Source of the DNA: Actinomycetota bacterium
GTDB lineage: Bacteria; Actinomycetota; Acidimicrobiia; IMCC26256; VFJJ01
Length of the DNA: 64,000 nt
Assembly (NCBI GenBank): GCA_009886115.1
Contig: VFJJ01000045.1
Span: 2,224-66,223 of the forward strand
Reading direction: 5' to 3'
A program made the position numbers and the translations under genes. This document shows, one piece after another, positions 1 to 64,000 of this stretch. The notes below the pieces were generated by a model. The model was not told where the DNA came from. It did no database searches and worked only from the letters and a program-made list of their open reading frames with translations. Numbering within the stretch: position 1 is the first letter of the stretch; each line of letters starts with the position of its first letter.

Positions 1-1
1 T

Positions 2-517
2 CAGGCCGAATACCTCGAGGCGATCGTCGAGCAGACCCTGGCCGGTCTCAACGCCGGCCTGCCCCACGACGAGATCGTCGCCGCGCTGCGCATCCCCGAG
101 CACCTGGCCTCGCTGCCTCACCTGCAACCGCTCTACGACCGCCCGGAGTTCATCGCCCGGAACGTCATCAGGCTCTACGGGGGTTGGTGGGACGGGCGTC
201 CAGCATCGTTGCTCCCGCCGAGCGCCGAGGCCCGAGCGCGTGAGGTCGTGGCCCTCGCCGGTGGGGTGACGGCGGTTGTGGACCGAGCGAGAGCGCTCGC
301 GGGGCTCGGGGTGGGGGGCGAGCCTCCCGACATGGCGCTGGCGTGCCAACTGGCGGAATGGGCTGCGCTGGCCTGTCCCGACTCGCGTGCGGCCCAGGAA
401 TGCCAGCGCGACGTCTTCACCGTGCGAGCCCAGGGTGAGACGTCGCTGATGGGACGGGGCATCTTCACCCGGGCCGTCACACGCGCATCGGCCGCCCTCG
501 CAGCCATCGACGAGTGA
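2..517 (+). CDS. C-terminal part of an alkyl-sulfatase-like MBL-fold hydrolase (dimerisation-domain region); the 5' end lies outside the window
   Basis: The frame is open from position 2 to the TGA at 515-517. The translation ...LQPLYDRPEFIARNVIRLYGGWWDGRPASLLPPSAEA... resembles the alkyl-sulfatase dimerisation-domain signature (PEF..RN..R.YGGW.DG.PA.L) as I remember it. Confidence 0.55.
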   Translation, partial: QAEYLEAIVEQTLAGLNAGLPHDEIVAALRIPEHLASLPHLQPLYDRPEFIARNVIRLYGGWWDGRPASLLPPSAEARAREVVALAGGVTAVVDRARALAGLGVGGEPPDMALACQLAEWAALACPDSRAAQECQRDVFTVRAQGETSLMGRGIFTRAVTRASAALAAIDE

Positions 518-567
518 TGCTGCCCCCCTCCAGCGTTGGTCCACGCCCACAGCGGCGGCCCAGCCTT

Positions 568-603
568 GGCGGGCCATCATCGGCGGGCCATCATCGGCGG
601 GCC
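568..603. repeat. 14-nt tandem repeat GGCGGGCCATCATC, 2.5 copies
   Basis: Read directly: ggcgggccatcatc ggcgggccatcatc ggcgggcc. It lies just downstream of the stop at 517 and inside the Arg/Pro-rich 5' extension of ORF 514..2514. Confidence 0.9.
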
Positions 604-660
604 GACTTGGGCGGCGGCCCGACGCAGGAACGCAGCGGGCTCACCCCTAGCCTCTCCGTC

Positions 661-2514
661 GTGACCACCGCTGCGCTCGATCCCCTGCACGACGTCGAGA
701 TCACGGTCGGCGATCAGGCGCTCGTCGCGCTGCGGCGGCTCCGGCGGAGCAAGGCCCTCGCCAACTTCGACTGGGTCGAGGCGCTCTACAAGACGTATCT
801 CGCAGGGATCGCCGGCATCGTGGTGGTCCTGGTGCTGTCGGCTGCCGCTCGCGACGACCGACTTGGGCCGGCCGCGGTCGCCGAGGTCCGGGCCGACGGC
901 CCCGCCTGGGTCGGCGTCGTCGTGGCACTCGCCGTCGCCGCCGGGCTGCGCTCGGGTGGGCGAGGCGGCCCGCTCGCGCTCGAAGCGGCCGAGGTCCGGC
1001 ATGCCCTCCTCGCGCCGGTCGACCGTGGACGGGCGCTCCGGGCTCCGGCCGTTCGGCTCCTGCGATTCAGCCTGTTCCTCGGGGTCGTGGGGGGCGCCAT
1101 CGCCGGCCAGGTGGCGTTCCGGCGACTCCCCGGCGACGAGATGGGCTGGGTCGCGGCCGGCATCGGCGTCGGTGTGCTCGTGGTCGTGTCGTTCGCCGGT
1201 GCGGCGATGGTCGCATCGGGGCGGCGCCTGTCACATCTCTGGGTCGATCTCGCCGCTGTCGCCGTGCTGGGTTGGGCGCTGAGCGACGCGCTCCGCGGCG
1301 CGACCACCTCGCCGATGACCGTCGTCGGCGGGATCGCCGTGTGGCCCATCGATCTCGATGCGCTCGACCTCCTCGGAGCGGTGCCCTTTCTCGCCCTGCC
1401 GGTGCTCGGTGTCATGGGTCTCGCGGGCGTCTCGATCGAGGCCGCCGAACGACGCTCGGGCCTGGTCGGGCAGCTCCGCTTCGCCGTGACCCTGCAGGAC
1501 GTGAGGACGGCCGTCCTCCTGCGGCGCCAGCTCACCCAGGAGGGAGCGCGGCGCCGACCCTGGTTCCGGGTGGGAGGGTTGCAGGGCCGTGGCGACGCCC
1601 GATTCCCGACCTGGCGGCGCGATTGGCAGGGATTCGCCCGATGGCCGCTGTCTCGCTTGGTGCGCCTGGGAATTCTCGGCGCCGGTGCCGGGCTGTGCCT
1701 CGCCGGTGTCTGGGCGGGAACCTCGGCGCTGGTGGTGCCCGCCGGGTTGCTCATGTGGCTGGCCGGCCTCGATGCCATCGAGCCCATGGCCCAGGAGATC
1801 GACCATCCTTCGCTGCTGGAGTCGTACCCCGAGGAGCCCGGGATCGTTCGGATCCGCCATCTCGCCGTGCCGTTGCTGGCGATGATGCCCGTCGGGCTGG
1901 TTGGCTGTGCCGCTGCGCTCGTCTTCGGGGAGCCGGTTCTCGTGCTCCAGATCGGTCTGCCCACGGTGGCTGCGGCGGCGCTCGGTGGCGTGTGTGGCGC
2001 AGCGGTGAGCGTGGTCAGGGGAGCGGCCAAACCCGGTGCCCTGGAGCAGATGAGCCCGGAGGCCGCGGGGTCGGTCAAGCTCGTGGCCGCGGCGATTCCA
2101 CCACTGCTGGCGACGCTCGGGGTGGCGCCGGTGCTCGTGGCTCGCATGATCGTCGATCGTGACGGTCCGGCGACCCTGGGTGTGTTGGCCGGCTGTGCGT
2201 TCCCGCTCGCGGCCGGGCTCATGGCCGTGCTGTACCTCCGGATGCGCGAGCCCGCTCGGGCCTGGTGGACCCGCCAGCTCGAGATCAGCATGTCGGGAAG
2301 CACGCTCCGCGAGACCGCCCGCAAGGAAGCCGAGGCCATCGTCGACGCTCGGGTCGAGGCCCGGGCCGCGACCAAGGGCTCCCGCCGCCGCGGACCCGTC
2401 CCCGCCGAGCCGTCCGACACGACCGACGCTGACACGACCGACTCCGAGCCGTCGGACACGACCGACGCCGACACGACCGCCGACACGACCGCCGACACGA
2501 CCGGGGAACGATGA
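661..2514 (+). CDS. polytopic membrane protein of unknown function with a D/T-rich C-terminal repeat tail, coupled to the downstream ABC ATPase
   Basis: From track ORF 514..2514. The first 49 codons are low-complexity and overlap a tandem repeat, so I prefer the GTG at 661; the start is uncertain. There are many hydrophobic segments (IAGIVVVLVLSAA, WVGVVVALAVAAGL, GVLVVVSFAGAAMVA, LGILGAGAGLCLAGVWAG). The C-terminus is SDTTDADTTDSEPSDTTDADTTADTTADTT. The stop overlaps the next ATG (ATGA at 2511-2514). Confidence 0.6.
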   Translation: MTTAALDPLHDVEITVGDQALVALRRLRRSKALANFDWVEALYKTYLAGIAGIVVVLVLSAAARDDRLGPAAVAEVRADGPAWVGVVVALAVAAGLRSGGRGGPLALEAAEVRHALLAPVDRGRALRAPAVRLLRFSLFLGVVGGAIAGQVAFRRLPGDEMGWVAAGIGVGVLVVVSFAGAAMVASGRRLSHLWVDLAAVAVLGWALSDALRGATTSPMTVVGGIAVWPIDLDALDLLGAVPFLALPVLGVMGLAGVSIEAAERRSGLVGQLRFAVTLQDVRTAVLLRRQLTQEGARRRPWFRVGGLQGRGDARFPTWRRDWQGFARWPLSRLVRLGILGAGAGLCLAGVWAGTSALVVPAGLLMWLAGLDAIEPMAQEIDHPSLLESYPEEPGIVRIRHLAVPLLAMMPVGLVGCAAALVFGEPVLVLQIGLPTVAAAALGGVCGAAVSVVRGAAKPGALEQMSPEAAGSVKLVAAAIPPLLATLGVAPVLVARMIVDRDGPATLGVLAGCAFPLAAGLMAVLYLRMREPARAWWTRQLEISMSGSTLRETARKEAEAIVDARVEARAATKGSRRRGPVPAEPSDTTDADTTDSEPSDTTDADTTADTTADTTGER

Positions 2515-3200
2515 GCACCGACGAGACCGGGACCTTCGTGGCCGAGGGCCTGACCAAGACCTACGGCGACCTGGTGGCGCTGGCGCCGCTCGATCTCACG
2601 ATCGGGCCCGGCGAGCGAGTGATGCTCATGGGCCACAACGGCTCGGGGAAGACGACGCTCCTCCGGATGGCCTCGGGCCTCCTGGAGCCCAGCGAGGGGA
2701 CGGTCTCGATCTCAGGCGCTCGGGCCGGATCGCTCGATGCCCGGGCGGCCATGTCGTTCATCGCCGACGCACCCGTCTTCTACGACGACCTGTCGGTGCT
2801 CGAGCATCTCGAGTACGTGGCCCGCATGCACGACAACACCGACTGGCGGGACGGGGCCGAGTGGTTGCTCGACCGCCTCGGTCTCGGGCACCGGGCTGAC
2901 GACCCGCCCACCCGGTTCTCGCGGGGTCTCAAGCAGAAGGCGGCCATCGCCATCGCGCTCATCCGCCCCTTCGAGATCCTGCTCGTCGACGAGCCCTTCG
3001 TCGGCCTCGACGTGGCCGGCCGCGATGCCCTCCTGGAGCTGCTCGACGATGTGTCCGAAGGCGGGGCAACCATCGTGGTGGCGACGCACCAGCCCGAGTT
3101 CGCCGAGCGGGCTGGTCGGTGTCTGGCGCTGCGTGACGGCGAGCTCGTCTACGACGGCGCTGCCGACACGGCCGAAGCCGTCGGCCTCATGCGGCACTGA
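2511..3200 (+). CDS. ABC transporter ATP-binding protein
   Basis: Walker A GHNGSGKTT, signature-like FSRGLKQK, Walker B ILLVDEPFVGLD, H-loop VATHQ. There is a 4-nt overlap with the upstream membrane-protein gene. Confidence 0.9.
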   Translation: MSTDETGTFVAEGLTKTYGDLVALAPLDLTIGPGERVMLMGHNGSGKTTLLRMASGLLEPSEGTVSISGARAGSLDARAAMSFIADAPVFYDDLSVLEHLEYVARMHDNTDWRDGAEWLLDRLGLGHRADDPPTRFSRGLKQKAAIAIALIRPFEILLVDEPFVGLDVAGRDALLELLDDVSEGGATIVVATHQPEFAERAGRCLALRDGELVYDGAADTAEAVGLMRH

Positions 3201-3304
3201 CCCTGCACGAGCCCATCGCCACGGCAACCCTCACCCGCCCCCGAGTACTTGCGCCTTCGACAGCTGCCCGGGGCATCCGGCAAACGCCGACCGGTGGGCG
3301 GCCT

Positions 3305-4018
3305 CTAGGCGAACCGTCGGCTGTCGTCGGCGGCGTAGCGGGCGACGACAGCATCGACGAGCGCAGTCGCCTCGACGGCCTCGACGACCTCGGCGAGCCT
3401 GCTGGCCGGGATCGCGCACGTCGTGTCGGTGGACGGCATCCCGGTGCGGACCCGGCTGAGCATGCACCCGACCGACGCGGCCACGACGCCCTGCTCCTTG
3501 GCCATGGCCACGATGTGGCACTGGGGCTTGCCTTCGATGTGGAGCCCGGGCAGGGCGTCCGACAGCACCATGAGGGCCTTGGGGGTGAGCCGTACCAACA
3601 CGACGTCGGGGTCGATCGGCGTCTCGGCCAAGGGCCCATACGTGATGGCGCCCGGACGCTCGGTGATCACGGGGATGCCCGGCACCATGTCCATCGTCAC
3701 CCAGCCCGAGTCGAGCAACGCCGCGACGTCGGAGTTCGTGGCGACATCCGACAGCTCGGCGAGGCCATGGGTGAGTCGGCCCACCGAGCAGTTCCCGTGG
3801 TCGGCGGCGATGGTCGAGAACGTGGCTTCGGTCGCCCGCATCCAGAACACGCAGCCGGCGGCGACCCGTCCCGTGCGCCCGTCTGGCATGGGCTCGGCGA
3901 AGGGCTCGTCGAACTCGGGCACGCCAGACGGTCGTTCGTTCGAGAACGTGATGGCGATCGGTGCCGCCGAGGGCGCCAGTGCGGCCACGAGTCGGTCGTT
4001 CAGAGCGCGCCAATCCAT
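3305..4018 (-). CDS. DUF169-family protein (function unknown)
   Basis: Clean 237-aa ORF with a non-repetitive, globular-looking sequence. Its overall pattern (..GCVFWM....F.T...DH.NC..G..THG...) matches DUF169/COG2043 from memory only. Confidence 0.6.
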   Translation of the reverse strand: MDWRALNDRLVAALAPSAAPIAITFSNERPSGVPEFDEPFAEPMPDGRTGRVAAGCVFWMRATEATFSTIAADHGNCSVGRLTHGLAELSDVATNSDVAALLDSGWVTMDMVPGIPVITERPGAITYGPLAETPIDPDVVLVRLTPKALMVLSDALPGLHIEGKPQCHIVAMAKEQGVVAASVGCMLSRVRTGMPSTDTTCAIPASRLAEVVEAVEATALVDAVVARYAADDSRRFA

Positions 4019-4073
4019 GGAGCAGGTGTCCGTTCCGGAGAAGTGGTCGGTGAGCAGATGACGACGGGACGCG

Positions 4074-4742
4074 CTACTTGGCGGAGGCTTCGTAGTACGG
4101 GTTCGCGCCCGAGGCGTGGTCGGTCACGTCGATCACCCGGGTGATCTCGGGGAGCGCCGAGGTGATCGCCGCCTCGATGCCCTGGGACACCGTGACCGTT
4201 GCCATGCCACAACCCTGACAGCCGCCACCGAGGCGCACGTACGCAGTGTCGCCCTCGACGGCCACCAACGACGCCATGCCGCCGTGGCCGGCGATCGCAG
4301 GGTTGATGCGCTGGTCGAGGAGTTGCTGGATCTGCTCGGCGAGCTCGCCGGTGAGCTCGAGCGTGCCGTCGGTCCCTCCGCCTCCACCACCGCCCGAGAA
4401 CGGGTTGGGCTTGTTGGGGTTGCGCAGCGTCAGCCCGCCCTGCATGGGGTTCGACGGCACGTCGAGGACAGCGCCTTGCACCTTCGCCGCGTCGCGAGTG
4501 GCGACGATGACCGAGAGCCCACCGACATCGGTGACGATGGCATCGTCCTCGACATCGGAGATCACCTCGAAGTACATGTCGTACGTGTAGTCGGTACCCA
4601 TGGCGGTGAGGCCGCTCACCTCGAGCCGGAGGCCCAGCGTCTCGGGATCGTCCTCATCGGCTCGCAGTCGCAGCACCTTGTCGAGGGCGTCGGGCGAGAG
4701 GCTGACGAGGAGGTCGCCGGTGGTCGTCACGTCATTGCTCAT
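4074..4742 (-). CDS. NfuA-like Fe-S cluster carrier (A-type-like N-domain + Nfu C-domain)
   Basis: The C-terminal Nfu motif is GGGCQGCGMATVT (CxxC) after INPAIAGHGG. The N-terminal HesB/IscA-like fold pattern is LRLEVSG....YTYDM.F. A poly-Gly linker GGGGGGG joins the two domains. Confidence 0.8.
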   Translation of the reverse strand: MSNDVTTTGDLLVSLSPDALDKVLRLRADEDDPETLGLRLEVSGLTAMGTDYTYDMYFEVISDVEDDAIVTDVGGLSVIVATRDAAKVQGAVLDVPSNPMQGGLTLRNPNKPNPFSGGGGGGGTDGTLELTGELAEQIQQLLDQRINPAIAGHGGMASLVAVEGDTAYVRLGGGCQGCGMATVTVSQGIEAAITSALPEITRVIDVTDHASGANPYYEASAK

Positions 4743-4802
4743 GACGCCAAGAGTACCGGGCCGATGGGGACGACACCGCTCGGCGCGCCATCATGGTCGT
4801 GT

Positions 4803-6154
4803 ATGCCCCGCGTTGCCCTCCTGCTCCCCACGACCACCTACCGGGCGACCGACTTCGTCGCCGCGGCCGGTCGGCTGGGTATCGAGGTCGTCGTGGCGTG
4901 TGATCAGCGTCAGGCCCTGGCCGAGGCCATGCCCGATCGGGCCGTCGTCGTCGACTTCCGCGACCTACCCGGCGCCACCTCGATGCTGGCCGAGCTCCAC
5001 GAGCGCAACCCCATCGACGCCATCGTCGCGGTCGACGAGGCGGGAGTACGCCTGGCTGCAGTGGCGGGGGAACGCTTGGGTTTGCGGCACAACCCTCCTG
5101 CGGCTGCGGCAGCGACGCGTGACAAGGCCGTGCTGCGCGAGACGCTGGGCCGGGTGGGTGGTGTGCTCCAGCCGGAGTTCGTGGTTGTGCGCTCCGGAAG
5201 CGGAAGCGACGCCGATGACGACGTGCGACAGGCGGCCGCGCACGTGGGCCTTCCGTGCGTCGTGAAGCCCGTGGTGCTCTCGGGCAGCCGGGGGGTGATC
5301 AGGGCCGACACGGTCGAGGCCGCCGTCGATGCCGCCCGCCGAGCCCGGCAGATCCTGGTCGCGGCCGGCGAGGACGCCGCCGGGCCGTTGCTCGTCGAGC
5401 GGTTCGTCGCTGGACGGGAGGTCGCGGTCGAGGGTCTGCTGGTCGATGGTGCGCTGCACGTGCTGGCGATCTTCGACAAGCCCGACCCCATGGACGGGCC
5501 GTTCTTCGAGGAGACGATGCTCGTCACGCCGACACGCCTCGGGGCTGCGGTCGAGGAACGGCTCGTCGGCGTCGTCAGCGACGTGGTGGCCGCGCTCGGT
5601 CTGCGCGAGGGGCCGGTGCACGCCGAGGCCCGGGTCGGCGACGACGGGACGGTCTGGTTCCTCGAGATCGCCGCCCGCTCGATCGGCGGGCTGTGCTCGC
5701 GAACACTCACGTTCGGCGTGGGCATGAGCCTGGAGGAGATCCTCCTGCGCCACGCCGTCGGGCGTCTTCCGGCCCATGGCTGGCAGCGTGAACGGGGCGC
5801 GGCCGGCGTGTTGATGCTTCCCGTGCACGAGGCCGGCGTGTTGCACGGCATCGACGGGTGGGATGCCGCCCTGGACCAGCCGGGCATCGTGGGCGGCGAG
5901 ATCACGGTGCCTGTCGGCCAGGCGATCGTGCCGCTGCCCGAGGGTGACCGGTATCTCGGCTTCCTGTTCGCTCGCGGTCCGACAGCGGCTGAGGTCGAGG
6001 CGTCCTTGCGGACGGCGCACGCGTGCCTCAGGGTGGTCGTCGTGGCGCCGCCCGGCGGCGGCGTCGTTGTCGATCCCGGCGTCGAGCCCGCGCCACCGGC
6101 GGTCGCCACGCCGCCGAGTTCGGGCGCGCTGCCGACCGGCGTCGGGGTCGAGCG

Positions 6155-6158
<4 letters not shown>
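4803..6158 (+). CDS. ATP-grasp domain protein (substrate unknown)
   Basis: The real gene is the 3' part of track ORF 4116..6158; the upstream part runs antisense to nfuA. ATG at 4803 (MPRVALLLPTTTYRA), with an alternative at 4764. ATP-grasp pattern: KAVLRETL, LPCVVKPVVLSGSRGVIRA, LVERFVAGREVAVEGLL, VWFLEIAARSIGG. The stop overlaps the ATG of the radical SAM gene (ATGA at 6155-6158). Confidence 0.8.
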
Positions 6159-7729
<1,571 letters not shown>

Positions 7730-7754
7730 CGGTCGATCGGGCAGACTGCCCGCC

Positions 7755-8534
7755 ATGCTGACGACCTCCGACCACGGCCGTGTGCGGCTGCTCACGTTCG
7801 ACCGCCCGGGTGCTCTCAACGCCATGAACAACGACCTCTACTGGGCCGCAGCCGACGGCCTGACCGCCGCAGCGGACGATCCCGGGGTCGCTGTCGTCGT
7901 GTTCACCGGGAACGGGCGGGCGTTCTGTGCCGGCAACGACATGAGCGAGATGGGGGGAGGGAACAGCTCGACGGTCTCGGCGGGCCGGGGCAACGGGTTC
8001 GGGGCGTTCACCGACGGGCTCATCTCGTATCGCAAGCCGGTCGTTGCCGCGGTCAACGGGCTCGCGGTCGGCATCGGCTTCACGATGTTGGCCCATTGCG
8101 ATCTCGTGCTGGTGGCCGAGTCGGCTCGGCTCAAGGCGCCGTTCCCGACGCTCGGGGTCGCGCCCGAGGCTGCGTCGAGCGTCAGCTTCCCCGTGGTCAT
8201 GGGCCAGCAGACGGCGGCGTACTACCTGTTCACCGCGGAGTGGATGTCGGCCGAGGCTGCGGTGGCCTGCGGCCTGGCGTGGAAGGTCGTGGCCGACGAC
8301 GCGTTGCTCCCCGACGCGCTCGCTCTCGCCGGGAAGATCGCTGCGATGCCGATCCCGTCACTGGTGGAGACCAAGCAGCTCATGGTCGCCGGACGGGTCG
8401 ACGCCCTCATGGCCGCCCGGGCCCGCGAGAACGACGCCTTCGGTCGGCTCATCGGTGCCCCCGCCAATCGCGAGGCCATCGCGGCCTTCCTCGAGAAGCG
8501 CCCCGCCGACTTCACCAGCCTGCCCGAGGTGTGA
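7755..8534 (+). CDS. enoyl-CoA hydratase/isomerase (crotonase) family protein
   Basis: RLLTFDRPGALNAM, VVVFTGNGRAFCAGNDM, KPVVAAVNGLAVGIGFTML. I prefer the ATG at 7755 over 7707 because 7707 would overlap the extended selenoprotein reading frame. Confidence 0.85.
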   Translation: MLTTSDHGRVRLLTFDRPGALNAMNNDLYWAAADGLTAAADDPGVAVVVFTGNGRAFCAGNDMSEMGGGNSSTVSAGRGNGFGAFTDGLISYRKPVVAAVNGLAVGIGFTMLAHCDLVLVAESARLKAPFPTLGVAPEAASSVSFPVVMGQQTAAYYLFTAEWMSAEAAVACGLAWKVVADDALLPDALALAGKIAAMPIPSLVETKQLMVAGRVDALMAARARENDAFGRLIGAPANREAIAAFLEKRPADFTSLPEV

Positions 8535-8577
8535 TCCGTCGGGCCGAAATCGGTGCCCGGGCCCGGCTACAGAACGT

Positions 8578-8622
8578 GGTCACAGGGTCACAGGGTCACA
8601 GGGTCACAGGGTCACAGGGTCG
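8578..8622. repeat. 8-nt tandem repeat GGTCACAG, 5 copies plus a partial
   Basis: Read directly. It lies between convergent genes, and the fifth unit contains the stop codon (TGA on the minus strand, 8612-8614) of the LLM gene. Confidence 0.95.
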
Positions 8623-9574
8623 CCAGGTGCTCCTTGGTGCGTCGGGCGCTCGCGGCTTTGGCCTCGTGATCGTCACCCACCGCGAACACCATGGCGCACA
8701 GGTCGGTGACGCCTGCGCTCGCGAACCCCTCGAGTCGTCGGGTCACCTCGGCCTCGGTGCCCACGACGGCCACGCCCCCCGGGGTCCCCGCGTCGCCGAG
8801 GTCGAGCATCCGACGGTACGTGGGAATGTGGTTGTACATGGCGAAGGTTCGCTCGGCCGTGGCTCGGGCCAGGTCGGCGTCGTCGCACACCGCGATGGGC
8901 AGACCGGCGATGACCCGGGGGGTCGCTCGCCCCACGGCCGACGCTCCCGCGGCGAGCCGCGGGAGCACGTGCTCGGCGTGGGTGCGCTCGTCGCCCATCC
9001 AGGTGATGGTGCCGGCAGCCCGTTCCCCGGCCAGCTTCAACATCAGCGGGGCCAGCGCTGCGAGATAGATCGGCACGCTGGTCGCTCCGGGGACTGCGAG
9101 CATCGACTCGACCGGGTACAGCGGACCGTCGTGGCGCACGAGCCCGGCGCCGGCCATCTGCTGCGCTCCCGGTGCTCCGGCGGCGAAGCACGCCTCGAGC
9201 ACGGCCACGTACTCGCGCACGTGATGGATGACACCCTCGTACGACGCCCCGTACCACTTCTCGGCCACCATCTGGTGCGACGGGCCGATCCCGAGCAACA
9301 GCCGGCCGTCACACGCGGCCTGGGTGCTGAGCGCGTGTTGGGCCATGCCGAGCGGGTGGTGCGACCACGTGGGCACCACGGCCGTCCCGAGCTCGATGCG
9401 CGACGTGTGCTGCCCCGCCAGCGCCAGCGCGGTCAAGGCGTCGAGACTCCACGGGACGTGCGGAACCCACCCGGTGTGGAACCCCATGGCCTCGGCCTCG
9501 ACGGCCCGATCGATCACACCCGTGACGGTGTTGCCGCCGGGACCGGCCTCCGAGATGAACAACCCGATGCGCAT
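8612..9574 (-). CDS. luciferase-like monooxygenase (LLM) class, probably an F420-dependent oxidoreductase
   Basis: MRIGLFISE...AEAMGFHTGWVPH...RIELGTAVVP...LLLGIGPSH is the TIM-barrel LLM pattern. The start is at ATG 9574; the 40 upstream codons in the track ORF are Arg/Pro-rich. Confidence 0.8.
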   Translation of the reverse strand: MRIGLFISEAGPGGNTVTGVIDRAVEAEAMGFHTGWVPHVPWSLDALTALALAGQHTSRIELGTAVVPTWSHHPLGMAQHALSTQAACDGRLLLGIGPSHQMVAEKWYGASYEGVIHHVREYVAVLEACFAAGAPGAQQMAGAGLVRHDGPLYPVESMLAVPGATSVPIYLAALAPLMLKLAGERAAGTITWMGDERTHAEHVLPRLAAGASAVGRATPRVIAGLPIAVCDDADLARATAERTFAMYNHIPTYRRMLDLGDAGTPGGVAVVGTEAEVTRRLEGFASAGVTDLCAMVFAVGDDHEAKAASARRTKEHLATL

Positions 9575-9659
9575 GCCGTTCCTCCGTGGTCGCCGTGTCT
9601 GGTGCTGTCGTGGTGTCTCGTGCTGTCGCAGGCCCGCAGGCTCTCGCGGTCCCGAACGT

Positions 9660-10412
9660 CTACCCCGCTTGGTGCTTGACCGTCTCGGAGGCAACCTTGG
9701 CGGCGTCGGGGTCGAGGTAGCGCTTGAGGATCGGCATCTTGTGGGCGGGGCGGAAGTCGTCGCCGAGCTCGTAGAGCATCGGTATCCCGGTGGGGATGTT
9801 CAGCTCGGCGATGCCGGTGTCGCTGATGCCCTCGAGGTGCTTCACCAAGCCCCGCAGGGAGTTCCCGTGCGCGGCGACGATCACCGTGGCTCCGGCCTGG
9901 AGATCGGGGATGATGGCGTCGTACCAGTACGGCATCATGCGCACCACGACGTCCTTCAGGCACTCGGTTGCCGGAAGCACGCTCTGGGGGAGCATGCGAT
10001 AGCGCGGCTCGTTGCGGGGGTGGTACTTCGAGCGACGGTCCGACGGCGGCGGCGGAACGTCGTACGACCGTCGCCAGATGTTCGTCTGCTCGGGCCCGTA
10101 CTGCTCGGTCGTCTGACGCTTGTCCTTGCCGGTGAGGGCGCCGTAGTGGCGCTCGTTCAGCCGCCAGTGCCGGCGAACCGGGAGCCAGAGCTGGTCGATG
10201 CCTTCGAGTGCCAGGTTCAGCGTGCGCACGGCCCGGGTGAGCACCGACGAGTGGGCGACGTCGAAACGCAGCCCGGCCTCGGCGAGATACTGCCCGGCCC
10301 GGGCGGCTTCCTCGACGCCCGTGTCGGACAGGTCGATGTCGTGCCAGCCGGTGAACAGGTTGAGCCTGTTCCACTCGCTCTGACCGTGGCGGAGCAGCAC
10401 GAGTCGATGCAT
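9660..10412 (-). CDS. gpmA: 2,3-bisphosphoglycerate-dependent phosphoglycerate mutase
   Basis: [12 protein letters not shown] (catalytic His), [21 protein letters not shown]. Start at ATG 10412. Confidence 0.9.
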
Positions 10413-10425
10413 CACCGTTCGACCC

Positions 10426-11544
10426 TCACGATGCCATGGCGGCGCCGAGTGCGAGGAGCTGCTGGGTGCCGCCACCCAAGGTGAGCTCGATCTGCTTGTT
10501 CCACAAGGTGTAACGGTGGAGGGGATACTCGACGTCCATGCCCACACCGCCGTGGCAGTGCTGGGCGGCATGGGCCACGAGCTGAGCGGCATCGCTGGCG
10601 AAGTACTTGGCGATGCGGACCTGCTCGGTGGCCGGGATTCCCTCAGCCAGACGCCACACGGCTTGGTACGTGGTGAGCCGGACGCTCTCGACGTTGATGT
10701 ACGCGTCGGCGGCCCGCTGGGCCACGGCCTGGAAGGTGGCGATGGGACGGCCGAACTGCTCGCGCTGGGAGGTGTACTCGGCGAGCATCGCGAGCTGGGT
10801 CTCGGTCACGCCGAGCTGGATGGCGCACAGGCCGGCCAGGGCCCGGTCGATGATCCAGCGGGCGATCTCGCTGCCACGCTCGGGCGTGCCGAGCACGTCG
10901 GCCGCTGCGATGACGGCGCCCGAGAGCGTGAGGGTCCGGGTCTTCTCGCGCCGCGTCGTGATCTCGTTGACAGCCGACACGCCTGCGCCCGACGGATCGA
11001 GCAGGCCGACGAGCACGTCGCCCGAGGGCGTCCGCGCGGTCACCAGCACCCGGGCGGCGCAATGCGCGAACTCGACCGAGATCTTCGTGCCCGTGAGCGC
11101 CCAGCCGCCGGAGCCGTCGGGCTGGGCGACGGTCGTCGGCCGGGTCGGATCGTCGTTGGCCGGCTCGGCCAGAGCCGCCGTGAGGATGGTCGTCCCCGCC
11201 GCGACTCCGGGGAGCCACGCGGCCTTCTGGGCGTCGGTGCCGAACTCGGCGATCGGCAACGCCGCGCACACGAGCGTGGGCAGCAGGGGCAGCGGGGCCA
11301 CCGTCCGGCCCTGGGCCTCGAGCACCTGGAGCAGCTCCATGAACCCGAGCCCCGCGCCGCCGTTGGCCTCGGGGATCGCCAGGCCGAGCACGTCGGCCTT
11401 GGCCAGTTCCTGCCAGGTCTCACGGTCGAACCACTCGCCGCCGGCCTCGATCTCCTTCAACCGCACGGTCGTGACCCGATCGGTCAGGATCTTGCGGGCC
11501 AGCTCCCCGATCTCGTTCTGCGTCTCACTGAACGAAAAGTCCAT
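10426..11544 (-). CDS. acyl-CoA dehydrogenase family protein
   Basis: [20 protein letters not shown]..., middle beta-domain, and C-terminal [18 protein letters not shown]. It is paired with the adjacent ACAD gene, as in heteromeric FadE pairs. Confidence 0.85.
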
Positions 11545-11672
11545 GCGGTGTCTCCTGTTAGTGCCGCCTCGAAGCGCCTGCGGCGCCTCGGCGGCGAATC
11601 CGGGACCTCGCTTCGCTCGGCGGCACGGCAACCCCGTCCCGTCCCCAACTCAGCGAGTGCAGTCCGGCTAGG

Positions 11673-12860
11673 TCAATGCCTTCTTTTCTCCCGCGGCATC
11701 TTGAGGCCCACCATGGCGATGATGTCGCGCTGGATCTCGTTCGTGCCGCCACCGAAGGTCTGCACCCAGCACGTGCGATACATGCCCTCGATCTGCGCCT
11801 GCAGCACGGCGCCAGGCGATTCGTCGGTGAGGTACCCGGCTGAGCCGATGATCTCGAGCATGTGCTTCCACGACTCTGCGAAGAACTCCGAGCCGAAGAC
11901 CTTGGTCGCCGATGCGTCGGCCGGGTTCAGCTCGCCCGAGGTGATGCTCCAGGCGACCTTCCAGTTGATGAGCCGGAGGAACTCGACCTTGGCCCTGATG
12001 GTGGCCAACTTGATCTGCACCCATTCCTGGTCGATCACCCGACGACCGTCGGCGAGACGGGTGTCCTTCGCCCACTGCACCACGTTGTCGAGGGTCTGGT
12101 TCACCCCGCCGGCAGGCGAGAGCCCCACCCGCTCGTGGTTGAGCTGGTTGGTGATGAGGCCCCATCCACCGTTCACCTCGCCGACGCGGAGCGAGTCGGG
12201 GATGCGCACGTCGTCGTAGAACGTGGAGGTCGTGTGGGCCCGGCCCATGGTGATGAACGGCTGGATCTTGAAGCCGGGCGTGTTCGTGGGCATGAGGAAC
12301 ATGGTGATGCCCTTGTGGGCGGGGGCGTCAGGGTCGGTGCGGGCTGCGAGCCAGACGTAGTCGGCGTCCCATGCCAGCGACGTGAACTGCTTCTGCCCGT
12401 TGACGACCCACTCGTCGCCATCGCGGACGGCCTTGGTCTGCAATGCCGCCAGGTCGGTGCCGGCGTTGGGTTCGGAGTACCCGATCGAGAAGTGCATCTC
12501 GCCGGCGAGGATCTTGGGTAAGAAGAACGCCTTCTGCTCCTCGTTGCCGAAATGACCGACGGTCGGGCCGACGGTGTTGATGGTGAGGAAGGGGACCGGA
12601 GCCCCGGCGGCCATCGCCTCGTCGAAGAAGATGTACTGCTCGACCGGGGTCTTCTCCTGGCCGCCGAACTCCTTCTTCCAGCCGATGCCCAGCCACCCGT
12701 CGGCGCCCATCTGGCGCACGACCTCCCGGTATGCCGGGTTGGGCGCAGTTCGCTCGCCGCCTCGCAACGACTGCTTGCGCTCGGGTGTCATGAGGTTGCC
12801 GAAGTAGGTGCGCAGCTCGGTCCGCAGAGCTTCCTGCTCGGGCGTGAGGTCGATGAACAT
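11673..12860 (-). CDS. acyl-CoA dehydrogenase
   Basis: MFIDLTPEQEALR..., GWLGIGWKKEFGG, FSIGYSEPNAGTDLAAL, WVQTFGGGTNEIQRDIIA. Only the last 396 codons of track ORF 11673..14192 look like real protein; the rest runs antisense to the P450 gene. Confidence 0.9.
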   Translation of the reverse strand: MFIDLTPEQEALRTELRTYFGNLMTPERKQSLRGGERTAPNPAYREVVRQMGADGWLGIGWKKEFGGQEKTPVEQYIFFDEAMAAGAPVPFLTINTVGPTVGHFGNEEQKAFFLPKILAGEMHFSIGYSEPNAGTDLAALQTKAVRDGDEWVVNGQKQFTSLAWDADYVWLAARTDPDAPAHKGITMFLMPTNTPGFKIQPFITMGRAHTTSTFYDDVRIPDSLRVGEVNGGWGLITNQLNHERVGLSPAGGVNQTLDNVVQWAKDTRLADGRRVIDQEWVQIKLATIRAKVEFLRLINWKVAWSITSGELNPADASATKVFGSEFFAESWKHMLEIIGSAGYLTDESPGAVLQAQIEGMYRTCWVQTFGGGTNEIQRDIIAMVGLKMPREKRRH

Positions 12861-13064
12861 GCGGCTCCCCGGAGACGGTGGAACGTGTTCCAGACAGCTT
12901 GCCAGCTCCCGGACCTCGGAGGCACACACGGCACCCGCGCCGCTCGGACGCCGCTCGGTGCCCGGCGCTGTGGACGGCGCTGTGGACGGCGCGCCCGACC
13001 GCGTGATCGCATGGCCCCGTCGTCTCGGACACGCCGGGCGCTTCGATCGAAGGGATGCCGAGGG

Positions 13065-14291
13065 ATGAGCGAAGCGGATGTCGACCTCCTCGATCCGGCG
13101 AGCTATCGCGACGGGCCGCCCCATGCGCTCTTCGACCAGCTCCGCCAGAACGATCCCGTCCACTGGCTGGACGAGCTCGACGGTCCCGGATACTGGCTGC
13201 TCACGCGCCACCGCGACGTGTTGGCGGTATCGCAGGCGTGGGAGGTCTTCTCGTCGGAAGCTCGTGGCTCGATGCTCTACGAGATGGACGCCGACGACCT
13301 GGCGGTGCATCGCCAGCTGCTCGTGGGCATGGACCCGCCCCGCCACACCCGCTACCGGTTGCTGGTGAATCGGGCGTTCACCCCGAAAGCCATCAGGGCG
13401 CTGCACGACGACATCGACCGCCTCGCCGGCGAGATCGTGATGTCCGCGATCGCGAAGGCGTCGGCCGACGAGCGCGGCGAGTGCGACCTCGTGGCCGACA
13501 TCGCCGCCAGGCTCCCGGTTGCGGTGGTATCGGGAATCCTCGGCATCCCCGCCGAGGATCGGGCCCATGTGGTCGGGCTGGTCTCGGCGATGATGGCCCT
13601 GCCGCAGCTGGGCGCTGAGCCGACGTCCTTCAACGACGCCATGGCTGCGGTGTGCGCGTACGGCCGTGGGCTGTTCGCCGAGCGTCGCCGGCATCCGGCC
13701 GACGACGTGGCCGGTCGCCTCGTGGCCGCCGAGATCGACGGTGACCGGCTCGACGACGACGAGCTCGAGCACTTCCTGGTGATCCTCGTGACAGCGGCGA
13801 CCGACACCACCGCGCACGGCATCACCAACGGGATGCTGGCCCTGCTCGAGAACCCGGCCGAGCTCGCTCGTCTCCGCGGCGACATCACGTTGGTGGGGCC
13901 GGCGGTGGAGGAGATGCTGCGTTGGGGCACGCCCACCATGTACTTCCGACGCACGGCCACGGCCGACGCCGTCATCGGAGACACCCGGGTCCGTCGGGGC
14001 GACAAGATCGTGATGGCCTACACCGCAGCCAACCGAGACCCCGACGTGTTCGCCGATCCCCATCGGTTCTCGATCGATCGTGATCCCAACCCGCACGTCT
14101 CGTTCGGGGCGCCCGGCCCGCACATCTGCCTCGGGTCGGGGCTGGCCCGGGCTGAGATCGCGGCGGCCGTCCGCCATCTGGTCATCGACCATCCCGGCCT
14201 GTGCATCGCCGGCTCACCCGAGCGCCTGGCATCGAACATGCTCAACGGGTTGGTGCGGCTCCCGATCGCGTTTGGCGAGCGCTCGCGGTGA
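13065..14291 (+). CDS. cytochrome P450
   Basis: Heme-thiolate loop FGAPGPHICLGSGLA, ExxR in AVEEMLRW, I-helix AATDTT. Start at ATG 13065 within track ORF 12552..14291. Confidence 0.92.
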   Translation: MSEADVDLLDPASYRDGPPHALFDQLRQNDPVHWLDELDGPGYWLLTRHRDVLAVSQAWEVFSSEARGSMLYEMDADDLAVHRQLLVGMDPPRHTRYRLLVNRAFTPKAIRALHDDIDRLAGEIVMSAIAKASADERGECDLVADIAARLPVAVVSGILGIPAEDRAHVVGLVSAMMALPQLGAEPTSFNDAMAAVCAYGRGLFAERRRHPADDVAGRLVAAEIDGDRLDDDELEHFLVILVTAATDTTAHGITNGMLALLENPAELARLRGDITLVGPAVEEMLRWGTPTMYFRRTATADAVIGDTRVRRGDKIVMAYTAANRDPDVFADPHRFSIDRDPNPHVSFGAPGPHICLGSGLARAEIAAAVRHLVIDHPGLCIAGSPERLASNMLNGLVRLPIAFGERSR

Positions 14292-14333
14292 CGACGACAG
14301 CTCACGAGCTCGGCTGACGGTAGCGAGTGGCGC

Positions 14334-16046
14334 TCAGATCGCGGCGTGGCGGGCGCCTATCGCTCCCCAGACCAGGCCGCGGAGGATGGCGATCCCGCTC
14401 TGGTAGCCGGCGCCGATGTCGAGGTGCGCAGCGGCGTTGCCGGCTGCGTAGAGGCCGGGGATGGGCTGGCCCGAGACGTGCACCACCCGAGCCGACGCGT
14501 CGGTGCGCAACCCGGCCGCATTGATGCCACCCGAGACCGGAGCCAGCCGGAGGCCGACGAACGGCGGCTGCTCGATGGAGCCCAGGTTGGGGTTGGGCGA
14601 GTGGCCGAGGTCGCCGGCCATGGCGTGCGCCCAGGGAACCCGACCCCGCCCGAAGTCGTCGTCGATCCCGGTGGCCGCAAGGCCGTTGAACCGGGCCACC
14701 GTGGCGCAGAGCGCGTCGGGATCGATACCGAGTGCGAGGGCCAGACCGTCGATCGTCGAGCTGCTCACGGCCACCGACTCGGGAAGCGCGGCGCCCGGGG
14801 GGAAACCGGCGAGGGGGTAGCGGCTGCGGTGCTGATCGTCGACGATCAAGAACATGGGGAGGTTCGTGTAGCGCTGCCGGGTGCCGTCCCACGCCCGGGC
14901 CCGAGGCAGCAGGTCCTTGTAGAACGACTCGTCGGCGAAACGCTGGCCTTGGTCGTTGACGAGCAGCGCATGGGGGAGCCCGGCCTCGAAGCCGGCGCTG
15001 CGCCACAGCGGTGCACCCTCGTTCTCCTCGCCCGGGACATGGATCCCGTAGAGAGCCGACAGGTTCATCGGTGGGACGGCCGCCACCGCAGCCCCGACCG
15101 CCCCGGCGATCGCGATGTGGTCGCCGGTGATCGACGGCGGGCACAGCGAGTGCCACTCGGTGAGATGCTCGAACCACCGGGTCAGCTCGGTGTTCCAGTC
15201 GTAGCCACCGGTGGCCAACAGCACACCCCGGCGGGCCTCGACCCGTATCCCGGGGCGATCCTGGCCACCCCCGCTGCCGATGATGGCGCCCGTCACCCGC
15301 GGGCCGTCGGTCGTCAGCGAGGTGAGCGGAGCGTCGAGCCAGACGTCGACCCGGCGCTCGATGAGGGCCGCTCGGGCCAGGGCCCGCACGAGCCCCGGCC
15401 CCAATGTGTGCTCGCCCCGGGCCATGCGCTCGACCGCGAGCCCCATGTCCCAGTTGTGCGTGGCTGCGAGGCCACCCCACTCGAGCATCTCGCCGTTGGT
15501 GAGCGGGAGCGGCGCGTGCGGCGAGGTCCTGACGAATGGCGCCCACGACCCCAACGTGGAATCGGCGATCGGGTCGACCTCGAGGTAGCGGCCGGTGCCG
15601 ACCGTGCCCGGAACCGTCGGCCAGTGATAGTCGGGCAGGCCCTCGATGACCCGCCAGGGAACGCCGGCCTGCAGCCCGAGGTAGCGCACCACCTCGGGTG
15701 CCGTGTCGAGGAGCATCCTGCCCAAGGCCGGATCGCCGAAGCCGCCGCCGAGGAACTCGAGATAGGCGAACGCGTCGGCGGTGTCGACACCGGCGTCGGT
15801 GGCATGTGAGTTGGCGTCCATGTGGTTGTCGGGTACCCACACCTGGCCGTACGAATACGCGGTGACGCCCCCGAGCAACGCGGCCTTGTCGACCACGAGG
15901 ACCTCGAGGCCGAGATCGGCGGCCACGATTGCCGCGCTGAGGCCGCCGGCACCGCTTCCAGCAATGAGGAGGTCGACCGAACGGGTGGTGGGAACCGACG
16001 GTCGGCCAGGTCCCCCGAGTCCGGCCCCTGGCCCGTGGGTGGTCAC
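14334..16046 (-). CDS. FAD-dependent oxidoreductase (3-ketosteroid dehydrogenase / fumarate-reductase flavoprotein-like)
   Basis: N-terminal dinucleotide fold VDLLIAGSGAGGLSAAI...VLVVDK and a C-terminal GLYAAGN motif. The GTG start overlaps the stop of the upstream ADH gene (GTGA at 16043-16046). Confidence 0.8.
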   Translation of the reverse strand: MTTHGPGAGLGGPGRPSVPTTRSVDLLIAGSGAGGLSAAIVAADLGLEVLVVDKAALLGGVTAYSYGQVWVPDNHMDANSHATDAGVDTADAFAYLEFLGGGFGDPALGRMLLDTAPEVVRYLGLQAGVPWRVIEGLPDYHWPTVPGTVGTGRYLEVDPIADSTLGSWAPFVRTSPHAPLPLTNGEMLEWGGLAATHNWDMGLAVERMARGEHTLGPGLVRALARAALIERRVDVWLDAPLTSLTTDGPRVTGAIIGSGGGQDRPGIRVEARRGVLLATGGYDWNTELTRWFEHLTEWHSLCPPSITGDHIAIAGAVGAAVAAVPPMNLSALYGIHVPGEENEGAPLWRSAGFEAGLPHALLVNDQGQRFADESFYKDLLPRARAWDGTRQRYTNLPMFLIVDDQHRSRYPLAGFPPGAALPESVAVSSSTIDGLALALGIDPDALCATVARFNGLAATGIDDDFGRGRVPWAHAMAGDLGHSPNPNLGSIEQPPFVGLRLAPVSGGINAAGLRTDASARVVHVSGQPIPGLYAAGNAAAHLDIGAGYQSGIAILRGLVWGAIGARHAAI

Positions 16047-16981
16047 GGCTCGAGCGCGACCTTGATCGCGCCGCCAGCGCGGTCGGCAGCCGCACGGAAG
16101 GCCGCGGGGGCGTCGTCGAGCGGGAATCGATGGGTGATGATCGTCGCGGCGATATCGGGCTGGGCCGCCAGCATCGTCGCGGCATGGTCGAAGTCGCGCC
16201 CGCCCGAGTGGCGACCGTACGTGTACGGGAACACCACCCGGAGCTCCTTCATCAGCGCCATGAGCCCGGGGACGGGGACGATGCCGAAGTAGATGGCCGC
16301 GGCCAGGAGTGTGCCTCCGGGTGCCGCGAGCCCCGCCGCGGCCACCAACCCCTCCGCCGTCGTGGCCGCGTCGATCACCAGATCGTGCTCACCCGAAGCG
16401 GCGGTGGCGCCCAGCCGTTCGCCCGCCGCCATCTGCTGCGGGTGACGGGCCAACAGCGCGACGTCGCAGCCGAGCGCCCGGGTCGCCGCGACCGCGAGCA
16501 GGCCCACGGTTCCTGCACCGACGACAGCCACGCGCATGCCGGCCTCGGCTCGGGCCAGGTGCAGCCCGTGCAGCACCACAGCCATGGGCTCGACCAGGCA
16601 GGCGTCGCCCACGGGGAATCCGGCCGGAAGCGGCACGAGACAACGCTCGGGGACGACCACGGCGTCGGCCATCCCACCGTCGAGGGCGAAGCCCAGGTTG
16701 CTCCCAGCCCCGAGCCGGCAGCGGTGGTACGCCCCCATGGTGCACTGGTCGCAGGTGCCACACGGGATGATCGGCTCGACCGCGACCGACCGCCCGTCCT
16801 CGGTGATCCCAGCGATCTCGTGGCCCAGCGTGAACGGCAGCGGGCCGGCCTGGATCATGGCCAGGTCGCTGGCGCACACCCCGGCTGCTCGGACGTTGAC
16901 GCGGACGCCGTTCTCGCGAGCTTCGGGCTCGGGAACCTCGACCACGGAAATGCCTTCGGCGGTGTTGCGAACTGCTCGCAC
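16043..16981 (-). CDS. zinc-dependent alcohol dehydrogenase (MDR family)
   Basis: GVCASD, GHEIAG, structural-zinc cluster CGTCDQC..C, NAD-binding VVGAGTVGL. Confidence 0.85.
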   Translation of the reverse strand: MRAVRNTAEGISVVEVPEPEARENGVRVNVRAAGVCASDLAMIQAGPLPFTLGHEIAGITEDGRSVAVEPIIPCGTCDQCTMGAYHRCRLGAGSNLGFALDGGMADAVVVPERCLVPLPAGFPVGDACLVEPMAVVLHGLHLARAEAGMRVAVVGAGTVGLLAVAATRALGCDVALLARHPQQMAAGERLGATAASGEHDLVIDAATTAEGLVAAAGLAAPGGTLLAAAIYFGIVPVPGLMALMKELRVVFPYTYGRHSGGRDFDHAATMLAAQPDIAATIITHRFPLDDAPAAFRAAADRAGGAIKVALEP

Positions 16982-17087
16982 GGCTGCCCCCTCGAGTCGA
17001 AGATCGACGCCGCCATCTGTTCAGCGCCAGAATCCCAGTCGAACGACCACAGTGTGTCTGCTGGTCGAACGACATGCACGGGGGATC

Positions 17088-18491
17088 ATGAGCGAGCTCG
17101 ACGCAGGTGACGCGACCGGGGTCAACCACGCGGCGGGGCCCGCAACCGCGATCGGTACCGGGCTCGACGGGCGGATCGTCGAGTGGGTCGGGGTCGAGAT
17201 CGGGGGGACGGTCATCCGGGTCGAGCGGGCGCTGGCTCGACGCGAGGCCTGGCTCGTCGACGTCGAACGGACCGACGGCTCGGTGCTCGAGTTGTTCCTG
17301 CGCCTGGCCCACGCCGGCGATCCGGCCAACAGCACCGAGGCTCTGGCCAAGGAGGCTCGGGTCGTGCAGGCGCTCGCCGGCCGTGGCATCCCCGTCCCCG
17401 CCATCCATGGCATCCTCGACGACCCGCACGTCGTGTTGTTCGAGCGCGTGGCCGGCCGTCCCGATCTCCACACCATGGCGGACGAGCAACAAGACGCCGT
17501 GTATCGCCACTATCTCGAGGTGCTCGGAGCTCTGCACTCGTTCGACGTGGCGTCGCTCGATCTGGGCGACCTGCACCGTCCGGTCGACGCGCTCGACTGT
17601 GCCATGGCCGAGGTCGACGTCCTCGCCGGGAGTGTCGCCAGCGCCGACCCCCAGCCCTTCGCCCGCTTCGGCATGGCCTGGCTGCGCCGCAACGCTCCCG
17701 AGCACGTGGAGCGCATCGCTCTGCTGCACGGTGACACCGGGATCGCCAACTTCTTGTTCGTCGACGATCGGGTGACCGCGGCGATCGACTGGGAGTGGGC
17801 CCACCTCGGCGATCCGATGGAAGACCTCGGGAGCCTGTGCATCCACGCGTCGTTCTCGCCTTCGGGCGACTGGCCGGCGCTGTTGCCGCACTACGAGAAG
17901 ACGAGCGGGATCGCCGTCGAGCTCGACAAGGTGCGCTACTACCGGGTGCACAACCTCGCTCGCTCGGTGCTGGCTCTGGCGCCCATCAGGGCTCGGCTCA
18001 ACTCCCGTGACCCGGTGGCGCTCAACCAGTGCTTCGCCATCATCTGCGACCGCCTGCTCTGCGAGGCGATCGCCGAGGCCATGGGTGTGACGCTCTCGCG
18101 CCCGGCCGTGCCCGAGCCGGCGGCCGAGACGACGCTCTACGACATCGTGGTCGAGAACCTCGAGCGTGACGTGCTCGACCACGTGGTCGGCGATTTCCCC
18201 CGGGACCGGCTCCAGATGGCGGCGCTGCTCGTGCGCACGCTCGCTCGACAGCAGGCGCTCGGACCGTGGGCCGACGCGGCCGAGCTCGACGAGCTGGAGG
18301 GCGTGCTGGGTTCGCGACCGTCCGACGTGGCCAGTGGTCGGGCCGCCCTCGACGCGCTGATCACCGCCGACGACGGCGGTCGCGACCTGGAGATCCTGCA
18401 GACCTTGGCGGCCATGGCGTACCGGACCGAGGCCATCGCCGCCCCCGTGGTCAGCCTGTTCGGCAACACGAAGCTGCGGCCCGTCGGCTGA
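17088..18491 (+). CDS. phosphotransferase (APH/choline-kinase-like) family protein
   Basis: Catalytic loop LLHGDTGIANFLF and metal-binding IDWEWAHLGDP. Start at ATG 17088 within track ORF 16536..18491. Confidence 0.8.
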   Translation: MSELDAGDATGVNHAAGPATAIGTGLDGRIVEWVGVEIGGTVIRVERALARREAWLVDVERTDGSVLELFLRLAHAGDPANSTEALAKEARVVQALAGRGIPVPAIHGILDDPHVVLFERVAGRPDLHTMADEQQDAVYRHYLEVLGALHSFDVASLDLGDLHRPVDALDCAMAEVDVLAGSVASADPQPFARFGMAWLRRNAPEHVERIALLHGDTGIANFLFVDDRVTAAIDWEWAHLGDPMEDLGSLCIHASFSPSGDWPALLPHYEKTSGIAVELDKVRYYRVHNLARSVLALAPIRARLNSRDPVALNQCFAIICDRLLCEAIAEAMGVTLSRPAVPEPAAETTLYDIVVENLERDVLDHVVGDFPRDRLQMAALLVRTLARQQALGPWADAAELDELEGVLGSRPSDVASGRAALDALITADDGGRDLEILQTLAAMAYRTEAIAAPVVSLFGNTKLRPVG

Positions 18492-18513
18492 CGGCGCGTC
18501 CGGCGCGCTCGCG

Positions 18514-19524
18514 TCACTCGTCGAGGGGCCAGCCGGGGGCGAAACCAGGCTCGATCGTGAAACCGAGCAACGCGTCGTGGTCGGGTGGGCAGGCGAAGAT
18601 CTCCACCGAGCACCCCTGATCGTCGCGGAGGTAGGTGGACGCGAACGGTCCCGGCGGACACTCGACGGTCGCCCGATAGCCGGCGGCGAGCACTCGTTCC
18701 AGCAGCGTGTCGAAGCGGTCCCGATCCCTGAACGCCAGGGCCACGTTGAGCAGGCCCTGATCGCAGAGACGCTGATCGGCCGGGGGTGCCGCGCCGACGG
18801 GGTCGTCGTAGCGGACGACCTCGATGGCGACGTCGACCCCGCGTGCGACGAACTGCTCGCGGTGAGCGCCCTCGAGACCCCAGAGCGCTTCGTGGTGCGG
18901 TTGGTGCAACGCGGCGGGGTCGAGGGGCGTCAGCCCGCACGTGTCGACCCAGAACCGTCGGGCCCTGTCGAGGTCGGCCACCGACACGGTGACCGAGCGC
19001 ACCGCCGGACGCGGCCGATCGCCGTTCCCGGTCACGCCACCGTCTCCGATGATCTCGACCACGACACCGTCGGGATCGCGCAGCGCACAGCGCCGAACCC
19101 TGTCGGTGCCGTCGGTGCCGTCGGTGCCGTCGGTCAGGACCGGCCCCAGTGGGAGATGTCCGGCGGCCGCGGCCCGGGCCAGCACGGCGTCGAGGTCGGC
19201 GACCCCGATGGCGACGCGGGCCCAACCGAGATCACAGGGACGCCAGGTCGACGGGCGCTCCCGACCGATGGGCAGCGTGTGGTGGAAGAACTCGAGCTGC
19301 ACGAACTCCTGCCCCCCGAGCGCCCACCACAGGGTCGCCGCCGCGTCGTCTCCCAGCTCCTGGACGACCGAGAGGCCCGGTCCCCACAGCAGCCGTCCGC
19401 CGGCTCGCCGGAACCCGAGGACCTCGGTGTAGAAGCGGCAGGCCCGAGGCAGGTCGCGCACCGCCCACGCCACCTGGGCAAGATGCGGCTCGCTCGCGGG
19501 ACGGACGACGGGATCGGGCGCCAT
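18514..19524 (-). CDS. two-module VOC (glyoxalase/bleomycin-resistance/dioxygenase) family protein
   Basis: Two repeats of the VOC pattern (VRDL.RA.RFY..VLGF ... and VADLDRARRFWVDTCGL ...). Contains a TDGTDGTDGTD insert encoded by a 9-nt repeat near 19102-19135. Confidence 0.7.
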   Translation of the reverse strand: MAPDPVVRPASEPHLAQVAWAVRDLPRACRFYTEVLGFRRAGGRLLWGPGLSVVQELGDDAAATLWWALGGQEFVQLEFFHHTLPIGRERPSTWRPCDLGWARVAIGVADLDAVLARAAAAGHLPLGPVLTDGTDGTDGTDRVRRCALRDPDGVVVEIIGDGGVTGNGDRPRPAVRSVTVSVADLDRARRFWVDTCGLTPLDPAALHQPHHEALWGLEGAHREQFVARGVDVAIEVVRYDDPVGAAPPADQRLCDQGLLNVALAFRDRDRFDTLLERVLAAGYRATVECPPGPFASTYLRDDQGCSVEIFACPPDHDALLGFTIEPGFAPGWPLDE

Positions 19525-19535
19525 GGTCGATCGGC

Positions 19536-19868
19536 TCAGGGTCGATCGAGGAAGCGGCTGGGACCCCAGGCCTGGAGCGCCGAGGAGGTGACCACGGCGT
19601 CCCAGGACGGGTCGAGCGCCGGGAGCGACCGGGCGAGATCGAGCACGCGGTCCCAGACCGGAGCGCCGTAGAGCACAGTGACGATGGAGCCGTGCACGGC
19701 TCCGAGCCACATGAGCGGAACCCATGCGGAGCCGGCGATCGCCGGTCGTACGACGTCGCCGACCCAGGCCAGGGCGTCGGCCTGGGCTCCAGCGCGCACG
19801 CGGATCACCTGCTGCACCACGCACGGACGGGGCTCGCTCCCACACCGACCACAACTCTGCGGCACCAC
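19536..19868 (-). CDS. hypothetical protein
   Basis: The 110-aa ORF has a non-repetitive, hydrophobic/polar pattern. The third codon position is almost entirely G/C in this frame, read by eye. I recognise no family and the start is uncertain. Confidence 0.45.
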   Translation of the reverse strand: MVPQSCGRCGSEPRPCVVQQVIRVRAGAQADALAWVGDVVRPAIAGSAWVPLMWLGAVHGSIVTVLYGAPVWDRVLDLARSLPALDPSWDAVVTSSALQAWGPSRFLDRP

Positions 19869-19928
19869 CGATGGGCTCGCGGTCGGACGTCCTTGCCATG
19901 TCGGTGAACCTCGTGGCCAAGCTCCCGT

Positions 19929-20372
19929 TCAGACATAGATCCTCGGGCCCCGGGCCTGATTGGCCTTGTAGGCCGACCCGCCACCCACGACCACGGCGGC
20001 GTACATGACCTTGCGCTTGAACCAGCCGGCGCCCTCGGAGACCAGGACGGCCCGGAACACGGTGTCGCCGTGCGCTTTGGAGGTACCTCGCTCGCAGTAC
20101 AGCCAGTCGTGGATGATGCCGCCCCAGCGTTGCGGGTCGTCCCACGGCTTCCAGCCGGTGAGCTTCTGGGCCCAGCCCGGCACCGATGCGCCGTCGGTCG
20201 TGAACCCGTTCGGGATCTCGATGCGCCGACCATCGCTGACCTCGACCACGAGCCGGCCACCGAGGATCCAGAACCGCTGGTCGCCGGTCAGCACGGTTTG
20301 ACCAAACGCTTGTTTGACACGGTCGACCCGGTCGAAGCGCTCAGGCCGTTCCACGATCGTCGCTGAGAGCAT
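19929..20372 (-). CDS. DUF1353 domain protein
   Basis: IPNGFTTDGASVP...W....IIHDWLY matches the DUF1353 signature from memory. Confidence 0.65.
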   Translation of the reverse strand: MLSATIVERPERFDRVDRVKQAFGQTVLTGDQRFWILGGRLVVEVSDGRRIEIPNGFTTDGASVPGWAQKLTGWKPWDDPQRWGGIIHDWLYCERGTSKAHGDTVFRAVLVSEGAGWFKRKVMYAAVVVGGGSAYKANQARGPRIYV

Positions 20373-20431
20373 GTCGTCCCCCTCACCCCCTCACCAGATT
20401 GCGTGGCTCAACGGCAGGCTACGCCCGTTCC

Positions 20432-20731
20432 TCACAGCGCTCGGACGATCGCCGTCGCTACAGCGCCGACCACGACCACGGTGAGGAAGCTGCGACGCGC
20501 CAGCACGGCGACGGCTGCGGCGCCCAGGCCCGCGACCCGGGCGTCGATCGTGAGGTGGCGCCCGTCGGCGAAGGTCTGGACGGCGATGAGCGCAGCGAGC
20601 AGTGCGGCGGGGATGAGCGTGAACGCCGAACGAGCTCGCTCCGGAACGGCCCGACCGCCGAAACCGAGCAGGCCCATGGCCTTGAGGGCATACGAGCCGA
20701 CGGCCAGGGCGAAGATCGCGGGCCAGGTCAT
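20432..20731 (-). CDS. azlD: AzlD-like branched-chain amino acid transport protein
   Basis: A 99-aa hydrophobic protein, MTWPAIFALAVGSYALKAMGL.... Its ATG overlaps the azlC stop (ATGA at 20728-20731). Confidence 0.75.
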   Translation of the reverse strand: MTWPAIFALAVGSYALKAMGLLGFGGRAVPERARSAFTLIPAALLAALIAVQTFADGRHLTIDARVAGLGAAAVAVLARRSFLTVVVVGAVATAIVRAL

Positions 20732-21423
20732 GGCGACCGCCGGGCGAGACGTGCCCTGACGACCATCCCCGGGATGATCGCCGCCGAGGCGACCAGGACG
20801 GGGAGCCCAGCCGGGACGATCGACACGAGCGCCAGGGCGATCACCGTGGCGAGCGCCGCCGCGGTCTGACCCCCGCGGTCGCGCACGTGGGTCACGATCA
20901 GGGCCAGGAACCCGCACGGGAACGCGGCATCGAGCCCGTACCGCGTCGGATCGCCGATGCCGTTGCCCACGAGGGCCCCGGCCAGCGTGCCGAGGTTCCA
21001 GAACACGTAGACCCCCAGGCCCGCGGCCCAGAAGGCCGCGCGCGCGTCGGTGGGGTTGCCCTGGGCCGTCGCCATGGCCGTCGACTCGTCGATCATCACC
21101 TGCGCGGCCACGGCTCGGGTCGTCCGCCGCGAGCCGCTGAAGATCGGCCCCAGAGCCACGCCGTAGGCGAGATGGCGAGCTCCGAGCAGGAGCGCCGAGC
21201 CCACGGCCGCACTCGGGTCGCTCCCGGCTGCGGTGAGGCCGATCGCTGCGAACTGCGAGGCCCCCGTGAACACCAGCAACGACATGGCGCAGGCCTGCAA
21301 CACCGTGAGCCCGCTGCTCACGGCCAGCACGCCGAAGCTCACCCCGAACACCCCCACTGCAGCCGACAGGACGAGCGCATCGCGGACAGGGGGCGCCTGG
21401 AGCCGGTTCCAACGGGCATGCAT
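20728..21423 (-). CDS. azlC: AzlC-family branched-chain amino acid permease component
   Basis: VFGVSFGVLAV..GL...A..MSLLVFTGASQFA and MIDES are the typical AzlC pattern. It is coupled to azlD. Confidence 0.8.
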   Translation of the reverse strand: MHARWNRLQAPPVRDALVLSAAVGVFGVSFGVLAVSSGLTVLQACAMSLLVFTGASQFAAIGLTAAGSDPSAAVGSALLLGARHLAYGVALGPIFSGSRRTTRAVAAQVMIDESTAMATAQGNPTDARAAFWAAGLGVYVFWNLGTLAGALVGNGIGDPTRYGLDAAFPCGFLALIVTHVRDRGGQTAAALATVIALALVSIVPAGLPVLVASAAIIPGMVVRARLARRSP

Positions 21424-21451
21424 GAGCTTCCGACGCTACCTTCGGGCCCTC

Positions 21452-21955
21452 ATGGAACACGTTCTGGAACCCGCGGCGATCCTCGTGGCCGAGTCTGGTG
21501 TCGGCCGTCTCGTGGCCCGGTACTGCGATGCGGTGGCCCGGTTCGATCGAGAGCTGTTCGCTTCGCTGTGGACGCCCGATGCCGTGTGGGCCACGACCCG
21601 CGGCGACATCGTCGGGCGAGAGCGCATCACGGCCACGTACGTGAAGCTCCGGTCGGGCTACGAGCTCTCGATCCAGTCGCTGCTGTCGGGGACGGTCGAC
21701 ATCGCGCCCGACGGGCGATCGGCCCGGGCCCGCTGGCAGATCCGCGAGATCGGTCGAACCACCAGCGGCGAGGGGTTGGAGCTCTACGGCGTGTACACCG
21801 ACGACTGCGTCCCGGCCGTCGACGACCCCGCCGTCGACCCGGCCGTCGACGACTCCGACACCCGGCGGTGGCAGTTCGCCCGGCGGCGGTTCGACCCGCT
21901 CTACCGGGGCGCGATCGCGCTCACCGGTGACGCCACCGCGTTTCCGCGGAGCTGA
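21452..21955 (+). CDS. SnoaL-like / NTF2-fold protein
   Basis: A roughly 167-aa protein with IARYCDAVARFDRELFASLWTPDAVW.... Start at ATG 21452 within track ORF 21233..21955. The fold assignment is from memory. Confidence 0.55.
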   Translation: MEHVLEPAAILVAESGVGRLVARYCDAVARFDRELFASLWTPDAVWATTRGDIVGRERITATYVKLRSGYELSIQSLLSGTVDIAPDGRSARARWQIREIGRTTSGEGLELYGVYTDDCVPAVDDPAVDPAVDDSDTRRWQFARRRFDPLYRGAIALTGDATAFPRS

Positions 21956-21960
21956 GCGTC

Positions 21961-23502
21961 ATGGCATCGGTGGAAGTCCCCCGTGAGCTGAACGTGTTGG
22001 TGATCACCGTCGACCAGTGGCGCGGCGACACCCTGGGAGCCGTCGGCCATCCGCTCGTGCAGACTCCGAACCTCGACCGCTTGGCCGCCGCCGGGGTGCT
22101 GTTCCGTCGGCACTTCGCGCAGGCCGTTCCCTGCGGGCCCAGCCGCGCTTCGCTGCACACCGGCGTGTATCTCATGACGCATCGGAGCGTGAGCAACGGG
22201 ACACCGCTCGACGGGCGGTTCACCAACATGGCGCTCGAAGCGCGAGCGCTCGGGTACGCGCCGGCGTTGTTCGGATACACCGACACGAGCCCCGACCCCC
22301 GCGCCCTCGCTCCCGATGATCCGGCGCTCACGAGCTACGAGGGCGTCCTCCCGGGATACGACGCGATCGTGAACCTCCCTGAGGACGCGAAGGCGTGGGG
22401 GGAGTGGCTGGCGAACCGGCACGGTTACGACGTCCCCTCCGAGGTGAGGGAGCTCCTTCAACCCCAGCAAGGGTTTCCGGGTGCTGAGGGACGAGGTCCC
22501 ACGTTCTCGCCGGCGCGCTACAGGGCCGAGCACAGCGAAGCGGCGTTCCTCGTCGACGCGTTCACGAGCTGGGCTGCGCACCGGGCCCCACGCCATCCCG
22601 GTCCCTGGTTCGCCCATCTGGCGTTCATCCGTCCGCATCCGCCGTTCGTGGCCCCGGAGCCGTACCACGCCATGTACGACCCTGCCGACGTGCCGGCCGT
22701 TCGACGGGCCGCCACGATCGAGCAGGAGGTGGCCGTCCACCCGTTCCTGGCGGGAGCCGTCGGCAGCCCGCACGTCCGCGATCTCGAATGGGAGCGGTGG
22801 TGGCGCCAGGTGCGGGCCACGTACTACGGGATGATGAGTGAGGTCGACGCACAGCTCGGCCGGCTGTGGGACTGGCTGGTGGTCACCGGTCGTTGGGACG
22901 ACACCCTCGTCGTGCTCACCTCCGACCACGGCGAGCAACTCGGCGACCATTGGTTGTGGGGCAAGCTGGGCTGGTTCGACGAGTCGTACCACGTGCCGCT
23001 GATCGTGCGCGACCCCCTGGGCCGGGCCGAGGCCACTCGAGGGTCCCAGGTCGAGCGGTTCACCGAGCACGTCGACGTGTTCCCGACCGTCGTCGACCTC
23101 CTGGGTGGACGGGTGCCCCGTCAATGCGACGGTCGATCGCTCACGCCCTTCCTGCACGCCCCCGATCCGGTGGAAGCCGCCCCGGCGGACTGGCGCCACG
23201 AGGTGCACTGGGAGTGCGACTTCCGGGTTCCAGGCGCCTCGCGGGTCGACGAGCTGAACCTGTGCGTCCTGCGTGACGAGCACGGCAAGTACGTGCAGTT
23301 CGCGCTCCCGGGCCTGCCTGCGATCTTCTACGACCTCGACCTCGACCCTCACGAGACCGTCGATCGTGCGAGCGATCCGGCCTGGGCCCCCAAGGTGCTC
23401 GACTACGCGCAGCGCATGCTCGCCTGGCGCATGCGCAATGCCGACCGGACCCTCTCGCACCATCTTGTGGGCCCCGGCGGCCTCACGACGTTGACGTCCT
23501 GA
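21961..23502 (+). CDS. sulfatase (formylglycine-dependent) family protein
   Basis: NVLVITVDQWRGD, the C-x-P-x-R motif in AVPCGPSRASLHTG, and later LTSDHGE. Confidence 0.9.
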   Translation: MASVEVPRELNVLVITVDQWRGDTLGAVGHPLVQTPNLDRLAAAGVLFRRHFAQAVPCGPSRASLHTGVYLMTHRSVSNGTPLDGRFTNMALEARALGYAPALFGYTDTSPDPRALAPDDPALTSYEGVLPGYDAIVNLPEDAKAWGEWLANRHGYDVPSEVRELLQPQQGFPGAEGRGPTFSPARYRAEHSEAAFLVDAFTSWAAHRAPRHPGPWFAHLAFIRPHPPFVAPEPYHAMYDPADVPAVRRAATIEQEVAVHPFLAGAVGSPHVRDLEWERWWRQVRATYYGMMSEVDAQLGRLWDWLVVTGRWDDTLVVLTSDHGEQLGDHWLWGKLGWFDESYHVPLIVRDPLGRAEATRGSQVERFTEHVDVFPTVVDLLGGRVPRQCDGRSLTPFLHAPDPVEAAPADWRHEVHWECDFRVPGASRVDELNLCVLRDEHGKYVQFALPGLPAIFYDLDLDPHETVDRASDPAWAPKVLDYAQRMLAWRMRNADRTLSHHLVGPGGLTTLTS

Positions 23503-23558
23503 CACCACCGCACCACCCAGGCTTGCGGCTGCCGATGAGACCGCTGCGGCCGAGGCGC

Positions 23559-24116
23559 TCAGGCCTGGGGGCGGACGATCGCCAGGTCGGCGCTCTGCCC
23601 CAGCGCCGACGCCAACGCCACCAGCGCTCGTCCCTGCACGGCAGCCACGGCTGCGTACTCCTCGGTGAGCCCGCCGTCGTCGAAGCCTTCGCGAGGCACG
23701 TACAGGCCGGGAGGCACGACCCAGGCGGCGAAGAACCCCGAGAGCACGTTCCGGAGATCGTCGATCGCGAGGAAGTGGTGCAGCGATGCACCGGTGGCGA
23801 CGACGGCCACGGCCTTGCCGGCGAGGGGAGCGTCGGGCTCGCCCCAAAGACCCCGTGGCACGTGATCGAGGAGGGTCTTGAGCGGGAAGGCGTACGACGC
23901 CCGGTACACCGGCGATCCGAGCACCACGGCGTCGGCTCCTCGGATGGCGCCGAGCGCCTGTTCGACGGCTTCGCCGAGCGCATCACCGGCCAGCGCGACG
24001 ACCGAGGTCTCGGTGGCCGACCCGGCTGCGCCGCGAGCCGCCTCGATCACCAACCCCAAGGCCGTGGCGGTCTTGCCGCTGCCGGACGGGGAACCGTCGA
24101 TCGCCACGATTCGCAT
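23559..24116 (-). CDS. NAD(P)H-dependent FMN reductase-like oxidoreductase
   Basis: MRIVAIDGSPSGSGKT, ADAVVLGSPVYRASY. Flavodoxin-like fold pattern. Confidence 0.75.
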   Translation of the reverse strand: MRIVAIDGSPSGSGKTATALGLVIEAARGAAGSATETSVVALAGDALGEAVEQALGAIRGADAVVLGSPVYRASYAFPLKTLLDHVPRGLWGEPDAPLAGKAVAVVATGASLHHFLAIDDLRNVLSGFFAAWVVPPGLYVPREGFDDGGLTEEYAAVAAVQGRALVALASALGQSADLAIVRPQA

Positions 24117-24158
24117 GGTGCGATTGTGCCAGGGCTGACGGGGGCCGTGCCTCTGGGA

Positions 24159-26363
24159 TCACGAGTGCTGCGAGCGTCCGTGCTTCTTTCGAAGGCGCCC
24201 CACCCGGGCCAACGCCGCGTCGACCCGCTGGGAGCGGGCGATCTCGTCGAGCGAATAGCGGGTGCGCCTGCGCCAGTTGGGTCGCTCGGCCCCGGTGCCG
24301 GGGACGTTCTGGGGCTCGGGCTCGAGCCAGAGGTCCTCGAGGTTGACGACCACGAACGGCGACGGCGAACGGGCCATGAGCTCGTGCATCCGGTCGACCA
24401 GCTCGAGGCGACGGTCGTCCTGGGCCGTGGCTCCGGCGTGGGCTCCGGCTCCGGGCCCCGTGGCCTCGCCCGTGCCCGCGCGGCGCGGGTCGGGGGCCCA
24501 TCCGTCGACGCCGAGGCGGCGGGCCAGGTTGGCCACCAGCTTCTGGCGCCCGTGGCGTTCGGTGGTGGCACGCGCCTGGTCGATGAGGCCGATCTCGAGC
24601 TGCAGGTCGATGTCGGCGGCGTCGAGGTACGCGGCGAAGCTCGGGGTGTCGTGGGTGTCGAGCGACGCCACCGCAGGTGCTTGGGCGTCACGAACCCGAG
24701 CGTCGGCGCCGCCGATCGCGAACTGGTACACGTGGCATCCGAGCATCTGGTGGCGGTGCAGGGCCCGGTTCACCTCGGCCGGGACGACGCCCAGGTTCTC
24801 GCCCACGATCGGGACCCGGGACCGGTGCGACTCCAGGCACAACAGGGCCAGGAGCTCCTCGGCCGGCTGCCTCACATACACGCCTTCGGTCGCCTGCATG
24901 CCGTCGGGGACCCAGAACTGGCGGTACAGACCCATCACGTGGTCGACGCGCAACAGGCCGGCGAAGCGGAGGTGCTCGCGGAGCGCGAGCCACCAGGTCG
25001 AGTGCCCTGTTCTCCGGGCCGCCTCGGGACGCAGCGGGGGCAACCCCCAGCTCTGTCCGTCCTGGAACAACCGATCGGGTGGAGCGCCGATCGACACACC
25101 CGTGGCGTAGCTGGCTTGGTCGGTCCAGACGTCGTAGCCGTCGGGATGGGAACCGATCGGCAGGTCGAGCCAGAGGATCTGCCCTGTGTCGCGCAGGCGC
25201 CGGGCCAGCCCTCCGAGTTGCTCGGCCATCTGGGCCTGGGCGTAGCGGTGGTACCGGAACGCCGGCGATGCCATGAGCTCCCGGGCGAGCCGCCCGGGCA
25301 CGTCTCCGGAGCGAACCTGCGCCGGCCAGCGCCGCCAGTCGACCCCGTGCTGATCGGCCAGGGCTCGGAACATGGCGTATCGGTCGATCTCCGGGTTGGC
25401 AGCGAGTTGTCGGCCGAGCCCCGCCTGACGGCTGCCGGCCTCGGCGGCCCGGTCGGCCAGCCGCTGCAACAGCACGCGGCGGGCAGCGAAGACTGCCGCG
25501 TGGTCGACGAGGCGCCCGGAGCGGCCCCGTCCGCGCAGCTCCTGAGCCAGCCGGAGCTCGGCCAGCGCCGTCCGGCGGTCGTCGAGGTCGTCGAGCTCGG
25601 GGAGGCTCTCGAGATCGAGGTGCAGCTCGTTCCAGAACCTCCGACTGACAGGCGCGTACGGGGAGGGCTCGCAGGGCTGGTCCAGGAACGCGGCGAGCAG
25701 GGGCAACGTGGCGACGATCGTGCCGTGGTGGCGGGCGGCGATGGCGCCGAGGCGCTCGAGATCGGCCAGGTCACCGATACCCAGGCTGCGCCGCGAATGG
25801 AGCGCGTACAGCGGCGCGAAGATCCCCCAGGCCCTCCGGTTTCCCCAGAACTGGGCCCGTCGCGGCGCCGCGATGATGGAGGCGTGGGCGATCGTGTCGC
25901 CGACGCCGACGTCCACGCGGTGCACTCCGAACGGCAGGAGCGTCTCCAGGGGCACGCTCATGCTCACCCAGGCCGTGCCGTCGACGACCGCCTGCCCGTC
26001 GACGGCGAGCCGGCTCCGTCGGTGGACGGTCTCGACCTGCGTGCCGTCCTCCAACGTGACGAGCAGTCGAACCGATCCGCGCCAGCGGGCCGGGACCACG
26101 ATCTCGAGCGGGCCGGGATCACCGTCCCACGCGACGTGGACGGGATCGAGCGCCCGGGTCAGGCGCTCGCGTTCGTGCCGGCCGAGGGAATCGGTGATCT
26201 CGCCGGGGCTCGCCGCCGCGACCCCGAGCGCCTGCAGGACCGCGATGACAGCGGCACGCGTCGCTGTCACCGAGCGCTCGTCGGCGCTCTTGTACGAGGT
26301 TTGGACTCCATGGGCCCGCGCCAGCGCCCGAAGCTCGGGGTCGAGGCTCGTCCGTGAGCGCAT
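24159..26363 (-). CDS. malQ: 4-alpha-glucanotransferase (GH77, amylomaltase) with an N-terminal extension
   Basis: WGIFAPLYALHS..SLGIGDLADL, YAPVSRRFWN, LRVDHVMGL.RQFW.P, IVGENLGVVP. Confidence 0.9.
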   Translation of the reverse strand: MRSRTSLDPELRALARAHGVQTSYKSADERSVTATRAAVIAVLQALGVAAASPGEITDSLGRHERERLTRALDPVHVAWDGDPGPLEIVVPARWRGSVRLLVTLEDGTQVETVHRRSRLAVDGQAVVDGTAWVSMSVPLETLLPFGVHRVDVGVGDTIAHASIIAAPRRAQFWGNRRAWGIFAPLYALHSRRSLGIGDLADLERLGAIAARHHGTIVATLPLLAAFLDQPCEPSPYAPVSRRFWNELHLDLESLPELDDLDDRRTALAELRLAQELRGRGRSGRLVDHAAVFAARRVLLQRLADRAAEAGSRQAGLGRQLAANPEIDRYAMFRALADQHGVDWRRWPAQVRSGDVPGRLARELMASPAFRYHRYAQAQMAEQLGGLARRLRDTGQILWLDLPIGSHPDGYDVWTDQASYATGVSIGAPPDRLFQDGQSWGLPPLRPEAARRTGHSTWWLALREHLRFAGLLRVDHVMGLYRQFWVPDGMQATEGVYVRQPAEELLALLCLESHRSRVPIVGENLGVVPAEVNRALHRHQMLGCHVYQFAIGGADARVRDAQAPAVASLDTHDTPSFAAYLDAADIDLQLEIGLIDQARATTERHGRQKLVANLARRLGVDGWAPDPRRAGTGEATGPGAGAHAGATAQDDRRLELVDRMHELMARSPSPFVVVNLEDLWLEPEPQNVPGTGAERPNWRRRTRYSLDEIARSQRVDAALARVGRLRKKHGRSQHS

Positions 26364-26493
26364 GGCGTGACATTAGGGCCCGTCGACAGTGCGTTCGGCC
26401 GCACGTAGGCGCTCACCCGGGTGGGTGGGGTCGATCTCGGTGACAGCGACCCGATCGCGCTGGGGCACGTGTCGGGGCGGATACCGTGACAGC

Positions 26494-27102
26494 ATGCCTG
26501 TCAGTCCCGTTCCGCCGCTGTGGAATTCCGCGAACGCCGAGCGGCTCCGGTCGTGGATCGTCCCGTTCGTCCAGGCGACGGGCCGGTTCTACCGGAGGGT
26601 TGGTCGTCTGTTCACCATGCTGGCTGTCGGCGCACTGGCGGCGGCGGTCGTGGTCTGGCTCGTCCAGCCCTGGACATGGCCCGACGGAGATGGCGGCTCC
26701 ACACGGATCCTGGGCGGTCTGGCGCTTCTCGTGGTGCTCTTGGTGCCGGCGTTCGCGGCGATCTGGGTGCGCGGGAACCTCCGGGCGGCGGCGGCGGTCG
26801 AGCCGGGCCATGTGGAGCAGGAGATCCAGAGCCTCGTCGTGGGCGTGGGCGCCCTCGGTGAGGAGCTCACGGGTCTCATCTCCGAGGCCGGCGAAGGTGG
26901 CACCCTCGGCAAGCTCAAGGCGCTGAACGATCTCCGCCAGCTGCGAGACCGCGCCGGCGAGCAGCTTGCCAGCATCGAGCTCGCCGGCATCCGGCGCCTG
27001 GGGTTCGTCGGCCGTCCCGGCTTCCAGCTCGGTTCCCTGGTCGCCATCGGCGGCGCCGCCGCGATCGTGGTGGTCGTGCTCCCCGTGGCACTGCTCATCT
27101 GA
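26494..27102 (+). CDS. hypothetical membrane protein
   Basis: Three hydrophobic segments (MLAVGALAAAVVVWLV, LALLVVLLVPAFAAIWV, LVAIGGAAAIVVVVLPVALLI). Start at ATG 26494; I recognise no family. Confidence 0.55.
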   Translation: MPVSPVPPLWNSANAERLRSWIVPFVQATGRFYRRVGRLFTMLAVGALAAAVVVWLVQPWTWPDGDGGSTRILGGLALLVVLLVPAFAAIWVRGNLRAAAAVEPGHVEQEIQSLVVGVGALGEELTGLISEAGEGGTLGKLKALNDLRQLRDRAGEQLASIELAGIRRLGFVGRPGFQLGSLVAIGGAAAIVVVVLPVALLI

Positions 27103-27165
27103 GCCCTGAGCCCTGCGCCCTGAGCCCTGCGGGCCTTGAGCCTTGAGCCCTGAGCCCTGCGGGCC
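27100..27165. repeat. degenerate 7-nt tandem repeat (TGAGCCC / TGCGCCC / TTGAGCC), about 9 units
   Basis: Read directly. It starts at the stop codon at 27100-27102 and fills the gap between convergent genes. Confidence 0.9.
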
Positions 27166-27175
27166 GGTTCCGGGG

Positions 27176-29703
<2,528 letters not shown>

Positions 29704-29717
29704 TCGGCTCCATCACC

Positions 29718-32393
<2,676 letters not shown>

Positions 32394-32406
32394 CGACGAG
32401 CCTCAA

Positions 32407-32446
32407 CCGGTGCCGGTGCCGGTGCCGGTGCCATCCGACCGGTCGG
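32407..32446. repeat. (CCGGTG)x4 tandem repeat followed by the 12-nt palindrome CCGACCGGTCGG
   Basis: Read directly, 14 nt after the TAG of the topoisomerase A gene and between convergent genes. Confidence 0.9.
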
Positions 32447-32473
32447 GTCGGGAGCGGAGCGGGCCTCGTGGCC

Positions 32474-33130
32474 CTACAGGTGGATCTCGGTGTAGAGCTG
32501 TGATCCCAGCGTGACGATGGGGCAGTCCTTCCCCGTGATCGTCTCCATGAGCTTCTGACCCTTGGGGCTGGCCATGAGTGCGTCGGACGCGGCTCCGAAC
32601 GCCCGGTTGCTCTCATACTCCACCACGCTCACGTGGGTGTCGGCCATCTCGCCGGCCATGGTGGCCTGGAGTAGCCGGCTCCTGAGCGCACCACCGGCTT
32701 CGAGAAGGTCGAAGGCGTCCGATGCGAGCTGGAGCGCCTGGGTGAAGCGACCGGGCACGGGCTTGCTCATGTACACGGCGACGATCGTCCCCCGTCCGGT
32801 GGCCGCGCGTCGGTCGAGGGGGATCTCGGTGAAGATGCCGGCCGACTCGGCGATGATGGGCGAGTCGACCGCGGCGCTGCGGTTGACGATGGTGGTGGTC
32901 TCGACGTCGAGCGCGGTCTCGTCGGTGAACGTGCCGTAGGCGGTCAGGTCGGCGAACTCGCAGCTCATCGAGATCGATCCGGTCGCCGAGCCGGCAACGG
33001 CCGCTTGCATCACGCGGATGTCCTGGCCGCCGTGGCGTTCGATCAGCTTGGCGGCCTCGTGAAGCAGGGCGATGCTGGCGTCGAGCCGTCCCGGCTTGGG
33101 ACGGCACATCCAGGTACTCACAACGGTCAT
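32474..33130 (-). CDS. hypothetical protein made of two homologous halves of about 105 aa (dimeric alpha/beta-barrel-like)
   Basis: The halves align by eye: VVSTWMCRPKPGRLDASIALLHEAAKLIERHGG... against IVAVYMSKPVPGRFTQALQLASDAFDLLEAGGA.... Both end with ...TEIPL / ...TEIHL. An AGGAGG sits 8 nt upstream of the ATG. Confidence 0.65.
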   Translation of the reverse strand: MTVVSTWMCRPKPGRLDASIALLHEAAKLIERHGGQDIRVMQAAVAGSATGSISMSCEFADLTAYGTFTDETALDVETTTIVNRSAAVDSPIIAESAGIFTEIPLDRRAATGRGTIVAVYMSKPVPGRFTQALQLASDAFDLLEAGGALRSRLLQATMAGEMADTHVSVVEYESNRAFGAASDALMASPKGQKLMETITGKDCPIVTLGSQLYTEIHL

Positions 33131-33514
33131 GACAATGCCTCCTGGGGCAGGGGAGCGCGACCGCCTGAGGCCGCGTTCCTACGAGGATCGGTGCGGACGG
33201 GTTGGAGACGAACAAGGAACGGTTCGAGCCGACACACGCCGGTCCGCTCAGGGTTCTCGAACCCGGTGGCAGCGTCGGCGCGTCACTGCATGCGACAGCA
33301 GCACATAGGCATCACCCTCCCGGGCCGTCGCTGAGCGACGGTCAACCCGCGGCGGTGGGGACGTTGAGCACGGCCGCACCACCGTGGCGGCGTCGAACCC
33401 ATCGTCCAGTGTGCGCTCATGAACGGCCCGAGTCCAGACCCTTTTCACCCCGTGTGAGCGCTTCGAGCAACTCGGGCAACGCCCGTCTGACGGCGGATGG
33501 GCCGTGGGCAGCGG

Positions 33515-34381
33515 TCAGTCGTCGTCGTCGTCGGTTGGGGGCGATCCCAGGAGCGACGCGTCGGAGGTGAGGCGCTGGGCCACGAAGATCGGGATCATCA
33601 TCACGACCACCACCGCCATGGCGACGACGTTCGTCACCGGGCGATTGCGGGGCCGGTTGACGATGCTGTCGAAGATCCACAGGGGGGCTGTCCGCTGCGA
33701 GCCCCCGGCGGTGAACCGTGTGACGATCACCTCGTCGAACGACAAGGCGAACGCCAGCATCCCGCCGGCCAGCAGGGCTGTCCCGATGTTGGGGAGCAGC
33801 ACGTAGCGGAACGTCTGCCAGCCGGTGGCTCCGAGGTCCATCGACGCTTCGATGATCGAGCCCGACGTGCGCCGCAGGCGGGCGAGCACGTTGTTGTACA
33901 CGACCACGATGCAGAAGGTGGCGTGCCCCGCGACGATCGTCCAGAACGTGAAGTCGATGCCGAGGACGTTGATGCTCGAGCGCAGGGCGATGCCGGTGAC
34001 GATGCCCGGAAGGGCAAGAGGCAGCACGAGCAGCAGCGAGATGGTCTCACGGCCGAAGAACCGGGTGCGGGCGACGGCCGCAGCGGCGAGCGAGCCCAGC
34101 ACCAGCGCGGCGACCGTGGCCACGATCCCGACCTTGAACGACAACCAGACGGCGTCGCGCACGTCCTGGTTGTCCCAGGCGATCTCGAACCATTTCCCGG
34201 TCAGGCCCGGAGGGGGGAACGTGAACGCCTGGTCGTCGGTCGTGAACGCATACAGGAAGACGATCAGAACGGGCACGTTCAAGAACAGCAGAACGCCGAG
34301 CACCGCAGCCTTGAGCCCCCAACGGCGGGGTGCGCGCTCGGTCTGGTCGGGTGCGTCGATCTTGTAACCGCCCTCGGCCAT
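33515..34381 (-). CDS. ABC transporter permease (PotC-like)
   Basis: The permease EAA region is [23 protein letters not shown], with six hydrophobic segments. The ATG shares one nt with the upstream permease stop. Confidence 0.85.
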
Positions 34382-35340
34382 CAGAGCGCCTCGAACGCGC
34401 CCAGGCGCTTGGCGATGGTGAGGTAGACGGCCATGATCGCGATGGGTACGAAGGTGAAGGCCGCGGCGAGGGGCAGGTTTCCGGCGACTCCTTGGTACAC
34501 ATAGACCTGCGCCCCGATCACGGGCTTCGAGTTCCCGATGATCGTGGGAACGATGTAGTCGCCCAGGGTGAGCGAAAACGTGAAGATCGATCCGGCGACG
34601 ACCCCGGGGAGTGCGAGCGGCCAGATCACCGACCGGAAGACCGTGGCGGGTCTGGCCCCGAGGTCACCAGCCGCCTCGACGAATGAGCGGGGGACCCGCT
34701 CGAGCGCCGCGTGCACGGGCAGCACCATGTAGGGCAGCCAGACGTACGTGAACACGATGAACTGGCCGAGCAGCGAGAAGGTGAGGCCCTGGCCGCCGAT
34801 GTACGGGAGGTCGAGGGCCCATTCGAGACCCTTGCCGAGCCCGACCTTGTCGAGCGACCACGGCAGGGCACCCTCCTTGGCCATGATCAGCTTCCACGAG
34901 TACACGCGCACGAGGTAGTTCGACCACAGCGGCATGATCGCCAGGAACAACAGGACCGCCTTCACCCGCCGGGTGGCGTAGCGGGCCATGAAGTACGCGA
35001 GCGGGTACGCCAGCATTGCGCAGGCGATGGTGACCGCCAGGGCCATGAGCACGGTGCGGCCCACGATGATGCGGTTGGTTTCGTTCGACCAGAGCCGTTC
35101 CCAGGTATCGAAGCCGAGGTCGTGGCGGACCTTCCCGGCGAAGTCGTCGAACGTGTAGAAGCTCTGCCACACCAGGCCGAGCAGCGAGCCGAGGTACACA
35201 CCACCGAGCCACAGCATCGGCGGTCCGAGAAGCAGCCCCAGCCGCAGCTTGGGGTGGCGCCACAAGAATGCGGACGCGCGCCGCCCCACCCCGCGTCGTT
35301 GCGGGGTGGGGACCGACGGCGGTGTCGAGACGACGGTCAA
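34381..35340 (-). CDS. ABC transporter permease (PotB-like)
   Basis: The EAA region is [27 protein letters not shown], in a polytopic protein. Confidence 0.85.
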
Positions 35341-35354
35341 CGAACGCTCACGGA

Positions 35355-36602
35355 TCAGCCGTTCATGACCGCCTGGTACTCCTCGGTCCAGGTCGAGTAC
35401 GGGATGCAGTCGGTACCGGCGCCGAAGCAGTCGGCCTGCGGCGTCTTCCAGAAGCGGATCTGGTCGAAGTTGTCGAAGCCGTTGGTGGCGCAGCCCTGAG
35501 GCCCGAGCAACTCGCTGCCGGTGCAGCCATCAGGCACTGCCGGGGCCGAGCCGAACCAGGCTGCGACATCCCCCTGCACCTTCGGGTTGAGCGACCACTC
35601 CATCCAGGCGTAGGCACAGTTCGGGTGTGGGGCCGCGGCTGAGAGCATCGTGGTGTCGGCCCAGCCCGTGGCCCCTTCCTCGGGGACGGTCGAGGCGATG
35701 GGAGCCCCCGCCGCCACCAGCGTGTTCACCTGGTAGGGCCACGACGACGACGCCACGATGCCCTCGTTCGTGAAGTCGTCGATCTGCACGGTGACGTCGT
35801 GCCAGTAACGACTCACGAGGTCACGCTGGGCAGTGAGGAGCTCGATGGCGGCGTCGAACTGCTCCTGGTTCAACGCGTACGGGTCCGTGATGCCCAGGTC
35901 GGGCTGTGTGGCCATGAGGTAGAGGGCGGCGTCGGCGATGTAGATCGGGCCGTCGTACGCCTGGACCCGGCCCTCGTTCGACTCCCCGTCGGGGAGCTCG
36001 CCGGCCTCGAACACGACGCTCCAGCTCGTGGGCGGCTCGGGGAACGCCTCGGTGTTGTACATGAGTACGTTCGAGCCCCACTGGTAGGGCACGCCGTAGT
36101 GATCGGTCCCGACCGTGTACCACGGCGCATCCTTGAGCCGCTCGTCGACGGTGGCATAGCTCGGGATCCGGTTCAGATCGACAGGCACGACGGTCTCTCC
36201 GGCGATCAGACGGTTCGACGCATCGCCCGATGCCGTGACGAGGTCGTATTCGTCGGAGCCGGTCATGAGCGACACCATCTCGTCGGATGTCCCGGCCGTG
36301 GTGACCGTGACCTCGCAACCGGTGTCGGTCTCGAAGGCCGTGACCCAGTCGTACGCCGAGTCGGTCGTCCCGTCCTCGATGTAGCCCGCCCAGGCGACGA
36401 TGTTCACGGCCCCTTCGAGCTCGCCGGCAGGCCCAGCGGCTTCGCCGGTTGTCGTGCCGGTTTCGCCTGCCGTTGCCGCCGTGGTCGTCTCGACTGCGTC
36501 ACCGCCAGCGTCGTCGTCGTCATCGTCACCGCAGGCCGCCACCACGAGGCTCAGCACAGCCAGGAGCGCGGCGGCTCTCGTGTAACGCTTGCTCATCTTC
36601 AT
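35355..36602 (-). CDS. ABC transporter substrate-binding lipoprotein (polyamine PotD/F-like)
   Basis: Lipoprotein signal [24 protein letters not shown] followed by a poly-Asp linker. Start at ATG 36602, overlapping the ATPase stop (ATGA). Confidence 0.8.
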
Positions 36603-37663
36603 GAATCCCCCTTGATCGTCATGTCCCGATTGGCATCGGATGGCCAGACGGCCCGTACCCGGCAACCTCGCCCGATCGTCGTCGGACCGGCTCCCGTCAC
36701 CGTCTGGTTCTGCTGCACCACCACGAGGTCGAAGCCGGCATCGGCCTCGACCAGGTAGCGGGTCTGGGCGCCGAGATACACGACGTCACGAACCACGCCA
36801 TCGGCCGAGCAGTCATTCTGCGAGACCTCCGGAGGTGTGACGCCCTCGTACCGGCGCAGCACGATCTTCTCGGGACGAACCGTGAAGGGTTCGGGTGAGC
36901 CGACGACGCTCAGCGCGGCATCGGCGTTCACGACGTTGGAGATACCGACGAATCCGGCTACGAACTCCGACGAGGGATGCTCGTACACGTCGGCCGGGGC
37001 ACCGACCTGCTCGACGCGACCGGCGTTGAAGACCGCGATGCGGTCGCTCATCGTGAGGGCCTCCTCCTGGTCGTGGGTCACGAAGATGAACGTGATCCCG
37101 ACCTCGCGCTGGATGCGCTTGAGCTCAACCTGCATCTCCTGGCGCAGCTTGAGGTCCAGCGCGCCGAGTGGCTCGTCGAGCAACAGCACCTTGGGCCGGT
37201 TGACCAGAGCCCGAGCCAGCGCCACTCGTTGGCGTTGCCCGCCCGAGAGCTGGGACGGCTTACGGGCACCGAAGCTCTCGAGCCTGACGAGCGCCAAGGC
37301 CTCGTCAACGCGCTGGGTCCGCTCGGCGCGGGCGACGCGCCGCACCTTGAGCCCGTACCCGACGTTGTCGAGCACCGTCATGTGGGGGAACAGGGCGTAG
37401 TCCTGAAACACGGTGTTGACGTCGCGGTCGTAGGGCGCGATCCGCGACACGTCGGCGCCGTACAGCAGGATCTGGCCGGCGCTCGGTCGTTCGAAGCCGC
37501 CGATCAGCCGGAGACAGGTGGTCTTGCCCGAGCCGGACGGGCCGAGCATCGAGAAGAATTCGCCGTCGACGATCTCGAGATCGACGGCATCCACGGCCCG
37601 AACCGAGCCGAAGCGGCGCGACACACCGATGAACTCGACCGCCGCTCTGGCGACGTCGCCCAT
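36599..37663 (-). CDS. ABC transporter ATP-binding protein (PotA-like)
   Basis: [48 protein letters not shown]. An alternative start lies at 37693. Confidence 0.9.
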
Positions 37664-37724
37664 CTCACCCCCTCGGACTCTCCGCCGGATCACCGTGGAA
37701 CCCTGCCAGCGGCGCGGGGTCAGG

Positions 37725-39731
37725 TTACCGGTCCGTAACCTCGGGCTCCAGGCGTTCGTCGGTGGCGGTCGGGTGCTCGATGGGTCGGGTGCTGTCGAGA
37801 TGGGCGCCGCGCACCCGTCGAGTCAGGGCCGGGGGAGCGCCCATCGGCGGGTTCGACCCGCTGGCGCCGACCTCGACCCGGTCGCTCGCGTCGCTGGATT
37901 CGTGCCCTCCACCGTGATCGACCCGCGCTTGGGCGGTCAGGTCGATCTCCGGACCCAGCTTGTCGAGATCGACGACCTCGGGCTCGGCCTCGACGGTCGA
38001 CGAGACGATGGCAGCGGGGGCGACCTCGACCACCGCTCTCCTCCTCTGCTGCTCGCTCGCGGCGTCGCTCGCGGCGTCGCTCGACGGGTCGCTCGTCTCG
38101 AGACGGGGCCGCAGGATGCCCGGGGGCAGCACCACGCGAACGGTCGTCCCGGTCGCCGTTGGCAGATAGCCGACCACGATGGCATGACGGGTGGCGAGCA
38201 CGCCGACGATGTCGAGGCCCATCGTGCGCGAGCCCGTGTACCCGAATGCCGGGCCTTCCGAGACCCGACGCGTCGCACTGGCGAGCTGCTCGTCGACCAG
38301 ACCCATTCCCTGGTCGACGATCGTGATCTCGTAGCCGGAGCCGATGCGCCGTCCGGCGACGGTCACCGTTGTCTCGGGCGCCGAGAAGGCCAGCGCGTTG
38401 TCGACGAGCTCGCACAGGAGCTGCACGACGTCGATCGCCGGGCCGCTGTGCACGTGGTCGCCGTCCATCTCGCCGATCGCCAGCCGGCTCGGGGAACCGA
38501 GATCGTCGCGAACCCAGGCCGCGACCTCCTGCAACGGGAGGTGGCCGCGGTAGACGTGAGCTGCCTCAGATCGGGCCCCCGCCAGGGCGAGGAGACCGTC
38601 GGCGCCCCGGCGGAGCGTGAGCATCGCCGTCTCGGTGCGGTCGAGATGCTCGAGATGGGCACCCTGGGTACCGCTGGCACCCTGCTGGGACGTGAGGTTC
38701 GCGGCGCGACCATGCGCAGCCTTCAACTGGCCGACGAGCACCAGGGCGTGGTTGGCCAGGGCTCGGTTGCGTTGCCCGAGTCGGGTGAAGATCTGTTCGA
38801 TCTGGCGCAGCAGGCGACGCTCGTCGAAGGCCACCGAGACGGCGGTCCGCTGCAGCCGGTCGAACGAGCGGGCCAGCTCCACGATCTCGCGGGGATGGTC
38901 GACGACGACCGAGGACAGCGGTGTGACCTCGGCCTCGCCTCGGGAGCGATGCAGCTCCTCGACGATCAAGGGGAGCTCGATCTGGGCGGTGTGTCGAGCG
39001 GCTGCGACCACCTGCTCGAGCGGGCGGGCGATCGATCGGACCAGCGCGATCGCCAGCCACCAGGTGCCAAGGGCGATCACAGCCAGGATTCCGACGATCA
39101 GTAGCGCCCGATCGCGCAGCACCGAGCGGGTGCCCTCGCGATCGGTGGCGTCGAGCGCCTCGACGTCGTCGGCCAGACGGGTGAGCGAGGATTCCTGAGC
39201 GGCGACCAGGGGTTCGAGGCGCTCACTGATGATTCGGAGCGTCTGGTCGAGATCGAGCGCGTCGAGTGCCGGGTAGAGCTCGCCCCGGACGACGGCGTGG
39301 TACTGCTGCACCCAGGCCGACACCTCGAGAGCGAGCGACCCACGAACACCGTCGGGGCTCTCGAGCCCTTCGAGCCCATCGCCGACCAGGGTGGCCTGGC
39401 GCTCGAGGGCGGCGGCCTCGAGCTCGTCGACCCGGGCACGGAGACGGACCCGCTCGCTCGCCGCCTCCTCAGTGGAGAGGTTGCCGATCGCGACCGAGGA
39501 GAGCAGCGACCCCATCGCCAGTACCGCGGCGTGGGTCTCCGAGAGCGCCAGGGGTCGGGACTCGACATCGAGGAGGACGGTTCGGTATCGGTCGAGCTCG
39601 AGATCGAGAGCTCCACCGATGCGGGCCCGATCGAGATCGCGAGAAAGCAGGGCGCCGCCGAGCACGGCCGCGATGACCGGGACGGCCATGGCTGCGGCCA
39701 GCTTCGAACGGATCCGGATCCGGCGCTTCAC
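37725..39731 (-). CDS. membrane sensor-like histidine kinase (HAMP + HATPase_c; CvnA-like architecture) with a long acidic, low-complexity C-terminal tail
   Basis: TM-sensor-TM-HAMP layout ([30 protein letters not shown]), then LEHLDR....[13 protein letters not shown] and the ATPase block [13 protein letters not shown]...[10 protein letters not shown] chose the GTG at 39731 ([15 protein letters not shown]...), but the start is uncertain. Confidence 0.7.
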
Positions 39732-39978
39732 TCGGCGTGTGCACCCTCGATTGACGGTCGGACCCTCCGCCGTGGCTCCAACGAGCGCCAGCATCGGGAG
39801 GGCCCGACCGTATCCCAGCCACTCCCCGAGAACTCCGCGGGGCCGATGCTCATTGTGGGCACATGGACGCTCTGGGCGATTCTCCGTGGAAGCCCGGCGT
39901 TGCCGCGAACGCTCACGGCCGATCGGTAGAGTGACGCCTCCGGCGCAGGGCACGGCCGCCGCCAGTTGGAGGGCACAC

Positions 39979-40989
39979 ATGAAGCTCGGACTCGTCCTCG
40001 GTTATTGGCCAGCGCAGCCGCCGTCCGACCCCATCCCCCTCGTGCAGGAGGCCGAGCGGCTCGGGTTCGACTCGGTGTGGACGGCCGAGTCGTGGGGCTC
40101 CGACGCGTTCTCGCCGTTGTGCTGGATCGGCGCGCACACCAAGACGATCAAACTCGGGACGGCGGTCACCCAGATGGCCGCCCGCACACCAACAGCCACC
40201 GCGATGCACGCGCTGACGATCGACCACCTCTCAGGTGGACGGTTCATCCTGGGGCTCGGGCTGTCGGGTCCGCAGGTGGTCGAGGGGTGGTACGGCCGGC
40301 CCTATCTCAAGCCCTTGGGACGGACCCGCGAGTACGTCGAGATCATCCGCGCGGTTCTCGAGCGCGAGGGTCCGCTCGAGTACGAGGGTCAGTACTACCA
40401 GCATCCTTACCGGGGTCCCGATGCATGGGGGCTGGGGAAGTCGCTCAAGGTGATGACCCACCCTTTACGGTCCGATATTCCGATCTACCTCGGAGCCGAG
40501 GGTCCCAAGAACGTGCGCCTGACCGCCGAGATCGCCGATGGCTGGCTGCCGTTGTATTACAGCCCGTATCGCCAGAACGTGTATGCGCCCGATCTGGTCG
40601 GGGCCAAGCCCGGCTTCGAGATCGCGGCGCTGTGCAACTTCACGATCACCGACGACGTGGAGGCCGGCTTGTGGCCCATGAAGGCGACGCTGGGGTTCTA
40701 CATCGGGGGAATGGGCGCCAAGGACGCCAACTTCCACACCAACCTCATGGCCCGTATGGGCTACGCGGAGGAAGCCAACAAGATCCAGGAGCTGTTCTTC
40801 GCCGGCAAGCGCGACGAGGCGATCGCGGCCGTTCCCACCGATTTCGCCGACGAGATCTCACTCGTGGGCCCGGTGTCGCGGATCAAGGAGCGGCTCGAGG
40901 CGTGGCGCTCGACCCCGGTCACGACCATGCTCGTGGCGGCACGCGACATCGACACGCTGCGCCAGATCGCCTCGCTCGTCCTCGCGTAG
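39979..40989 (+). CDS. LLM-class (probably F420-dependent) oxidoreductase
   Basis: MKLGLVLGYW...AERLGFDSVWTAESWGSDAF...IKLGTAV...FILGLGLSGPQV. A GGAGGG lies upstream of the ATG at 39979. The track ORF from 39391 is a 5' read-through. Confidence 0.85.
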   Translation: MKLGLVLGYWPAQPPSDPIPLVQEAERLGFDSVWTAESWGSDAFSPLCWIGAHTKTIKLGTAVTQMAARTPTATAMHALTIDHLSGGRFILGLGLSGPQVVEGWYGRPYLKPLGRTREYVEIIRAVLEREGPLEYEGQYYQHPYRGPDAWGLGKSLKVMTHPLRSDIPIYLGAEGPKNVRLTAEIADGWLPLYYSPYRQNVYAPDLVGAKPGFEIAALCNFTITDDVEAGLWPMKATLGFYIGGMGAKDANFHTNLMARMGYAEEANKIQELFFAGKRDEAIAAVPTDFADEISLVGPVSRIKERLEAWRSTPVTTMLVAARDIDTLRQIASLVLA

Positions 40990-41009
40990 GTGCGAGGTCC
41001 CGACGTTGC

Positions 41010-41978
41010 TCAACCCGCCGAGGGCGACAAGCCGCGCACGGCTTCGGCCTGGTCGACATCGCCGATCGGGATGATCATGAGTGACGTCGTGGTGACCCCG
41101 TTGTCGAAGTAACGAGCGATGTGGGCACGGCACTGCGCCATCGTGCCGTGCACGAAGAGCTCGTCGACGAGCTCGTCGGGGATCTGCTCGACCGCTCCGG
41201 CCCGGTCTCCGTTGTTCCATCGCTCCCACACGGGCGCGAGCATCTCGCCCCGTCCGAGCCATTCGTGGAACTTGGCGTAGACCGGGACGGTGAGGTACGA
41301 CGCCATCATCCGCTTGGCCGCGGGACGAACGACGGCTGCGTCGGCACTCGGGCACACGAAGATCCGTGCGACGATCTCCTTGCCAGGACCGCCTTCGTGC
41401 ACGAACGGGGCGACGGTGGCGACATCGGTGGCCGAGAGCCAGTTCAAGATCGCGCCGTCGGACTCCTTGCCCGCGAGACGCAGCATGCCTTGGCGCAGGG
41501 CAGCGATCATGATCTTCGGGGGTTGCTCGGGCACCAGGCCCAGCCGGAACCCGTTCACCGAGAAGGTCTCGTAGTCGCGGGTGACCTTGGCCCCGGTCAT
41601 CGCCTCCTTGAGGAAGCGCGTCATGTCGCGAACGCGCTGATAGGGCTTGACGAACGGGATGCCGTTCCACCGTTCGACGATGACGTTCGACGATGCGCCG
41701 ATGCCGAGGGTGAACCTTCCGGGAGCGAGGTCGGCGAGGGTGGCGACCTGGTTGGCGAGAGCAGTCGGGGCGCGTGTGTACGCGGGGACGATGGCGGTTC
41801 CCAGTCTGAGCGTGGGCGCCCACGTCGACGCCAGGACCAAGGGGGAGAACGCATCCCAGCCGTCGATCTCGGACGACCACACGTCGGTGTAGCCCACAGC
41901 GGCGAGCTCCTGGATCAACGAGGCCTGGTCGCCCAACGGCACGCCGCGCAGCGGTACGGTCATTCCCGGGAAGGTCAT
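41010..41978 (-). CDS. LLM-class (probably F420-dependent) oxidoreductase
   Basis: VGYTDVWSSEIDGWDAF...LRLGTAIVPAYTR...FTLGIGASS. Confidence 0.85.
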   Translation of the reverse strand: MTFPGMTVPLRGVPLGDQASLIQELAAVGYTDVWSSEIDGWDAFSPLVLASTWAPTLRLGTAIVPAYTRAPTALANQVATLADLAPGRFTLGIGASSNVIVERWNGIPFVKPYQRVRDMTRFLKEAMTGAKVTRDYETFSVNGFRLGLVPEQPPKIMIAALRQGMLRLAGKESDGAILNWLSATDVATVAPFVHEGGPGKEIVARIFVCPSADAAVVRPAAKRMMASYLTVPVYAKFHEWLGRGEMLAPVWERWNNGDRAGAVEQIPDELVDELFVHGTMAQCRAHIARYFDNGVTTTSLMIIPIGDVDQAEAVRGLSPSAG

Positions 41979-42017
41979 GGGCGCCGAGGTTAGGCCGCAC
42001 CCCTACGATGCGTCCCC

Positions 42018-43574
42018 ATGCCGGATCCTGAGATCGAGCCACGACGGGCCCCGAGCATCGACCCGGTCGAGCAGCTCCACGACGATCGCCGTCGGGTCCG
42101 GGAGGTCATGGGCGGAGCCGACAAGATCGCCGCGCTCCACGCCGTCGGACGGGCGACGGCCCGGGAGATGATCGCGGCCCTCGTCGACGAGGGCTCGTTC
42201 AGCGAGATCGGGACGTTCACGGGCGACCGCGACGCGACGCCCGCCGACGGAAAGATCGCCGGGTTCGGTCTGGTCGACGGGCGACCGGTCGCCATCGTGG
42301 CCGACGACGTGACCGTCAAGCGAGCGACGTCGTCGGTGGCCGGTAGTCGCAAGATCCAGCGGGTCTACGAGCAGGCCGAGCGGGCGGGGCATTCGTTCGT
42401 GTACCTCGGCGCCACGGGTGGGGCCCGCCTCCCCGACACCATGGGGGTCGACGGCTTCTGCGGCGAGCCGGTCTTCCCGTGGTTGATGAGCCGGCGGCGG
42501 GTCGTACCCGTGGTGACCGCCATCGTGGGCGACTCGTTCGGGGGATCGTCGTTCGTGGCCGGGCTCTCCGACCATGTCGTGATGACCCGGGCCGCGACGC
42601 TGGCCGTCACCTCGCCCCGGGTCGTCGAGATCGCCACGGGCGAGACGATCTCGATGGCCGAGCTGGGCGGCGCGGAGGTGCACGAGCGGGTGACCGGAAT
42701 CGTCGATGTCATTGTCGAGACCGATCTCCAAGCGGTCGCGGCCGTGCGCAGGTGGCTCTCGTTCCTGCCGGCGCACGGACGTGAGCTCCCGCCCCGTACC
42801 GTCGGCGCCGCAGCCACCGGGACGGCTCCGCTCGCCGGCGATCCTGGTCTCGGGGCCCTCGTGCCCACTCGCCGCCGACGGGCCTACGACATGCACGCGG
42901 TGGTGGCGCGCATCGTCGACGACGGAGACCTGCTGGAGACGCGACCGCTGTTCGCCCGTTCGGTGATCACCGGCCTGGGCCGGATCGACGGTCGTCCGGT
43001 CGGTGTCGCCGCCACGAACCCCATGTTTCTCGCCGGATCGCTGAGCCCCGAGGCGTGCGACAAGGTGTGCCGGCTCGTGGTGCTGTGCGACGCCTTCAAC
43101 CTCCCGCTGGTGTTCCTGCTCGACACCCCGGGCTTCCTCGTGGGCCGGCGCGTCGAGCACGAGCGGCTGCTCCCCAAGGCCATGAGCCTCATGCAGGCGT
43201 TCCAGATGGCTCGGGTTCCCCGGCTCAGCGTGGTCGTCCGCAAAGCGTTCGGGATGGCCTTCTTCGCGCTCGGCGGCCCGGGCCAGGGTGGCGATCTGCT
43301 CGTGAGCTGGCCGGGCGCCGAGATCGGGTTCATGGATCCCGAGGTCGCATCGAACGTGCTCTTCGGCGACCTGGAGCGGGCGTCGGAGCTGGGCGCGGCC
43401 CTGGCGCCCATGGCCCTGGCCGATCGGGGCTATGTCGATGAGGTCATCGACCCGTCCGAGACCAGGATGGTGCTGGCTCAGGCGTTGGCGCGCTTCGCGC
43501 CGGACGCGTCGGGACCGGGCCCGTGCGGATGGGGCGCCGACCGACCGCTCGCCGCCTGGCCCAGCGGCTGGTGA
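42018..43574 (+). CDS. acyl-CoA carboxylase carboxyltransferase (beta) subunit
   Basis: Two crotonase-like carboxyltransferase halves: TAREMIAALVDEGSF.E, GFGLVDGRPVAIVADDVTV, and PLVFLLDTPGFLVG. Confidence 0.85.
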   Translation: MPDPEIEPRRAPSIDPVEQLHDDRRRVREVMGGADKIAALHAVGRATAREMIAALVDEGSFSEIGTFTGDRDATPADGKIAGFGLVDGRPVAIVADDVTVKRATSSVAGSRKIQRVYEQAERAGHSFVYLGATGGARLPDTMGVDGFCGEPVFPWLMSRRRVVPVVTAIVGDSFGGSSFVAGLSDHVVMTRAATLAVTSPRVVEIATGETISMAELGGAEVHERVTGIVDVIVETDLQAVAAVRRWLSFLPAHGRELPPRTVGAAATGTAPLAGDPGLGALVPTRRRRAYDMHAVVARIVDDGDLLETRPLFARSVITGLGRIDGRPVGVAATNPMFLAGSLSPEACDKVCRLVVLCDAFNLPLVFLLDTPGFLVGRRVEHERLLPKAMSLMQAFQMARVPRLSVVVRKAFGMAFFALGGPGQGGDLLVSWPGAEIGFMDPEVASNVLFGDLERASELGAALAPMALADRGYVDEVIDPSETRMVLAQALARFAPDASGPGPCGWGADRPLAAWPSGW

Positions 43575-43576
43575 GC

Positions 43577-43627
43577 CAACCCTCCCGAACTCCCGAACCC
43601 TCCCGAACCCTCCCGAACCCTCCCGAA
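43577..43627. repeat. 10-nt tandem repeat CCTCCCGAAC, about 5 units
   Basis: Read directly, immediately after the TGA at 43572-43574. Confidence 0.9.
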
Positions 43628-43630
43628 ATT

Positions 43631-43667
43631 TGTGCAGAAATCGTCGCCTGGCGACGATTTCTGCACA
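43631..43667. terminator. perfect palindrome with 18-nt arms and a 1-nt centre; candidate bidirectional terminator between convergent genes
   Basis: TGTGCAGAAATCGTCGCC T GGCGACGATTTCTGCACA, read directly. It is locally AT-richer than its surroundings. No clear U-tract is present on the + strand; the - strand has AAUUU after the stem. Confidence 0.5.
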
Positions 43668-43677
43668 CAGAACGGCT

Positions 43678-43714
43678 GGGTGAGGCGGTGGGGTGAGGCG
43701 GTGGGGTCAGGTGG
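43678..43714. repeat. 13-nt tandem repeat GGGTGAGGCGGTG, 2 copies plus a partial
   Basis: Read directly. The partial third unit contains the stop codon of the DoxX gene (43707-43709, minus strand). Confidence 0.85.
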
Positions 43715-44237
43715 CTGGCTTCTTCTCGGGACGCCAGAAAGCCGCCAGGAGCAGACCGGCCCCGCCGATCCCGCCGATCGCGGTGACGGCGAACCAGCCC
43801 AGGCCCGAGAGCTCCCACCCGGCTGCGTGGTCGAGCGACCACTCGCCGCCGCCCGTCGCCCCGAGCGCCAGGCACACCATGGAGATGAAGCCCACGTACT
43901 CCCAGCCCTGCCCCGGCCGGAAGATGAAGAAGCCGTTGGTGCGATGTGCCGTCATGAACGCCACGACCATCACGCCGAGCACCCCGGCCGCGGCGAGCGG
44001 GGTGAGCAGGCCGAGGCAGAGCATGGCGCCGGCGCCGAACTCGGTGAGCGATGCGGTCCAGGCATGGACGATCCCGGGCTTCATGCCCATGCTCGCGAAC
44101 CACCCGGCGGTGCCCTGGATCTTGCCGCCCCGGAAGACGTGGTTGTACCCGTGGGCGATGATCATGAGACCGGTGGCCAGGCGCAGGATCAGCAACCCGA
44201 GATTCAGTCCGTCGATGTCCACGAAACGCTCCCCCAC
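43707..44237 (-). CDS. DoxX-family membrane protein
   Basis: Four hydrophobic helices and LLILRLATGLMIIAHGYNH, the typical DoxX start. Confidence 0.8.
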   Translation of the reverse strand: MGERFVDIDGLNLGLLILRLATGLMIIAHGYNHVFRGGKIQGTAGWFASMGMKPGIVHAWTASLTEFGAGAMLCLGLLTPLAAAGVLGVMVVAFMTAHRTNGFFIFRPGQGWEYVGFISMVCLALGATGGGEWSLDHAAGWELSGLGWFAVTAIGGIGGAGLLLAAFWRPEKKPAT

Positions 44238-44396
44238 TGCTCTTGGGTACTCCCGGTACCCCCGCGATCGTGGGAGTCTACGGTGGTCGCCGGCGAGGTT
44301 CCCGGTGCGACCCGATCGCGACGAGGCGGGTCATTCGCCGGATTCAGGCAGAAATCGACCCCTCAATTGTCAGCACCGGCGGTCGATACCTTCATC

Positions 44397-45098
44397 ATGG
44401 AAGCGCGGGAATCCTGGTCGGGCAACGACGGCGTCAGGTCGGCGTTACCTCGTTTCAACGAGGGCGATGTCTTGCTGGTCGACGCGCCCTCCCGTCGACT
44501 CGGTGCGCGCACGTGTCGGGCGGTCATCGAGTCGGTCGAGGGCGACACGGTGAGGATCGTGATCGGCGGCCATCTGGCCACCCGCGCGGCTTCGGGCCTG
44601 GTTCCGTGCATGCGAGTCTGGACCGCGTTCCAGCACGACAGCGGCGTGTTCACGTTCGCGGCCACGATCGTCACCCGCCTGAGCGATGCCCCCCTGCGGT
44701 TCGTGGTGCGGATCCCGAGCGACGCCGGTCAACTCGACGAGCGCCGTCAAGCGAGACGGACGGTGCGTCTGCCGGTGACGCTGTTCGTCCCGGGCGACGA
44801 CGGCTTCGAGCTGCACCGAACGGTCACCGACGACATCGGCGGCGGCGGATTCTCGTGCGCACGGATCACGACCGTCACCGTCGGTGACGAGATCGGCGTC
44901 TCGGTCGAGCTTCCCGAAGGACCGCTCGACGCGATGGCCCGCGTGGTGAGCGTTCGGCACTGGGACCTCCCCGACCCCGAGCCCCGGGCCCACTTCGAGT
45001 TCATCGATCTCCCTGAGGTCCATACCGAGCGGGTCAGGCGTGTGGTCGTGATACCGGGGGGCGCCGAGCCTGCAGGGCACGGCACCGTCCAGCACTGA
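44397..45098 (+). CDS. PilZ domain protein (YcgR-like two-domain layout)
   Basis: The c-di-GMP-binding-like motifs are RRQARRTVR (RxxxR) and DDIGGGGFS, a variant of D.S..G. Start at ATG 44397 inside track ORF 43632..45098. Confidence 0.65.
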   Translation: MEARESWSGNDGVRSALPRFNEGDVLLVDAPSRRLGARTCRAVIESVEGDTVRIVIGGHLATRAASGLVPCMRVWTAFQHDSGVFTFAATIVTRLSDAPLRFVVRIPSDAGQLDERRQARRTVRLPVTLFVPGDDGFELHRTVTDDIGGGGFSCARITTVTVGDEIGVSVELPEGPLDAMARVVSVRHWDLPDPEPRAHFEFIDLPEVHTERVRRVVVIPGGAEPAGHGTVQH

Positions 45099-45171
45099 CG
45101 GATCTCCGGGTCGACGGCGGCAATTGGGCCCGATGGGGTGCCGGCGCCGGCGGATACACTGACGCCCGCAT

Positions 45172-45264
45172 GGAGGGATGACCGAGTCGCCGAAGGTGAT
45201 CGCCTGCTAAGCGATTGTGGGCCCTCAAAGTCCACCGAGGGTTCAAATCCCTCTCCCTCCGCCA
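45172..45264 (+). tRNA. tRNA-Ser (anticodon GCU), long variable arm, encoded CCA
   Basis: Acceptor GGAGGGA/TCCCTCC, anticodon stem ATCGC/GCGAT with loop CTGCTAA, T-arm GAGGG-TTCAAAT-CCCTC, discriminator G and then CCA. Folded by eye. Confidence 0.9.
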
Positions 45265-45265
45265 C

Positions 45266-45293
45266 CGAAGGCCCGCCGCGAGGCGGGCCTTCG
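45266..45293 (+). terminator. 12-bp GC-rich hairpin directly after tRNA-Ser
   Basis: CGAAGGCCCGCC GCGA GGCGGGCCTTCG followed by TCGTC. Confidence 0.6.
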
Positions 45294-45310
45294 TCGTCTC
45301 TGGCCCGTCG

Positions 45311-46129
45311 TCACGACAGCGCGATCGGATCGGTGGTGGGCTGGTCGGAGCCTCCCGGAGGCTCGATCGTGACCGCGTAGGTACCGGCGGGATCGGTGAC
45401 CTCGAACTCGCTGATCCCGGGTGACGCGCCCAGCACGTCGAGCGAGATGGGCTCCGAACCGCTGCTGCCGTCGCCATTGCCACCTCCATCGGCGGGCGGG
45501 ATCCGCCAGAGCTGGTACGTCCCGTCGGCGAGTCGGGGCAGATCGTCGCTCACCACGTACCCGTGACCCTCGGCCCGCACGACGATCCGCATCGCGACGG
45601 CGCCGTCGGGGCCAGCGAGCGCGAGCTGACGGGCGTCGGGGTCGAGCATCGCGGCGATGGCCTCCTCGGCGAGCTCCTGTGACGCGCTGATCTCGCCCAC
45701 GCGATCGTCGAGGCGGATCTCGGTCACGGCGAACCCGATGGCCACAGCCGCCACGATCGAGGCGGCGATCCCGGCGGTCTTCCATGTGATCAGGGCACGG
45801 CGCCCGTCTCCCGGGTGGGTTCGCACCCAGCGCCGGGTCGTGCCGTCGAGGTGACGAGGCGGGCGCCTGAACTCGAGGACCGGTGCGCTCGCCGTGTCGG
45901 GAGGAGTCTCGATGGACGTGGCGATCCGCTCCCACAGCCCCTCAGGGGCGGCGGTCCCGGTCGAGGCCATCAAGGCCGCGACCTCGCGGTACTCCTCGAC
46001 CTCGGCCCGGGCCCGGGGGCTCTCCCGCAGATACGACTCGATGCGCAGGACCTCGTCGGCGTCGACGGCGTCGAGCGCGTAGGCGCCGAGGAGCTCGTCG
46101 AGCTCGTGGGTGTCGGGGCTCCAGGTCAT
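45311..46129 (-). CDS. anti-sigma factor (RskA-like, single-pass membrane)
   Basis: N-terminal anti-sigma helix pattern LLGAYALDAVDADEVLRIESYL....A..E...YRE, a central TM (AGIAASIVAAVAIGFAV) and an extracytoplasmic RskA-like domain. It is coupled to the sigma gene by an ATGA overlap. Confidence 0.8.
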   Translation of the reverse strand: MTWSPDTHELDELLGAYALDAVDADEVLRIESYLRESPRARAEVEEYREVAALMASTGTAAPEGLWERIATSIETPPDTASAPVLEFRRPPRHLDGTTRRWVRTHPGDGRRALITWKTAGIAASIVAAVAIGFAVTEIRLDDRVGEISASQELAEEAIAAMLDPDARQLALAGPDGAVAMRIVVRAEGHGYVVSDDLPRLADGTYQLWRIPPADGGGNGDGSSGSEPISLDVLGASPGISEFEVTDPAGTYAVTIEPPGGSDQPTTDPIALS

Positions 46130-46701
46130 GCCGGCACCGCGCCTGCCTCGACGAGCGCCTCGCGCAAACGGCGCATTCCCAGACGGATACGGCTCTTGAC
46201 CGTGCCCTCGGGTTGGCCGAGGATCGCCGCCACGTCCCGATAGGTGTGCCCCCCGAAGTACGCCAGCTCGATGGCCTGGCGCTCGCCGTCGCTCAAACCC
46301 GCGAGTGCCGCCCGCACCTGTTCGGCGAGCGCGAGGTCCCAGATCTCCTGCTCGAGGTCGTAACCAGCTTCAGCAGCTTGGCGGGTGGCCCTCTCCTCCC
46401 TGAGGCGTCGTGAGCTCTCGGAACGGATCATGTCGACGGCCCGTCCGTGGGTCTGGGCGAGCAGGAACGACCGCAGCTGGCCCCGCTCGGGATCGAAACG
46501 CTCGGGATGGCTCCACAGCCTGACGAAGACCTCTTGCACGACATCTTCGGCCATGGTCCTCTCCCGCAGAACCCGGACGGCGAGTGACATCACCGCACCG
46601 GCGTGACGCCGGTACACCTCGGCCAACGCTTCCTGGTGCCACCGCCCGATCGCCACCACGAGGGTGGCGTCGCTCGCCTGGTGCCAGTCGTCCCGGGTCA
46701 T
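46126..46701 (-). CDS. ECF-type RNA polymerase sigma factor (SigK-like)
   Basis: Region 2 is YRRHAGAVMSLAVRVL....AEDVVQEVFVRLW. Region 4 is YFGGHTYRDVAAILGQPEGTVKSRIRLGMRRLR. Confidence 0.88.
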   Translation of the reverse strand: MTRDDWHQASDATLVVAIGRWHQEALAEVYRRHAGAVMSLAVRVLRERTMAEDVVQEVFVRLWSHPERFDPERGQLRSFLLAQTHGRAVDMIRSESSRRLREERATRQAAEAGYDLEQEIWDLALAEQVRAALAGLSDGERQAIELAYFGGHTYRDVAAILGQPEGTVKSRIRLGMRRLREALVEAGAVPA

Positions 46702-46807
46702 CGACGACTGTTCGGAGCCGAGGACCCCAGCGGATGACCGGACTCCTGGGTATGGCCCATGGAGTGGACGGATTGTCGGCCCGCCGGCCCGCGGGGCTGC
46801 GCGATGG

Positions 46808-48160
46808 TCAGCGGGTCCCGCAGGCGGTCTGGGCCGTGCACGCCTCGATCGCGTCGGCGAGCCGACCCGCAGCGATGTCGAGCTCGCCGGGCGTCAGCGT
46901 CGCGAACGAGAGTCGGAGGTGGCGCCGACCGTCGGAGTCCGTGGCGCCGCGCCCCGCGACGGCTGGGCGCGCCCGTCGCCGCGCCGGGGCCGGGGCCGGG
47001 GCCGGGAAGAACGCCGTCCCGGGTACGAACGCCGTCCCGTGCTCGAGCGCCGAAGCCAGCAGGACGGCGCTGTCGACGACGGCGTCGTCGACGATTCGGG
47101 CCCACACGAACATCCCGCCTTCGGGTGACGATGTCGCTCGAATCGCCGATCCGAGTCGTTCGTGGAGCGCCCGCTCGAGGGCCTCGGCTTTGGTTCGATA
47201 GGTGCGGCGGAGCAGCTCGAGGTGGGTATGGTGCGCGTCGACGTCGCCGAGGAGCGCCGCGACGAGATGTTGACTCAGCGTCGAGGTGTGCAGGTCGGCG
47301 CCTTGCTTGGCCCGCACGAGCGCCGACCGGAGCCACGACGGTGCCGTGAGCCAGCCGACCCGAAGGCCCGGGGCCAGGATCTTCGATGCTGTTCCCAGCG
47401 TGACCGCGTGGTCGGTGAACGTGGAGATCGGGGCGATGGCCGTTCCTCGAAAGCGCAGCTCGCCATAGGGATCGTCCTCGATCACGACGAAGCGGAAGCG
47501 CTCGGCCAGCGCGGCCAGATGCCGTCGCCGGTCGAGGGCGAGCGTCGCTCCCGACGGGTTCTGGAAGTTCGGGACCGTGTAGCACGCCTTGGGGCGCAGG
47601 CCCCGTCCGAGTCGGTCTTCGAGGATGTCGGTGCGCAGGCCGTCGGCGTCGGCGGGTATCGCCTCGAAGACCGCGCTCTGGGCCGTCATGGCCTGCACGG
47701 CGCCGAGGTAGGTGGGGGCCTCGACGACGACGGTGTCGCCCGGGTCGAGCAGCACCCTCGCCAGGAGGTCGAGCCCCTGTTGGGAGCCGGTGGTGACGAG
47801 ATGGTCGTCGGGCCCGAAGCGACCGTGGGACCGATCGGCGAGCAGGGTGCGGAGCTCGACGGTGCCTTCGGTGAGCCCGTACTGGAGCAGCGCCGCCGGG
47901 TCGGCCGCCAGCAGACGGTCGAGTGCAGCTGCGATCCGCGACGTGGGGAACAGGGCGGGGTCGGGGATCCCGCCGGCCATCGACAGGATGTGCGGAGCGC
48001 TCGTGAGCTCGAGCAGCTCCCTGATGACCGACGACGGCTGGGCGCGCGCCCGGGCCGAGAGCAGCCGGTCGATGGCCGGGCTGCCATCGAGCATCGCCCG
48101 GCGCTGTTTGTGGTACTCGTCGCCCGGAATCGTCGAGCGCACGGTCGCGTTCGTCGCCAT
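46808..48160 (-). CDS. PLP-dependent aminotransferase (class I/II, 2-aminoadipate/LysN-like)
   Basis: SMAGGIPDP, YG...G...LR, NFQNPSG, and the PLP-lysine context TASKILAPGLRVGW. I chose the ATG at 48160, with 48178 as an alternative. The rest of track ORF 46808..49141 runs antisense to the regulator gene. Confidence 0.85.
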   Translation of the reverse strand: MATNATVRSTIPGDEYHKQRRAMLDGSPAIDRLLSARARAQPSSVIRELLELTSAPHILSMAGGIPDPALFPTSRIAAALDRLLAADPAALLQYGLTEGTVELRTLLADRSHGRFGPDDHLVTTGSQQGLDLLARVLLDPGDTVVVEAPTYLGAVQAMTAQSAVFEAIPADADGLRTDILEDRLGRGLRPKACYTVPNFQNPSGATLALDRRRHLAALAERFRFVVIEDDPYGELRFRGTAIAPISTFTDHAVTLGTASKILAPGLRVGWLTAPSWLRSALVRAKQGADLHTSTLSQHLVAALLGDVDAHHTHLELLRRTYRTKAEALERALHERLGSAIRATSSPEGGMFVWARIVDDAVVDSAVLLASALEHGTAFVPGTAFFPAPAPAPARRRARPAVAGRGATDSDGRRHLRLSFATLTPGELDIAAGRLADAIEACTAQTACGTR

Positions 48161-48277
48161 GGTGGATCGTGGCTGCATGGTGCATCGTGGGCTCAGGATG
48201 CGATCCCGACAAGGGCGTGGCGATCCTGGGAGTGGCACTCCCAGGCAGCCGGCGGCCGGCGCGTTCACAATGGGTTC

Positions 48278-49114
48278 ATGCATCGTCGTGGAGATCTCGT
48301 CGAGTTCCTCCGGGCTCGCCGCGCCGTCGTGTCGCCGGCCGACGTGGGACTCGTGGGTGGGGCGCGGCGGCGAACCCCGGGGTTGCGACGCGAGGAGGTG
48401 GCGCTCCTCGCCGGAGTGTCGATCAGTTGGTACACCTGGTTGGAGCAGGGACGACCTATCAACGCCTCGGTGGACGTGCTCGATGCGCTGGCCCGGGTGC
48501 TCCGACTCGATGCCGTCGAGCGTGAGCACCTGATGGCCCTGGCCGGGCATCCCGTACGTCGGGCCGTCTCGCCCGGCGGCGGGCAGGTGCCCGATGCGTT
48601 GCAGGTCCTGCTGGCCGGGCTCGACCCGAGCCCGGCGTACGTCCTGGGCCCGCATTGGGATTTCCTGGCCTGGAACTCGTCGCACGACCGCTTGTTCCCG
48701 ACGCTGCGGGCGCTGCCGCTGCCTGAGCGCAACCTCGTGTGGATCGTCTTCGCCAACCCCGAGGCCCGGGCCCTGATCGTCGACTGGGAACCCGAGGCGC
48801 GCAGGGTCCTCTCGCAGTTCCGGGCCGACACCGTCCCGTACCGCGACGATCCCGCGGTTCTGGCTCTCGTCGCGCGCCTGCAGGAGGCTTCGTCGGAGTT
48901 CGCCGCCTGGTGGCCCCGCCACGACGTCGCCGGCAGCGAGCCCCGCCTGCGGCGATTCGCTCATCCCGAGGCCGGTCTCCTCGTGTTCGAGCACCTCCAG
49001 CTCGTCCCCGCCGGGGCACCCGACCTCCGGGTCACCGTCCACCTCCCCATCCCCGACGACGACTCCCTCGCCCGCCTGGCCGCCGTTGCCGCTGCTGGTC
49101 CCGCCGGCCGGTGA
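48278..49114 (+). CDS. MmyB-like helix-turn-helix transcriptional regulator
   Basis: LRREEVALLAGVSISWYTWLEQGR (XRE HTH) followed by an MmyB-like ligand domain (P.YVLGPHWDFLAWN). It is divergent from the aminotransferase gene. Confidence 0.8.
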   Translation: MHRRGDLVEFLRARRAVVSPADVGLVGGARRRTPGLRREEVALLAGVSISWYTWLEQGRPINASVDVLDALARVLRLDAVEREHLMALAGHPVRRAVSPGGGQVPDALQVLLAGLDPSPAYVLGPHWDFLAWNSSHDRLFPTLRALPLPERNLVWIVFANPEARALIVDWEPEARRVLSQFRADTVPYRDDPAVLALVARLQEASSEFAAWWPRHDVAGSEPRLRRFAHPEAGLLVFEHLQLVPAGAPDLRVTVHLPIPDDDSLARLAAVAAAGPAGR

Positions 49115-49175
49115 TTCTCGCCCCGGTTTTCGGTCGGTCACACCGAATCGCGGTCGTGTACGCTCTGCGCCGCCT

Positions 49176-49248
49176 GCGCTCGTAGCTCAACGGATAGAGC
49201 ATCTGACTACGGATCAGAAGGTTGGGGGTTCGAGTCCCTCCGAGCGCG
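49176..49248 (+). tRNA. tRNA-Arg (anticodon ACG), no encoded CCA
   Basis: Acceptor GCGCTCG/CGAGCGC, D-arm GCTC-AACGGATA-GAGC, anticodon stem TCTGA/TCAGA with loop CTACGGA, T-arm GGGGG-TTCGAGT-CCCTC, discriminator G. Folded by eye. Confidence 0.9.
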
Positions 49249-49250
49249 CT
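49207..49250 (+). repeat. attL core: 44-bp direct repeat covering the tRNA-Arg anticodon loop to its 3' end
   Basis: CTACGGATCAGAAGGTTGGGGGTTCGAGTCCCTCCGAGCGCGCT is identical at 49207-49250 and 61508-61551, compared base by base. A further shared AAGTCCAGGT lies 4 nt downstream of both copies. Confidence 0.9.
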
Positions 49251-49307
49251 ACACAAGTCCAGGTCAGAGAGCTGTTGGAGGCTCTCGCTGGATGGTGTCA
49301 CACCTCT

Positions 49308-49341
49308 GTGAGAAGATTCTGAGAAGATCCCGTCTTCTCAC
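49308..49341 (+). promoter_or_regulatory. candidate integrase arm-type binding sites (P' arm): GAGAAGA motif twice direct and once inverted
   Basis: GTGAGAAGATTCTGAGAAGATCCCGTCTTCTCAC. The first 25 nt recur at 61359-61383 with one mismatch. Confidence 0.45.
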
Positions 49342-49359
49342 GACTCGGGGGTGGCGCTG

Positions 49360-50514
49360 ATGCCCAAGTTCCAGGGCGTGTACCAGGACCGCCGCGGGGG
49401 CTGGTACTTCAAGGCGTCGTCGCACAAGGACCCGCTCACCGGTCGCTGGCACCAGATCACCCGGCGCGGGTTCATCACGGCCGCCGACGCTTCGCGGGCC
49501 CGTGCCTCGTTCGTGGCCGAGTTGGAGGCGTCGCCACCTGCGGCCGCGCTCGCGGGCTTGACGGTCGCCGAGCTCGTCGACGCGTACCTCGATGACGCCT
49601 CGTCTGGTGGCCTCCTCTCGGCCAAGACCCTGTTCGACTACCGGCACTACGCCACCCACTACATCGGCCCGTACCTCGGGACGAAGCTGGTGCGTGATCT
49701 CGACGCCGAGACGATCGCCGCATGGCAGCGAGCGCTCACCAAGGGCGGCGGGGCCAAGACCGGCAAGAGCCTCTCGGCCAACACCGTCCGCATCGCCCGG
49801 GCGCCGCTGGCCGGGGCGCTCAAGTACGCGGTGAGCCGGGGGATCCTCAAGGCGAACCCGATGGTGTCGATCCCCCCGCCGCGCATTCCGAAGAAGATCC
49901 CGCAGCACTGGTCGCCCGAGCAGGCCCGGGAGTTCTTGGCCCTGCACGAGGGGGACCGGCTGTTCCCGGTGTGGGCGTTCCTGCTGGGATCGGGCCTGCG
50001 CATCGGCGAGCTGGTGTCGCTCCGCTGGCCCAACGTCGAGCTCGACCGCCGGCTCGTCCGCGTGCACGAGTTCGCCACCGTGCTCGGCTACGAGGTGGTG
50101 CGATCGGGCGGGAAGTCCCGAGATGCTGTCCGCACGGTCGACGTCGACGAGCACCTGGTGCGGGTGCTCCGCCAGCACCGCAAGACCCAAGCGGCTGAGG
50201 CGCTCGCGACCGCCGACTACGAGGCCAGCGACTACGTGTTCACGCGAGCTGGCGGCGGGCCGTATCACCCGCAGACGCTCTCGAAGGTTCTCGTTCGAGC
50301 GAGCGTCGCGGCGGGCCTTCCCCGGTTGACGGCCCACGGCCTGCGCCACACGAGCGCCACCCTGATGTTGGCGAGCGGAGTCGCACCCAAGGTCGCGGCC
50401 GAGCGCCTCGGCCACGCCGACACCACCCTGTTCTCGAACCTCTACAGCCACGTCACGCCCACCATGCAACGCGAAGCCGCCGAACGCATCGGCGACACGC
50501 TGTTCGGGGTCTGA
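49360..50514 (+). CDS. tyrosine-type site-specific integrase
   Basis: C-terminal catalytic region LRIGELVSLRW (Arg), HGLRHTSATLML (H-x-x-R), LGHADTTLFSNLYSHV (His/Tyr). ATG at 49360 (MPKFQGVY); the track start is the GTG at 49351. Confidence 0.92.
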   Translation: MPKFQGVYQDRRGGWYFKASSHKDPLTGRWHQITRRGFITAADASRARASFVAELEASPPAAALAGLTVAELVDAYLDDASSGGLLSAKTLFDYRHYATHYIGPYLGTKLVRDLDAETIAAWQRALTKGGGAKTGKSLSANTVRIARAPLAGALKYAVSRGILKANPMVSIPPPRIPKKIPQHWSPEQAREFLALHEGDRLFPVWAFLLGSGLRIGELVSLRWPNVELDRRLVRVHEFATVLGYEVVRSGGKSRDAVRTVDVDEHLVRVLRQHRKTQAAEALATADYEASDYVFTRAGGGPYHPQTLSKVLVRASVAAGLPRLTAHGLRHTSATLMLASGVAPKVAAERLGHADTTLFSNLYSHVTPTMQREAAERIGDTLFGV

Positions 50515-50516
50515 CG

Positions 50517-51671
50517 ATGGCTGCCCAACGAGTCCGCGTCGAGGCCCCGGTTGCGCTGTACGAATGGGCGATCGAACGGTCGCGCGTCGATCGTGAGGGC
50601 TTGGCGCGCCGATTCCCAAAGCTGAGGGACTGGTTGGCGGGCGAGGCCCCTCCGACCCTCAAGCAGCTCGAAGCGTTCGCTCGGGCGACGCACACGCCGA
50701 TCGGATTCTTCTTCCTCACCGAGCCGCCGGTCGAGCCCATGCCGATACCGGACTTCCGCACGATCGGCGACCGCACCGTCGCGCGGCCGAGCGCCGACCT
50801 GCTCGACACCATCTACCAGTGCCAGCAACGCCAGGAGTGGTTCCACGACTACGCCCAGGCAAACCGCTTCGACCCGGTGCCCTTCGTTGCGTCGTGCACG
50901 CTCGACTCCACGGTTGCCGAAGCTGCGGCGCATATGCGAGAGGTGTTGTCGTTCAGCGTCGATGAGCGTGGCTCGAGCTGGGGTGACGCATTCGCTCGGC
51001 TTCGTGAGCACGCCGAGGAAGTTGGCGTGCTCGTGATGGTCAACGGTGTCGTCGGGTCGAACACCCATCGCAAGCTCGACCCCGATGAGTTCCGAGGCTT
51101 CGCGTTGGTCGATCCCTTGGCCCCCTTGGTATTCGTCAACGGGGCCGACACGCGGGCCGCGCAGATCTTCACCCTGGCCCACGAGCTGGCCCACCTCTGG
51201 CTCGGCGAGAGTGCGCTCTCCGACGTGGCTCTCGATGTGGAGAGCACCAACGCGACTGAACGGTGGTGCAACCAGGTCGCGGCCGAGCTTCTGGTTCCGC
51301 TCGTCGATCTGCGCGACCAGTTCGACACTGGACGAGACCTGACCGAGGAGCTCGACCGGCTGGCTCGGCGTTTCCGCGCCAGCACGCTCGTCGTCCTTCG
51401 CCGCGTGCAGGAAGCGGGCTACCTCAGTTGGCCGGCCTACCGAGCGGCGTACACGGCCGAGCGCCAACGAGTGCTCGGCCTGATGGGTGACGGTGGCAGC
51501 GGCGGGAACTTCTACAACACCCAGCCAGTCCGGGTGAGCAAGCTCTTCGCCCGATCCGTGATCGCCAGCACCCTCGAAGGCCACACGCTCTACCGCGACG
51601 CGCTCGACATGCTCGGGTTCAAGAAGATCTCGACCTTCAACGAGCTGGCCGGCCGTCTCGGTGTCGCGTGA
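50517..51671 (+). CDS. ImmA/IrrE-family zinc metallopeptidase with an N-terminal HTH-like domain
   Basis: HExxH in FTLAHELAHLWLGES. The N-terminal region is ..LKQLEAFARATHTPIGFFFL, an XRE-like pattern. It starts 3 nt after the integrase stop, and its own stop overlaps the next gene (51668-51671). Confidence 0.8.
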   Translation: MAAQRVRVEAPVALYEWAIERSRVDREGLARRFPKLRDWLAGEAPPTLKQLEAFARATHTPIGFFFLTEPPVEPMPIPDFRTIGDRTVARPSADLLDTIYQCQQRQEWFHDYAQANRFDPVPFVASCTLDSTVAEAAAHMREVLSFSVDERGSSWGDAFARLREHAEEVGVLVMVNGVVGSNTHRKLDPDEFRGFALVDPLAPLVFVNGADTRAAQIFTLAHELAHLWLGESALSDVALDVESTNATERWCNQVAAELLVPLVDLRDQFDTGRDLTEELDRLARRFRASTLVVLRRVQEAGYLSWPAYRAAYTAERQRVLGLMGDGGSGGNFYNTQPVRVSKLFARSVIASTLEGHTLYRDALDMLGFKKISTFNELAGRLGVA

Positions 51672-52165
51672 TGGCGTACCTGCTCGATGCGAACGTGTTC
51701 ATCCAGGCCAAGAACCTCCATTACGGCTTCGACTTCTGCCCAGCGTTCTGGGACTGGATCGAGCAGGAGAACGCCGGCGGTCGCGTGCTCAGCATCGACC
51801 GGGTGCGCGACGAGCTGATCGGTGGCGACGACGAGCTGGCCGCCTGGGCGGCGGACCGGGCCGGGTTCTTCGTCGAGGCCGACCCCGCGATCATCGCGAG
51901 CCTGCAGGCAGTCAGCCGGTGGGCGAACGGTGCCCGCTACGAGCCGGCGGCGATCGCGACCTTTCTCCAGGTCGCCGACTATTACCTCGTTGCCAGCGCG
52001 CTGGCCCATGAGCACGTGGTCGTCACCCACGAGGTCGTCGCTCACTCCACCAAGAAGATCAAGATCCCGAACGTCTGCATCGCCCTCGGCGTCGGCTGCA
52101 TCACGCCCTACGAGATGCTCCGCAGAGAGCGTGCCCGGTTCGTCCTGGGTCCGACGGCGGCTTGA
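51668..52165 (+). CDS. DUF4411-family PIN-like protein
   Basis: The N-terminus YLLDANVFIQAKNLHYGFDFCPAFWDWI matches the DUF4411 signature from memory. There is a 4-nt overlap with the ImmA gene. Confidence 0.7.
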   Translation: MMAYLLDANVFIQAKNLHYGFDFCPAFWDWIEQENAGGRVLSIDRVRDELIGGDDELAAWAADRAGFFVEADPAIIASLQAVSRWANGARYEPAAIATFLQVADYYLVASALAHEHVVVTHEVVAHSTKKIKIPNVCIALGVGCITPYEMLRRERARFVLGPTAA

Positions 52166-52393
52166 TCACGCGCCGCGCGGGGACTGGCAAGGTTCGATCC
52201 GATGCTCATCGATCCACTGCACGAGCTCACCGGGGTCGAAGCGTACGAAGTGACCTACCTTCACGTACGGGATCCGCTTCTCGGCCACGAGCCGCCGCAC
52301 GTGCCGCAACGAGACGCCCAGGTGCTCAGCCGCGGACGACATGTCGATGAGCGTCGGCAGAGATGCGGCCGCAGCGACCGGCTGAACCAACAT
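52166..52393 (-). CDS. excisionase-family helix-turn-helix DNA-binding protein
   Basis: AAEHLGVSLRHVRRLVAEKRIPYVKVGHFVRFDPGELVQWI is the typical Xis/MerR-like winged HTH. Its stop directly abuts the DUF4411 stop. Confidence 0.8.
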   Translation of the reverse strand: MLVQPVAAAASLPTLIDMSSAAEHLGVSLRHVRRLVAEKRIPYVKVGHFVRFDPGELVQWIDEHRIEPCQSPRGA

Positions 52394-52742
52394 GTCCTAC
52401 AAGGGACACTCCGTGGCTGCCGATGTGACAAGGAACGACCAGTAGGTGAGGCCAGCTTGGTGGCGAAGCCGCTGGCGAGGACCGGTAGGTGGGCCATACT
52501 GTCGCCGTGCGGCGACGGCGCAGGCGACCATCGGCACCACTGCCGACCACGTTTTCACGGCCACGGAACGTGGCGGCTGGAGCCCGACCGTCATCTGGAG
52601 GTCCGCAGGACCTGCAGATGTGTCTCGACGTCTTCGGTGGGAGCATTAGGTGTGGCGTTCATCACGTGCCGTGGGATCGGATGGCCGTTAGCGCTGTCTT
52701 CGGTGACTAGTTGCTTCTGAGTGCGAGATAGAGGGACGTGAC

Positions 52743-54293
52743 GTGAAGAGTGATGACCTGGCCGAGGTTCGGCGGACCTTGTGGAAGGCGGCTGACGAGC
52801 TCCGGGCGAACTCCACGCTCACACCGGCGGATTACCGGAGCCCGGTGCTCGGGTTGATCTTCCTCGCCTACGCCGAGCACCGCTTCGAGGCCGTCCGGGC
52901 CGACGTCGAGGCCGGTGCCACCGCTCGCAACCCAGTGTCGCCCGACAACTACCGCGCCCGATCGGTGCTGTTCGTACCCGACGAGGCACGGCTGTCGGGC
53001 CTCGTCGACCTCCCCGAGGGCGAGAACCTCGGAGCCGCGGTCGACGCCGCCATGAAGGCCGTCGAGGCCGCCAACCCCGAGCTCCGCGACGTTCTGCCGC
53101 GCGGCTATCAGCGCCTCGAGCGCTCGACGCTCACGGAGTTACTCCGGCTTTTCTCCCCGCTGCCCCGCACCCTGTCGGGCGACGCCTTCGGGTTGATCTA
53201 CGAGGACTTCCTGTCCAACTTCGCCATGGCCGAGGGTCGCCTGGGGGGAGAGTTCTTCACCCCGTACTCCATCGTCCGTCTCATCGTGGAGATCATCGAG
53301 CCGTACCACGGCAAGGTCTATGACCCGGCGTGCGGGTCGGGCGGCATGTTCGTGCAGTGCGCCAAGTTCGTGGAGCGCCACGCCGGCTCGGCCACCCAGG
53401 AGCTGTCCGTCTACGGCCAAGAGCAGAAGGAGGTCACCGTCCCGCTGGCCAAGATGAACCTCGCCCTCCACGGTCTGTCGGGCGACATCCGCCTGGCCAA
53501 CAGCTACTACGAGAGTCTCCACGATGCCGTCGGCCGGTTCGACTTCGTCATGGCCAACCCGCCGTTCAACGTGAACGGTGTCGACAAGGACAAGCTCGCC
53601 GGCGATCCGCGGTTCCCGTTCGGCCTCCCCAGGACCGACAACGGCAACTACCTCTGGATCCAGCAGTTCTACGCCGCCTTGAACGACGCCGGCCGCGCCG
53701 GCTTCGTCATGGCCAACTCGGCGGGCGACGCCGGCCACTCCGAGAAGGAGATCCGTCGCAAGCTCGTCGAGTCCGGCGCCGTCGACGTCATGGTGGCCAT
53801 CGGGACCAATTTCTTCTACACCGTCACCCTCCCGGTGACCCTCTGGCTCCTCGACAAGGGCAAGGCCGGCACGGATCGCGAGGACACGGTGCTGTTCATC
53901 GACGCCCGCCACACGTACCGCCAGATCGACCGCGCCCACCGCGACTTCCTTCCGGAGCAGATCGAGCTGCTGGCCAACGTCGTCCGTCTCTACCGTGGCG
54001 AGGACGTCACGACCGTCGATGGCAGCATCGCCCTGTTGAAGGAGCGGTTCCCCGACGGGACCTACGCCGACGTTCCGGGCTTCTGCAAAGTGGCCACTCG
54101 GGCCGAGATCGAGGCGCAAGGATGGAGCCTCAACCCCGGGCGCTACACCGGCACCGCAGCGGCCGACGCCGACGACGAGGACTTCACCGAGAAGCTCGAG
54201 AGCCTCTACGAGGAGTTCACGCGTCTCAGCAACGAAGCCGACACCCTCCGCGCCAAGGTCGATGCTGCCATCACAGGGGTCTTGAGCGAATGA
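52743..54293 (+). CDS. hsdM: type I restriction-modification system DNA methyltransferase subunit
   Basis: N-terminal HsdM domain LWKAADELR......YR.PVLGLIFL, AdoMet motif VYDPACGSGGMF, catalytic FVMANPPFN. GTG start at 52743. Confidence 0.93.
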   Translation: MKSDDLAEVRRTLWKAADELRANSTLTPADYRSPVLGLIFLAYAEHRFEAVRADVEAGATARNPVSPDNYRARSVLFVPDEARLSGLVDLPEGENLGAAVDAAMKAVEAANPELRDVLPRGYQRLERSTLTELLRLFSPLPRTLSGDAFGLIYEDFLSNFAMAEGRLGGEFFTPYSIVRLIVEIIEPYHGKVYDPACGSGGMFVQCAKFVERHAGSATQELSVYGQEQKEVTVPLAKMNLALHGLSGDIRLANSYYESLHDAVGRFDFVMANPPFNVNGVDKDKLAGDPRFPFGLPRTDNGNYLWIQQFYAALNDAGRAGFVMANSAGDAGHSEKEIRRKLVESGAVDVMVAIGTNFFYTVTLPVTLWLLDKGKAGTDREDTVLFIDARHTYRQIDRAHRDFLPEQIELLANVVRLYRGEDVTTVDGSIALLKERFPDGTYADVPGFCKVATRAEIEAQGWSLNPGRYTGTAAADADDEDFTEKLESLYEEFTRLSNEADTLRAKVDAAITGVLSE

Positions 54294-55573
54294 GCGAGTG
54301 GCGGGACGTCGTGCTCGGCGACCTGTGCGAGCGAGTCACGGTAGGGCACGTAGGGAGGATGTCCGATCGGTACGTAGATGATGGAGTGCCCTTCCTCCGA
54401 TCTCAGAACATCAAGCCGTTCGTGATCGATCGCAACGGCATGCTTCGGGTAGACGAGGACTTCCATCGGAAGCTCGCCAAGTCGAGGCTCGCCGCCGGAG
54501 ACGTAGTCGTCGTTCGCACGGGCTATCCGGGAACCGCAGCCGTGGTCCCATCCGACCTCGATGGCTCGAACTGCGCGGACCTTGTGGTCATCACCCCAGG
54601 CGAAGATCTCAACCCACACCTACTCGCCGCAGTCTTCAACTCGAGTTGGGGGCGTTCGGCAGTTGGCGGCCACCTGGTCGGTGCGGCTCAACAGCACTTC
54701 AACATCGGCTCAGCCAAGATGCTGCGCCTCCGTCTCCCCTCAAGGCACGAGCAGGACCAGATCGCCGTCGTTCTGTGCGCCCTCCACGATCTGATCGAGA
54801 ACAATCGGCGGCGGGTTGAGGTGCTGGAGGAGATGGCGCGGGCCATCTACCGGGAGTGGTTCGTCCATTTCCGGTACCCGGGCCACGAGGACGTCCCCCT
54901 CGTCGACTCCCCCCTCGGCCCCATCCCCGACGGCTGGCAGATTCGGCGCCTCGATGAGTTCGCGTCGCTCGTTCGTGGACGGTCGTACCGCAAGCACGAA
55001 CTCGTCGACGTCGGTGGTCGCCCCTTCGTGAACCTGAAGTGCATGATGCGCGGGGGAGGCTTTCGGCGGGACGGCCTGAAGCGCTACGACGGGAAGTTCA
55101 CCGAAGCACAGCTTGTGAACCACGGCGATGTCGTACTTGCGGTTACCGACCTCACCCAAGGGCGGGAGATCCTGGCTCGGGCAACACTCGTGCCGCGACT
55201 ACCCGAGCCGGGCGTGATCTCGCTCGACGTAGCGCGCATCGTCCCCGACGAGCCAGCAGATCGACTGTGGTTGTTCGCAGTACTCCGATGGTCGGACTTC
55301 GCCGACCGCGTCAAGGAGTTCGCCAACGGCTCGACGGTCCTCCACCTTTCTCCGGACCATGTGGCGGCCGGCCAGGTCCTATGGCCGCCGGGAGACCTGC
55401 GAGCCTCACTTGCCGCGGCGCTCGACGCGGCGCTTGCGCTCGTGGATGAGCTGCTCGACGGGTCCGATCAACTCACCGGGCTCCGAGACCTCCTCCTTCC
55501 AAAGCTCGTGACCGGGCAGATCGATGTTTCGCATCTAGACCTCGATGCGTTGACCGAGGCGGCGGTGGGGTGA
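54290..55573 (+). CDS. hsdS: type I restriction-modification system specificity subunit
   Basis: Two target-recognition halves separated by a conserved helix (LIENNRRRVEVLEEMARAIYREWFVHFRYPG) and ending with LRDLLLPKLVTGQIDV. ATGA overlap with hsdM. Confidence 0.9.
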   Translation: MSEWRDVVLGDLCERVTVGHVGRMSDRYVDDGVPFLRSQNIKPFVIDRNGMLRVDEDFHRKLAKSRLAAGDVVVVRTGYPGTAAVVPSDLDGSNCADLVVITPGEDLNPHLLAAVFNSSWGRSAVGGHLVGAAQQHFNIGSAKMLRLRLPSRHEQDQIAVVLCALHDLIENNRRRVEVLEEMARAIYREWFVHFRYPGHEDVPLVDSPLGPIPDGWQIRRLDEFASLVRGRSYRKHELVDVGGRPFVNLKCMMRGGGFRRDGLKRYDGKFTEAQLVNHGDVVLAVTDLTQGREILARATLVPRLPEPGVISLDVARIVPDEPADRLWLFAVLRWSDFADRVKEFANGSTVLHLSPDHVAAGQVLWPPGDLRASLAAALDAALALVDELLDGSDQLTGLRDLLLPKLVTGQIDVSHLDLDALTEAAVG

Positions 55574-58500
55574 ACCCACCGGGGCCGTATTCGGAGTCGG
55601 GGCTGGTCGAGGAGCCGGCGCTCGAACTGCTCGCAGAACTCGGCTGGGAGGTCGTCAACGCCTGGAAGGAGTCGTTCGGCCCGGCGGGCACGCTCGGACG
55701 CGACTCGATGCACGAGGTCGTCCTCGTCCACCGTCTCCGAGATGCGATCCGGGTCCTGAACCCCTCCGTTCCGGACCAGATCCGCGAGGAGGGGCTCCAG
55801 GCCGTCACGAAGACGCGGTCGGCGATGGATCGGGTGCGCGCGAACCGCGAGGTGCACGCTTTGCTGCGGGACGGCTACCGCGCCGAGTGGACCGACGATC
55901 AGGGCGGCAAGGCCTACGCCACCGTCCGTTTCGTCGACTTCTCGGACTCGACGAACAACGACTGGCTGGCCGCGTCGCAGGTGTGGTTCGCGAGCGACAT
56001 GTACCGCCGCCGCACCGATGTGGTCCTGTTCGTGAACGGTATCCCGCTGGTGCTGGCCGAGTTCAAGGAGCCGAACCGGAAGGCCAAGGCGGCGTTCGAC
56101 GAGAACATCACCGACTACCGCGACACCATTCCCGACCTGTTCGTCCCCAACGGATTCGTGATCTGTTCCAATGGATCCGAAGCGAAGGTAGGCCCCACCT
56201 TCGCGTCATGGGAGTACTTCGGGGACTGGAAGGTCATCGACGCTGACGGCACCCGTGGTGTCGTCGCGTTGGAGACGGCCATCCAGGGCACCTGCGCCCA
56301 TGACCACCTGCTCGACCTCGTCGAGAACTTCACCGCGTTCATCGAGCGGCCGGGCGGGCTGATCAAGGTCGTGGCTCGCAACCACCAGTTCCTCGGCGTG
56401 AACGCGGCGATCGAGAACCTGCACCGGGTGCGGGCCGCCGGCGAGAAGCGCCTCGGCGTGTTCTGGCACACCCAGGGGTCGGGCAAGAGCCTGTCGATGC
56501 TGTGGTTCACCCAGAAGGTGCTGAGGCGAGTCCCGGGTGCCTGGACGTTCGTCATGGTGACCGATCGCACCGAGCTCGACATCCAGCTCCACGGCGAGTT
56601 CGCCGACGCCGGCGCGATCCCCGCCGAAGCCACCGTGCACGCAACGTCGACCGCTCACCTCCGCGAGCTGCTAGCCGCCGACCATCGCTACGTGTTCACG
56701 CTGATCCACAAGTTCCGCATCGACACCCGGGCCGGGGAGACGACCATGCCGGTGCTGTCGGACCGGTCCGACGTGATCGTGATCACCGATGAAGCTCACC
56801 GCAGCCAGTACGACACGTTAGCGCTGAATATGCGCCAGGCGCTCCCGAACGCTGCGTTTATGGGCTTCACCGGCACGCCGCTCATGTCGGGCGAGGAACT
56901 GACCCGCCAGCAGTTCGGTGACTACGTCACGGTCTACAACTTCCGCGACGCCATCGAGGACGGCTCAACCGTCCCGCTCTACTACGACAACCGGACCCCG
57001 GAGCTCCAACTCGTCAACGAGGACTTCTCCGAGGAACTGACCGCCCTGCTGGAGCAGGCCGAGCTCGACGAGGACGCCGAGGGTCAGCTCGCCCGCCGGT
57101 TCGGTCGGGAGTACACCCTCCTCACCCGCCCCGAGCGCCTGCGCACCATCGCCCGGGACCTAGTGGCGCACTTCGTGGGCCGTGGCTTTACCGGCAAGGC
57201 CATGTACGTCGGGGTCGACAAAGCGGCCGCGGTTCGCATGTACGGCTACGTGCAGGAGGCCTGGGCCGAGCACCGGGCCGAGCTCCAAGCCGCACACGAC
57301 GCCCTCCCGGAGCTGGAGCGGCCATGGCTGGCCAGCCGGCTGGCCCTGATGGACTCCACCGACATGGCGGTGGTCGTGTCACAGGGCCAGAACGAGATCG
57401 CCCAACTCGACGCCAAGGGCCTCGACATCCGCCCGCACCGCAAGCGGATGAACGACGAGGACCTGGCCGAGAGGTTCAAGGCCGCCGACGACCCGTTGCG
57501 GATCGTCTTCGTGTGTGCCATGTGGATGACCGGATTCGACGCCCCGAGCGTGTCGACGATCTACCTCGACCGCCCGATGCGCAACCACACGTTGATGCAG
57601 ACCATCGCCCGAGCGAACCGGGTGTTCCCCGAGAAGGACAACGGCCTGATCGTCGACTACATCGGCGTGTTCCGGAACCTCGAGGCCGCGCTGGCCATCT
57701 ACGGCTCGGCCAACGCCGAGGCCGGCGTGGACACCCCGATCCAACCCGTCGACGCACTTGTCGTCGCCCTCGACGAGCAGATCGAGGTCACCGTCGAGCT
57801 GTGCGCGGCGGCCGGTGTCGACCTTGCGGCGTTGCGAGACGCCACCGGGTTCGAGCACATCGCATTGCGTGACGCTGCCGTCGAGGCGCTGCTGGCCGAT
57901 GACGATCAGCGCGTGGCGTTCCTGGCCGCGGCTCGCCAGGTCCGCAAGCTGTTCAAGGCCCTCCTCCCCGACCCAGCCGCTGCCGCCCAGATGCGGACCG
58001 TGGCCGCGATCCGGGTGCTGGCCGAGCGCCTCCTCGACCTGGCCCGGCCCCCAGCCGCCGACCTCGACGAGCTCGCCGACGCCGTCGACGAATTGCTCGA
58101 CCGATCCGTCGGTGCGGAGGAGTACGTGATCCGCGCCGCAGCCGAGGGGAGCGAGCCCGAGGCGCTCATCGACCTGTCCCGGATCGACTTCGATGCCCTT
58201 GCCGCTCGTTTCGCCGGCCGCAAGCGCGCTGAGACCGATCGGTTGGCGGCCCTGCTCAAGCAACGGGCGGTCGCTGCCGCGACCCGCAATCCGACCCGCT
58301 ACGACCTCGTCGAGCGGATCGAGCAGCTCATCGCGGAGTACAACGCAGGCAGCCTCAACATCGACGAGTACCTCCGGCGCCTGATCGAGCTGTCGCAGTC
58401 ACTGACCGACGAAGAGCAACGAGCGGTCCTCGAGGGCCTCACCGAGGCCGAGCTGGCGATCTTCGACCTGCTCACCAAGCCCGACCCGGTGCTCAGCGAC

Positions 58501-59403
58501 ACCGAACGCACGGTGGTGAAGGCGAGCGCCAAACGCCTCCTCGCCCATCTCCACGACAAGCTCGTCCTGGACTGGCGACGCAAGGCGGCGACGACGGCCG
58601 ACGTGCGAGTGGCGATCCGCCGACTTCTCGATGAGGACCTGCCGGCAGATCCGTACCCGCCGGAGGTGTTCGACACCAAGGTCCAGGCCGTGTTCGACCA
58701 CATCACCTCGGCCTACGGCGACGACGGACGCAGCGTGTACGAGGGCATCTCGGTCGCACCTGCCAGGCCGGCGGGCGGCGTGGGGACGCTTCCGGCCGGG
58801 GCGCTCACCACGTCGGCCCTCACCGAGGAGGTCGTCGAGAAACTCCGTACCGACGCCGAGTTCGTCGCCCTCGTCGCTGAGAAGCTCGGGCTGGTCGGCA
58901 AGCCCGAGCTGCGGACCATCGAGGAGTTGATCGCCAACGACGAGGACTACGCCGTCGAGTTCAAGTCCACCGCCCGTTGGGACCTCCGCGAGAACCAACC
59001 GAGCAAGGCAATCGAGGACGCCATCGTCAAGACCGTGGCCGGCTTCCTCAACACCGACGGCGGGACGCTACTGATCGGGATCGGACCCGACCGCTCAGTC
59101 GTGGGACTGGGCCACGACTACGAACGGGTAAAGCCCAAGAACGGCGACGGCTTCGTCAACTGGCTGACCACCCACCTCGTCCACGCCCTGGGCCACCCGC
59201 CCGTCACCCGGGCCCGCGCCCGCATCGCGATTCACGCGGGCGCAGAGGTCTGCCGTGTCGACGTGGCCGCCTCGCCCGTCCCGGTGCGGGCGAAGACCAG
59301 CAAGGAGGACGGCGTCTTCTACGTCCGGCTCAACAACTCGACGAGAGCGCTGCCGGAGGACGAGGCCGAGGCTTACTGCTCCGAGCACTGGGCTGAACCA
59401 TGA
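55570..59403 (+). CDS. hsdR: type I restriction endonuclease subunit R fused to a C-terminal AlbA_2/Schlafen-like domain
   Basis: N-terminus SESGLVEEPALELLAELGW, helicase motifs WHTQGSGKS (motif I), VIVITDEAHRSQY (DEAH), FMGFTGTP, MQTIARANR. The C-terminal roughly 160 aa, AVEFKST.....I.KTVAGFLNTDGGTLLIGIG.D.SVVGL....FYVRLNNSTRAL, match the AlbA_2 pattern. At 1277 aa the protein is about 200 aa longer than the typical HsdR length I remember. GTGA overlap with hsdS. Confidence 0.88.
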   Translation: MNPPGPYSESGLVEEPALELLAELGWEVVNAWKESFGPAGTLGRDSMHEVVLVHRLRDAIRVLNPSVPDQIREEGLQAVTKTRSAMDRVRANREVHALLRDGYRAEWTDDQGGKAYATVRFVDFSDSTNNDWLAASQVWFASDMYRRRTDVVLFVNGIPLVLAEFKEPNRKAKAAFDENITDYRDTIPDLFVPNGFVICSNGSEAKVGPTFASWEYFGDWKVIDADGTRGVVALETAIQGTCAHDHLLDLVENFTAFIERPGGLIKVVARNHQFLGVNAAIENLHRVRAAGEKRLGVFWHTQGSGKSLSMLWFTQKVLRRVPGAWTFVMVTDRTELDIQLHGEFADAGAIPAEATVHATSTAHLRELLAADHRYVFTLIHKFRIDTRAGETTMPVLSDRSDVIVITDEAHRSQYDTLALNMRQALPNAAFMGFTGTPLMSGEELTRQQFGDYVTVYNFRDAIEDGSTVPLYYDNRTPELQLVNEDFSEELTALLEQAELDEDAEGQLARRFGREYTLLTRPERLRTIARDLVAHFVGRGFTGKAMYVGVDKAAAVRMYGYVQEAWAEHRAELQAAHDALPELERPWLASRLALMDSTDMAVVVSQGQNEIAQLDAKGLDIRPHRKRMNDEDLAERFKAADDPLRIVFVCAMWMTGFDAPSVSTIYLDRPMRNHTLMQTIARANRVFPEKDNGLIVDYIGVFRNLEAALAIYGSANAEAGVDTPIQPVDALVVALDEQIEVTVELCAAAGVDLAALRDATGFEHIALRDAAVEALLADDDQRVAFLAAARQVRKLFKALLPDPAAAAQMRTVAAIRVLAERLLDLARPPAADLDELADAVDELLDRSVGAEEYVIRAAAEGSEPEALIDLSRIDFDALAARFAGRKRAETDRLAALLKQRAVAAATRNPTRYDLVERIEQLIAEYNAGSLNIDEYLRRLIELSQSLTDEEQRAVLEGLTEAELAIFDLLTKPDPVLSDTERTVVKASAKRLLAHLHDKLVLDWRRKAATTADVRVAIRRLLDEDLPADPYPPEVFDTKVQAVFDHITSAYGDDGRSVYEGISVAPARPAGGVGTLPAGALTTSALTEEVVEKLRTDAEFVALVAEKLGLVGKPELRTIEELIANDEDYAVEFKSTARWDLRENQPSKAIEDAIVKTVAGFLNTDGGTLLIGIGPDRSVVGLGHDYERVKPKNGDGFVNWLTTHLVHALGHPPVTRARARIAIHAGAEVCRVDVAASPVPVRAKTSKEDGVFYVRLNNSTRALPEDEAEAYCSEHWAEP

Positions 59404-60071
59404 CGACGCCGCAATTCGGACTGCTGTTCCACTTCACCCACGTCGACAACCTGCCGGCGATCCTCGAAGCGGGCGCACTGTTGAGCGACACGATCGTGGA
59501 GGGACACGGGCTCCTGACGAACGAGGCGGGCGACCCGGCGATCAAGCAGAGGCGCCGCGGTCAGCCGGTGACCTGCTCGCGCGGAGGTTGCGTCGGGGAC
59601 TACGTGCCCTTCTACTTCGCGGCACGCTCGCCGATGATGTACGTCCTCTGGAGGGGGAGCGTGCCGTCGTTCACCGGCGACCACCGTGATCTCGTCTACT
59701 TCGTGGGCCACGTCGATCAGCTGGTGGGCGCGCCGGTGGACTTCGCAATCAGCGATCGGAACGCGGCGAAGGCGTATGCCGCGTTCAGCGACGACCCTCG
59801 CGTGCTCGGTGACCTGGCGGCCCCGGTACCCCAGTCGACGTTCATCGACTGGTCGTTGATGAAGGAGGCAATGTGGAAGGACACGCCGGACGATCCCGAG
59901 CGAATGGAGCGACGGATGGCCGAGTTCCTCGTGCACGGCCAGGTGCCCCTGGAGCTGCTCACCGGAGTAGCCGCGCGGTCGGACGACCGGAAGGCTATGG
60001 TCGAACGCCTGTTCGTGGAGTCGGGGTGTGGGCTGCAGGTGGTCGTCCGGCCCGACTGGTACTACTCGTAG
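59400..60071 (+). CDS. darT: DarT, DNA ADP-ribosyltransferase toxin (DUF4433)
   Basis: LFHFTHVDNLPAIL, GDYVPFYFAARSPMMY, FAISDRNA, RMAEFLVHGQVP (catalytic Glu context), C-terminal RPDWYY. The ATG overlaps the hsdR stop (ATGA at 59400-59403). Confidence 0.88.
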   Translation: MTTPQFGLLFHFTHVDNLPAILEAGALLSDTIVEGHGLLTNEAGDPAIKQRRRGQPVTCSRGGCVGDYVPFYFAARSPMMYVLWRGSVPSFTGDHRDLVYFVGHVDQLVGAPVDFAISDRNAAKAYAAFSDDPRVLGDLAAPVPQSTFIDWSLMKEAMWKDTPDDPERMERRMAEFLVHGQVPLELLTGVAARSDDRKAMVERLFVESGCGLQVVVRPDWYYS

Positions 60072-60084
60072 GATCGGAGTTGAG

Positions 60085-61185
60085 ATGATCCAGGAAGCGC
60101 ACGGGAACCTGCTCGACGCCAAGGCGGACGCCTTGGTCAACACCGTCAACACAGTAGGGGTCATGGGCAAGGGGATCGCCCTGCAGTTCAAGCGCGCATT
60201 CCCCGAGAACTACAAGGCCTACAAGCGCGCCTGCGACCAGGGGGCCGTCGAGCTCGGCCAGATGTTCATCTGGGATGCCGGCGCACTCGCGACCGATGGC
60301 CCGCGGTACATCATCAACTTCCCGACCAAGAAGCACTGGCGGTCGAAGTCGAAGCTGTCCGACATCCGTTCCGGACTCGACGACCTTGTCCGCCAGCTCA
60401 AGGACCTGTCGATCAGCAGCGTCGCCGTTCCGCCGCTGGGCTGCGGCCACGGTGGGCTTCGTTGGGAGGACGTGCGCCCGGTCATCGAGCGCGCCTTCGA
60501 CCAGGTCACCGACGTGCAGGTCCTCCTCTACCCGCCGGAGGGTGCACCCGCATCCGTCGACCAAGCCGTTCGCACCGACCGGCCCAAGATGACCTACGGC
60601 CGAGCGGCTGTGGTCGCCGTCATGGAGCGCTATCTCCCCTTCGCAGTCGACGTCACAGCCGTCGACGTCCAGAAGCTGATGTACTTCATGCAGGAGGCAG
60701 GCGAGCCGCTCAAGCTCGACTTCGCAAAGGGCAGGTACGGCCCGTACGCCGACAACCTTCGGCATGTGCTCCAGGGGATGGAGGGCCACTACATCCGAGG
60801 GACCGGGGATGGCTCGGCGAAGGCACTGGACTCGATCCCGTTCGAGATACTCGACGGTGCGTCCGCGGAGGCGGCCGCTGTGCTCGAAGCGCGCGTTGGC
60901 TCCAACGCCCACCTCGAGGTTGTCGCTCAGCTCATCGAGGGATTCGAGTCGACCTACGGACTCGAACTGCTCGCCACCGTGCACTGGGCATCCTTGCGTG
61001 ACGACGACGAGCACCGCCGGGCGGAGCCGCTAAGGCTCGATCAGGCCGAGCGCGTCGTCGGTTCCTGGAACCGGCGCAAGGAGCGCCTGTTCACGCCGAC
61101 GCACATCGCCAAGGCCTACGAGCGACTCCACGGCCAGGGATGGCTCGATCCACCCGTGCCCACCGGGTTGCTCACCGGCTCCTGA
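60085..61185 (+). CDS. darG: DarG, macrodomain DNA ADP-ribosyl glycohydrolase antitoxin
   Basis: N-terminal macrodomain GNLLDAKADALVNTVNTVGVMGKGIALQFK....Y, VPPLGCGHGGL, then a C-terminal DarT-binding-type domain. Start at ATG 60085 within track ORF 60028..61185. Confidence 0.88.
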   Translation: MIQEAHGNLLDAKADALVNTVNTVGVMGKGIALQFKRAFPENYKAYKRACDQGAVELGQMFIWDAGALATDGPRYIINFPTKKHWRSKSKLSDIRSGLDDLVRQLKDLSISSVAVPPLGCGHGGLRWEDVRPVIERAFDQVTDVQVLLYPPEGAPASVDQAVRTDRPKMTYGRAAVVAVMERYLPFAVDVTAVDVQKLMYFMQEAGEPLKLDFAKGRYGPYADNLRHVLQGMEGHYIRGTGDGSAKALDSIPFEILDGASAEAAAVLEARVGSNAHLEVVAQLIEGFESTYGLELLATVHWASLRDDDEHRRAEPLRLDQAERVVGSWNRRKERLFTPTHIAKAYERLHGQGWLDPPVPTGLLTGS

Positions 61186-61358
61186 CGCGATCTCTCGATG
61201 CCGTCGACGAGATCTGACATGAGCACGAACGCCGGAAGGAAGGACCTCCTTCGTGCGGCGCAGGGACTGTGAACTGAGTCTGGACCAGGCAGCTCACCCG
61301 GCTTCTTGGTCGACGTGTCCCGGAGCCCGATTGGCTGGCGCGGCACGGCACTGTCCCC

Positions 61359-61383
61359 GTGAGAAGATGCTGAGAAGATCCCG
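61359..61383 (+). promoter_or_regulatory. candidate integrase arm-type binding sites (P arm)
   Basis: GTGAGAAGATGCTGAGAAGATCCC matches 49308-49332 at 24 of 25 nt. It lies about 125 nt inside attR. Confidence 0.45.
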
Positions 61384-61507
61384 GCGGCAATCCGGGTAGA
61401 TGCCGGGTAGCGCCGGTCGCTCACCCGAGCGCATCGCCCCCGCTCAGGGGCACCATCAGGCCATCGCGGGCACGCCTGGTCAACCCCGGTCACCACCCAT
61501 CCGCCAC

Positions 61508-61551
61508 CTACGGATCAGAAGGTTGGGGGTTCGAGTCCCTCCGAGCGCGCT
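61508..61551 (+). repeat. attR core: second copy of the 44-bp tRNA-Arg 3' segment
   Basis: Identical to 49207-49250. Confidence 0.9.
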
Positions 61552-61673
61552 GAAGAAGTCCAGGTGGGAGTGTTGTTGGTCCGTTCCCCTGGGCGTCTGG
61601 GAGTCCGTTCTGCATCCTGGTGAGATCCAAAGTTCCGCAGAAGCGCTGCTGAGCGGATCTCACGGGAGGTCGG

Positions 61674-62078
61674 GTGCCCAGGTTCGCGGCGGGCAGCGAG
61701 ACAGCACCGTCGCTCTCCCACAGGTCACCGAGCCTGCCGACCCTCCGATGACATCCGGAACGATCGGATTGGAGATGCGCCAGAGGCCGGCATGCTCGCG
61801 AACCTCGACAGGATACGAACTCGGTGAATCGCCGGGTGGCGCCTCAGGCCGCCAAGACGCTGTTCGACCACCGGCACTACGTCACCCACTCCATTGGCCC
61901 ACACATCTCGGGGCGAAATCCTGCGCGACCTCGACGCCATCGCCTCGTGGCAGCGGGTGCTTGCGCCCCGTTCGGCCACGCCGACGCGACGCTCCTGTCG
62001 ACCCTCTACAGCCGCGTCACCCCGACTATGCGGCGAGAAGCCGCCGATCGCATCGGCCACGCGCTGTTCGGAGGCTGA
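61674..62078 (+). pseudogene. decayed tyrosine-integrase gene (frameshifts plus a large internal deletion), paralogous to 49360..50514
   Basis: Nucleotide similarity to the intact gene was read by eye. GTGCCCAGGTTC parallels ATGCCCAAGTTC. GCCAAGACGCTGTTCGACCACCGGCACTAC parallels GCCAAGACCCTGTTCGACTACCGGCACTAC. The 3' end ...GGCCACGCCGAC...CTCTACAGCC.CGTCAC.CC.AC.ATGC..CG.GAAGCCGCCGA.CGCATCGGC..CACGCTGTTCGG.G..TGA is retained, but the whole catalytic middle is missing. Confidence 0.8.
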
Positions 62079-62139
62079 GTATCAGCGACGCAGCTCGATT
62101 CATGGTTGCAGATATTGCAGTCGGTGGTACTCTTCGGCT

Positions 62140-62523
62140 GTGTCCGAGTCAGCCCTGACCACCCTCTCCGCCGAGAACCGGTCGCAGCGGGCGGTCGCTC
62201 GTCAGCTCGCCGCACAGGTAGACGACGGCTCGGATCTGGGGCACACGCTCCGGTTGGTGCTCGAGGACGTTGCCAGCGGGAAATCGGTTGTCATCCTCCG
62301 TCCGACGCAGGAGGTCACGCCGACCGAGGCGGCTCGTGTGCTCGGGGTGACCCGCCAGTTCGTCGATCGTCTTTGTGGTGAGGGCGTGCTTGCCTTTCGC
62401 CGGCTGCCCGGCAGCCGTCATCGCAGGATCCTCGTAGCCGACGTGCTCGCCATTGCGGCTGAGCGTGATCGGCGTCGTGAGGGTGCCGCCGCCATCCGAT
62501 CGGCGCTCGACGAACCCTCGTGA
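62140..62523 (+). CDS. helix-turn-helix antitoxin-like protein
   Basis: EVTPTEAARVLGVTRQFVDRLCGEGVLAFRRLPGSRHRRI (excisionase-type HTH). I chose the GTG at 62140 after an AT-richer stretch; the start is uncertain. The stop overlaps the PIN start (GTGA at 62520-62523). Confidence 0.6.
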   Translation: MSESALTTLSAENRSQRAVARQLAAQVDDGSDLGHTLRLVLEDVASGKSVVILRPTQEVTPTEAARVLGVTRQFVDRLCGEGVLAFRRLPGSRHRRILVADVLAIAAERDRRREGAAAIRSALDEPS

Positions 62524-62785
62524 AGGAACGTCGGCGCGATCGCGTCTTCGTCGACGCCAACGAGCTGTTCCCGTTTGCGGTGATGGACGTCGTGCTCGCC
62601 TTGGCCGAGGACCTGGTGATCAACTTCATCTGGTCCGAGGAGCTCCTCGACGAGTGGGAGCGCGTCATCGTTCGTGAGGGCAAGCGCACGGCCGAAAGCG
62701 CCCGGTCCGTGGTTCAGGCCGTTCGGTCCTACTTCGGCTCCGGCCGCATCGACCCGGCTGCGTATCGGGACCAAGTTGCTCGCAC
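62520..62785 (+). pseudogene. PIN-domain toxin gene, 3'-truncated
   Basis: The N-terminus RVFVDANELFPFAVMDVVLALAE.....IWSEELLDEWERV is PIN-like. After about 88 codons the reading frame runs into a 67-nt fragment homologous to the ImmA gene and then into Arg/Pro-rich nonsense. Confidence 0.6.
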
Positions 62786-62852
62786 TACCAGTGCCAGCAA
62801 CGCCAGGAGTGGTTCCACGATTACGCCCAGGCCAACCGCTTCGACCCGGTGC
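62786..62852 (+). repeat. 67-nt fragment of an ImmA/IrrE gene (65 of 67 nt identical to 50814-50880)
   Basis: TACCAGTGCCAGCAACGCCAGGAGTGGTTCCACGA(T/C)TACGCCCAGGC(C/A)AACCGCTTCGACCCGGTGC, compared by eye. Confidence 0.85.
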
Positions 62853-63269
62853 ACGACGCGCCCTCGACCGAGCCGACCACCGCATCGGCCAGCTCGTCGC
62901 CGACGGCAATCGCCGTGCCGAGCGGCTGCCGGCCTGGCGGCGCTGGCAGGACCAGTTCTCGGACGCTGCCGATCGGCTGCGGAGCATCGACGAGCGGATC
63001 GCCCGGACCGAGATGGGTCAAGGCGTTGGGCCCGACGGGTCCGCCACGCCGGGGCAGATGTCGGGGTCGATCTCGGCCCATAGGCCGCACCCGTCACGCC
63101 GCTCTCGTACTCTTGGCGCACCAACCCGAACGCCGGTGGGGAAGCACATCGTGGACTGGTCCACCCGACGGCCGAGGACTGCTCGGCTGGAAGTGCCTCG
63201 GCACCCGGGCGCTGTTCGTGAGCGCGGTCGACCTCAACCTGGGGGAAGCGCCACCGGCTGGAGACCAAG

Positions 63270-63617
63270 ATGGCGCTCCCTGAGACCGACGTGGCTCGCG
63301 TTCGCCGGTGGGTCGACGCTCGCAACGAACGCCTTCCCGAACGAGCTGTCGGCCAGATCCGCTACGAGATGGACGTCGACCCGCGGGCGATCACCATCCT
63401 GGAGTGCCGGCCGCCGTGGCGTGAGGACTTCGGGCCTGAGTGAACTCGGTTCCCCGTCGCCCGCCTTCGGTACACGAAGGTGCGGCGGGAGTGGGAGATC
63501 TACGGGCGGGATCGGAACCTCAAGTTCCGTGCCTACGACCTCGTCCCGCCCACGCCGAACGTCGAGACGCTGCTGGCGGAGATCGACGCCGACCCGACGT
63601 GCATCTTCTGGGGCTGA
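63270..63617 (+). pseudogene. DUF3024-family gene interrupted by an in-frame TGA at 63441-63443
   Basis: MALPETDVARVRRWVDARNE...ITILECRPPWREDFGPE-TGA-TRFPVARLRYTKVRREWEIYGRDRNLKFRAYDLVPPTPNVETLLAEIDADPTCIFWG stays in one frame. As I remember the family, the TGA sits where homologues have Trp (GPEW). Confidence 0.65.
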
Positions 63618-63808
63618 CCGGGGAGCGGGTTGGCTTCCGGACGGGTGCGGGCTCGAGTCGACAGAGCCGCTCGGTTCGCTTCATCGCCGACCACAGTCAG
63701 CGACCCGGGAGTCGAAGCCGGAGCATGATGAGACCTCGAAGTCACACAAATCTATAGGTACAGACATCTGTGGCGTTTGAAACTCAAGTTTCGATGTAGG
63801 ATTAGCGC

Positions 63809-64000
63809 GTGCCCGCCCACCGTCGTGACCTCCGCCGCCGCTTGTTCGGGCTCGCTGCGGATCAAGGCGGCTACTTCACGGCGGCGCAGGCCAAGGAGTT
63901 CGGGTACTCCTACCAAGCGCAGGCCCACCACGTGCGTGCCGGGAACTGGCTGCGCATCGACCGGGGCATCTTCCGCCTGGCCGAGTGGCTCCCGGGGCTC
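63809..64000 (+). CDS. AbiEi-family (type IV TA antitoxin / transcriptional regulator) N-terminal part; the 3' end lies outside the window
   Basis: VPAHRRDLRRRLFGLAADQGGYFTAAQAKEFGYSYQAQAHHVRAGNWLRIDRGIFRLAEW matches the AbiEi_4 N-terminal pattern. It is preceded by a distinctly AT-richer 70-nt stretch. Confidence 0.7.
   Translation, partial: MPAHRRDLRRRLFGLAADQGGYFTAAQAKEFGYSYQAQAHHVRAGNWLRIDRGIFRLAEWLPGL

Follow-up and report, generated by a model that had tools for sequence, protein, structure and literature searches.

The two genes directly behind the integrase of a tRNA-Arg island are, we consider, likely to form a type II toxin-antitoxin (TA) or abortive-infection module of the VapBC52 kind. 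They were analysed in a stretch of 64,000 nt from contig VFJJ01000045.1 of an Actinomycetota bacterium, referred to here as the window. A sequence-only reading of this DNA had proposed a protease-controlled toxin in a TA- or abortive-infection-like pair, and this proposal is upheld by the homology to VapBC52, by retention of the PIN residues and by conservation of the two genes as neighbours. Sequence identity to the M. tuberculosis (Mtb) proteins is low, and the function proposed for the window pair is drawn from homology.

The reference system is VapB52/VapC52 of M. tuberculosis (Rv2515c/Rv2514c; PDB 9vzy and 9vzz), in which VapC52 is a DUF4411 PIN toxin that cleaves tRNAs, the VapB52 : VapC52 complex has a stoichiometry of 1:2, and ssDNA induces VapB52 to cut its own chain at an "FR" motif (PMC13273310). 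Overexpression of VapC52 protected against phage D29, with the toxin overexpressed alone and not as a co-expressed pair (PMC13273310); a native defence role is thus unproven even for the reference VapBC52. The statement made earlier, that the pairing had no experimentally defined function, is outdated. A three-component TA system in which a COG2856-Xre fusion accompanies PIN toxins was predicted in 2009, the DUF4411 pairing specifically was predicted in 2017, toxicity of VapC52 and its rescue by the antitoxin were reported in 2019 (PMC6504116), and the structure and mechanism of VapBC52 followed in June 2026 (PMC13273310). The starting assumption that an ImmA-type protease would cleave a repressor also does not carry over, since the characterised relative cuts itself and not a separate repressor.

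Both open reading frames are on the forward strand, and their coordinates, their lengths of 384 and 165 aa and their place behind the integrase were confirmed exactly. The gene for the VapB52-like HTH/M78 antitoxin runs from 50517 to 51671, and that for the VapC52-like DUF4411 PIN toxin from 51668 to 52165, the same antitoxin-first overlapping order as in Mtb, where the proteins have 415 and 153 aa. The junction reads GTGATG. The 4-nt overlap described earlier holds if the toxin starts at GTG 51668, and is reduced to 1 nt if it starts at ATG 51671, where the 164-aa database entry of the toxin (P0001) begins. The toxin N-terminus is MMAYLLDANVFIQAKN. The tyrosine integrase gene int (49351 to 50514, forward strand; Pfam Phage_integrase at 3.3e-22 and Arm-DNA-bind_4) probably starts at ATG 49360 and stops 2 nt ahead of the antitoxin ATG. 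Since only 2 nt lie between the genes, int and the pair are probably co-transcribed; the integrases of relatives have 383-384 aa and the same 2-nt gap to the M78 gene. On the other side, an HTH_17 (excisionase-type, xis) gene on the reverse strand (52166 to 52393; PF12728 at 1.3e-10) lies tail-to-tail with the toxin gene with zero spacer, and it occupies the same place in the relatives L001, L084 and L085. A scan of 49100-52800 for promoters and terminators found none, the sigma-70 consensus being a poor model at 70% G+C.

The 165-aa protein is a PIN-like DUF4411 protein, as the sequence-only reading had recognised. It matched PF14367 at 3.5e-55 over the whole profile (1-159/159), and its AF2 model (pLDDT 85.6) gave FitB and VapC toxins as top Foldseek matches, with TM 0.55-0.68 against a library reaching to April 2026; the best of these were FitB, the VapC proteins of Salmonella, Shigella and the F-plasmid, and Mtb VapC11. 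The PIN fold and the acidic active site are thus shared with canonical VapBC/FitAB systems, although a canonical VapB is a DNA-binding protein of about 8-13 kDa that is degraded by cellular proteases, whereas the window antitoxin is of about 42 kDa and has its own peptidase. Against the Mtb toxin, HMMER gave 1.6e-11 for 9vzy_D and about 1e-11 for 9vzz_A, with only residues 23-146 aligned, which marks the window pair as a distant subfamily.

Conserved acidic PIN residues, whose loss had been named as an argument against a toxin, are retained. The tetrad, which VapC52 also has, consists of D7 (nt 51686-51688), E49 (51812-51814), D104 (51977-51979) and E122 (52031-52033). In 34 representatives with identities as low as 39%, D7 and E122 never vary and E49 and D104 are each kept in at least 90%; the close subfamily has all four without exception. 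Searching with an HMM profile built from the toxin subfamily still left the N-terminal strand, with the first catalytic Asp, outside the PDB alignment, and the correspondence of D7 to D6 of VapC52 rests on the full-length Pfam match and the PIN fold.

The HExxH ImmA/IrrE domain assigned earlier to the 384-aa protein was confirmed by a match to Peptidase_M78 (PF06114) at 7.5e-17, with HELAH at residues 222-226, so that both proteins of the pair belong to the same Pfam families as VapB52 and VapC52. In the AF2 model (pLDDT 86), an HTH-type N-domain of five helices (about aa 1-70) precedes a peptidase core of alpha/beta type, and a disordered, flexible Gly-rich linker (aa 325-338) separates this core from three helices at the C-terminus. 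VapB52 likewise has a Gly-rich linker followed by a helical C-terminal domain. In the window protein this domain (nt 51534-51668) is seen in the AF2 model, which is its sole source; sequence alignment gives no support for it and Pfam found no domain in the C-terminal 54 aa. The XRE-like character claimed for the N-terminus draws on the profile alignment to VapB52, on the five-helix model and on the XRE-HTH label given by JGI to some homologues; the Pfam and NCBIfam HTH models had zero matches in the N-terminal 98 aa, where Pfam recognised no domain of any kind. NCBIfam returned nothing above cut-off; its best match, weak and below threshold, was to 'spr1629 family repressor/antitoxin'.

Alignment to VapB52 (9vzy_A, deposited as 'HTH cro/C1-type domain-containing protein') was nearly full-length. 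The single sequence gave an E value of 1.1e-16, and a subfamily profile gave 3.6e-26, its positions 7-347 of 382 being aligned, short of the C-terminal domain. In a Foldseek search of the PDB (library to April 2026, without 9vzy and 9vzz), the antitoxin model gave CapP, IrrE, PprI (in its ssDNA complex) and PrpR as top matches, and these are the homologues given for the middle domain of VapB52 (PMC13273310).

The catalytic and cleavage-site residues could be placed on this alignment. H222 and H226 of the M78 core (H222-E-L-A-H226, nt 51180-51194) and E248 (nt 51258-51260) line up with the zinc ligands H216, H220 and E245 of VapB52, giving the same HExxH plus Glu site. In the linker behind the N-domain, P-I-P-D79-F80-R81-T (D79-F80-R81 at nt 50751-50759) aligns with R-D-F-R-R of VapB52, and a D-[F]-R motif is thereby common to both. 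Among 46 antitoxin sequences, there is no variation at H222, E223, E248, C251, D79 or R81, H226 is found in 45, and position 80 is F in 17, L in 17, Y in 10 and M in 2. Two positions set the window's subfamily apart from the Mtb protein: Cys102 is invariant here and Ala at the aligned position of VapB52, and the cysteine-switch site (C229 of VapB52, which is proposed to occlude the zinc site) carries Ser235 in an ungapped alignment, 38 of the 46 having Ser there and 8 having Asp. This difference concerns the proposed mode of activation and leaves membership in the family untouched. Because Ser235 takes the place of the cysteine switch, the off-control of the peptidase, and possibly its trigger too, may differ from that in Mtb; the invariant Cys102 or Asp236 might conceivably lie by the zinc site and stand in for the switch.

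We compared the pair with other systems that use an M78 peptidase. CapP, from the CapH/CapP regulators of CBASS (PDB 7t5t), was the best structural match of the antitoxin (Foldseek probability 1.00 in the library without 9vzy) and also its best PADLOC match (capP, 1.4e-13), and CapP is an IrrE-type peptidase reported to be activated by ssDNA (as summarised in PMC13273310). CapP, however, cuts a separate repressor, CapH, to induce CBASS, whereas the window protein is extended by further domains at both termini and is paired with a toxin, and neither CBASS nor CapH genes are present; membership in CapH/CapP was rejected on these grounds. Other PADLOC matches of the antitoxin included RmrA (1.5e-10 to 5e-3), PD-Lambda-2_B (7e-6) and PDC-M69B, all of them, like capP, generic M78 models. 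The candidate defence systems Rosmer (RmrT/RmrA) and PD-Lambda-2 share the M78 domain with our protein at weak to moderate similarity, RmrA being the best. The DUF4411 toxin had zero matches among the PADLOC models, and Rosmer and PD-Lambda-2 as PADLOC defines them were therefore rejected. By these sequence searches the pair is no catalogued defence system of PADLOC.

Pairing of the two genes was observed across species. In 78 of 80 genomes from different species of many phyla, the M78 gene lies directly upstream of DUF4411 with overlapping stop and start codons, and the remaining two species keep shortened M78 remnants; this is well beyond chance. The concern that the genes might not be neighbours elsewhere is thus answered by the co-occurrence count. 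The family is large: at least 546 species fit the two patterns used, and 3,918 clusters at 50% identity were retrieved. Members of the window's subfamily are 65-70% identical across many phyla, and the DUF4411/HTH-M78 subfamily is highly conserved and horizontally spread.

These observations bear on the idea that the metallopeptidase is the toxin, its fused HTH the antitoxin and DUF4411 an unrelated neighbour. A toxic peptidase has been suggested for COG2856/Xre pairs (PMC3632139), and a Brucella Zn-metalloproteinase/HTH-Xre pair is treated as a putative type II TA system in PMC10538038. In the homologous Mtb pair, however, it is DUF4411 that is toxic and the M78 protein that rescues, and the translationally coupled pairing in 78 of 80 species and the intact PIN catalytic residues also count against the idea. 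We regard this idea as extremely improbable and have rejected it.

The genomic contexts of related loci are of TA or defence type. The observation that is new here is that about one third of them have the pair between hsdS and hsdR, within a type I restriction operon. HsdR (HSDR_N) was the immediate downstream neighbour in 27 of 77 related loci, and HsdS the immediate upstream neighbour in 23 of 74, with N6_Mtase in 3 more. Many loci show the order hsdM-hsdS-[M78-DUF4411]-hsdR on one strand, with the stop codon of hsdS and the start codon of the M78 gene overlapping as ATGA. Such embedded pairs occur in at least two different type I families and in many phyla, and a plasmid of Acetobacter vaccinii provides an example annotated in RefSeq. 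Other contexts include GmrSD, AbiEii, MNT/HEPN and plasmid TA clusters. DUF4411 was found on 35 plasmid records, on one of them within a cluster of TA genes. The M78 protein is nearly absent from sequenced phages (2 weak matches among 50,697 records).

The arrangement with hsd genes raises the possibility of a restriction-linked backup resembling PrrC, in which the pair would not be autonomous but functionally coupled to the type I R-M system beside it, and the tRNase would be freed when restriction runs or is blocked; ssDNA fragments of restricted phage DNA could possibly activate the peptidase. A precedent is PrrC itself, a latent tRNA-cutting enzyme inside the EcoprrI type Ic R-M operon (PMC3632139), a position matched in or beside type I R-M operons by about a third of the related loci. 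PrrC, however, is unrelated in sequence and fold, being a HEPN nuclease with an ABC-type NTPase domain that is restrained by the R-M complex and has no dedicated antitoxin, whereas the window toxin is a single-domain PIN protein. The window has a type I R-M operon of its own on the forward strand (52743 to 59403; Pfam), consisting of hsdM (52743-54293), hsdS (54290-55573) and hsdR (55570-59403), the last encoding a C-terminal SLFN_AlbA_2 domain. It belongs to the R-M family that most frequently hosts the embedded pair (hsdM about 1e-93 to 1e-109, hsdR about 1e-126 to 1e-143). Here, though, the pair adjoins the operon and is not embedded in it, with the opposite-strand gene and a 350-nt gap before hsdM. 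Moreover, about two thirds of the related loci, plasmid TA clusters included, have no type I R-M adjoining the pair, the Mtb locus has no reported R-M linkage, sharing a defence island is no proof of interaction, and Matelska et al. list several PIN-type I R-M operons without interaction evidence. We therefore hold a restriction link to be unlikely for this pair; it would add a layer to the TA mechanism and is compatible with it.

The island itself was delimited by its attachment sites. Its integration target is a tRNA-Arg(ACG) gene (49176 to 49249, forward strand; ARAGORN), which also flanks the related islands L084 and L085. A 44-nt attL core at the 3' end of this gene (49207 to 49250) is identical in 44 of 44 positions to the attR core at 61508 to 61551, with similarity running on to 61579 (90% over 72 nt); the same core serves as attL of a second, decayed island in tandem. 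Besides the pair and the R-M operon, the island carries DarT (59400-60071; Pfam DarT 2.1e-55) and the DarG macrodomain protein (probable start 60085, end 61185; Macro 1e-25), together at 59400 to 61185 on the forward strand, and this DarTG is its second TA/defence pair. The whole is a compact, apparently mobile element of 12.3 kb with three defence/TA modules, namely the VapBC52-like pair, the type I R-M system and DarTG. Residence on a tRNA-Arg integrative island beside type I R-M and DarTG, and the frequent residence of the subfamily inside type I R-M operons, distinguish the window pair from VapBC52 of Mtb.

The sequence-only reading had proposed that the module travels with this family of elements, and for close relatives this is correct: the int-M78-DUF4411-xis core recurs at tRNA-Arg(ACG) with two different chromosomal flanks, the closest related contig being in GCA_031362415.1. 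A reading in which the pair is mainly an addiction module, stabilising the 12.3-kb island by post-segregational killing with phage defence as an incidental effect, draws on this recurrence, on the position 2 nt behind int in an element with intact 44-bp att repeats, and on the plasmid records, including the one with a TA-gene cluster. It is weakened by the wider survey, in which just 6 of the 78 related loci showed an integrase within 6 kb and R-M operons and defence genes prevail, and a sensor-type peptidase exceeds what plain addiction needs. We consider it an unlikely account of the pair's main role, though slightly less so than a restriction link.

The earlier note had offered the island's induction switch as its other option. 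In such an ImmA/ImmR-like module the M78 protein would itself act as repressor or anti-repressor; through its cleavage upon DNA damage, int and xis would be derepressed and the island mobilised, with DUF4411 as an accessory. ImmA/ImmR of ICEBs1 and IrrE(PprI)/DdrO of Deinococcus do share the M78/COG2856 HExxH core and a link to DNA damage with the window protein, ImmA also a link to mobile-element control, and ImmA-type M78 peptidases act in this way in ICEBs1 (cited in PMC2701414). The M78 gene is apparently in the int operon, its product has an HTH-like N-domain, and repeats read from the sequence lie between attL and int (49309 to 49342). There, two copies of GAGAAGAT are arranged as direct repeats, and GTGAGAAGA and TCTTCTCAC are the 9-bp arms of an inverted repeat, 16 nt apart, upstream of int; the direct-repeat block is found again at 61359-61383 (24 of 25 identical). 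To judge by sequence, these repeats are possibly arm-type Int sites or an operator. The proteases of ImmA/ImmR and IrrE/DdrO, however, cut an XRE repressor that is the product of another gene and lack a toxin partner, whereas the window protein has a fused HTH and is invariably partnered by a PIN nuclease. Among the island ORFs of at least 50 aa (49.2-61.5 kb), the only other DNA-binding protein is the HTH_17 excisionase-type one, and a separate XRE repressor gene of the ImmR type was not seen. In addition, M78 invariably accompanies DUF4411, for the most part outside the cores of mobile elements, phage records gave only the 2 weak matches, and the characterised homologue cuts itself and neutralises a toxin. 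With an integrase near 6 of 78 loci and HsdR downstream in 27 of 77, the induction switch is disfavoured and seems very unlikely to us. An ImmA/ImmR-type induction module was rejected, as a cognate XRE repressor gene was not seen among these ORFs and related loci do not reside consistently in regulatory regions of ICEs or prophages.

The decayed second island retains a piece of the antitoxin gene (YQCQQRQEWFHDYAQANRFDPV; 62785 to 62852, forward strand), covering about codons 100-122. The presence of such a paralogous ImmA fragment had been noted earlier, and only its length needs correction, from 67 to 68 nt. It is identical to 50813-50880 in 66 of 68 positions and the similarity ends abruptly on both sides, while other homologues reach about 85% at most, over no more than 44 nt. 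Because the fragment is 97% identical, against 78-82% for the adjacent integrase remnants, its origin seems more likely to be a recent recombination event between the tandem elements than the gradual decay of an ancient paralogue.

Returning to the VapBC52-type module, we propose by analogy with the Mtb pair that the DUF4411 protein would be a metal-dependent PIN endoribonuclease that cuts tRNA in the anticodon or variable loop and so stops growth. One HTH-M78 molecule would hold a toxin dimer, its HTH N-domain binding the dimer exterior and its helical C-terminal domain covering the active site. A signal of infection or DNA damage (ssDNA for the Mtb protein) would switch on the M78 peptidase, which would then cut its own chain at [F/L/Y]-R in the N-domain linker, F80-R81 in this protein, and release the toxin. 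The ssDNA step is the weakest inference for the window pair, because the cysteine-switch residue is not conserved. On the island, the pair may additionally serve as an addiction module for the 12.3-kb tRNA-Arg defence island with its type I R-M and DarTG.

A bolder extension, which we put forward as speculation and think unlikely, is that the subfamily is a dedicated partner of type I R-M systems and a counterpart of PrrC built on a PIN domain. In this scheme the protease-antitoxin would respond to the consequences of restriction or anti-restriction and free the tRNase as a second line of defence, and in the integrase-linked form the self-cleaving HTH protein might also gate the int operon, so that stress would bring about toxin release and mobilisation together.

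As an annotation of this gene pair, 'ImmA/IrrE peptidase + DUF4411' could give way to 'VapBC52-type TA / candidate abortive-infection system'. That this subfamily lacks the cysteine switch proposed for Mtb means that the trigger logic described for Mtb may not be universal. The presence of about one third of the members in type I restriction operons suggests a PrrC-like coupling of restriction with tRNA-cleaving suicide, which would be new for this family.

A tyrosine integrase gene (49351-50514, + strand; Pfam Phage_integrase and Arm-DNA-bind_4) lies directly downstream of tRNA-Arg(ACG) (49176-49249) and is followed on the same strand by the two genes of interest. The predicted antitoxin ORF (384 aa, 50517-51671, + strand) contains a Peptidase_M78 domain (PF06114, 7.5e-17, residues 167-297) with HELAH at residues 222-226, and the predicted toxin ORF (165 aa, 51668-52165, + strand) matches the full DUF4411 profile (PF14367, 3.5e-55) and begins with MMAYLLDANVFIQAKN. 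The ORF list and Pfam thus confirmed the sequence-only reading in its observation of an M78 (ImmA/IrrE-type) ORF overlapping a DUF4411 ORF behind an integrase. The junction reads GTGATG, giving an overlap of 4 nt if the toxin starts at GTG (51668) or 1 nt if it starts at ATG (51671), the start used by P0001, a database protein identical to the toxin.

In order to identify the pair, PDB sequences were searched. The 384-aa protein matched 9vzy_A ('HTH cro/C1-type domain-containing protein', 1.1e-16) and the 165-aa protein matched 9vzy_D and 9vzz_A ('DUF4411 family protein', ~1e-11), so that each protein of the pair matches one of the two partners of a single crystal complex. These chains are M. 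tuberculosis VapB52 (Rv2515c) and VapC52 (Rv2514c) (NAR 2026, PMC13273310). In that study, VapC52 is a PIN tRNase inactivated by D6A, and its overexpression protected M. smegmatis from phage D29. VapB52 is a three-domain antitoxin of 46 kDa that binds the toxin dimer 1:2; its N-terminal HTH domain is needed for binding and its C-terminal domain caps the active site. It undergoes ssDNA-induced, HExxH-dependent self-cleavage which removes the N-domain; the authors proposed that the cut falls at a conserved 'FR' motif and that a 'cysteine switch', C229, gates the zinc site (PMC13273310). COG2856-Xre fusions with PIN or RelE toxins had been predicted as three-component toxin-antitoxin systems in 2009, with Rv2515c as a named fusion example (PMC2701414), DUF4411 was classed in 2017 as a PIN-like toxin adjoining HTH-DUF955 genes (PMC5499597), and toxicity of Rv2514c with rescue by Rv2515c was shown in 2019 (PMC6504116). 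Because of this record, the earlier statement that the pairing has no experimentally defined function is outdated; the pair is a further member of the known and recently characterised VapBC52 kind.

A profile of 46 antitoxin subfamily members aligned with VapB52 over positions 7-347 of 382 (E 3.6e-26). The zinc site is kept, with H222, E223 and E248 invariant and H226 present in 45/46 sequences. The linker P-I-P-D79-F80-R81-T aligns with the D-F-R of VapB52; D79 and R81 are invariant among the 46 members, and position 80 varies between F, L and Y, with M in rare cases. The two antitoxins differ at the cysteine switch, where VapB52 has C229 and the window protein Ser235, in an ungapped alignment stretch (Ser in 38/46 and Asp in 8/46 members). 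Conversely, Cys102 (50820-50822; motif Y-Q-C-Q-Q-R-Q-E-W) is shared by all 46 members and aligns with Ala in VapB52. Cys102 or Asp236 might act in place of the switch. The AF2 model (pLDDT 86, pTM 0.85) shows a five-helix N-domain ahead of the peptidase core, with three helices at the C-terminus joined to the core through a disordered Gly-rich linker (325-338). Its best PDB matches were CapP, IrrE, PprI-ssDNA and PrpR, the same homologues as listed for the VapB52 middle domain (PMC13273310).

Conservation of acidic PIN residues was evident in the toxin: D7, E49, D104 and E122 are all invariant in the close subfamily, and among 34 representatives, down to 39% identity, D7 and E122 remain invariant and E49 and D104 are at least 90% conserved. 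Its AF2 model (pLDDT 85.6) matches FitB, enterobacterial VapC, M. tuberculosis VapC11 and PAE2754 (TM 0.55-0.68). That the peptidase itself should be the toxin is hardly credible. The best-supported reading, which partly bears out the sequence-only interpretation, is that the pair is probably a VapBC52-type toxin-antitoxin or abortive-infection module in which a self-cutting peptidase releases the toxin. The toxin would act as a PIN tRNase, the HTH-M78 antitoxin would neutralise it at 1:2, and the peptidase would cut its own N-domain linker at F80-R81, releasing the toxin. Family membership, predicted folds, residue conservation and the conserved coupling of the two genes are demonstrated directly. 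By analogy with the M. tuberculosis system, the tRNA target, the stoichiometry and an ssDNA trigger may all carry over, the trigger being the weakest step since the cysteine switch is absent.

The toxin family comprises at least 7,952 clusters at 90% identity and 3,918 representatives at 50% identity (E up to 1e-3). We surveyed the pairing in the best 80 genome loci of at least 546 species whose genomes match the two peptide patterns used. These loci fall in Actinomycetota, Acidobacteriota, Pseudomonadota, Verrucomicrobiota, Chloroflexota, Bacillota, Nitrospirota, Planctomycetota, Gemmatimonadota, Omnitrophota and WOR-3, among others, and their toxins are 62-71% identical to that of the window, which points to wide horizontal spread. 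DUF4411 and M78 genes were overlapping neighbours in 78/80 loci, the stop codon of a full-length M78 homologue (E 1e-100 to 1e-172) overlapping the DUF4411 start; the other two carry truncated M78 remnants. At one of the loci, L074 (5861-5995, Verrucomicrobiota), the antitoxin gene is reduced to its last 45 codons upstream of an intact DUF4411 gene. This remnant corresponds to the C-terminal domain, which covers the toxin active site in VapB52. It may act as a minimal antitoxin, or the locus may be decaying. Toxin family members were found on 35 plasmids, including Sphingomonas pCADAB1, where the pair lies within a toxin-antitoxin gene cluster, and phage records gave 2 weak matches among 50,697.

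The island carrying the pair is delimited by a perfect 44-bp repeat, one copy, the attL core (49207-49250), covering the 3' end of the tRNA-Arg gene and the other, the attR core, lying at 61508-61551. Inside both ends is a repeat block with the direct repeat GAGAAGAT (49309-49333 and 61359-61383), and an inverted repeat, GTGAGAAGA-N16-TCTTCTCAC, lies within 49309-49342 on the integrase side, just upstream of int. These repeats may serve as arm-type sites or as an operator. An ImmA/ImmR-like induction switch, the other reading offered earlier, is highly improbable for the pair. Tail-to-tail with the toxin gene is an HTH_17 excisionase-type gene (52166-52393, - strand; Pfam), followed in the Pfam-annotated content by hsdM, hsdS, HsdR (55570-59403), DarT and DarG. 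HsdR carries a C-terminal SLFN_AlbA_2 (Schlafen/AlbA_2) domain (PF04326, 2.1e-13, residues 1125-1261), an unusual extension. DarT is an ssDNA thymidine ADP-ribosyltransferase; with DarT (Pfam 2.1e-55) and the macrodomain protein DarG at the right end (59400-61185), the 12.3-kb element has three defence or toxin-antitoxin modules. A mainly addictive role of the pair for the island is a tentative possibility, compatible with the toxin-antitoxin reading.

The closest relatives (antitoxin 91-92% identical) share the layout of the window, including a constant 2-nt int/M78 gap. The core int-M78-DUF4411-xis occurs in GCA_031362415.1 at tRNA-Arg(ACG), followed by hsdMS, and in a metagenome contig with a different chromosomal flank. 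The earlier proposal that the module travels with its element family therefore holds within this lineage. The stretch upstream of the island (45172-46701) contains tRNA-Ser(GCT) and genes for an ECF sigma factor and an RskA-type anti-sigma factor, all of which also flank the related island in GCA_031362415.1. That genome lacks ~2.4 kb present in the window between the sigma gene and tRNA-Arg.

Downstream of attR is a decayed tandem copy (61508-63100). Its integrase survives as remnants at 61851-61961 and 61972-62078, which are 78-82% identical and show an internal deletion. Pfam finds an HTH_17 domain in the ORF at 61894-62523; the ORF after it, from 62520, has a PIN-like N-terminus, VFVDANELF, had no Pfam match and is apparently cut off at ~62785. 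There, in another frame, begins the ImmA-type gene fragment reported earlier, 68 nt of M78 sequence (62785-62852), which we found to be 66/68 (97%) identical to 50813-50880. Since other homologues reach only ~85% over at most 44 nt, we infer that this piece reflects recent recombination between the tandem elements and not old decay.

Pfam scans of the genes immediately flanking the pair found HsdR (HSDR_N) downstream in 27/77 loci and HsdS (Methylase_S) upstream in 23/74, with N6_Mtase upstream in 3 more. The order is hsdM-hsdS-[M78-DUF4411]-hsdR on a single strand, and in many cases the end of hsdS and the start codon of the M78 gene overlap (ATGA). The pair sits between hsdS and hsdR, at ~4.8-6.5 kb of each locus, in L015, L018, L024, L043, L045, L052, L053, L063, L069, L072, L079 and L083. 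An Acetobacter vaccinii plasmid (RefSeq annotation) reads HTH, hsdM, hsdS, ImmA/IrrE, DUF4411, Abi, hsdR. Embedded pairs occur in several phyla and in no fewer than two type I families, and the restriction-modification proteins of the window belong to the family hosting the embedded pair in Alphaproteobacteria (hsdR ~1e-126 to 1e-143). Other neighbours include integrases (6 loci) and GmrSD, AbiEii-type and MNT/HEPN genes. Matelska et al. had described 'several cases' in which PIN-like genes are coupled to type I restriction-modification, DUF4411 not being singled out. PrrC, an anticodon nuclease located within EcoprrI, is the textbook analogue (PMC3632139). A PrrC-like functional coupling of the pair to type I restriction-modification, likewise compatible with the toxin-antitoxin reading, we regard as unlikely. 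The type I context is the aspect that extends past the published VapBC52 system. That the pair is so often built into type I restriction operons, and that the cysteine switch is absent, are the two leads worth following.

Follow-up and report, generated by a model that had tools for sequence, protein, structure and literature searches.

A compact cluster of five intact genes on one strand, hsdM, hsdS, hsdR, darT and darG, was delineated from open reading frame coordinates and sequence in an uncultured actinobacterium of the class Acidimicrobiia. This R-M/DarTG cluster is most likely the cargo of an integrative island of about 12.3 kb, inserted in a tRNA-Arg(ACG) gene. We consider it probable that the cargo arose when a widespread, self-contained hsdMSR cassette with an HsdR-Schlafen fusion was joined at the hsdR stop codon to a DarTG2 pair in one sub-lineage, the toxin being coupled to hsdR. 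The pairing of DarTG with type I R-M has already been published; the locus adds a further example to a known kind. It differs from published cases in gene order, with darTG placed after hsdR and not between hsd genes.

The island and its five-gene cargo

The features of the island within the window, which is the whole 64,000-nucleotide stretch of DNA that was analysed, are collected in Table 1. The assignment of the host rests on GyrB, encoded at 27673-29703: among named relatives, Acidimicrobiales/Acidimicrobiia MAGs come first with 66-68% identity, and the top match of all reaches 79%.

Table 1. Features of the island and its cargo, with positions in the window
Feature	Position	Strand	Evidence or remark
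tRNA-Arg(ACG) gene	49176-49249	+	ARAGORN; Rfam tRNA 69.3 bits
attL, left attachment repeat	49207-49278	+	72-nt direct repeat overlapping the tRNA-Arg 3' part
Tyrosine integrase of the island	49351-50514	+	Pfam Phage_integrase 3.3e-22, Arm-DNA-bind_4
ImmA/IrrE-type (Peptidase_M78) metallopeptidase	50517-51671	+	Pfam PF06114 7.5e-17
DUF4411 protein	51668-52165	+	Pfam PF14367 3.5e-55
Small HTH_17 (excisionase-type) DNA-binding protein	52166-52393	-	Pfam PF12728 1.3e-10
Intergenic region, 349 nt, presumed operon promoter	52394-52742	+	not conserved in relatives
hsdM, type I methyltransferase subunit, 516 aa, GTG start	52743-54293	+	Pfam N6_Mtase 3.6e-82
hsdS, specificity subunit, 427 aa	54290-55573	+	PADLOC Specificity_I 4.6e-58, residues 1-425; Methylase_S
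hsdR, restriction/translocase subunit, 1277 aa	55570-59403	+	PADLOC REase_I 9.8e-167
Schlafen/AlbA_2 domain, HsdR residues 1125-1261	58942-59352	+	Pfam PF04326 2.1e-13
darT, DNA ADP-ribosyltransferase toxin, 223 aa	59400-60071	+	Pfam DarT 2.1e-55; PADLOC DarT 8.1e-59
darT-darG spacer, 13 nt	60072-60084	+	GGAG ribosome-binding site 60076-60079, 5 nt upstream of the ATG of darG
darG, macrodomain antitoxin with C-terminal DarT-binding domain, 366 aa	60085-61185	+	Macro 9.9e-26 (Pfam); DarG 8.1e-131 (PADLOC)
attR, repeat of the tRNA-Arg 3' part, closes the island	61508-61579	+	

The island structure is indicated by the tRNA gene, the integrase and the 72-nt att repeats, which share 90% identity. 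Between the integrase and the operon, the M78 peptidase also has capP/RmrA-like PADLOC matches, the start of the DUF4411 gene overlaps the peptidase stop by 4 nt, and the HTH_17 gene, with a weak PADLOC mad1 match (7e-5), is divergent from hsdM. At the other side, darTG forms the distal end of the mobile island, 322 nt separating the end of darG from attR; in the related locus L001, the same att repeat lies about 660 nt 3' of darG.

The order hsdM-hsdS-hsdR-darT-darG with three 4-nt overlaps and a 13-nt gap, described in the earlier note, is confirmed by coordinates and sequence alike: ATGA at 54290-54293 (hsdM/hsdS), GTGA at 55570-55573 (hsdS/hsdR), ATGA at 59400-59403 (hsdR/darT) and the darT stop TAG at 60069-60071. 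The description of the operon as "fused" suits this gene arrangement but not the proteins: HsdR and DarT remain separate, as a stop codon divides their genes, which are read in different frames.

The identities of all five proteins are firm, and their catalytic residues are kept. HsdM additionally matches HsdM_N (Pfam, 4.6e-17) and MTase_I (PADLOC, 1.2e-199), with the motifs DPACGSGG at residue 194 and NPPF at 272. HsdR combines the Pfam domains HSDR_N (2e-39), SWI2_SNF2 (1.8e-69), T1R_D3-like and T1RH-like_C (1.8e-37) with the motifs LAEFK at 162, GSGKS at 303 and DEAH at 407. Among relatives, hsdS is conserved only in its centre (about 54750-54950) and at its 3' end, its target-recognition parts being variable.

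The DarT/DarG pair is predicted to be of the macrodomain type, DarTG2. DarT matches the structures of M. tuberculosis DarT (7YK3, 5e-32) and Thermus DarT (7OMV, 5e-22), and residues R52, Y72, M79 and E175 are present. The darT start is unambiguous: upstream of it an in-frame stop is reached before any other start codon, and no alternative start precedes the essential FHFTH (residues 10-14). The macrodomain of DarG, with the motif PTKKHW at residues 80-85, matches M. tuberculosis and T. aquaticus DarG (5M3I 2.9e-55, 5M31 4.4e-53), while the C-terminal half matches 7YK3 chain B (1.3e-31). The M. tuberculosis system (Rv0059/Rv0060) thus provides the closest solved DarT; the macrodomain and the C-terminal DarT-binding domain are both present as in its DarG, and, as in its DarT, the positions equivalent to His65 and His119 of Thermus DarT are not histidine. 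That system adjoins dnaB, presumably with neither R-M linkage nor a tRNA island.

A less expected feature of the locus is the Schlafen/AlbA_2 nuclease-like domain at the HsdR C-terminus. The AlphaFold2 model has a mean pLDDT of 84, exceeding 90 across this domain, whose Foldseek matches include DIP2311, the SAMD9 DNA-binding/tRNase domain and SLFN13/5/11/12/14. Across 44 homologues, residues E1125 and E1130 never vary. The domain shares with prokaryotic Schlafen nucleases both the AlbA_2/Schlafen fold and an invariant E-x4-E acidic motif (PMC13462974). According to Weickert et al. 2026, more than half of defence-linked Schlafen proteins adjoin R-M or other nuclease systems, and some prokaryotic Schlafens are fused directly to R-M methyltransferases (PMC13462974). 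Unlike those cases, the domain predicted here from sequence lies on the C-terminus of the restriction subunit; the HsdR-Schlafen fusion is not mentioned in the text of that paper, in which the word HsdR is absent.

Cassette boundaries and separability of the modules

Homology to 17 related cassettes (blastn) begins at about 52721-52759, mostly at 52731-52744. Where darTG is missing, the match stops close to the stop codon of hsdR, at about 59357-59420, and in L001, L002 and L089 it extends to 61148-61185. L001 and L002 keep the gene order and the 4-nt overlaps, and the darT-darG spacer with the first ~50 nt of darG is identical in the window, L001, L086 and L089. Among relatives of the hsdMSR cassette with enough downstream sequence, about 18 of the 20 close ones are without darTG; its place is empty or is taken by other defence genes, the cargo comprising SIR2_2 with DUF4209, TIR_2, ApeA-HEPN and a DEAD helicase. 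The locus L089 has darTG beside an hsdR that has lost two-thirds of its length, without hsdM or hsdS and adjoining a tRNA gene, while L086 has kept darG and lost darT.

As most relatives lack darTG, L089 keeps it without most of the R-M genes and L086 keeps darG without darT, the two modules, although physically joined, are separable in evolution. The hsdMSR genes form a discrete cassette to which darTG was probably appended, and the position downstream of hsdR is a general slot for defence cargo. Seen from the toxin, 74 of the 80 nearest DarT relatives have no hsd genes within 10 kb, where sequence extends so far, and the closest, L003-L006, have none. These comparative data speak against an obligate unit. 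The hsdR/darT overlap occurs in all four related loci with darT after this hsdR (L001, L002, L086, L089).

The same observations would suit an independent toxin-antitoxin cassette that merely occupies the cargo slot, with its own promoter in the end of hsdR, an overlap reflecting compaction and no functional link to restriction. We regard this as rather unlikely. Against it, 6 of the 80 nearest DarT loci have hsd genes in their vicinity, far above the roughly 0.5% estimated for a random 20-kb window, and stop/start overlaps recur in independent hsd-darTG architectures: hsdM/darT and darG/hsdS in L047, darG/hsdR in L034 and hsdS/darT in L063.

The pair might also serve mainly in addiction: through post-segregational killing it would keep the island, or the R-M operon, from being lost, instead of adding a second layer of phage defence. 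Jankevicius et al. 2016 put forward this role as another possibility for the DarTG pairs of type I R-M operons (PMC5179494). Its place near attR and its persistence in L089, where it outlasted the R-M genes as an addictive module should, agree with such a role. However, DarTG1 and DarTG2 systems protect directly against phages when tested (summarised in PMC12255303, PMC11543638), the slot in relatives holds SIR2, TIR and HEPN genes, typical effectors of abortive infection rather than addiction modules, and the loss of the toxin with the antitoxin kept in L086 indicates that addiction is escapable. Addiction as the main role is distinctly unlikely, and the two roles are not exclusive.

Translation of darT and transcription of the cluster

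Every darT examined, including the stand-alone genes of L003-L006, starts ATGACGACG (Met-Thr-Thr), which means that the TGA ending hsdR is built into darT's own start. Moreover, rough GC3-based gene calls place 4-nt overlaps elsewhere in the window at 514/517, 2511/2514, 46126/46129 and 51668/51671, and those of the operon are no more than the genome's habit. Both points favour the independent cassette. Overlaps of this tightness, previously read as the sign of a unit, are ordinary in this genome.

Among the five genes, only darT lacks Shine-Dalgarno pairing: its value is -2.9 kcal/mol, compared with -6.2 to -9.5 for the other four and a background median of -3.5. In hsdM, the ribosome-binding site AGAGGGA lies directly 5' of the GTG (-7.7 kcal/mol), and darG reaches -7.1 kcal/mol. 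Values for darT are -1.5 to -2.9 in the window, L002, L086 and L089, while the sole pairing in L001 (-5.8) falls at the extreme 5' side of the 20 nt that were scored; darT in all five hsdR-linked loci thus lacks a site at usable distance. The closest stand-alone darT, that of L003, has a strong GGGAGG site (-10.0), a contrast that argues against an independent cassette. Across about 78 DarTG loci, darG sites are stronger than those of darT (medians -6.9 and -5.6).

The overlap and the missing site, repeated in the linked loci, make it a reasonable inference that DarT translation is coupled to HsdR, with low toxin output. The absence of the site is no proof of coupling, since a clear one is missing from 41% of darT genes overall and initiation independent of it is common in actinobacteria. 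No conserved RNA structure hiding the darT start was found (z-scores -0.4 to +0.8).

Searches with an E. coli-type consensus, a poor test for actinobacteria, revealed no sigma-70 match in the 349-nt region and no such site above chance inside the cluster, where terminator-like sites above chance and Rfam elements were likewise not found. Synonymous conservation in the last 47 hsdR codons (0.29-0.35) is among the lower values measured over the final 360 codons (0.17-0.70). It is not raised as would be expected of a promoter embedded there, which again disfavours a cassette with its own promoter in that place. Overlapping genes can nevertheless contain internal promoters, and hsdR of E. coli K-12 has its own. 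In L089, where just the final ~1.4 kb of hsdR precedes an intact darTG, a promoter other than that of hsdM must be able to serve the pair.

Relation to known systems and possible mode of action

The proximity of DarTG to type I R-M genes, mentioned in the earlier note, is documented in publications of 2016 (PMC5179494) and 2025 (PMC12255303). Jankevicius et al. 2016 reported DarTG within type I R-M operons (PMC5179494), and Zhang et al. 2025 described the RRDM island of EPEC E2348/69, rptR-hsdM-hsdS-darT2-darG2-hsdR-M48, which has a mapped promoter upstream of its first gene, rptR, and protects E. coli against phages (PMC12255303). The present locus shares with RRDM a DarTG2 pair set tightly among type I R-M genes on a horizontally acquired island, with all genes on one strand and darT before darG. 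Unlike RRDM, where darTG lies between hsdS and hsdR, the present island carries it after hsdR; no M48 peptidase gene follows before attR, a divergent HTH_17 gene stands upstream of hsdM in place of the co-directional rptR, HsdR bears the Schlafen/AlbA_2 domain, and the element is tRNA-Arg-integrated in an actinobacterial host and not IS-flanked. The operons of PMC5179494 and the embedded cases L034, L047, L063 and L065 similarly unite both systems in one cluster, but there darTG splits the hsd order (hsdS/hsdR or hsdM/hsdS). Appended as it is here, it leaves hsdMSR contiguous and would couple the toxin to the R subunit.

The classical case of restriction with abortive infection behind it is the anticodon nuclease PrrC, encoded within the EcoprrI type I R-M operon, and the present cluster likewise encodes a suicide-type effector among type I R-M genes. 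PrrC, however, is an RNase that the R-M complex itself keeps latent, with no separate antitoxin, whereas DarT has its own enzymatic antitoxin. By analogy, DarTG could guard the restriction enzyme, with DarT or DarG contacting the R-M complex, perhaps via the HsdR Schlafen domain, and phage anti-restriction proteins releasing DarT when they disable the enzyme. We know of no contact between DarT and R-M proteins. This reading, which we hold to be very improbable, would draw on the recurrence of darTG within or next to type I operons, in three or more distinct gene orders, and on stoichiometric co-translation, which would suit a complex, as well as on the precedent of PrrC, found almost exclusively embedded in type I R-M (Payne et al. 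2024). Against it stand the facts that most DarTG systems work alone, that the closest relatives L003-L006 have no hsd genes, that HsdR-Schlafen fusions without darTG are common, and that darTG persists in L089 without the R-M genes.

Under the preferred reading of an appended, hsdR-coupled DarTG2, a single transcript would start in the 349-nt region and run through darG. Translation of darT would come mainly from ribosomes that stop at the hsdR TGA and reinitiate at the ATG overlapping it, and little toxin would thus be made, while DarG would be produced in excess from its own GGAG site. From what is known of these families, the R-M complex would methylate host DNA and cut unmodified incoming DNA, and in uninfected cells DarG would reverse the modification and sequester DarT. 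In other DarTG2 systems, thymidine ADP-ribosylation of single-stranded DNA blocks replication, and a phage escaping restriction would here meet the same fate. Shared regulation, with restriction first and DNA ADP-ribosylation as a back-up, is plausible and would fit what is known of both systems.

The gene cluster and the island that carries it

Five intact genes on a single strand make up the cluster. The ORF listing and reads across the junctions confirm the arrangement described in the earlier note: stop and start codons overlap as ATGA at 54290 (hsdM/hsdS), GTGA at 55570 (hsdS/hsdR) and ATGA at 59400 (hsdR/darT), and 13 nt separate darT from darG. Pfam and PADLOC family matches are strong for all five genes. 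The darT stop codon (TAG, 60069-60071) precedes the 13-nt spacer, which carries GGAG five bases 5' of the darG ATG. Met 60085 is taken as the start of darG, as homology to solved DarG proteins begins there and a ribosome-binding site is present; the longest ORF starts at GTG 60028. For darT, the ATG is the sole possible start upstream of the essential FHFTH motif.

Features of the cluster and its island, and cargo genes 3' of hsdR in related loci (L numbers, positions within each locus); SD pairing, pairing of the 20 nt 5' of the start with the anti-Shine-Dalgarno sequence
Feature	Position	Strand	Identity or remark	SD pairing (kcal/mol)
tRNA-Arg(ACG)	49176-49249			
att direct repeat, 72 nt	49207-49278 and 61508-61579		repeat of tRNA-Arg 3' part	
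integrase gene	49351-50514		tyrosine integrase, adjoins tRNA-Arg	
M78 (ImmA/IrrE-type) peptidase and DUF4411 genes	50517-52165		joined by 4-nt overlap	
HTH_17 gene	52166-52393	opposite to hsdM	excisionase-type, divergent	
hsdM	52743-54293	+	type I methyltransferase subunit; Pfam/PADLOC	-7.7
hsdS	54290-55573	+	specificity subunit; Pfam/PADLOC	-6.2
hsdR	55570-59403	+	restriction subunit; Pfam/PADLOC	-9.5
darT	59400-60071	+	DNA ADP-ribosyltransferase toxin; Pfam/PADLOC	-2.9
darG	60085-61185	+	macrodomain antitoxin; Pfam/PADLOC	-7.1
L085 cargo	3320-6271		SIR2_2, start overlapping hsdR stop, and DUF4209/DUF7380	
L087 cargo	7844-11392		DEAD-box helicase	
L090 cargo			unassigned 395-aa gene	
L097 cargo	7906-8775		TIR_2	
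L099 cargo	795-3038	-	DEAD-box helicase	
L103 cargo	7770-9167	-	ApeA-type HEPN	

The genes for the M, S and R subunits of a type I restriction-modification (R-M) system are all present in this one cluster. HsdM has both the AdoMet-binding and the (N/D)PP(F/Y) catalytic motif (DPACGSGG at residue 194, NPPF at 272) and matches Pfam N6_Mtase at 3.6e-82. HsdR matches HSDR_N (2e-39) and SWI2_SNF2 (1.8e-69), with LAEFK at 162 in an N-terminal PD-(D/E)xK nuclease region and the SF2 ATPase motifs GSGKS at 303 and DEAH at 407. HsdS is matched over its full length (residues 1-425) by Specificity_I. Identity to relatives is mostly 77-89% for HsdM and HsdR. For HsdS it is 28-44% in most relatives, with partial matches of up to 62-79% in three loci (L081, L082, L088), and its conservation is limited to about 54750-54950 and the 3' end. 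This pattern points to two variable target-recognition domains flanking conserved regions. Gene content and motifs are those of a type I R-M system, for which sequence-specific methylation and ATP-dependent cutting of unmodified DNA are predicted.

In DarT (PF14487), residues R52, Y72, M79 and E175 align with the NAD-binding and catalytic residues R51, Y71, M78 and E160 of Thermus DarT, according to the residue list for thymidine-specific DarT in PMC9967889. Thermus H65 and H119 correspond to G66 and N121 here, and to Ser and Asn in M. tuberculosis DarT. DarG matches Pfam Macro (9.9e-26) and the structures 5M31 and 5M3I (about 1e-53 to 1e-55), and it conserves PTKKHW, which holds the catalytic Lys (T. 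aquaticus K80) and the stacking Trp. Over residues 169-348 it aligns with the M. tuberculosis DarG chain 7YK3_B, crystallised with DarT (1.3e-31), which indicates a second domain, C-terminal and DarT-binding. Macrodomain and NADAR antitoxins separate the classes (PMC11543638). DarG, a macrodomain protein of two domains, therefore places the pair in the thymidine-modifying DarTG2 class; the guanine-specific DarTG1 class with its NADAR antitoxin is rejected. DarT toxicity through ADP-ribosylation of thymidine in single-stranded DNA, its reversal by DarG and protection against phages are predicted from these sequence features.

The cluster lies in an island of about 12.3 kb integrated at tRNA-Arg(ACG), as the integrase gene, the tRNA gene and the far repeat indicate. 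The ORF listing has no gene between the end of darG (61185) and attR (61508), and an Rfam scan of 48000-64000 returned tRNA only. A 25-nt repeat at 49308 and 61359 may be an integrase arm site. Beyond attR lies a degraded second copy of a related island in tandem (remnants at 61851-62078 and 62785-62852), whose integrase and M78-peptidase fragments are 82-97% identical to the first copy. The M78 peptidase has weak PADLOC matches to capP and RmrA-type defence regulators, and M78-peptidase genes also occur near the hsd cassettes of L081 and L082. Together with DUF4411, it could form a separate two-gene defence or toxin-antitoxin-like module of the island. The best named relatives of GyrB (27673-29703) are MAGs of Acidimicrobiales/Acidimicrobiia at 66-68% identity, and the best match overall reaches 79%. 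This places the host among the uncultured Acidimicrobiia, with no close sequenced relative in the collections searched.

Translation of darT behind hsdR

The 4-nt overlaps are not special in themselves. Rough GC3-based gene calls place the same overlap at four other junctions of the window, one of them the M78-peptidase/DUF4411 junction of this island. Moreover, all darT genes examined begin ATGACGACG (Met-Thr-Thr; 59400-59408 in the window), including those of the stand-alone loci L003-L006 (around position 10001). The stop codon of hsdR, TGA, therefore belongs to the start context of darT itself, and any upstream gene entering in the right frame ends on this built-in stop codon. Such a codon may allow easy stop/start capture of darT by upstream genes.

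A distinguishing feature of the toxin gene is its Shine-Dalgarno (SD) signal, measured against a background median of -3.5 kcal/mol. Among the overlapped downstream genes, only darT lacks a ribosome-binding site of its own; hsdS and hsdR have theirs. Other hsdR-linked darT genes give pairings of -1.5, -2.5 and -2.7 kcal/mol, and the -5.8 of the L001 gene is due to a GGAG too far upstream for use. In contrast, the closest stand-alone darT (L003) carries GGGAGG (-10.0). The median across all loci is stronger for darG (-6.9) than for darT (-5.6). Such signals would suit a low output of toxin and a higher output of antitoxin. Translation of darT probably depends on ribosomes that complete hsdR, a reading tempered by the 41% of darT genes generally that have no clear SD site and by the frequent initiation without such a site in actinobacteria. 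As to the coupled operon proposed in the earlier note, which is partly supported, the compact cluster, the stop/start overlaps and the SD-less darT make coupling of the toxin probable. Fusion at the protein level is rejected, as a stop codon separates hsdR and darT, which are read in different frames.

A rival explanation is that darTG is expressed from an internal promoter of its own. It stays alive because in one related locus (L089) darTG persists without the hsdM promoter region. A consensus scan of 52000-62000 for sigma-70 promoters and for terminators returned nothing above chance: no promoter-like site (0.6 expected) and a single weak terminator candidate within hsdM, where 3.9 would be expected. 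The scan was not designed for this phylum and is uninformative for an actinobacterium. Synonymous-site conservation over the last 360 hsdR codons in five darT-linked loci has no peak just 5' of darT, a comparison to which five sequences lend little power. When 101 nt spanning the hsdR/darT junction were folded for four loci, no fold was stable or common to them (z -0.4 to +0.8), and hairpins 3' of darG at 61186-61260 are no better than shuffles as a terminator (z -1.4).

In most of the 80 related loci darT likewise precedes darG with a short spacer. From the darT stop codon through the 13-nt spacer and into darG for ~50 nt (60069-60135), the sequence is identical in the window, L001, L086 and L089; outside this stretch the protein-level identity of the L089 darT is only about 70%. 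The identical stretch may be a constrained translation-initiation region or a recombination joint.

A restriction cassette with a Schlafen-type tail and a cargo slot

The restriction subunit extends into an additional domain. HsdR residues 1125-1261 (58942-59352) match Pfam SLFN_AlbA_2, and a confident AlphaFold2 model of this tail matches DIP2311, the SAMD9 DNA-binding/tRNase domain, SLFN13 and mammalian Schlafen N-domains. All of 44 homologues keep an E-x4-E motif (E1125, E1130) and D1183, and 35 of the 44 have D1174. The Pfam match and the model support an AlbA_2 fold, with D1183 and D1174 as candidates for the third catalytic acid; nuclease activity is putative. A prokaryotic Schlafen domain cleaves tRNA, and more than half of the defence-linked Schlafen homologues lie beside R-M or other nuclease systems, some of them fused to methyltransferases (Weickert et al. 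2026, PMC13462974). A fusion to HsdR is not mentioned in that study, and no published description of an HsdR-Schlafen fusion was found in the literature searched.

A search with the C-terminal 237 residues of HsdR returned 553 homologues; almost all are part of HsdR proteins, in loci with darTG and in loci lacking it. Since the Schlafen fusion is present in both situations, it is part of the R-M cassette and not of the DarTG link. Apparent stand-alone AlbA_2 proteins in this search were rejected as fragmented, frameshifted or truncated pieces of hsdR: P0015 and P0072 derive from frameshifted or fragmented hsdR genes (L081, L082), and P0023 is what remains of an hsdR 3' end next to an IS110 transposase gene.

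The hsdM-hsdS-hsdR(AlbA_2) cassette was found in 24 metagenomic loci, besides the three loci with fragmented or truncated hsdR. Nucleotide homology to the window sets in sharply at the hsdM ribosome-binding site or slightly 5' of it (about 52721-52759, mostly 52731-52744). Loci without darTG lose it near the hsdR stop codon (59357-59420); in L001, L002 and L089 it extends to 61148-61185. These abrupt boundaries indicate that the cassette is a discrete module under differing upstream sequences, to which darTG is an add-on. In L103, the cassette follows a tmRNA gene by about 250 nt (440-788; cassette from 1039), with no tRNA-Arg island, which implies that it moves between different integration sites.

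Among about 20 cassette loci with at least 1 kb downstream, dar genes follow hsdR only in L086 and L089. Six others carry different cargo (see the table), and the remaining relatives hold nothing recognisable there. Judging from this gene content, the position 3' of hsdR is a variable cargo slot that in relatives holds other genes of defence type. L089 (5129-8743) consists of tRNA-Arg, an hsdR truncated to its final ~1.4 kb (about 455 codons), an intact darT with the ATGA overlap, and darG; hsdM, hsdS and the integrase are absent. Here, the toxin-antitoxin pair has outlived the restriction system. L086 (1132-2254) has a clean internal darT deletion of ~570 nt, with darG and its ribosome-binding site kept directly after the stub. 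This would represent loss of the toxin with retention of the antitoxin, or possibly an assembly artefact, as the contig is only 2.3 kb long. Judging from these two loci, the R-M and darTG modules can be lost independently.

The association was also approached from the toxin side. A scan of one genome per species yielded 365 DarT relatives, of which the closest 80 were taken with up to 10 kb on each side and searched for hsd neighbours by tblastn and iterated HMM search. At least six of these 80 loci have hsd genes nearby, a lower bound because about 13 contigs hold less than 3 kb 5' of darT. L001 and L002 (Acidimicrobiales and Actinomycetota MAGs) share the order hsdM-hsdS-hsdR-darT-darG, the HsdR-AlbA_2 fusion and 4-nt overlaps at all three junctions. 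In other loci darTG is embedded, between hsdS and hsdR (L034, L063, L065) or between hsdM and hsdS (L047), with hsd/dar stop/start overlaps in three of the four. The hsdR/darT overlap described in the earlier note recurs in L001, L002, L086 and L089. Of the 80 closest DarT loci, the remaining 74 have no hsd genes within reach.

Relation to known pairings and biological meaning

Pairing of restriction genes with DarTG is documented. Jankevicius et al. 2016 (PMC5179494) proposed crosstalk between methylation and ADP-ribosylation, or stabilisation of the operon. Zhang et al. 2025 (PMC12255303) showed that the E. coli RRDM island (rptR-hsdM-hsdS-darT2-darG2-hsdR-M48 of EPEC E2348/69) confers phage protection and is under repression at a promoter 5' of rptR, and they regarded the hsdS/hsdR gap as a likely hotspot for defence cargo. 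In the passages searched, the contributions of R-M and DarTG are not separated. The question of synergy raised in the earlier note is not new. Type I R-M is also among the systems that frequently hold embedded genes, with PrrC as the classical case (Payne et al. 2024).

Gene order, type of island, host phylum and the kind of HsdR set the window locus apart from the published pairings. In the EPEC island darTG lies between hsdS and hsdR, whereas here it lies 3' of hsdR. The EPEC island ends downstream in an M48 metallopeptidase gene, which is absent between darG and attR here; the peptidase of this island is of the M78 type and lies upstream. The small RptR repressor gene comes first in EPEC, co-directional with hsdM. 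The only small DNA-binding gene near hsdM here (52166-52393) lies on the opposite strand and matches HTH_17/excisionase, a comparison by family match and orientation. To call the cluster a novel fused two-layer defence unit is an overstatement: the pairing had been published (PMC5179494, PMC12255303), and the modules can be lost separately. A more elaborate reading would make the cluster a single polycistron that fixes the ratios of type I restriction, the HsdR Schlafen-type RNase and DarT, ties DarT obligatorily to completed HsdR translation, and employs DarTG as a guard set off by phages that inactivate the restriction enzyme or escape it. This scenario is considered improbable.

The locus is best regarded as an actinobacterial case of the known restriction-DarTG pairing, with its genes differently ordered. 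Its relatives exhibit three natural states: the cassette alone, the cassette with darTG, and darTG after loss of R-M. Whether such pairings work as functional units or are neighbours within a cargo slot can be asked cleanly in this natural series. The consistent lack of an SD site on the toxin gene provides a simple, testable rule for keeping a dangerous enzyme at low dose behind a long upstream gene. The HsdR-Schlafen fusion may merit closer study than the link to DarTG. It points to a restriction enzyme that carries a putative second nuclease within it, and together with the natural series of cassette states it is the part of the locus most worth pursuing.

Follow-up and report, generated by a model that had tools for sequence, protein, structure and literature searches.

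A Schlafen/AlbA_2 domain at the C terminus of the type I restriction subunit HsdR on an actinobacterial island

The restriction island and its extended hsdR gene

The window, by which we mean the whole 64,000-nt stretch of actinobacterial DNA that was analyzed, carries a type I restriction–modification (R-M) cassette, which lies within an island of 12.3 kb that has integrated at tRNA-Arg(ACG). Direct repeat D3 (49207-49278 versus 61508-61579) is exact over its first 44 nt, and an arm-like repeat, D9, lies close to each island end (49308 and 61359). Apart from hsdR, the island and its boundaries comprise the following features.

49176..49249, + strand: tRNA-Arg(ACG); its 3′ part, starting at 49207, serves as attL core (ARAGORN; Rfam tRNA, 69 bits)
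49351..50514, + strand: tyrosine integrase of the island (Pfam Phage_integrase and Arm-DNA-bind_4)
50517..51671, + strand: IrrE/ImmA-type M78 peptidase, likely a regulator of the capP/RmrA-like kind (Pfam Peptidase_M78; PADLOC capP/RmrA)
52743..54293, + strand: hsdM, type I methyltransferase subunit (Pfam HsdM_N and N6_Mtase, E = 4e-82)
54290..55573, + strand: hsdS, specificity subunit, whose start was inferred where it overlaps the stop codon of hsdM (Methylase_S; M-S-R order in related loci)
59400..60071, + strand: darT, ssDNA ADP-ribosyltransferase toxin (Pfam DarT, E = 2e-55; NCBIfam equivalog, 209 bits versus 150)
60085..61185, + strand: darG, macrodomain antitoxin (NCBIfam equivalog, 442 bits versus 250; PADLOC DarG)
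61508..61551, + strand: attR, in which 44 nt repeat the tRNA-Arg 3′ part exactly and close the 12.3-kb island

Between hsdS and darT, a single + strand ORF (55570-59403) encodes 1277 aa: first a complete HsdR, then a linker, a helical hairpin, and an SLFN_AlbA_2 domain. The Pfam domains of the HsdR part are HSDR_N (aa 7-210), SWI2_SNF2/ResIII (about aa 270-500, with SWI2_SNF2 itself at 272-500), T1R_D3 (aa 629-697), and T1RH-like_C (aa 720-1045). The ORF scores 463 bits against the NCBIfam HsdR model TIGR00348 (cut-off 284.55), and the PADLOC type I model REase_I spans aa 13-1037. The nuclease ExK motif (EFK at aa 164), the Walker A motif GSGKS at 303, and the DEAH motif at 407 are all intact. 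Judged by these domains and motifs, the HsdR body is apparently complete and looks functional. The ORF divides into four parts.

55570..58704, + strand: HsdR body, aa 1-1045, with a PD-(D/E)xK nuclease, an SF2 motor, and a C-terminal helical domain (Pfam, TIGR00348, PADLOC, motifs)
58705..58809, + strand: variable linker, aa 1046-1080 (pLDDT <50 at aa 1056-1073; 54% mean identity among homologues)
58810..58935, + strand: conserved helical segment preceding the Schlafen domain, aa 1081-1122 (helices of the structural model)
58942..59352, + strand: Schlafen/AlbA_2 domain, aa 1125-1261 (PF04326, fold match, conservation)

The original prediction held that an otherwise complete HsdR carries an extra C-terminal AlbA_2/Schlafen domain, and the Pfam match, an AlphaFold model, and Foldseek searches bear this out. 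The interval it gave, 58740-59403, corresponds to the linker plus the domain, and both the interval and the residues quoted from it are correct. The match to SLFN_AlbA_2 (PF04326) at aa 1125-1261 (E = 2e-13; 51.2 bits, gathering score 25.3) took in nearly the whole profile (positions 1-117 of 118). Among the Pfam, NCBIfam, and PADLOC profiles, AlbA_2 alone matched the tail. Because REase_I stops at aa 1037 and none of the PADLOC models reaches the tail, the tail is purely an addition to a full-length R subunit.

Predicted fold, catalytic motif, and relatives of the tail

The AlphaFold2 model of the tail, built from a 38-sequence alignment, has a mean pLDDT of 87. Its first 18 residues (HsdR aa 1056-1073) are predicted to be disordered (pLDDT <50); three helices follow at HsdR aa 1081-1094, 1096-1105, and 1117-1122 (tail residues 26-39, 41-50, and 62-67), and an alpha/beta domain comes after them. 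The first two of these helices are confined to HsdR fusions, as alignments of relatives with other architectures begin no earlier than about tail residue 55-62. Sequence searches of the PDB, with either the tail alone or a 38-sequence profile, returned marginal Schlafen matches (E = 0.002-0.1), so that a search by fold was required. When Foldseek was run against the PDB with the tail model, all of the 30 best matches were of the Schlafen/AlbA_2 fold (E 1e-7 to 1e-2), among them DIP2311, SLFN13, SAMD9, SLFN14, SLFN5, SLFN12, and SLFN11. HMMER aligned the tail with the second, catalytic C-lobe of SLFN12 and SLFN5, and not with the first (N-) lobe. Its domain identity and predicted fold make the tail a nuclease domain of the prokaryotic Schlafen (pSlfn) kind, carried on a linker modeled as flexible.

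The motif Ex4(E/D)xK is catalytic in SLFN11 and conserved among antiphage pSlfns (PMC13056530). The tail contains the corresponding Ex4ExK in the sequence NDE-DYAV-EFK, with E1125, E1130, and, after an intervening F, K1132 (window 58942-58965). Across the 38 aligned tails, E1125 and E1130 (tail E70 and E75) are invariant, and K1132 (K77) is at least 90% conserved. Of the 120 best full-length homologues from a whole-protein search (74-100% identity, 1199-1306 aa), at least 116 likewise have the motif, and it is invariant in 52 diverse relatives of the tail. A third acidic residue, D1163 (59056-59058), lies within NTDGG; the D or E of the general form N-x-(D/E)-G-G is mostly retained in homologues, and this position is not invariant across the 52 relatives of the wider subfamily. 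Thus, the predicted RNase catalytic residues of a Schlafen domain are kept intact in the tail.

Mean identity among homologues is 73.7% in the Schlafen domain, 76.5% in HSDR_N, and 54% in the linker. Since the value for the Schlafen domain is near that of HSDR_N and far above that of the linker, the two domains are under comparable constraint; as judged from these identities, purifying selection on the Schlafen domain is comparable to that on the HsdR nuclease domain.

Retention of Ex4ExK makes an RNase effector likelier than a passive sensor. The original prediction had cast the tail as an additional nucleic-acid sensor; the kept motif, the likeness to the C-lobe, and the RNase activity of known pSlfn domains instead favor an effector role. 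By analogy with these domains, we regard it as somewhat probable that the tail is a latent effector governed by the type I complex, with an RNase activity that is most probably directed at tRNA. A noncatalytic module that binds or senses nucleic acids, and so aids HsdR in recognizing DNA or RNA structures or in controlling translocation, is the strongest of the alternatives, and we consider it unlikely. Such a role would have precedent, since SAMD9 and SLFN5 bind DNA or RNA through their AlbA_2 domains (going by the titles of their structures), some mammalian Schlafens and SAMD9-type AlbA_2 domains are chiefly nucleic-acid binders, and several mammalian Schlafens lack the catalytic residues (PMC13462974). 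However, invariance of Ex4ExK both within the clade and across the wider subfamily is unexpected for a pure binding module, and the prokaryotic Schlafen domains that have been assayed are nucleases (PMC13056530, PMC13462974, bioRxiv 10.64898/2026.05.29.728809).

An exhaustive search of representative proteins with the tail gave 4999 matches at E ≤1e-3, 2343 of them at ≤1e-10. Pfam was run on the 52 nearest representatives with a length of 350 aa or more. The partner domains were HsdR in eight of the 52, an Eco57I/MmeI-type methyltransferase-restriction protein in five, GmrSD_N (DUF262) in three, nSTAND in two, and BrxL, a Macro domain, and a DUF4011/AAA_11 helicase in one each. These counts indicate that this Schlafen subtype has been joined repeatedly to DNA-restriction proteins. 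One relative, P0175, combines the same type of tail with a different HsdR subfamily, and a DUF262-Slfn protein encoded on a Sinorhizobium plasmid shares ~40% identity with the tail. A tblastn search of phage genomes with the tail yielded no match.

The occurrence of this tail type on DNA-acting enzymes from several classes of restriction system would also suit an auxiliary DNA nuclease, acting for example on ssDNA or on structures made by translocation, that extends restriction rather than shutting down translation. The authors of PMC13462974 have likewise speculated that R-M-linked Schlafens sense structures arising from DNA cleavage. This reading seems improbable to us, as the Schlafen nucleases characterized in the papers cited here cut RNA, mainly tRNA, and HsdR already has its own intact PD-(D/E)xK DNA nuclease.

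Distribution of the fusion and its association with DarTG

In a scan of one genome per species, 74 loci with the tail were found, nearly all labeled Actinomycetota and mostly Acidimicrobiia. Where related loci retain enough upstream sequence, hsdM and hsdS precede the fusion, and their order is kept. hsdM-hsdS-hsdR(Slfn) is a conserved operon, and the island that bears it is mobile. An alphaproteobacterial metagenome-assembled genome (MAG) has a more distant HsdR-Slfn fragment.

In the window, the hsdR stop and the darT start share 4 nt (ATGA, 59400-59403), and both DarTG equivalog profiles score above cut-off in the adjacent genes 59400..60071 and 60085..61185. The hsdR-darT arrangement recurs in L001, L077-L079, and L082. 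The overlap and its recurrence are what might be expected if the tail docked onto or regulated DarT/DarG, an interface that the original prediction had proposed. We searched the species-level loci with at least 1 kb of downstream sequence using the DarT and DarG of the window as queries, and found DarTG after the fusion at only one of 65, so that the survey revealed no specific link between the two. The sole carrier among the 74 species-level loci is L001, the closest relative in that scan (80% tail identity). Of three metagenomic relatives that are 86-87% identical, P0273 and P0272 have darT-darG with the same overlap, whereas P0275 (86% identical) has unrelated genes in its place. The genes directly downstream of the fusion are heterogeneous across other loci. 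A Pfam scan of nine of these revealed no recurrent downstream partner; the matches were to a PD-(D/E)xK protein, HTH proteins, DUF3039, or a weak antitoxin-like profile, or there was no match.

Related tails also occur on unrelated restriction proteins without a DarTG match (one relative carries a Macro domain), and DarTG is found beside ordinary type I systems as well, its insertion into type I R-M operons being a known pattern (PMC5179494). As in those operons, darT and darG run in the same direction as the R-M genes here and are translationally coupled to them; the present case shows nothing particular by comparison, and the association is limited to one HsdR-Slfn sublineage. With DarTG at one of 65 species-level loci and in two of the three nearest relatives, a role for the tail as a DarT/DarG interface is unsupported, and we consider it highly unlikely. 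DarTG thus appears to be a recent, facultative insertion behind hsdR in one sublineage, and the tail is far older than, and independent of, its association with DarTG.

A frameshift or assembly error joining two separate genes, the artifact that the original prediction had named as its alternative, is ruled out almost beyond doubt: many database entries for the tail are only ~200 aa long, some of them on long contigs, but PF04326 occurs together with HsdR domains in all 120 of the best full-length homologues, which include isolates of Streptomyces, Micromonospora, and Frankia, and HsdR body and tail form one uninterrupted ORF of 1270-1480 codons at about 38 of the 74 species-level loci. The remaining loci are contig-end fragments or frameshifted copies, mainly from long-read MAGs, and these explain the many short, tail-only database entries. 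We considered whether the ~200-aa stand-alone tail proteins form a separate gene family, and rejected this; they are fragments at contig ends, or are frameshifted with the HsdR body in another frame. The NCBI and UniRef name for the full-length homologues is merely 'HsdR family type I site-specific deoxyribonuclease'. For annotation, the extra Schlafen domain merits a flag of its own rather than absorption into 'HsdR'.

A model for control of the Schlafen domain by the type I complex

Taboada et al. (Nat Microbiol 2026, PMC13056530) showed that pSlfns cleave tRNA as antiphage effectors, with 55 domain compositions, and that one of the active proteins is a DUF262-Slfn fusion. Cash cleaves tRNA once activated by cA4; according to the same study, more than half of defense-linked Schlafens adjoin R-M systems or other nucleases, and direct fusions of Schlafens with R-M methyltransferases form part of cluster 3 (PMC13462974). 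In SLFN-pAgo, recognition of target DNA licenses tRNA cleavage, and single-lobe SLFN domains dimerize in a manner that mimics the two-lobed mammalian enzyme (bioRxiv 10.64898/2026.05.29.728809). The main texts of the 2025-26 prokaryotic Schlafen papers neither name nor test an HsdR–Schlafen fusion, and HsdR is not among the pSlfn compositions named in the main text of PMC13056530; as far as these main texts go, the original view of the fusion as uncharacterized holds. The linkage of Schlafen effectors to R-M is thus already known, and the HsdR fusion, as recognized here from sequence, would be an uncharacterized variant of it.

An R2M2S1 complex holds two HsdR subunits. Each complex of HsdR-Slfn would therefore carry two single-lobe Schlafen domains. 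In the reading that we prefer, the type I complex would do the sensing and regulating, with the Schlafen domain as its latent RNase effector. A change in the state of the complex might bring together or free the two domains, which could then form a two-lobed active clamp. Possible triggers include engagement with or translocation on unmodified DNA, collision or stalling, and block by a phage anti-restriction protein. Engagement of foreign DNA would parallel SLFN-pAgo and SLFN11, and block by an anti-restriction protein would parallel PrrC (PMC1484252). Cutting of tRNA would shut down translation and thereby provide a second, abortive layer of defense once DNA cleavage alone fails; DarTG, where present, would be a separate, facultative third layer. 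We infer the RNA substrate, the dimerization, and the activating signal of HsdR-Slfn by analogy with the characterized Schlafen systems.

A more specific form of this model is possible, and we offer it tentatively. HsdR-Slfn may be a one-polypeptide 'restrict or abort' enzyme in which the state of the complex gates dimerization of the Schlafen domains into a tRNase, with stalled or colliding translocation, or capture by an anti-restriction DNA mimic, as the trigger. It would then act as a guard, equivalent to EcoprrI-PrrC but covalent, and have its mammalian counterpart in DNA-activated SLFN11; the scheme might extend to the type IIG, GmrSD, and BrxL fusions of the same Schlafen subtype.

Should the tail prove to be a tRNase gated by HsdR, many type I systems of actinobacteria would be two-in-one immune enzymes that couple DNA restriction to translation shutdown, and the recurrence of this Schlafen subtype on several classes of restriction protein would be explained. 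The fusion would also provide a tractable system for how DNA sensing activates Schlafen nucleases, given that PMC13462974 leaves R-M-linked activation to be defined. HsdR-Slfn is a good experimental handle on the possible gating of Schlafen nucleases by restriction enzymes.

Among known systems, the pSlfn EcoSlfn7 (DUF262-Slfn, PMC13056530) shares with HsdR-Slfn a single-lobe Schlafen/AlbA_2 domain, the Ex4(E/D)xK motif, fusion to a putative sensor, and a defense neighborhood. Sequence-level traits of pSlfns are found in the tail, which has the motif, is fused to HsdR, and is encoded on an island with hsdM, hsdS, darT, and darG. The partner differs, being in this case a full HsdR (PD-(D/E)xK nuclease plus SF2 translocase) within a multisubunit R2M2S1 complex.

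The pairing of a type Ic enzyme with a latent anticodon nuclease in EcoprrI-PrrC (PMC1484252) couples type I R-M to an RNase as a back-up to restriction, as HsdR-Slfn is proposed to do, and HsdR-Slfn might be viewed as its covalent counterpart. PrrC is held latent by the type I enzyme and switched on by a phage anti-restriction factor (PMC1484252); for HsdR-Slfn, activation by such a factor is hypothetical. Unlike the Schlafen-type domain, which is joined covalently to HsdR, PrrC exists as a protein of its own and combines an ABC-ATPase domain with a nuclease domain of unrelated type. The domains of PrrC/RloC (ABC-ATPase N-domain and PrrC-type C-terminal nuclease) were not found on the tail with Pfam, NCBIfam, or PADLOC, and the analogy is functional only.

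SLFN-pAgo and the Schlafen-methyltransferase fusions, together with the 'Schlatpase' (Schlafen-ATPase module) that is fused to a type I S subunit (bioRxiv 10.64898/2026.05.29.728809), resemble HsdR-Slfn in that a Schlafen effector is exchanged among DNA-sensing defense proteins, including those of R-M. Whereas Schlatpase-S and the methyltransferase fusions have a GHKL ATPase or are located on the S or M subunit, the tail described here is without GHKL and lies on the R subunit.

Mammalian group III Schlafens (SLFN11/13/14) also combine, in one polypeptide, a Schlafen-fold nuclease bearing Ex4ExK with a helicase-type ATPase, and HsdR-Slfn might be an architectural analog of helicase-coupled SLFN11. 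The tRNase of SLFN11 is switched on when its helicase domain binds ssDNA (summarized in PMC13056530). The group III arrangement, a two-lobed N-terminal nuclease with a C-terminal SF1 helicase, is not that of HsdR-Slfn, in which a single C-lobe-like lobe follows an N-terminal SF2 motor. The resemblance between HsdR-Slfn and the group III Schlafens is one of convergent domain pairing, not orthology.

Island boundaries and neighboring sequence

The cassette comprising hsdM, hsdS, hsdR-Slfn (encoding a type I R subunit with a C-terminal Schlafen/AlbA_2 tail), darT, and darG is carried by an island of 12.3 kb integrated at tRNA-Arg(ACG), which spans positions 49176-61579 of the window. Its ends are marked by the following repeats.

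49207-49250, attL, exact 44-nt repeat shared with attR
61508-61551, attR, exact 44-nt repeat shared with attL
49308 and 61359, arm-like repeat GTGAGAAGAT(T/G)CTGAGAAGATCCCG, close to each island end

Immediately 3′ of attR, a second tandem element, apparently decayed, occupies 61580-64000 and continues past the window end. Segments of this element resemble the integrase (61851-61907 and 61972-62078) and the IrrE-like gene (62785-62852) of the first island, with identities of 82-97% across the integrase and IrrE-like segments together. The element also contains an ORF.

61894-62523, ORF with an HTH_17 domain

Elsewhere in the window, ARAGORN reported an 89-nt tRNA-Val(CAC) at 8854-8942, where the Rfam tRNA model scores below its gathering score; in all probability the call is spurious or marks a degenerate tRNA.

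Genes between the integrase and hsdM

Adjoining the integrase, an IrrE/ImmA-type M78 peptidase (50517-51671) is matched by the PADLOC capP and RmrA models, and may be a regulator of the island or of its defense genes. Two small ORFs between the peptidase and hsdM (51668-52165 and 52202-52720) are without a family match.

Surroundings of the cassette and fusions of the Schlafen subtype in relatives

Two Fic genes flank the hsdMSR(Slfn)-darTG cassette in L077, the locus of an 87%-identical relative.

3493-4647 of L077, Fic gene, 384 aa
14576-15730 of L077, Fic gene, 384 aa

Downstream of darG, L077 encodes a 167-aa DUF6933 protein. The locus L001 has a 167-aa ORF in the same position, the DUF6933 assignment coming from L077 alone, and the window has no counterpart of this gene after darG. 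In L082, the locus of one relative, a second, longer DarT-domain gene (9002-9955, 317 aa) lies immediately 3′ of darT-darG.

The Schlafen subtype of the tail is also found on the N-terminal side of a DUF4011/AAA_11 SF1-type helicase, an arrangement nearer to the architecture of SLFN11, and, in one case, with a Macro domain; the proteins concerned are P0152, a relative of the tail, and one member of alignment A2.
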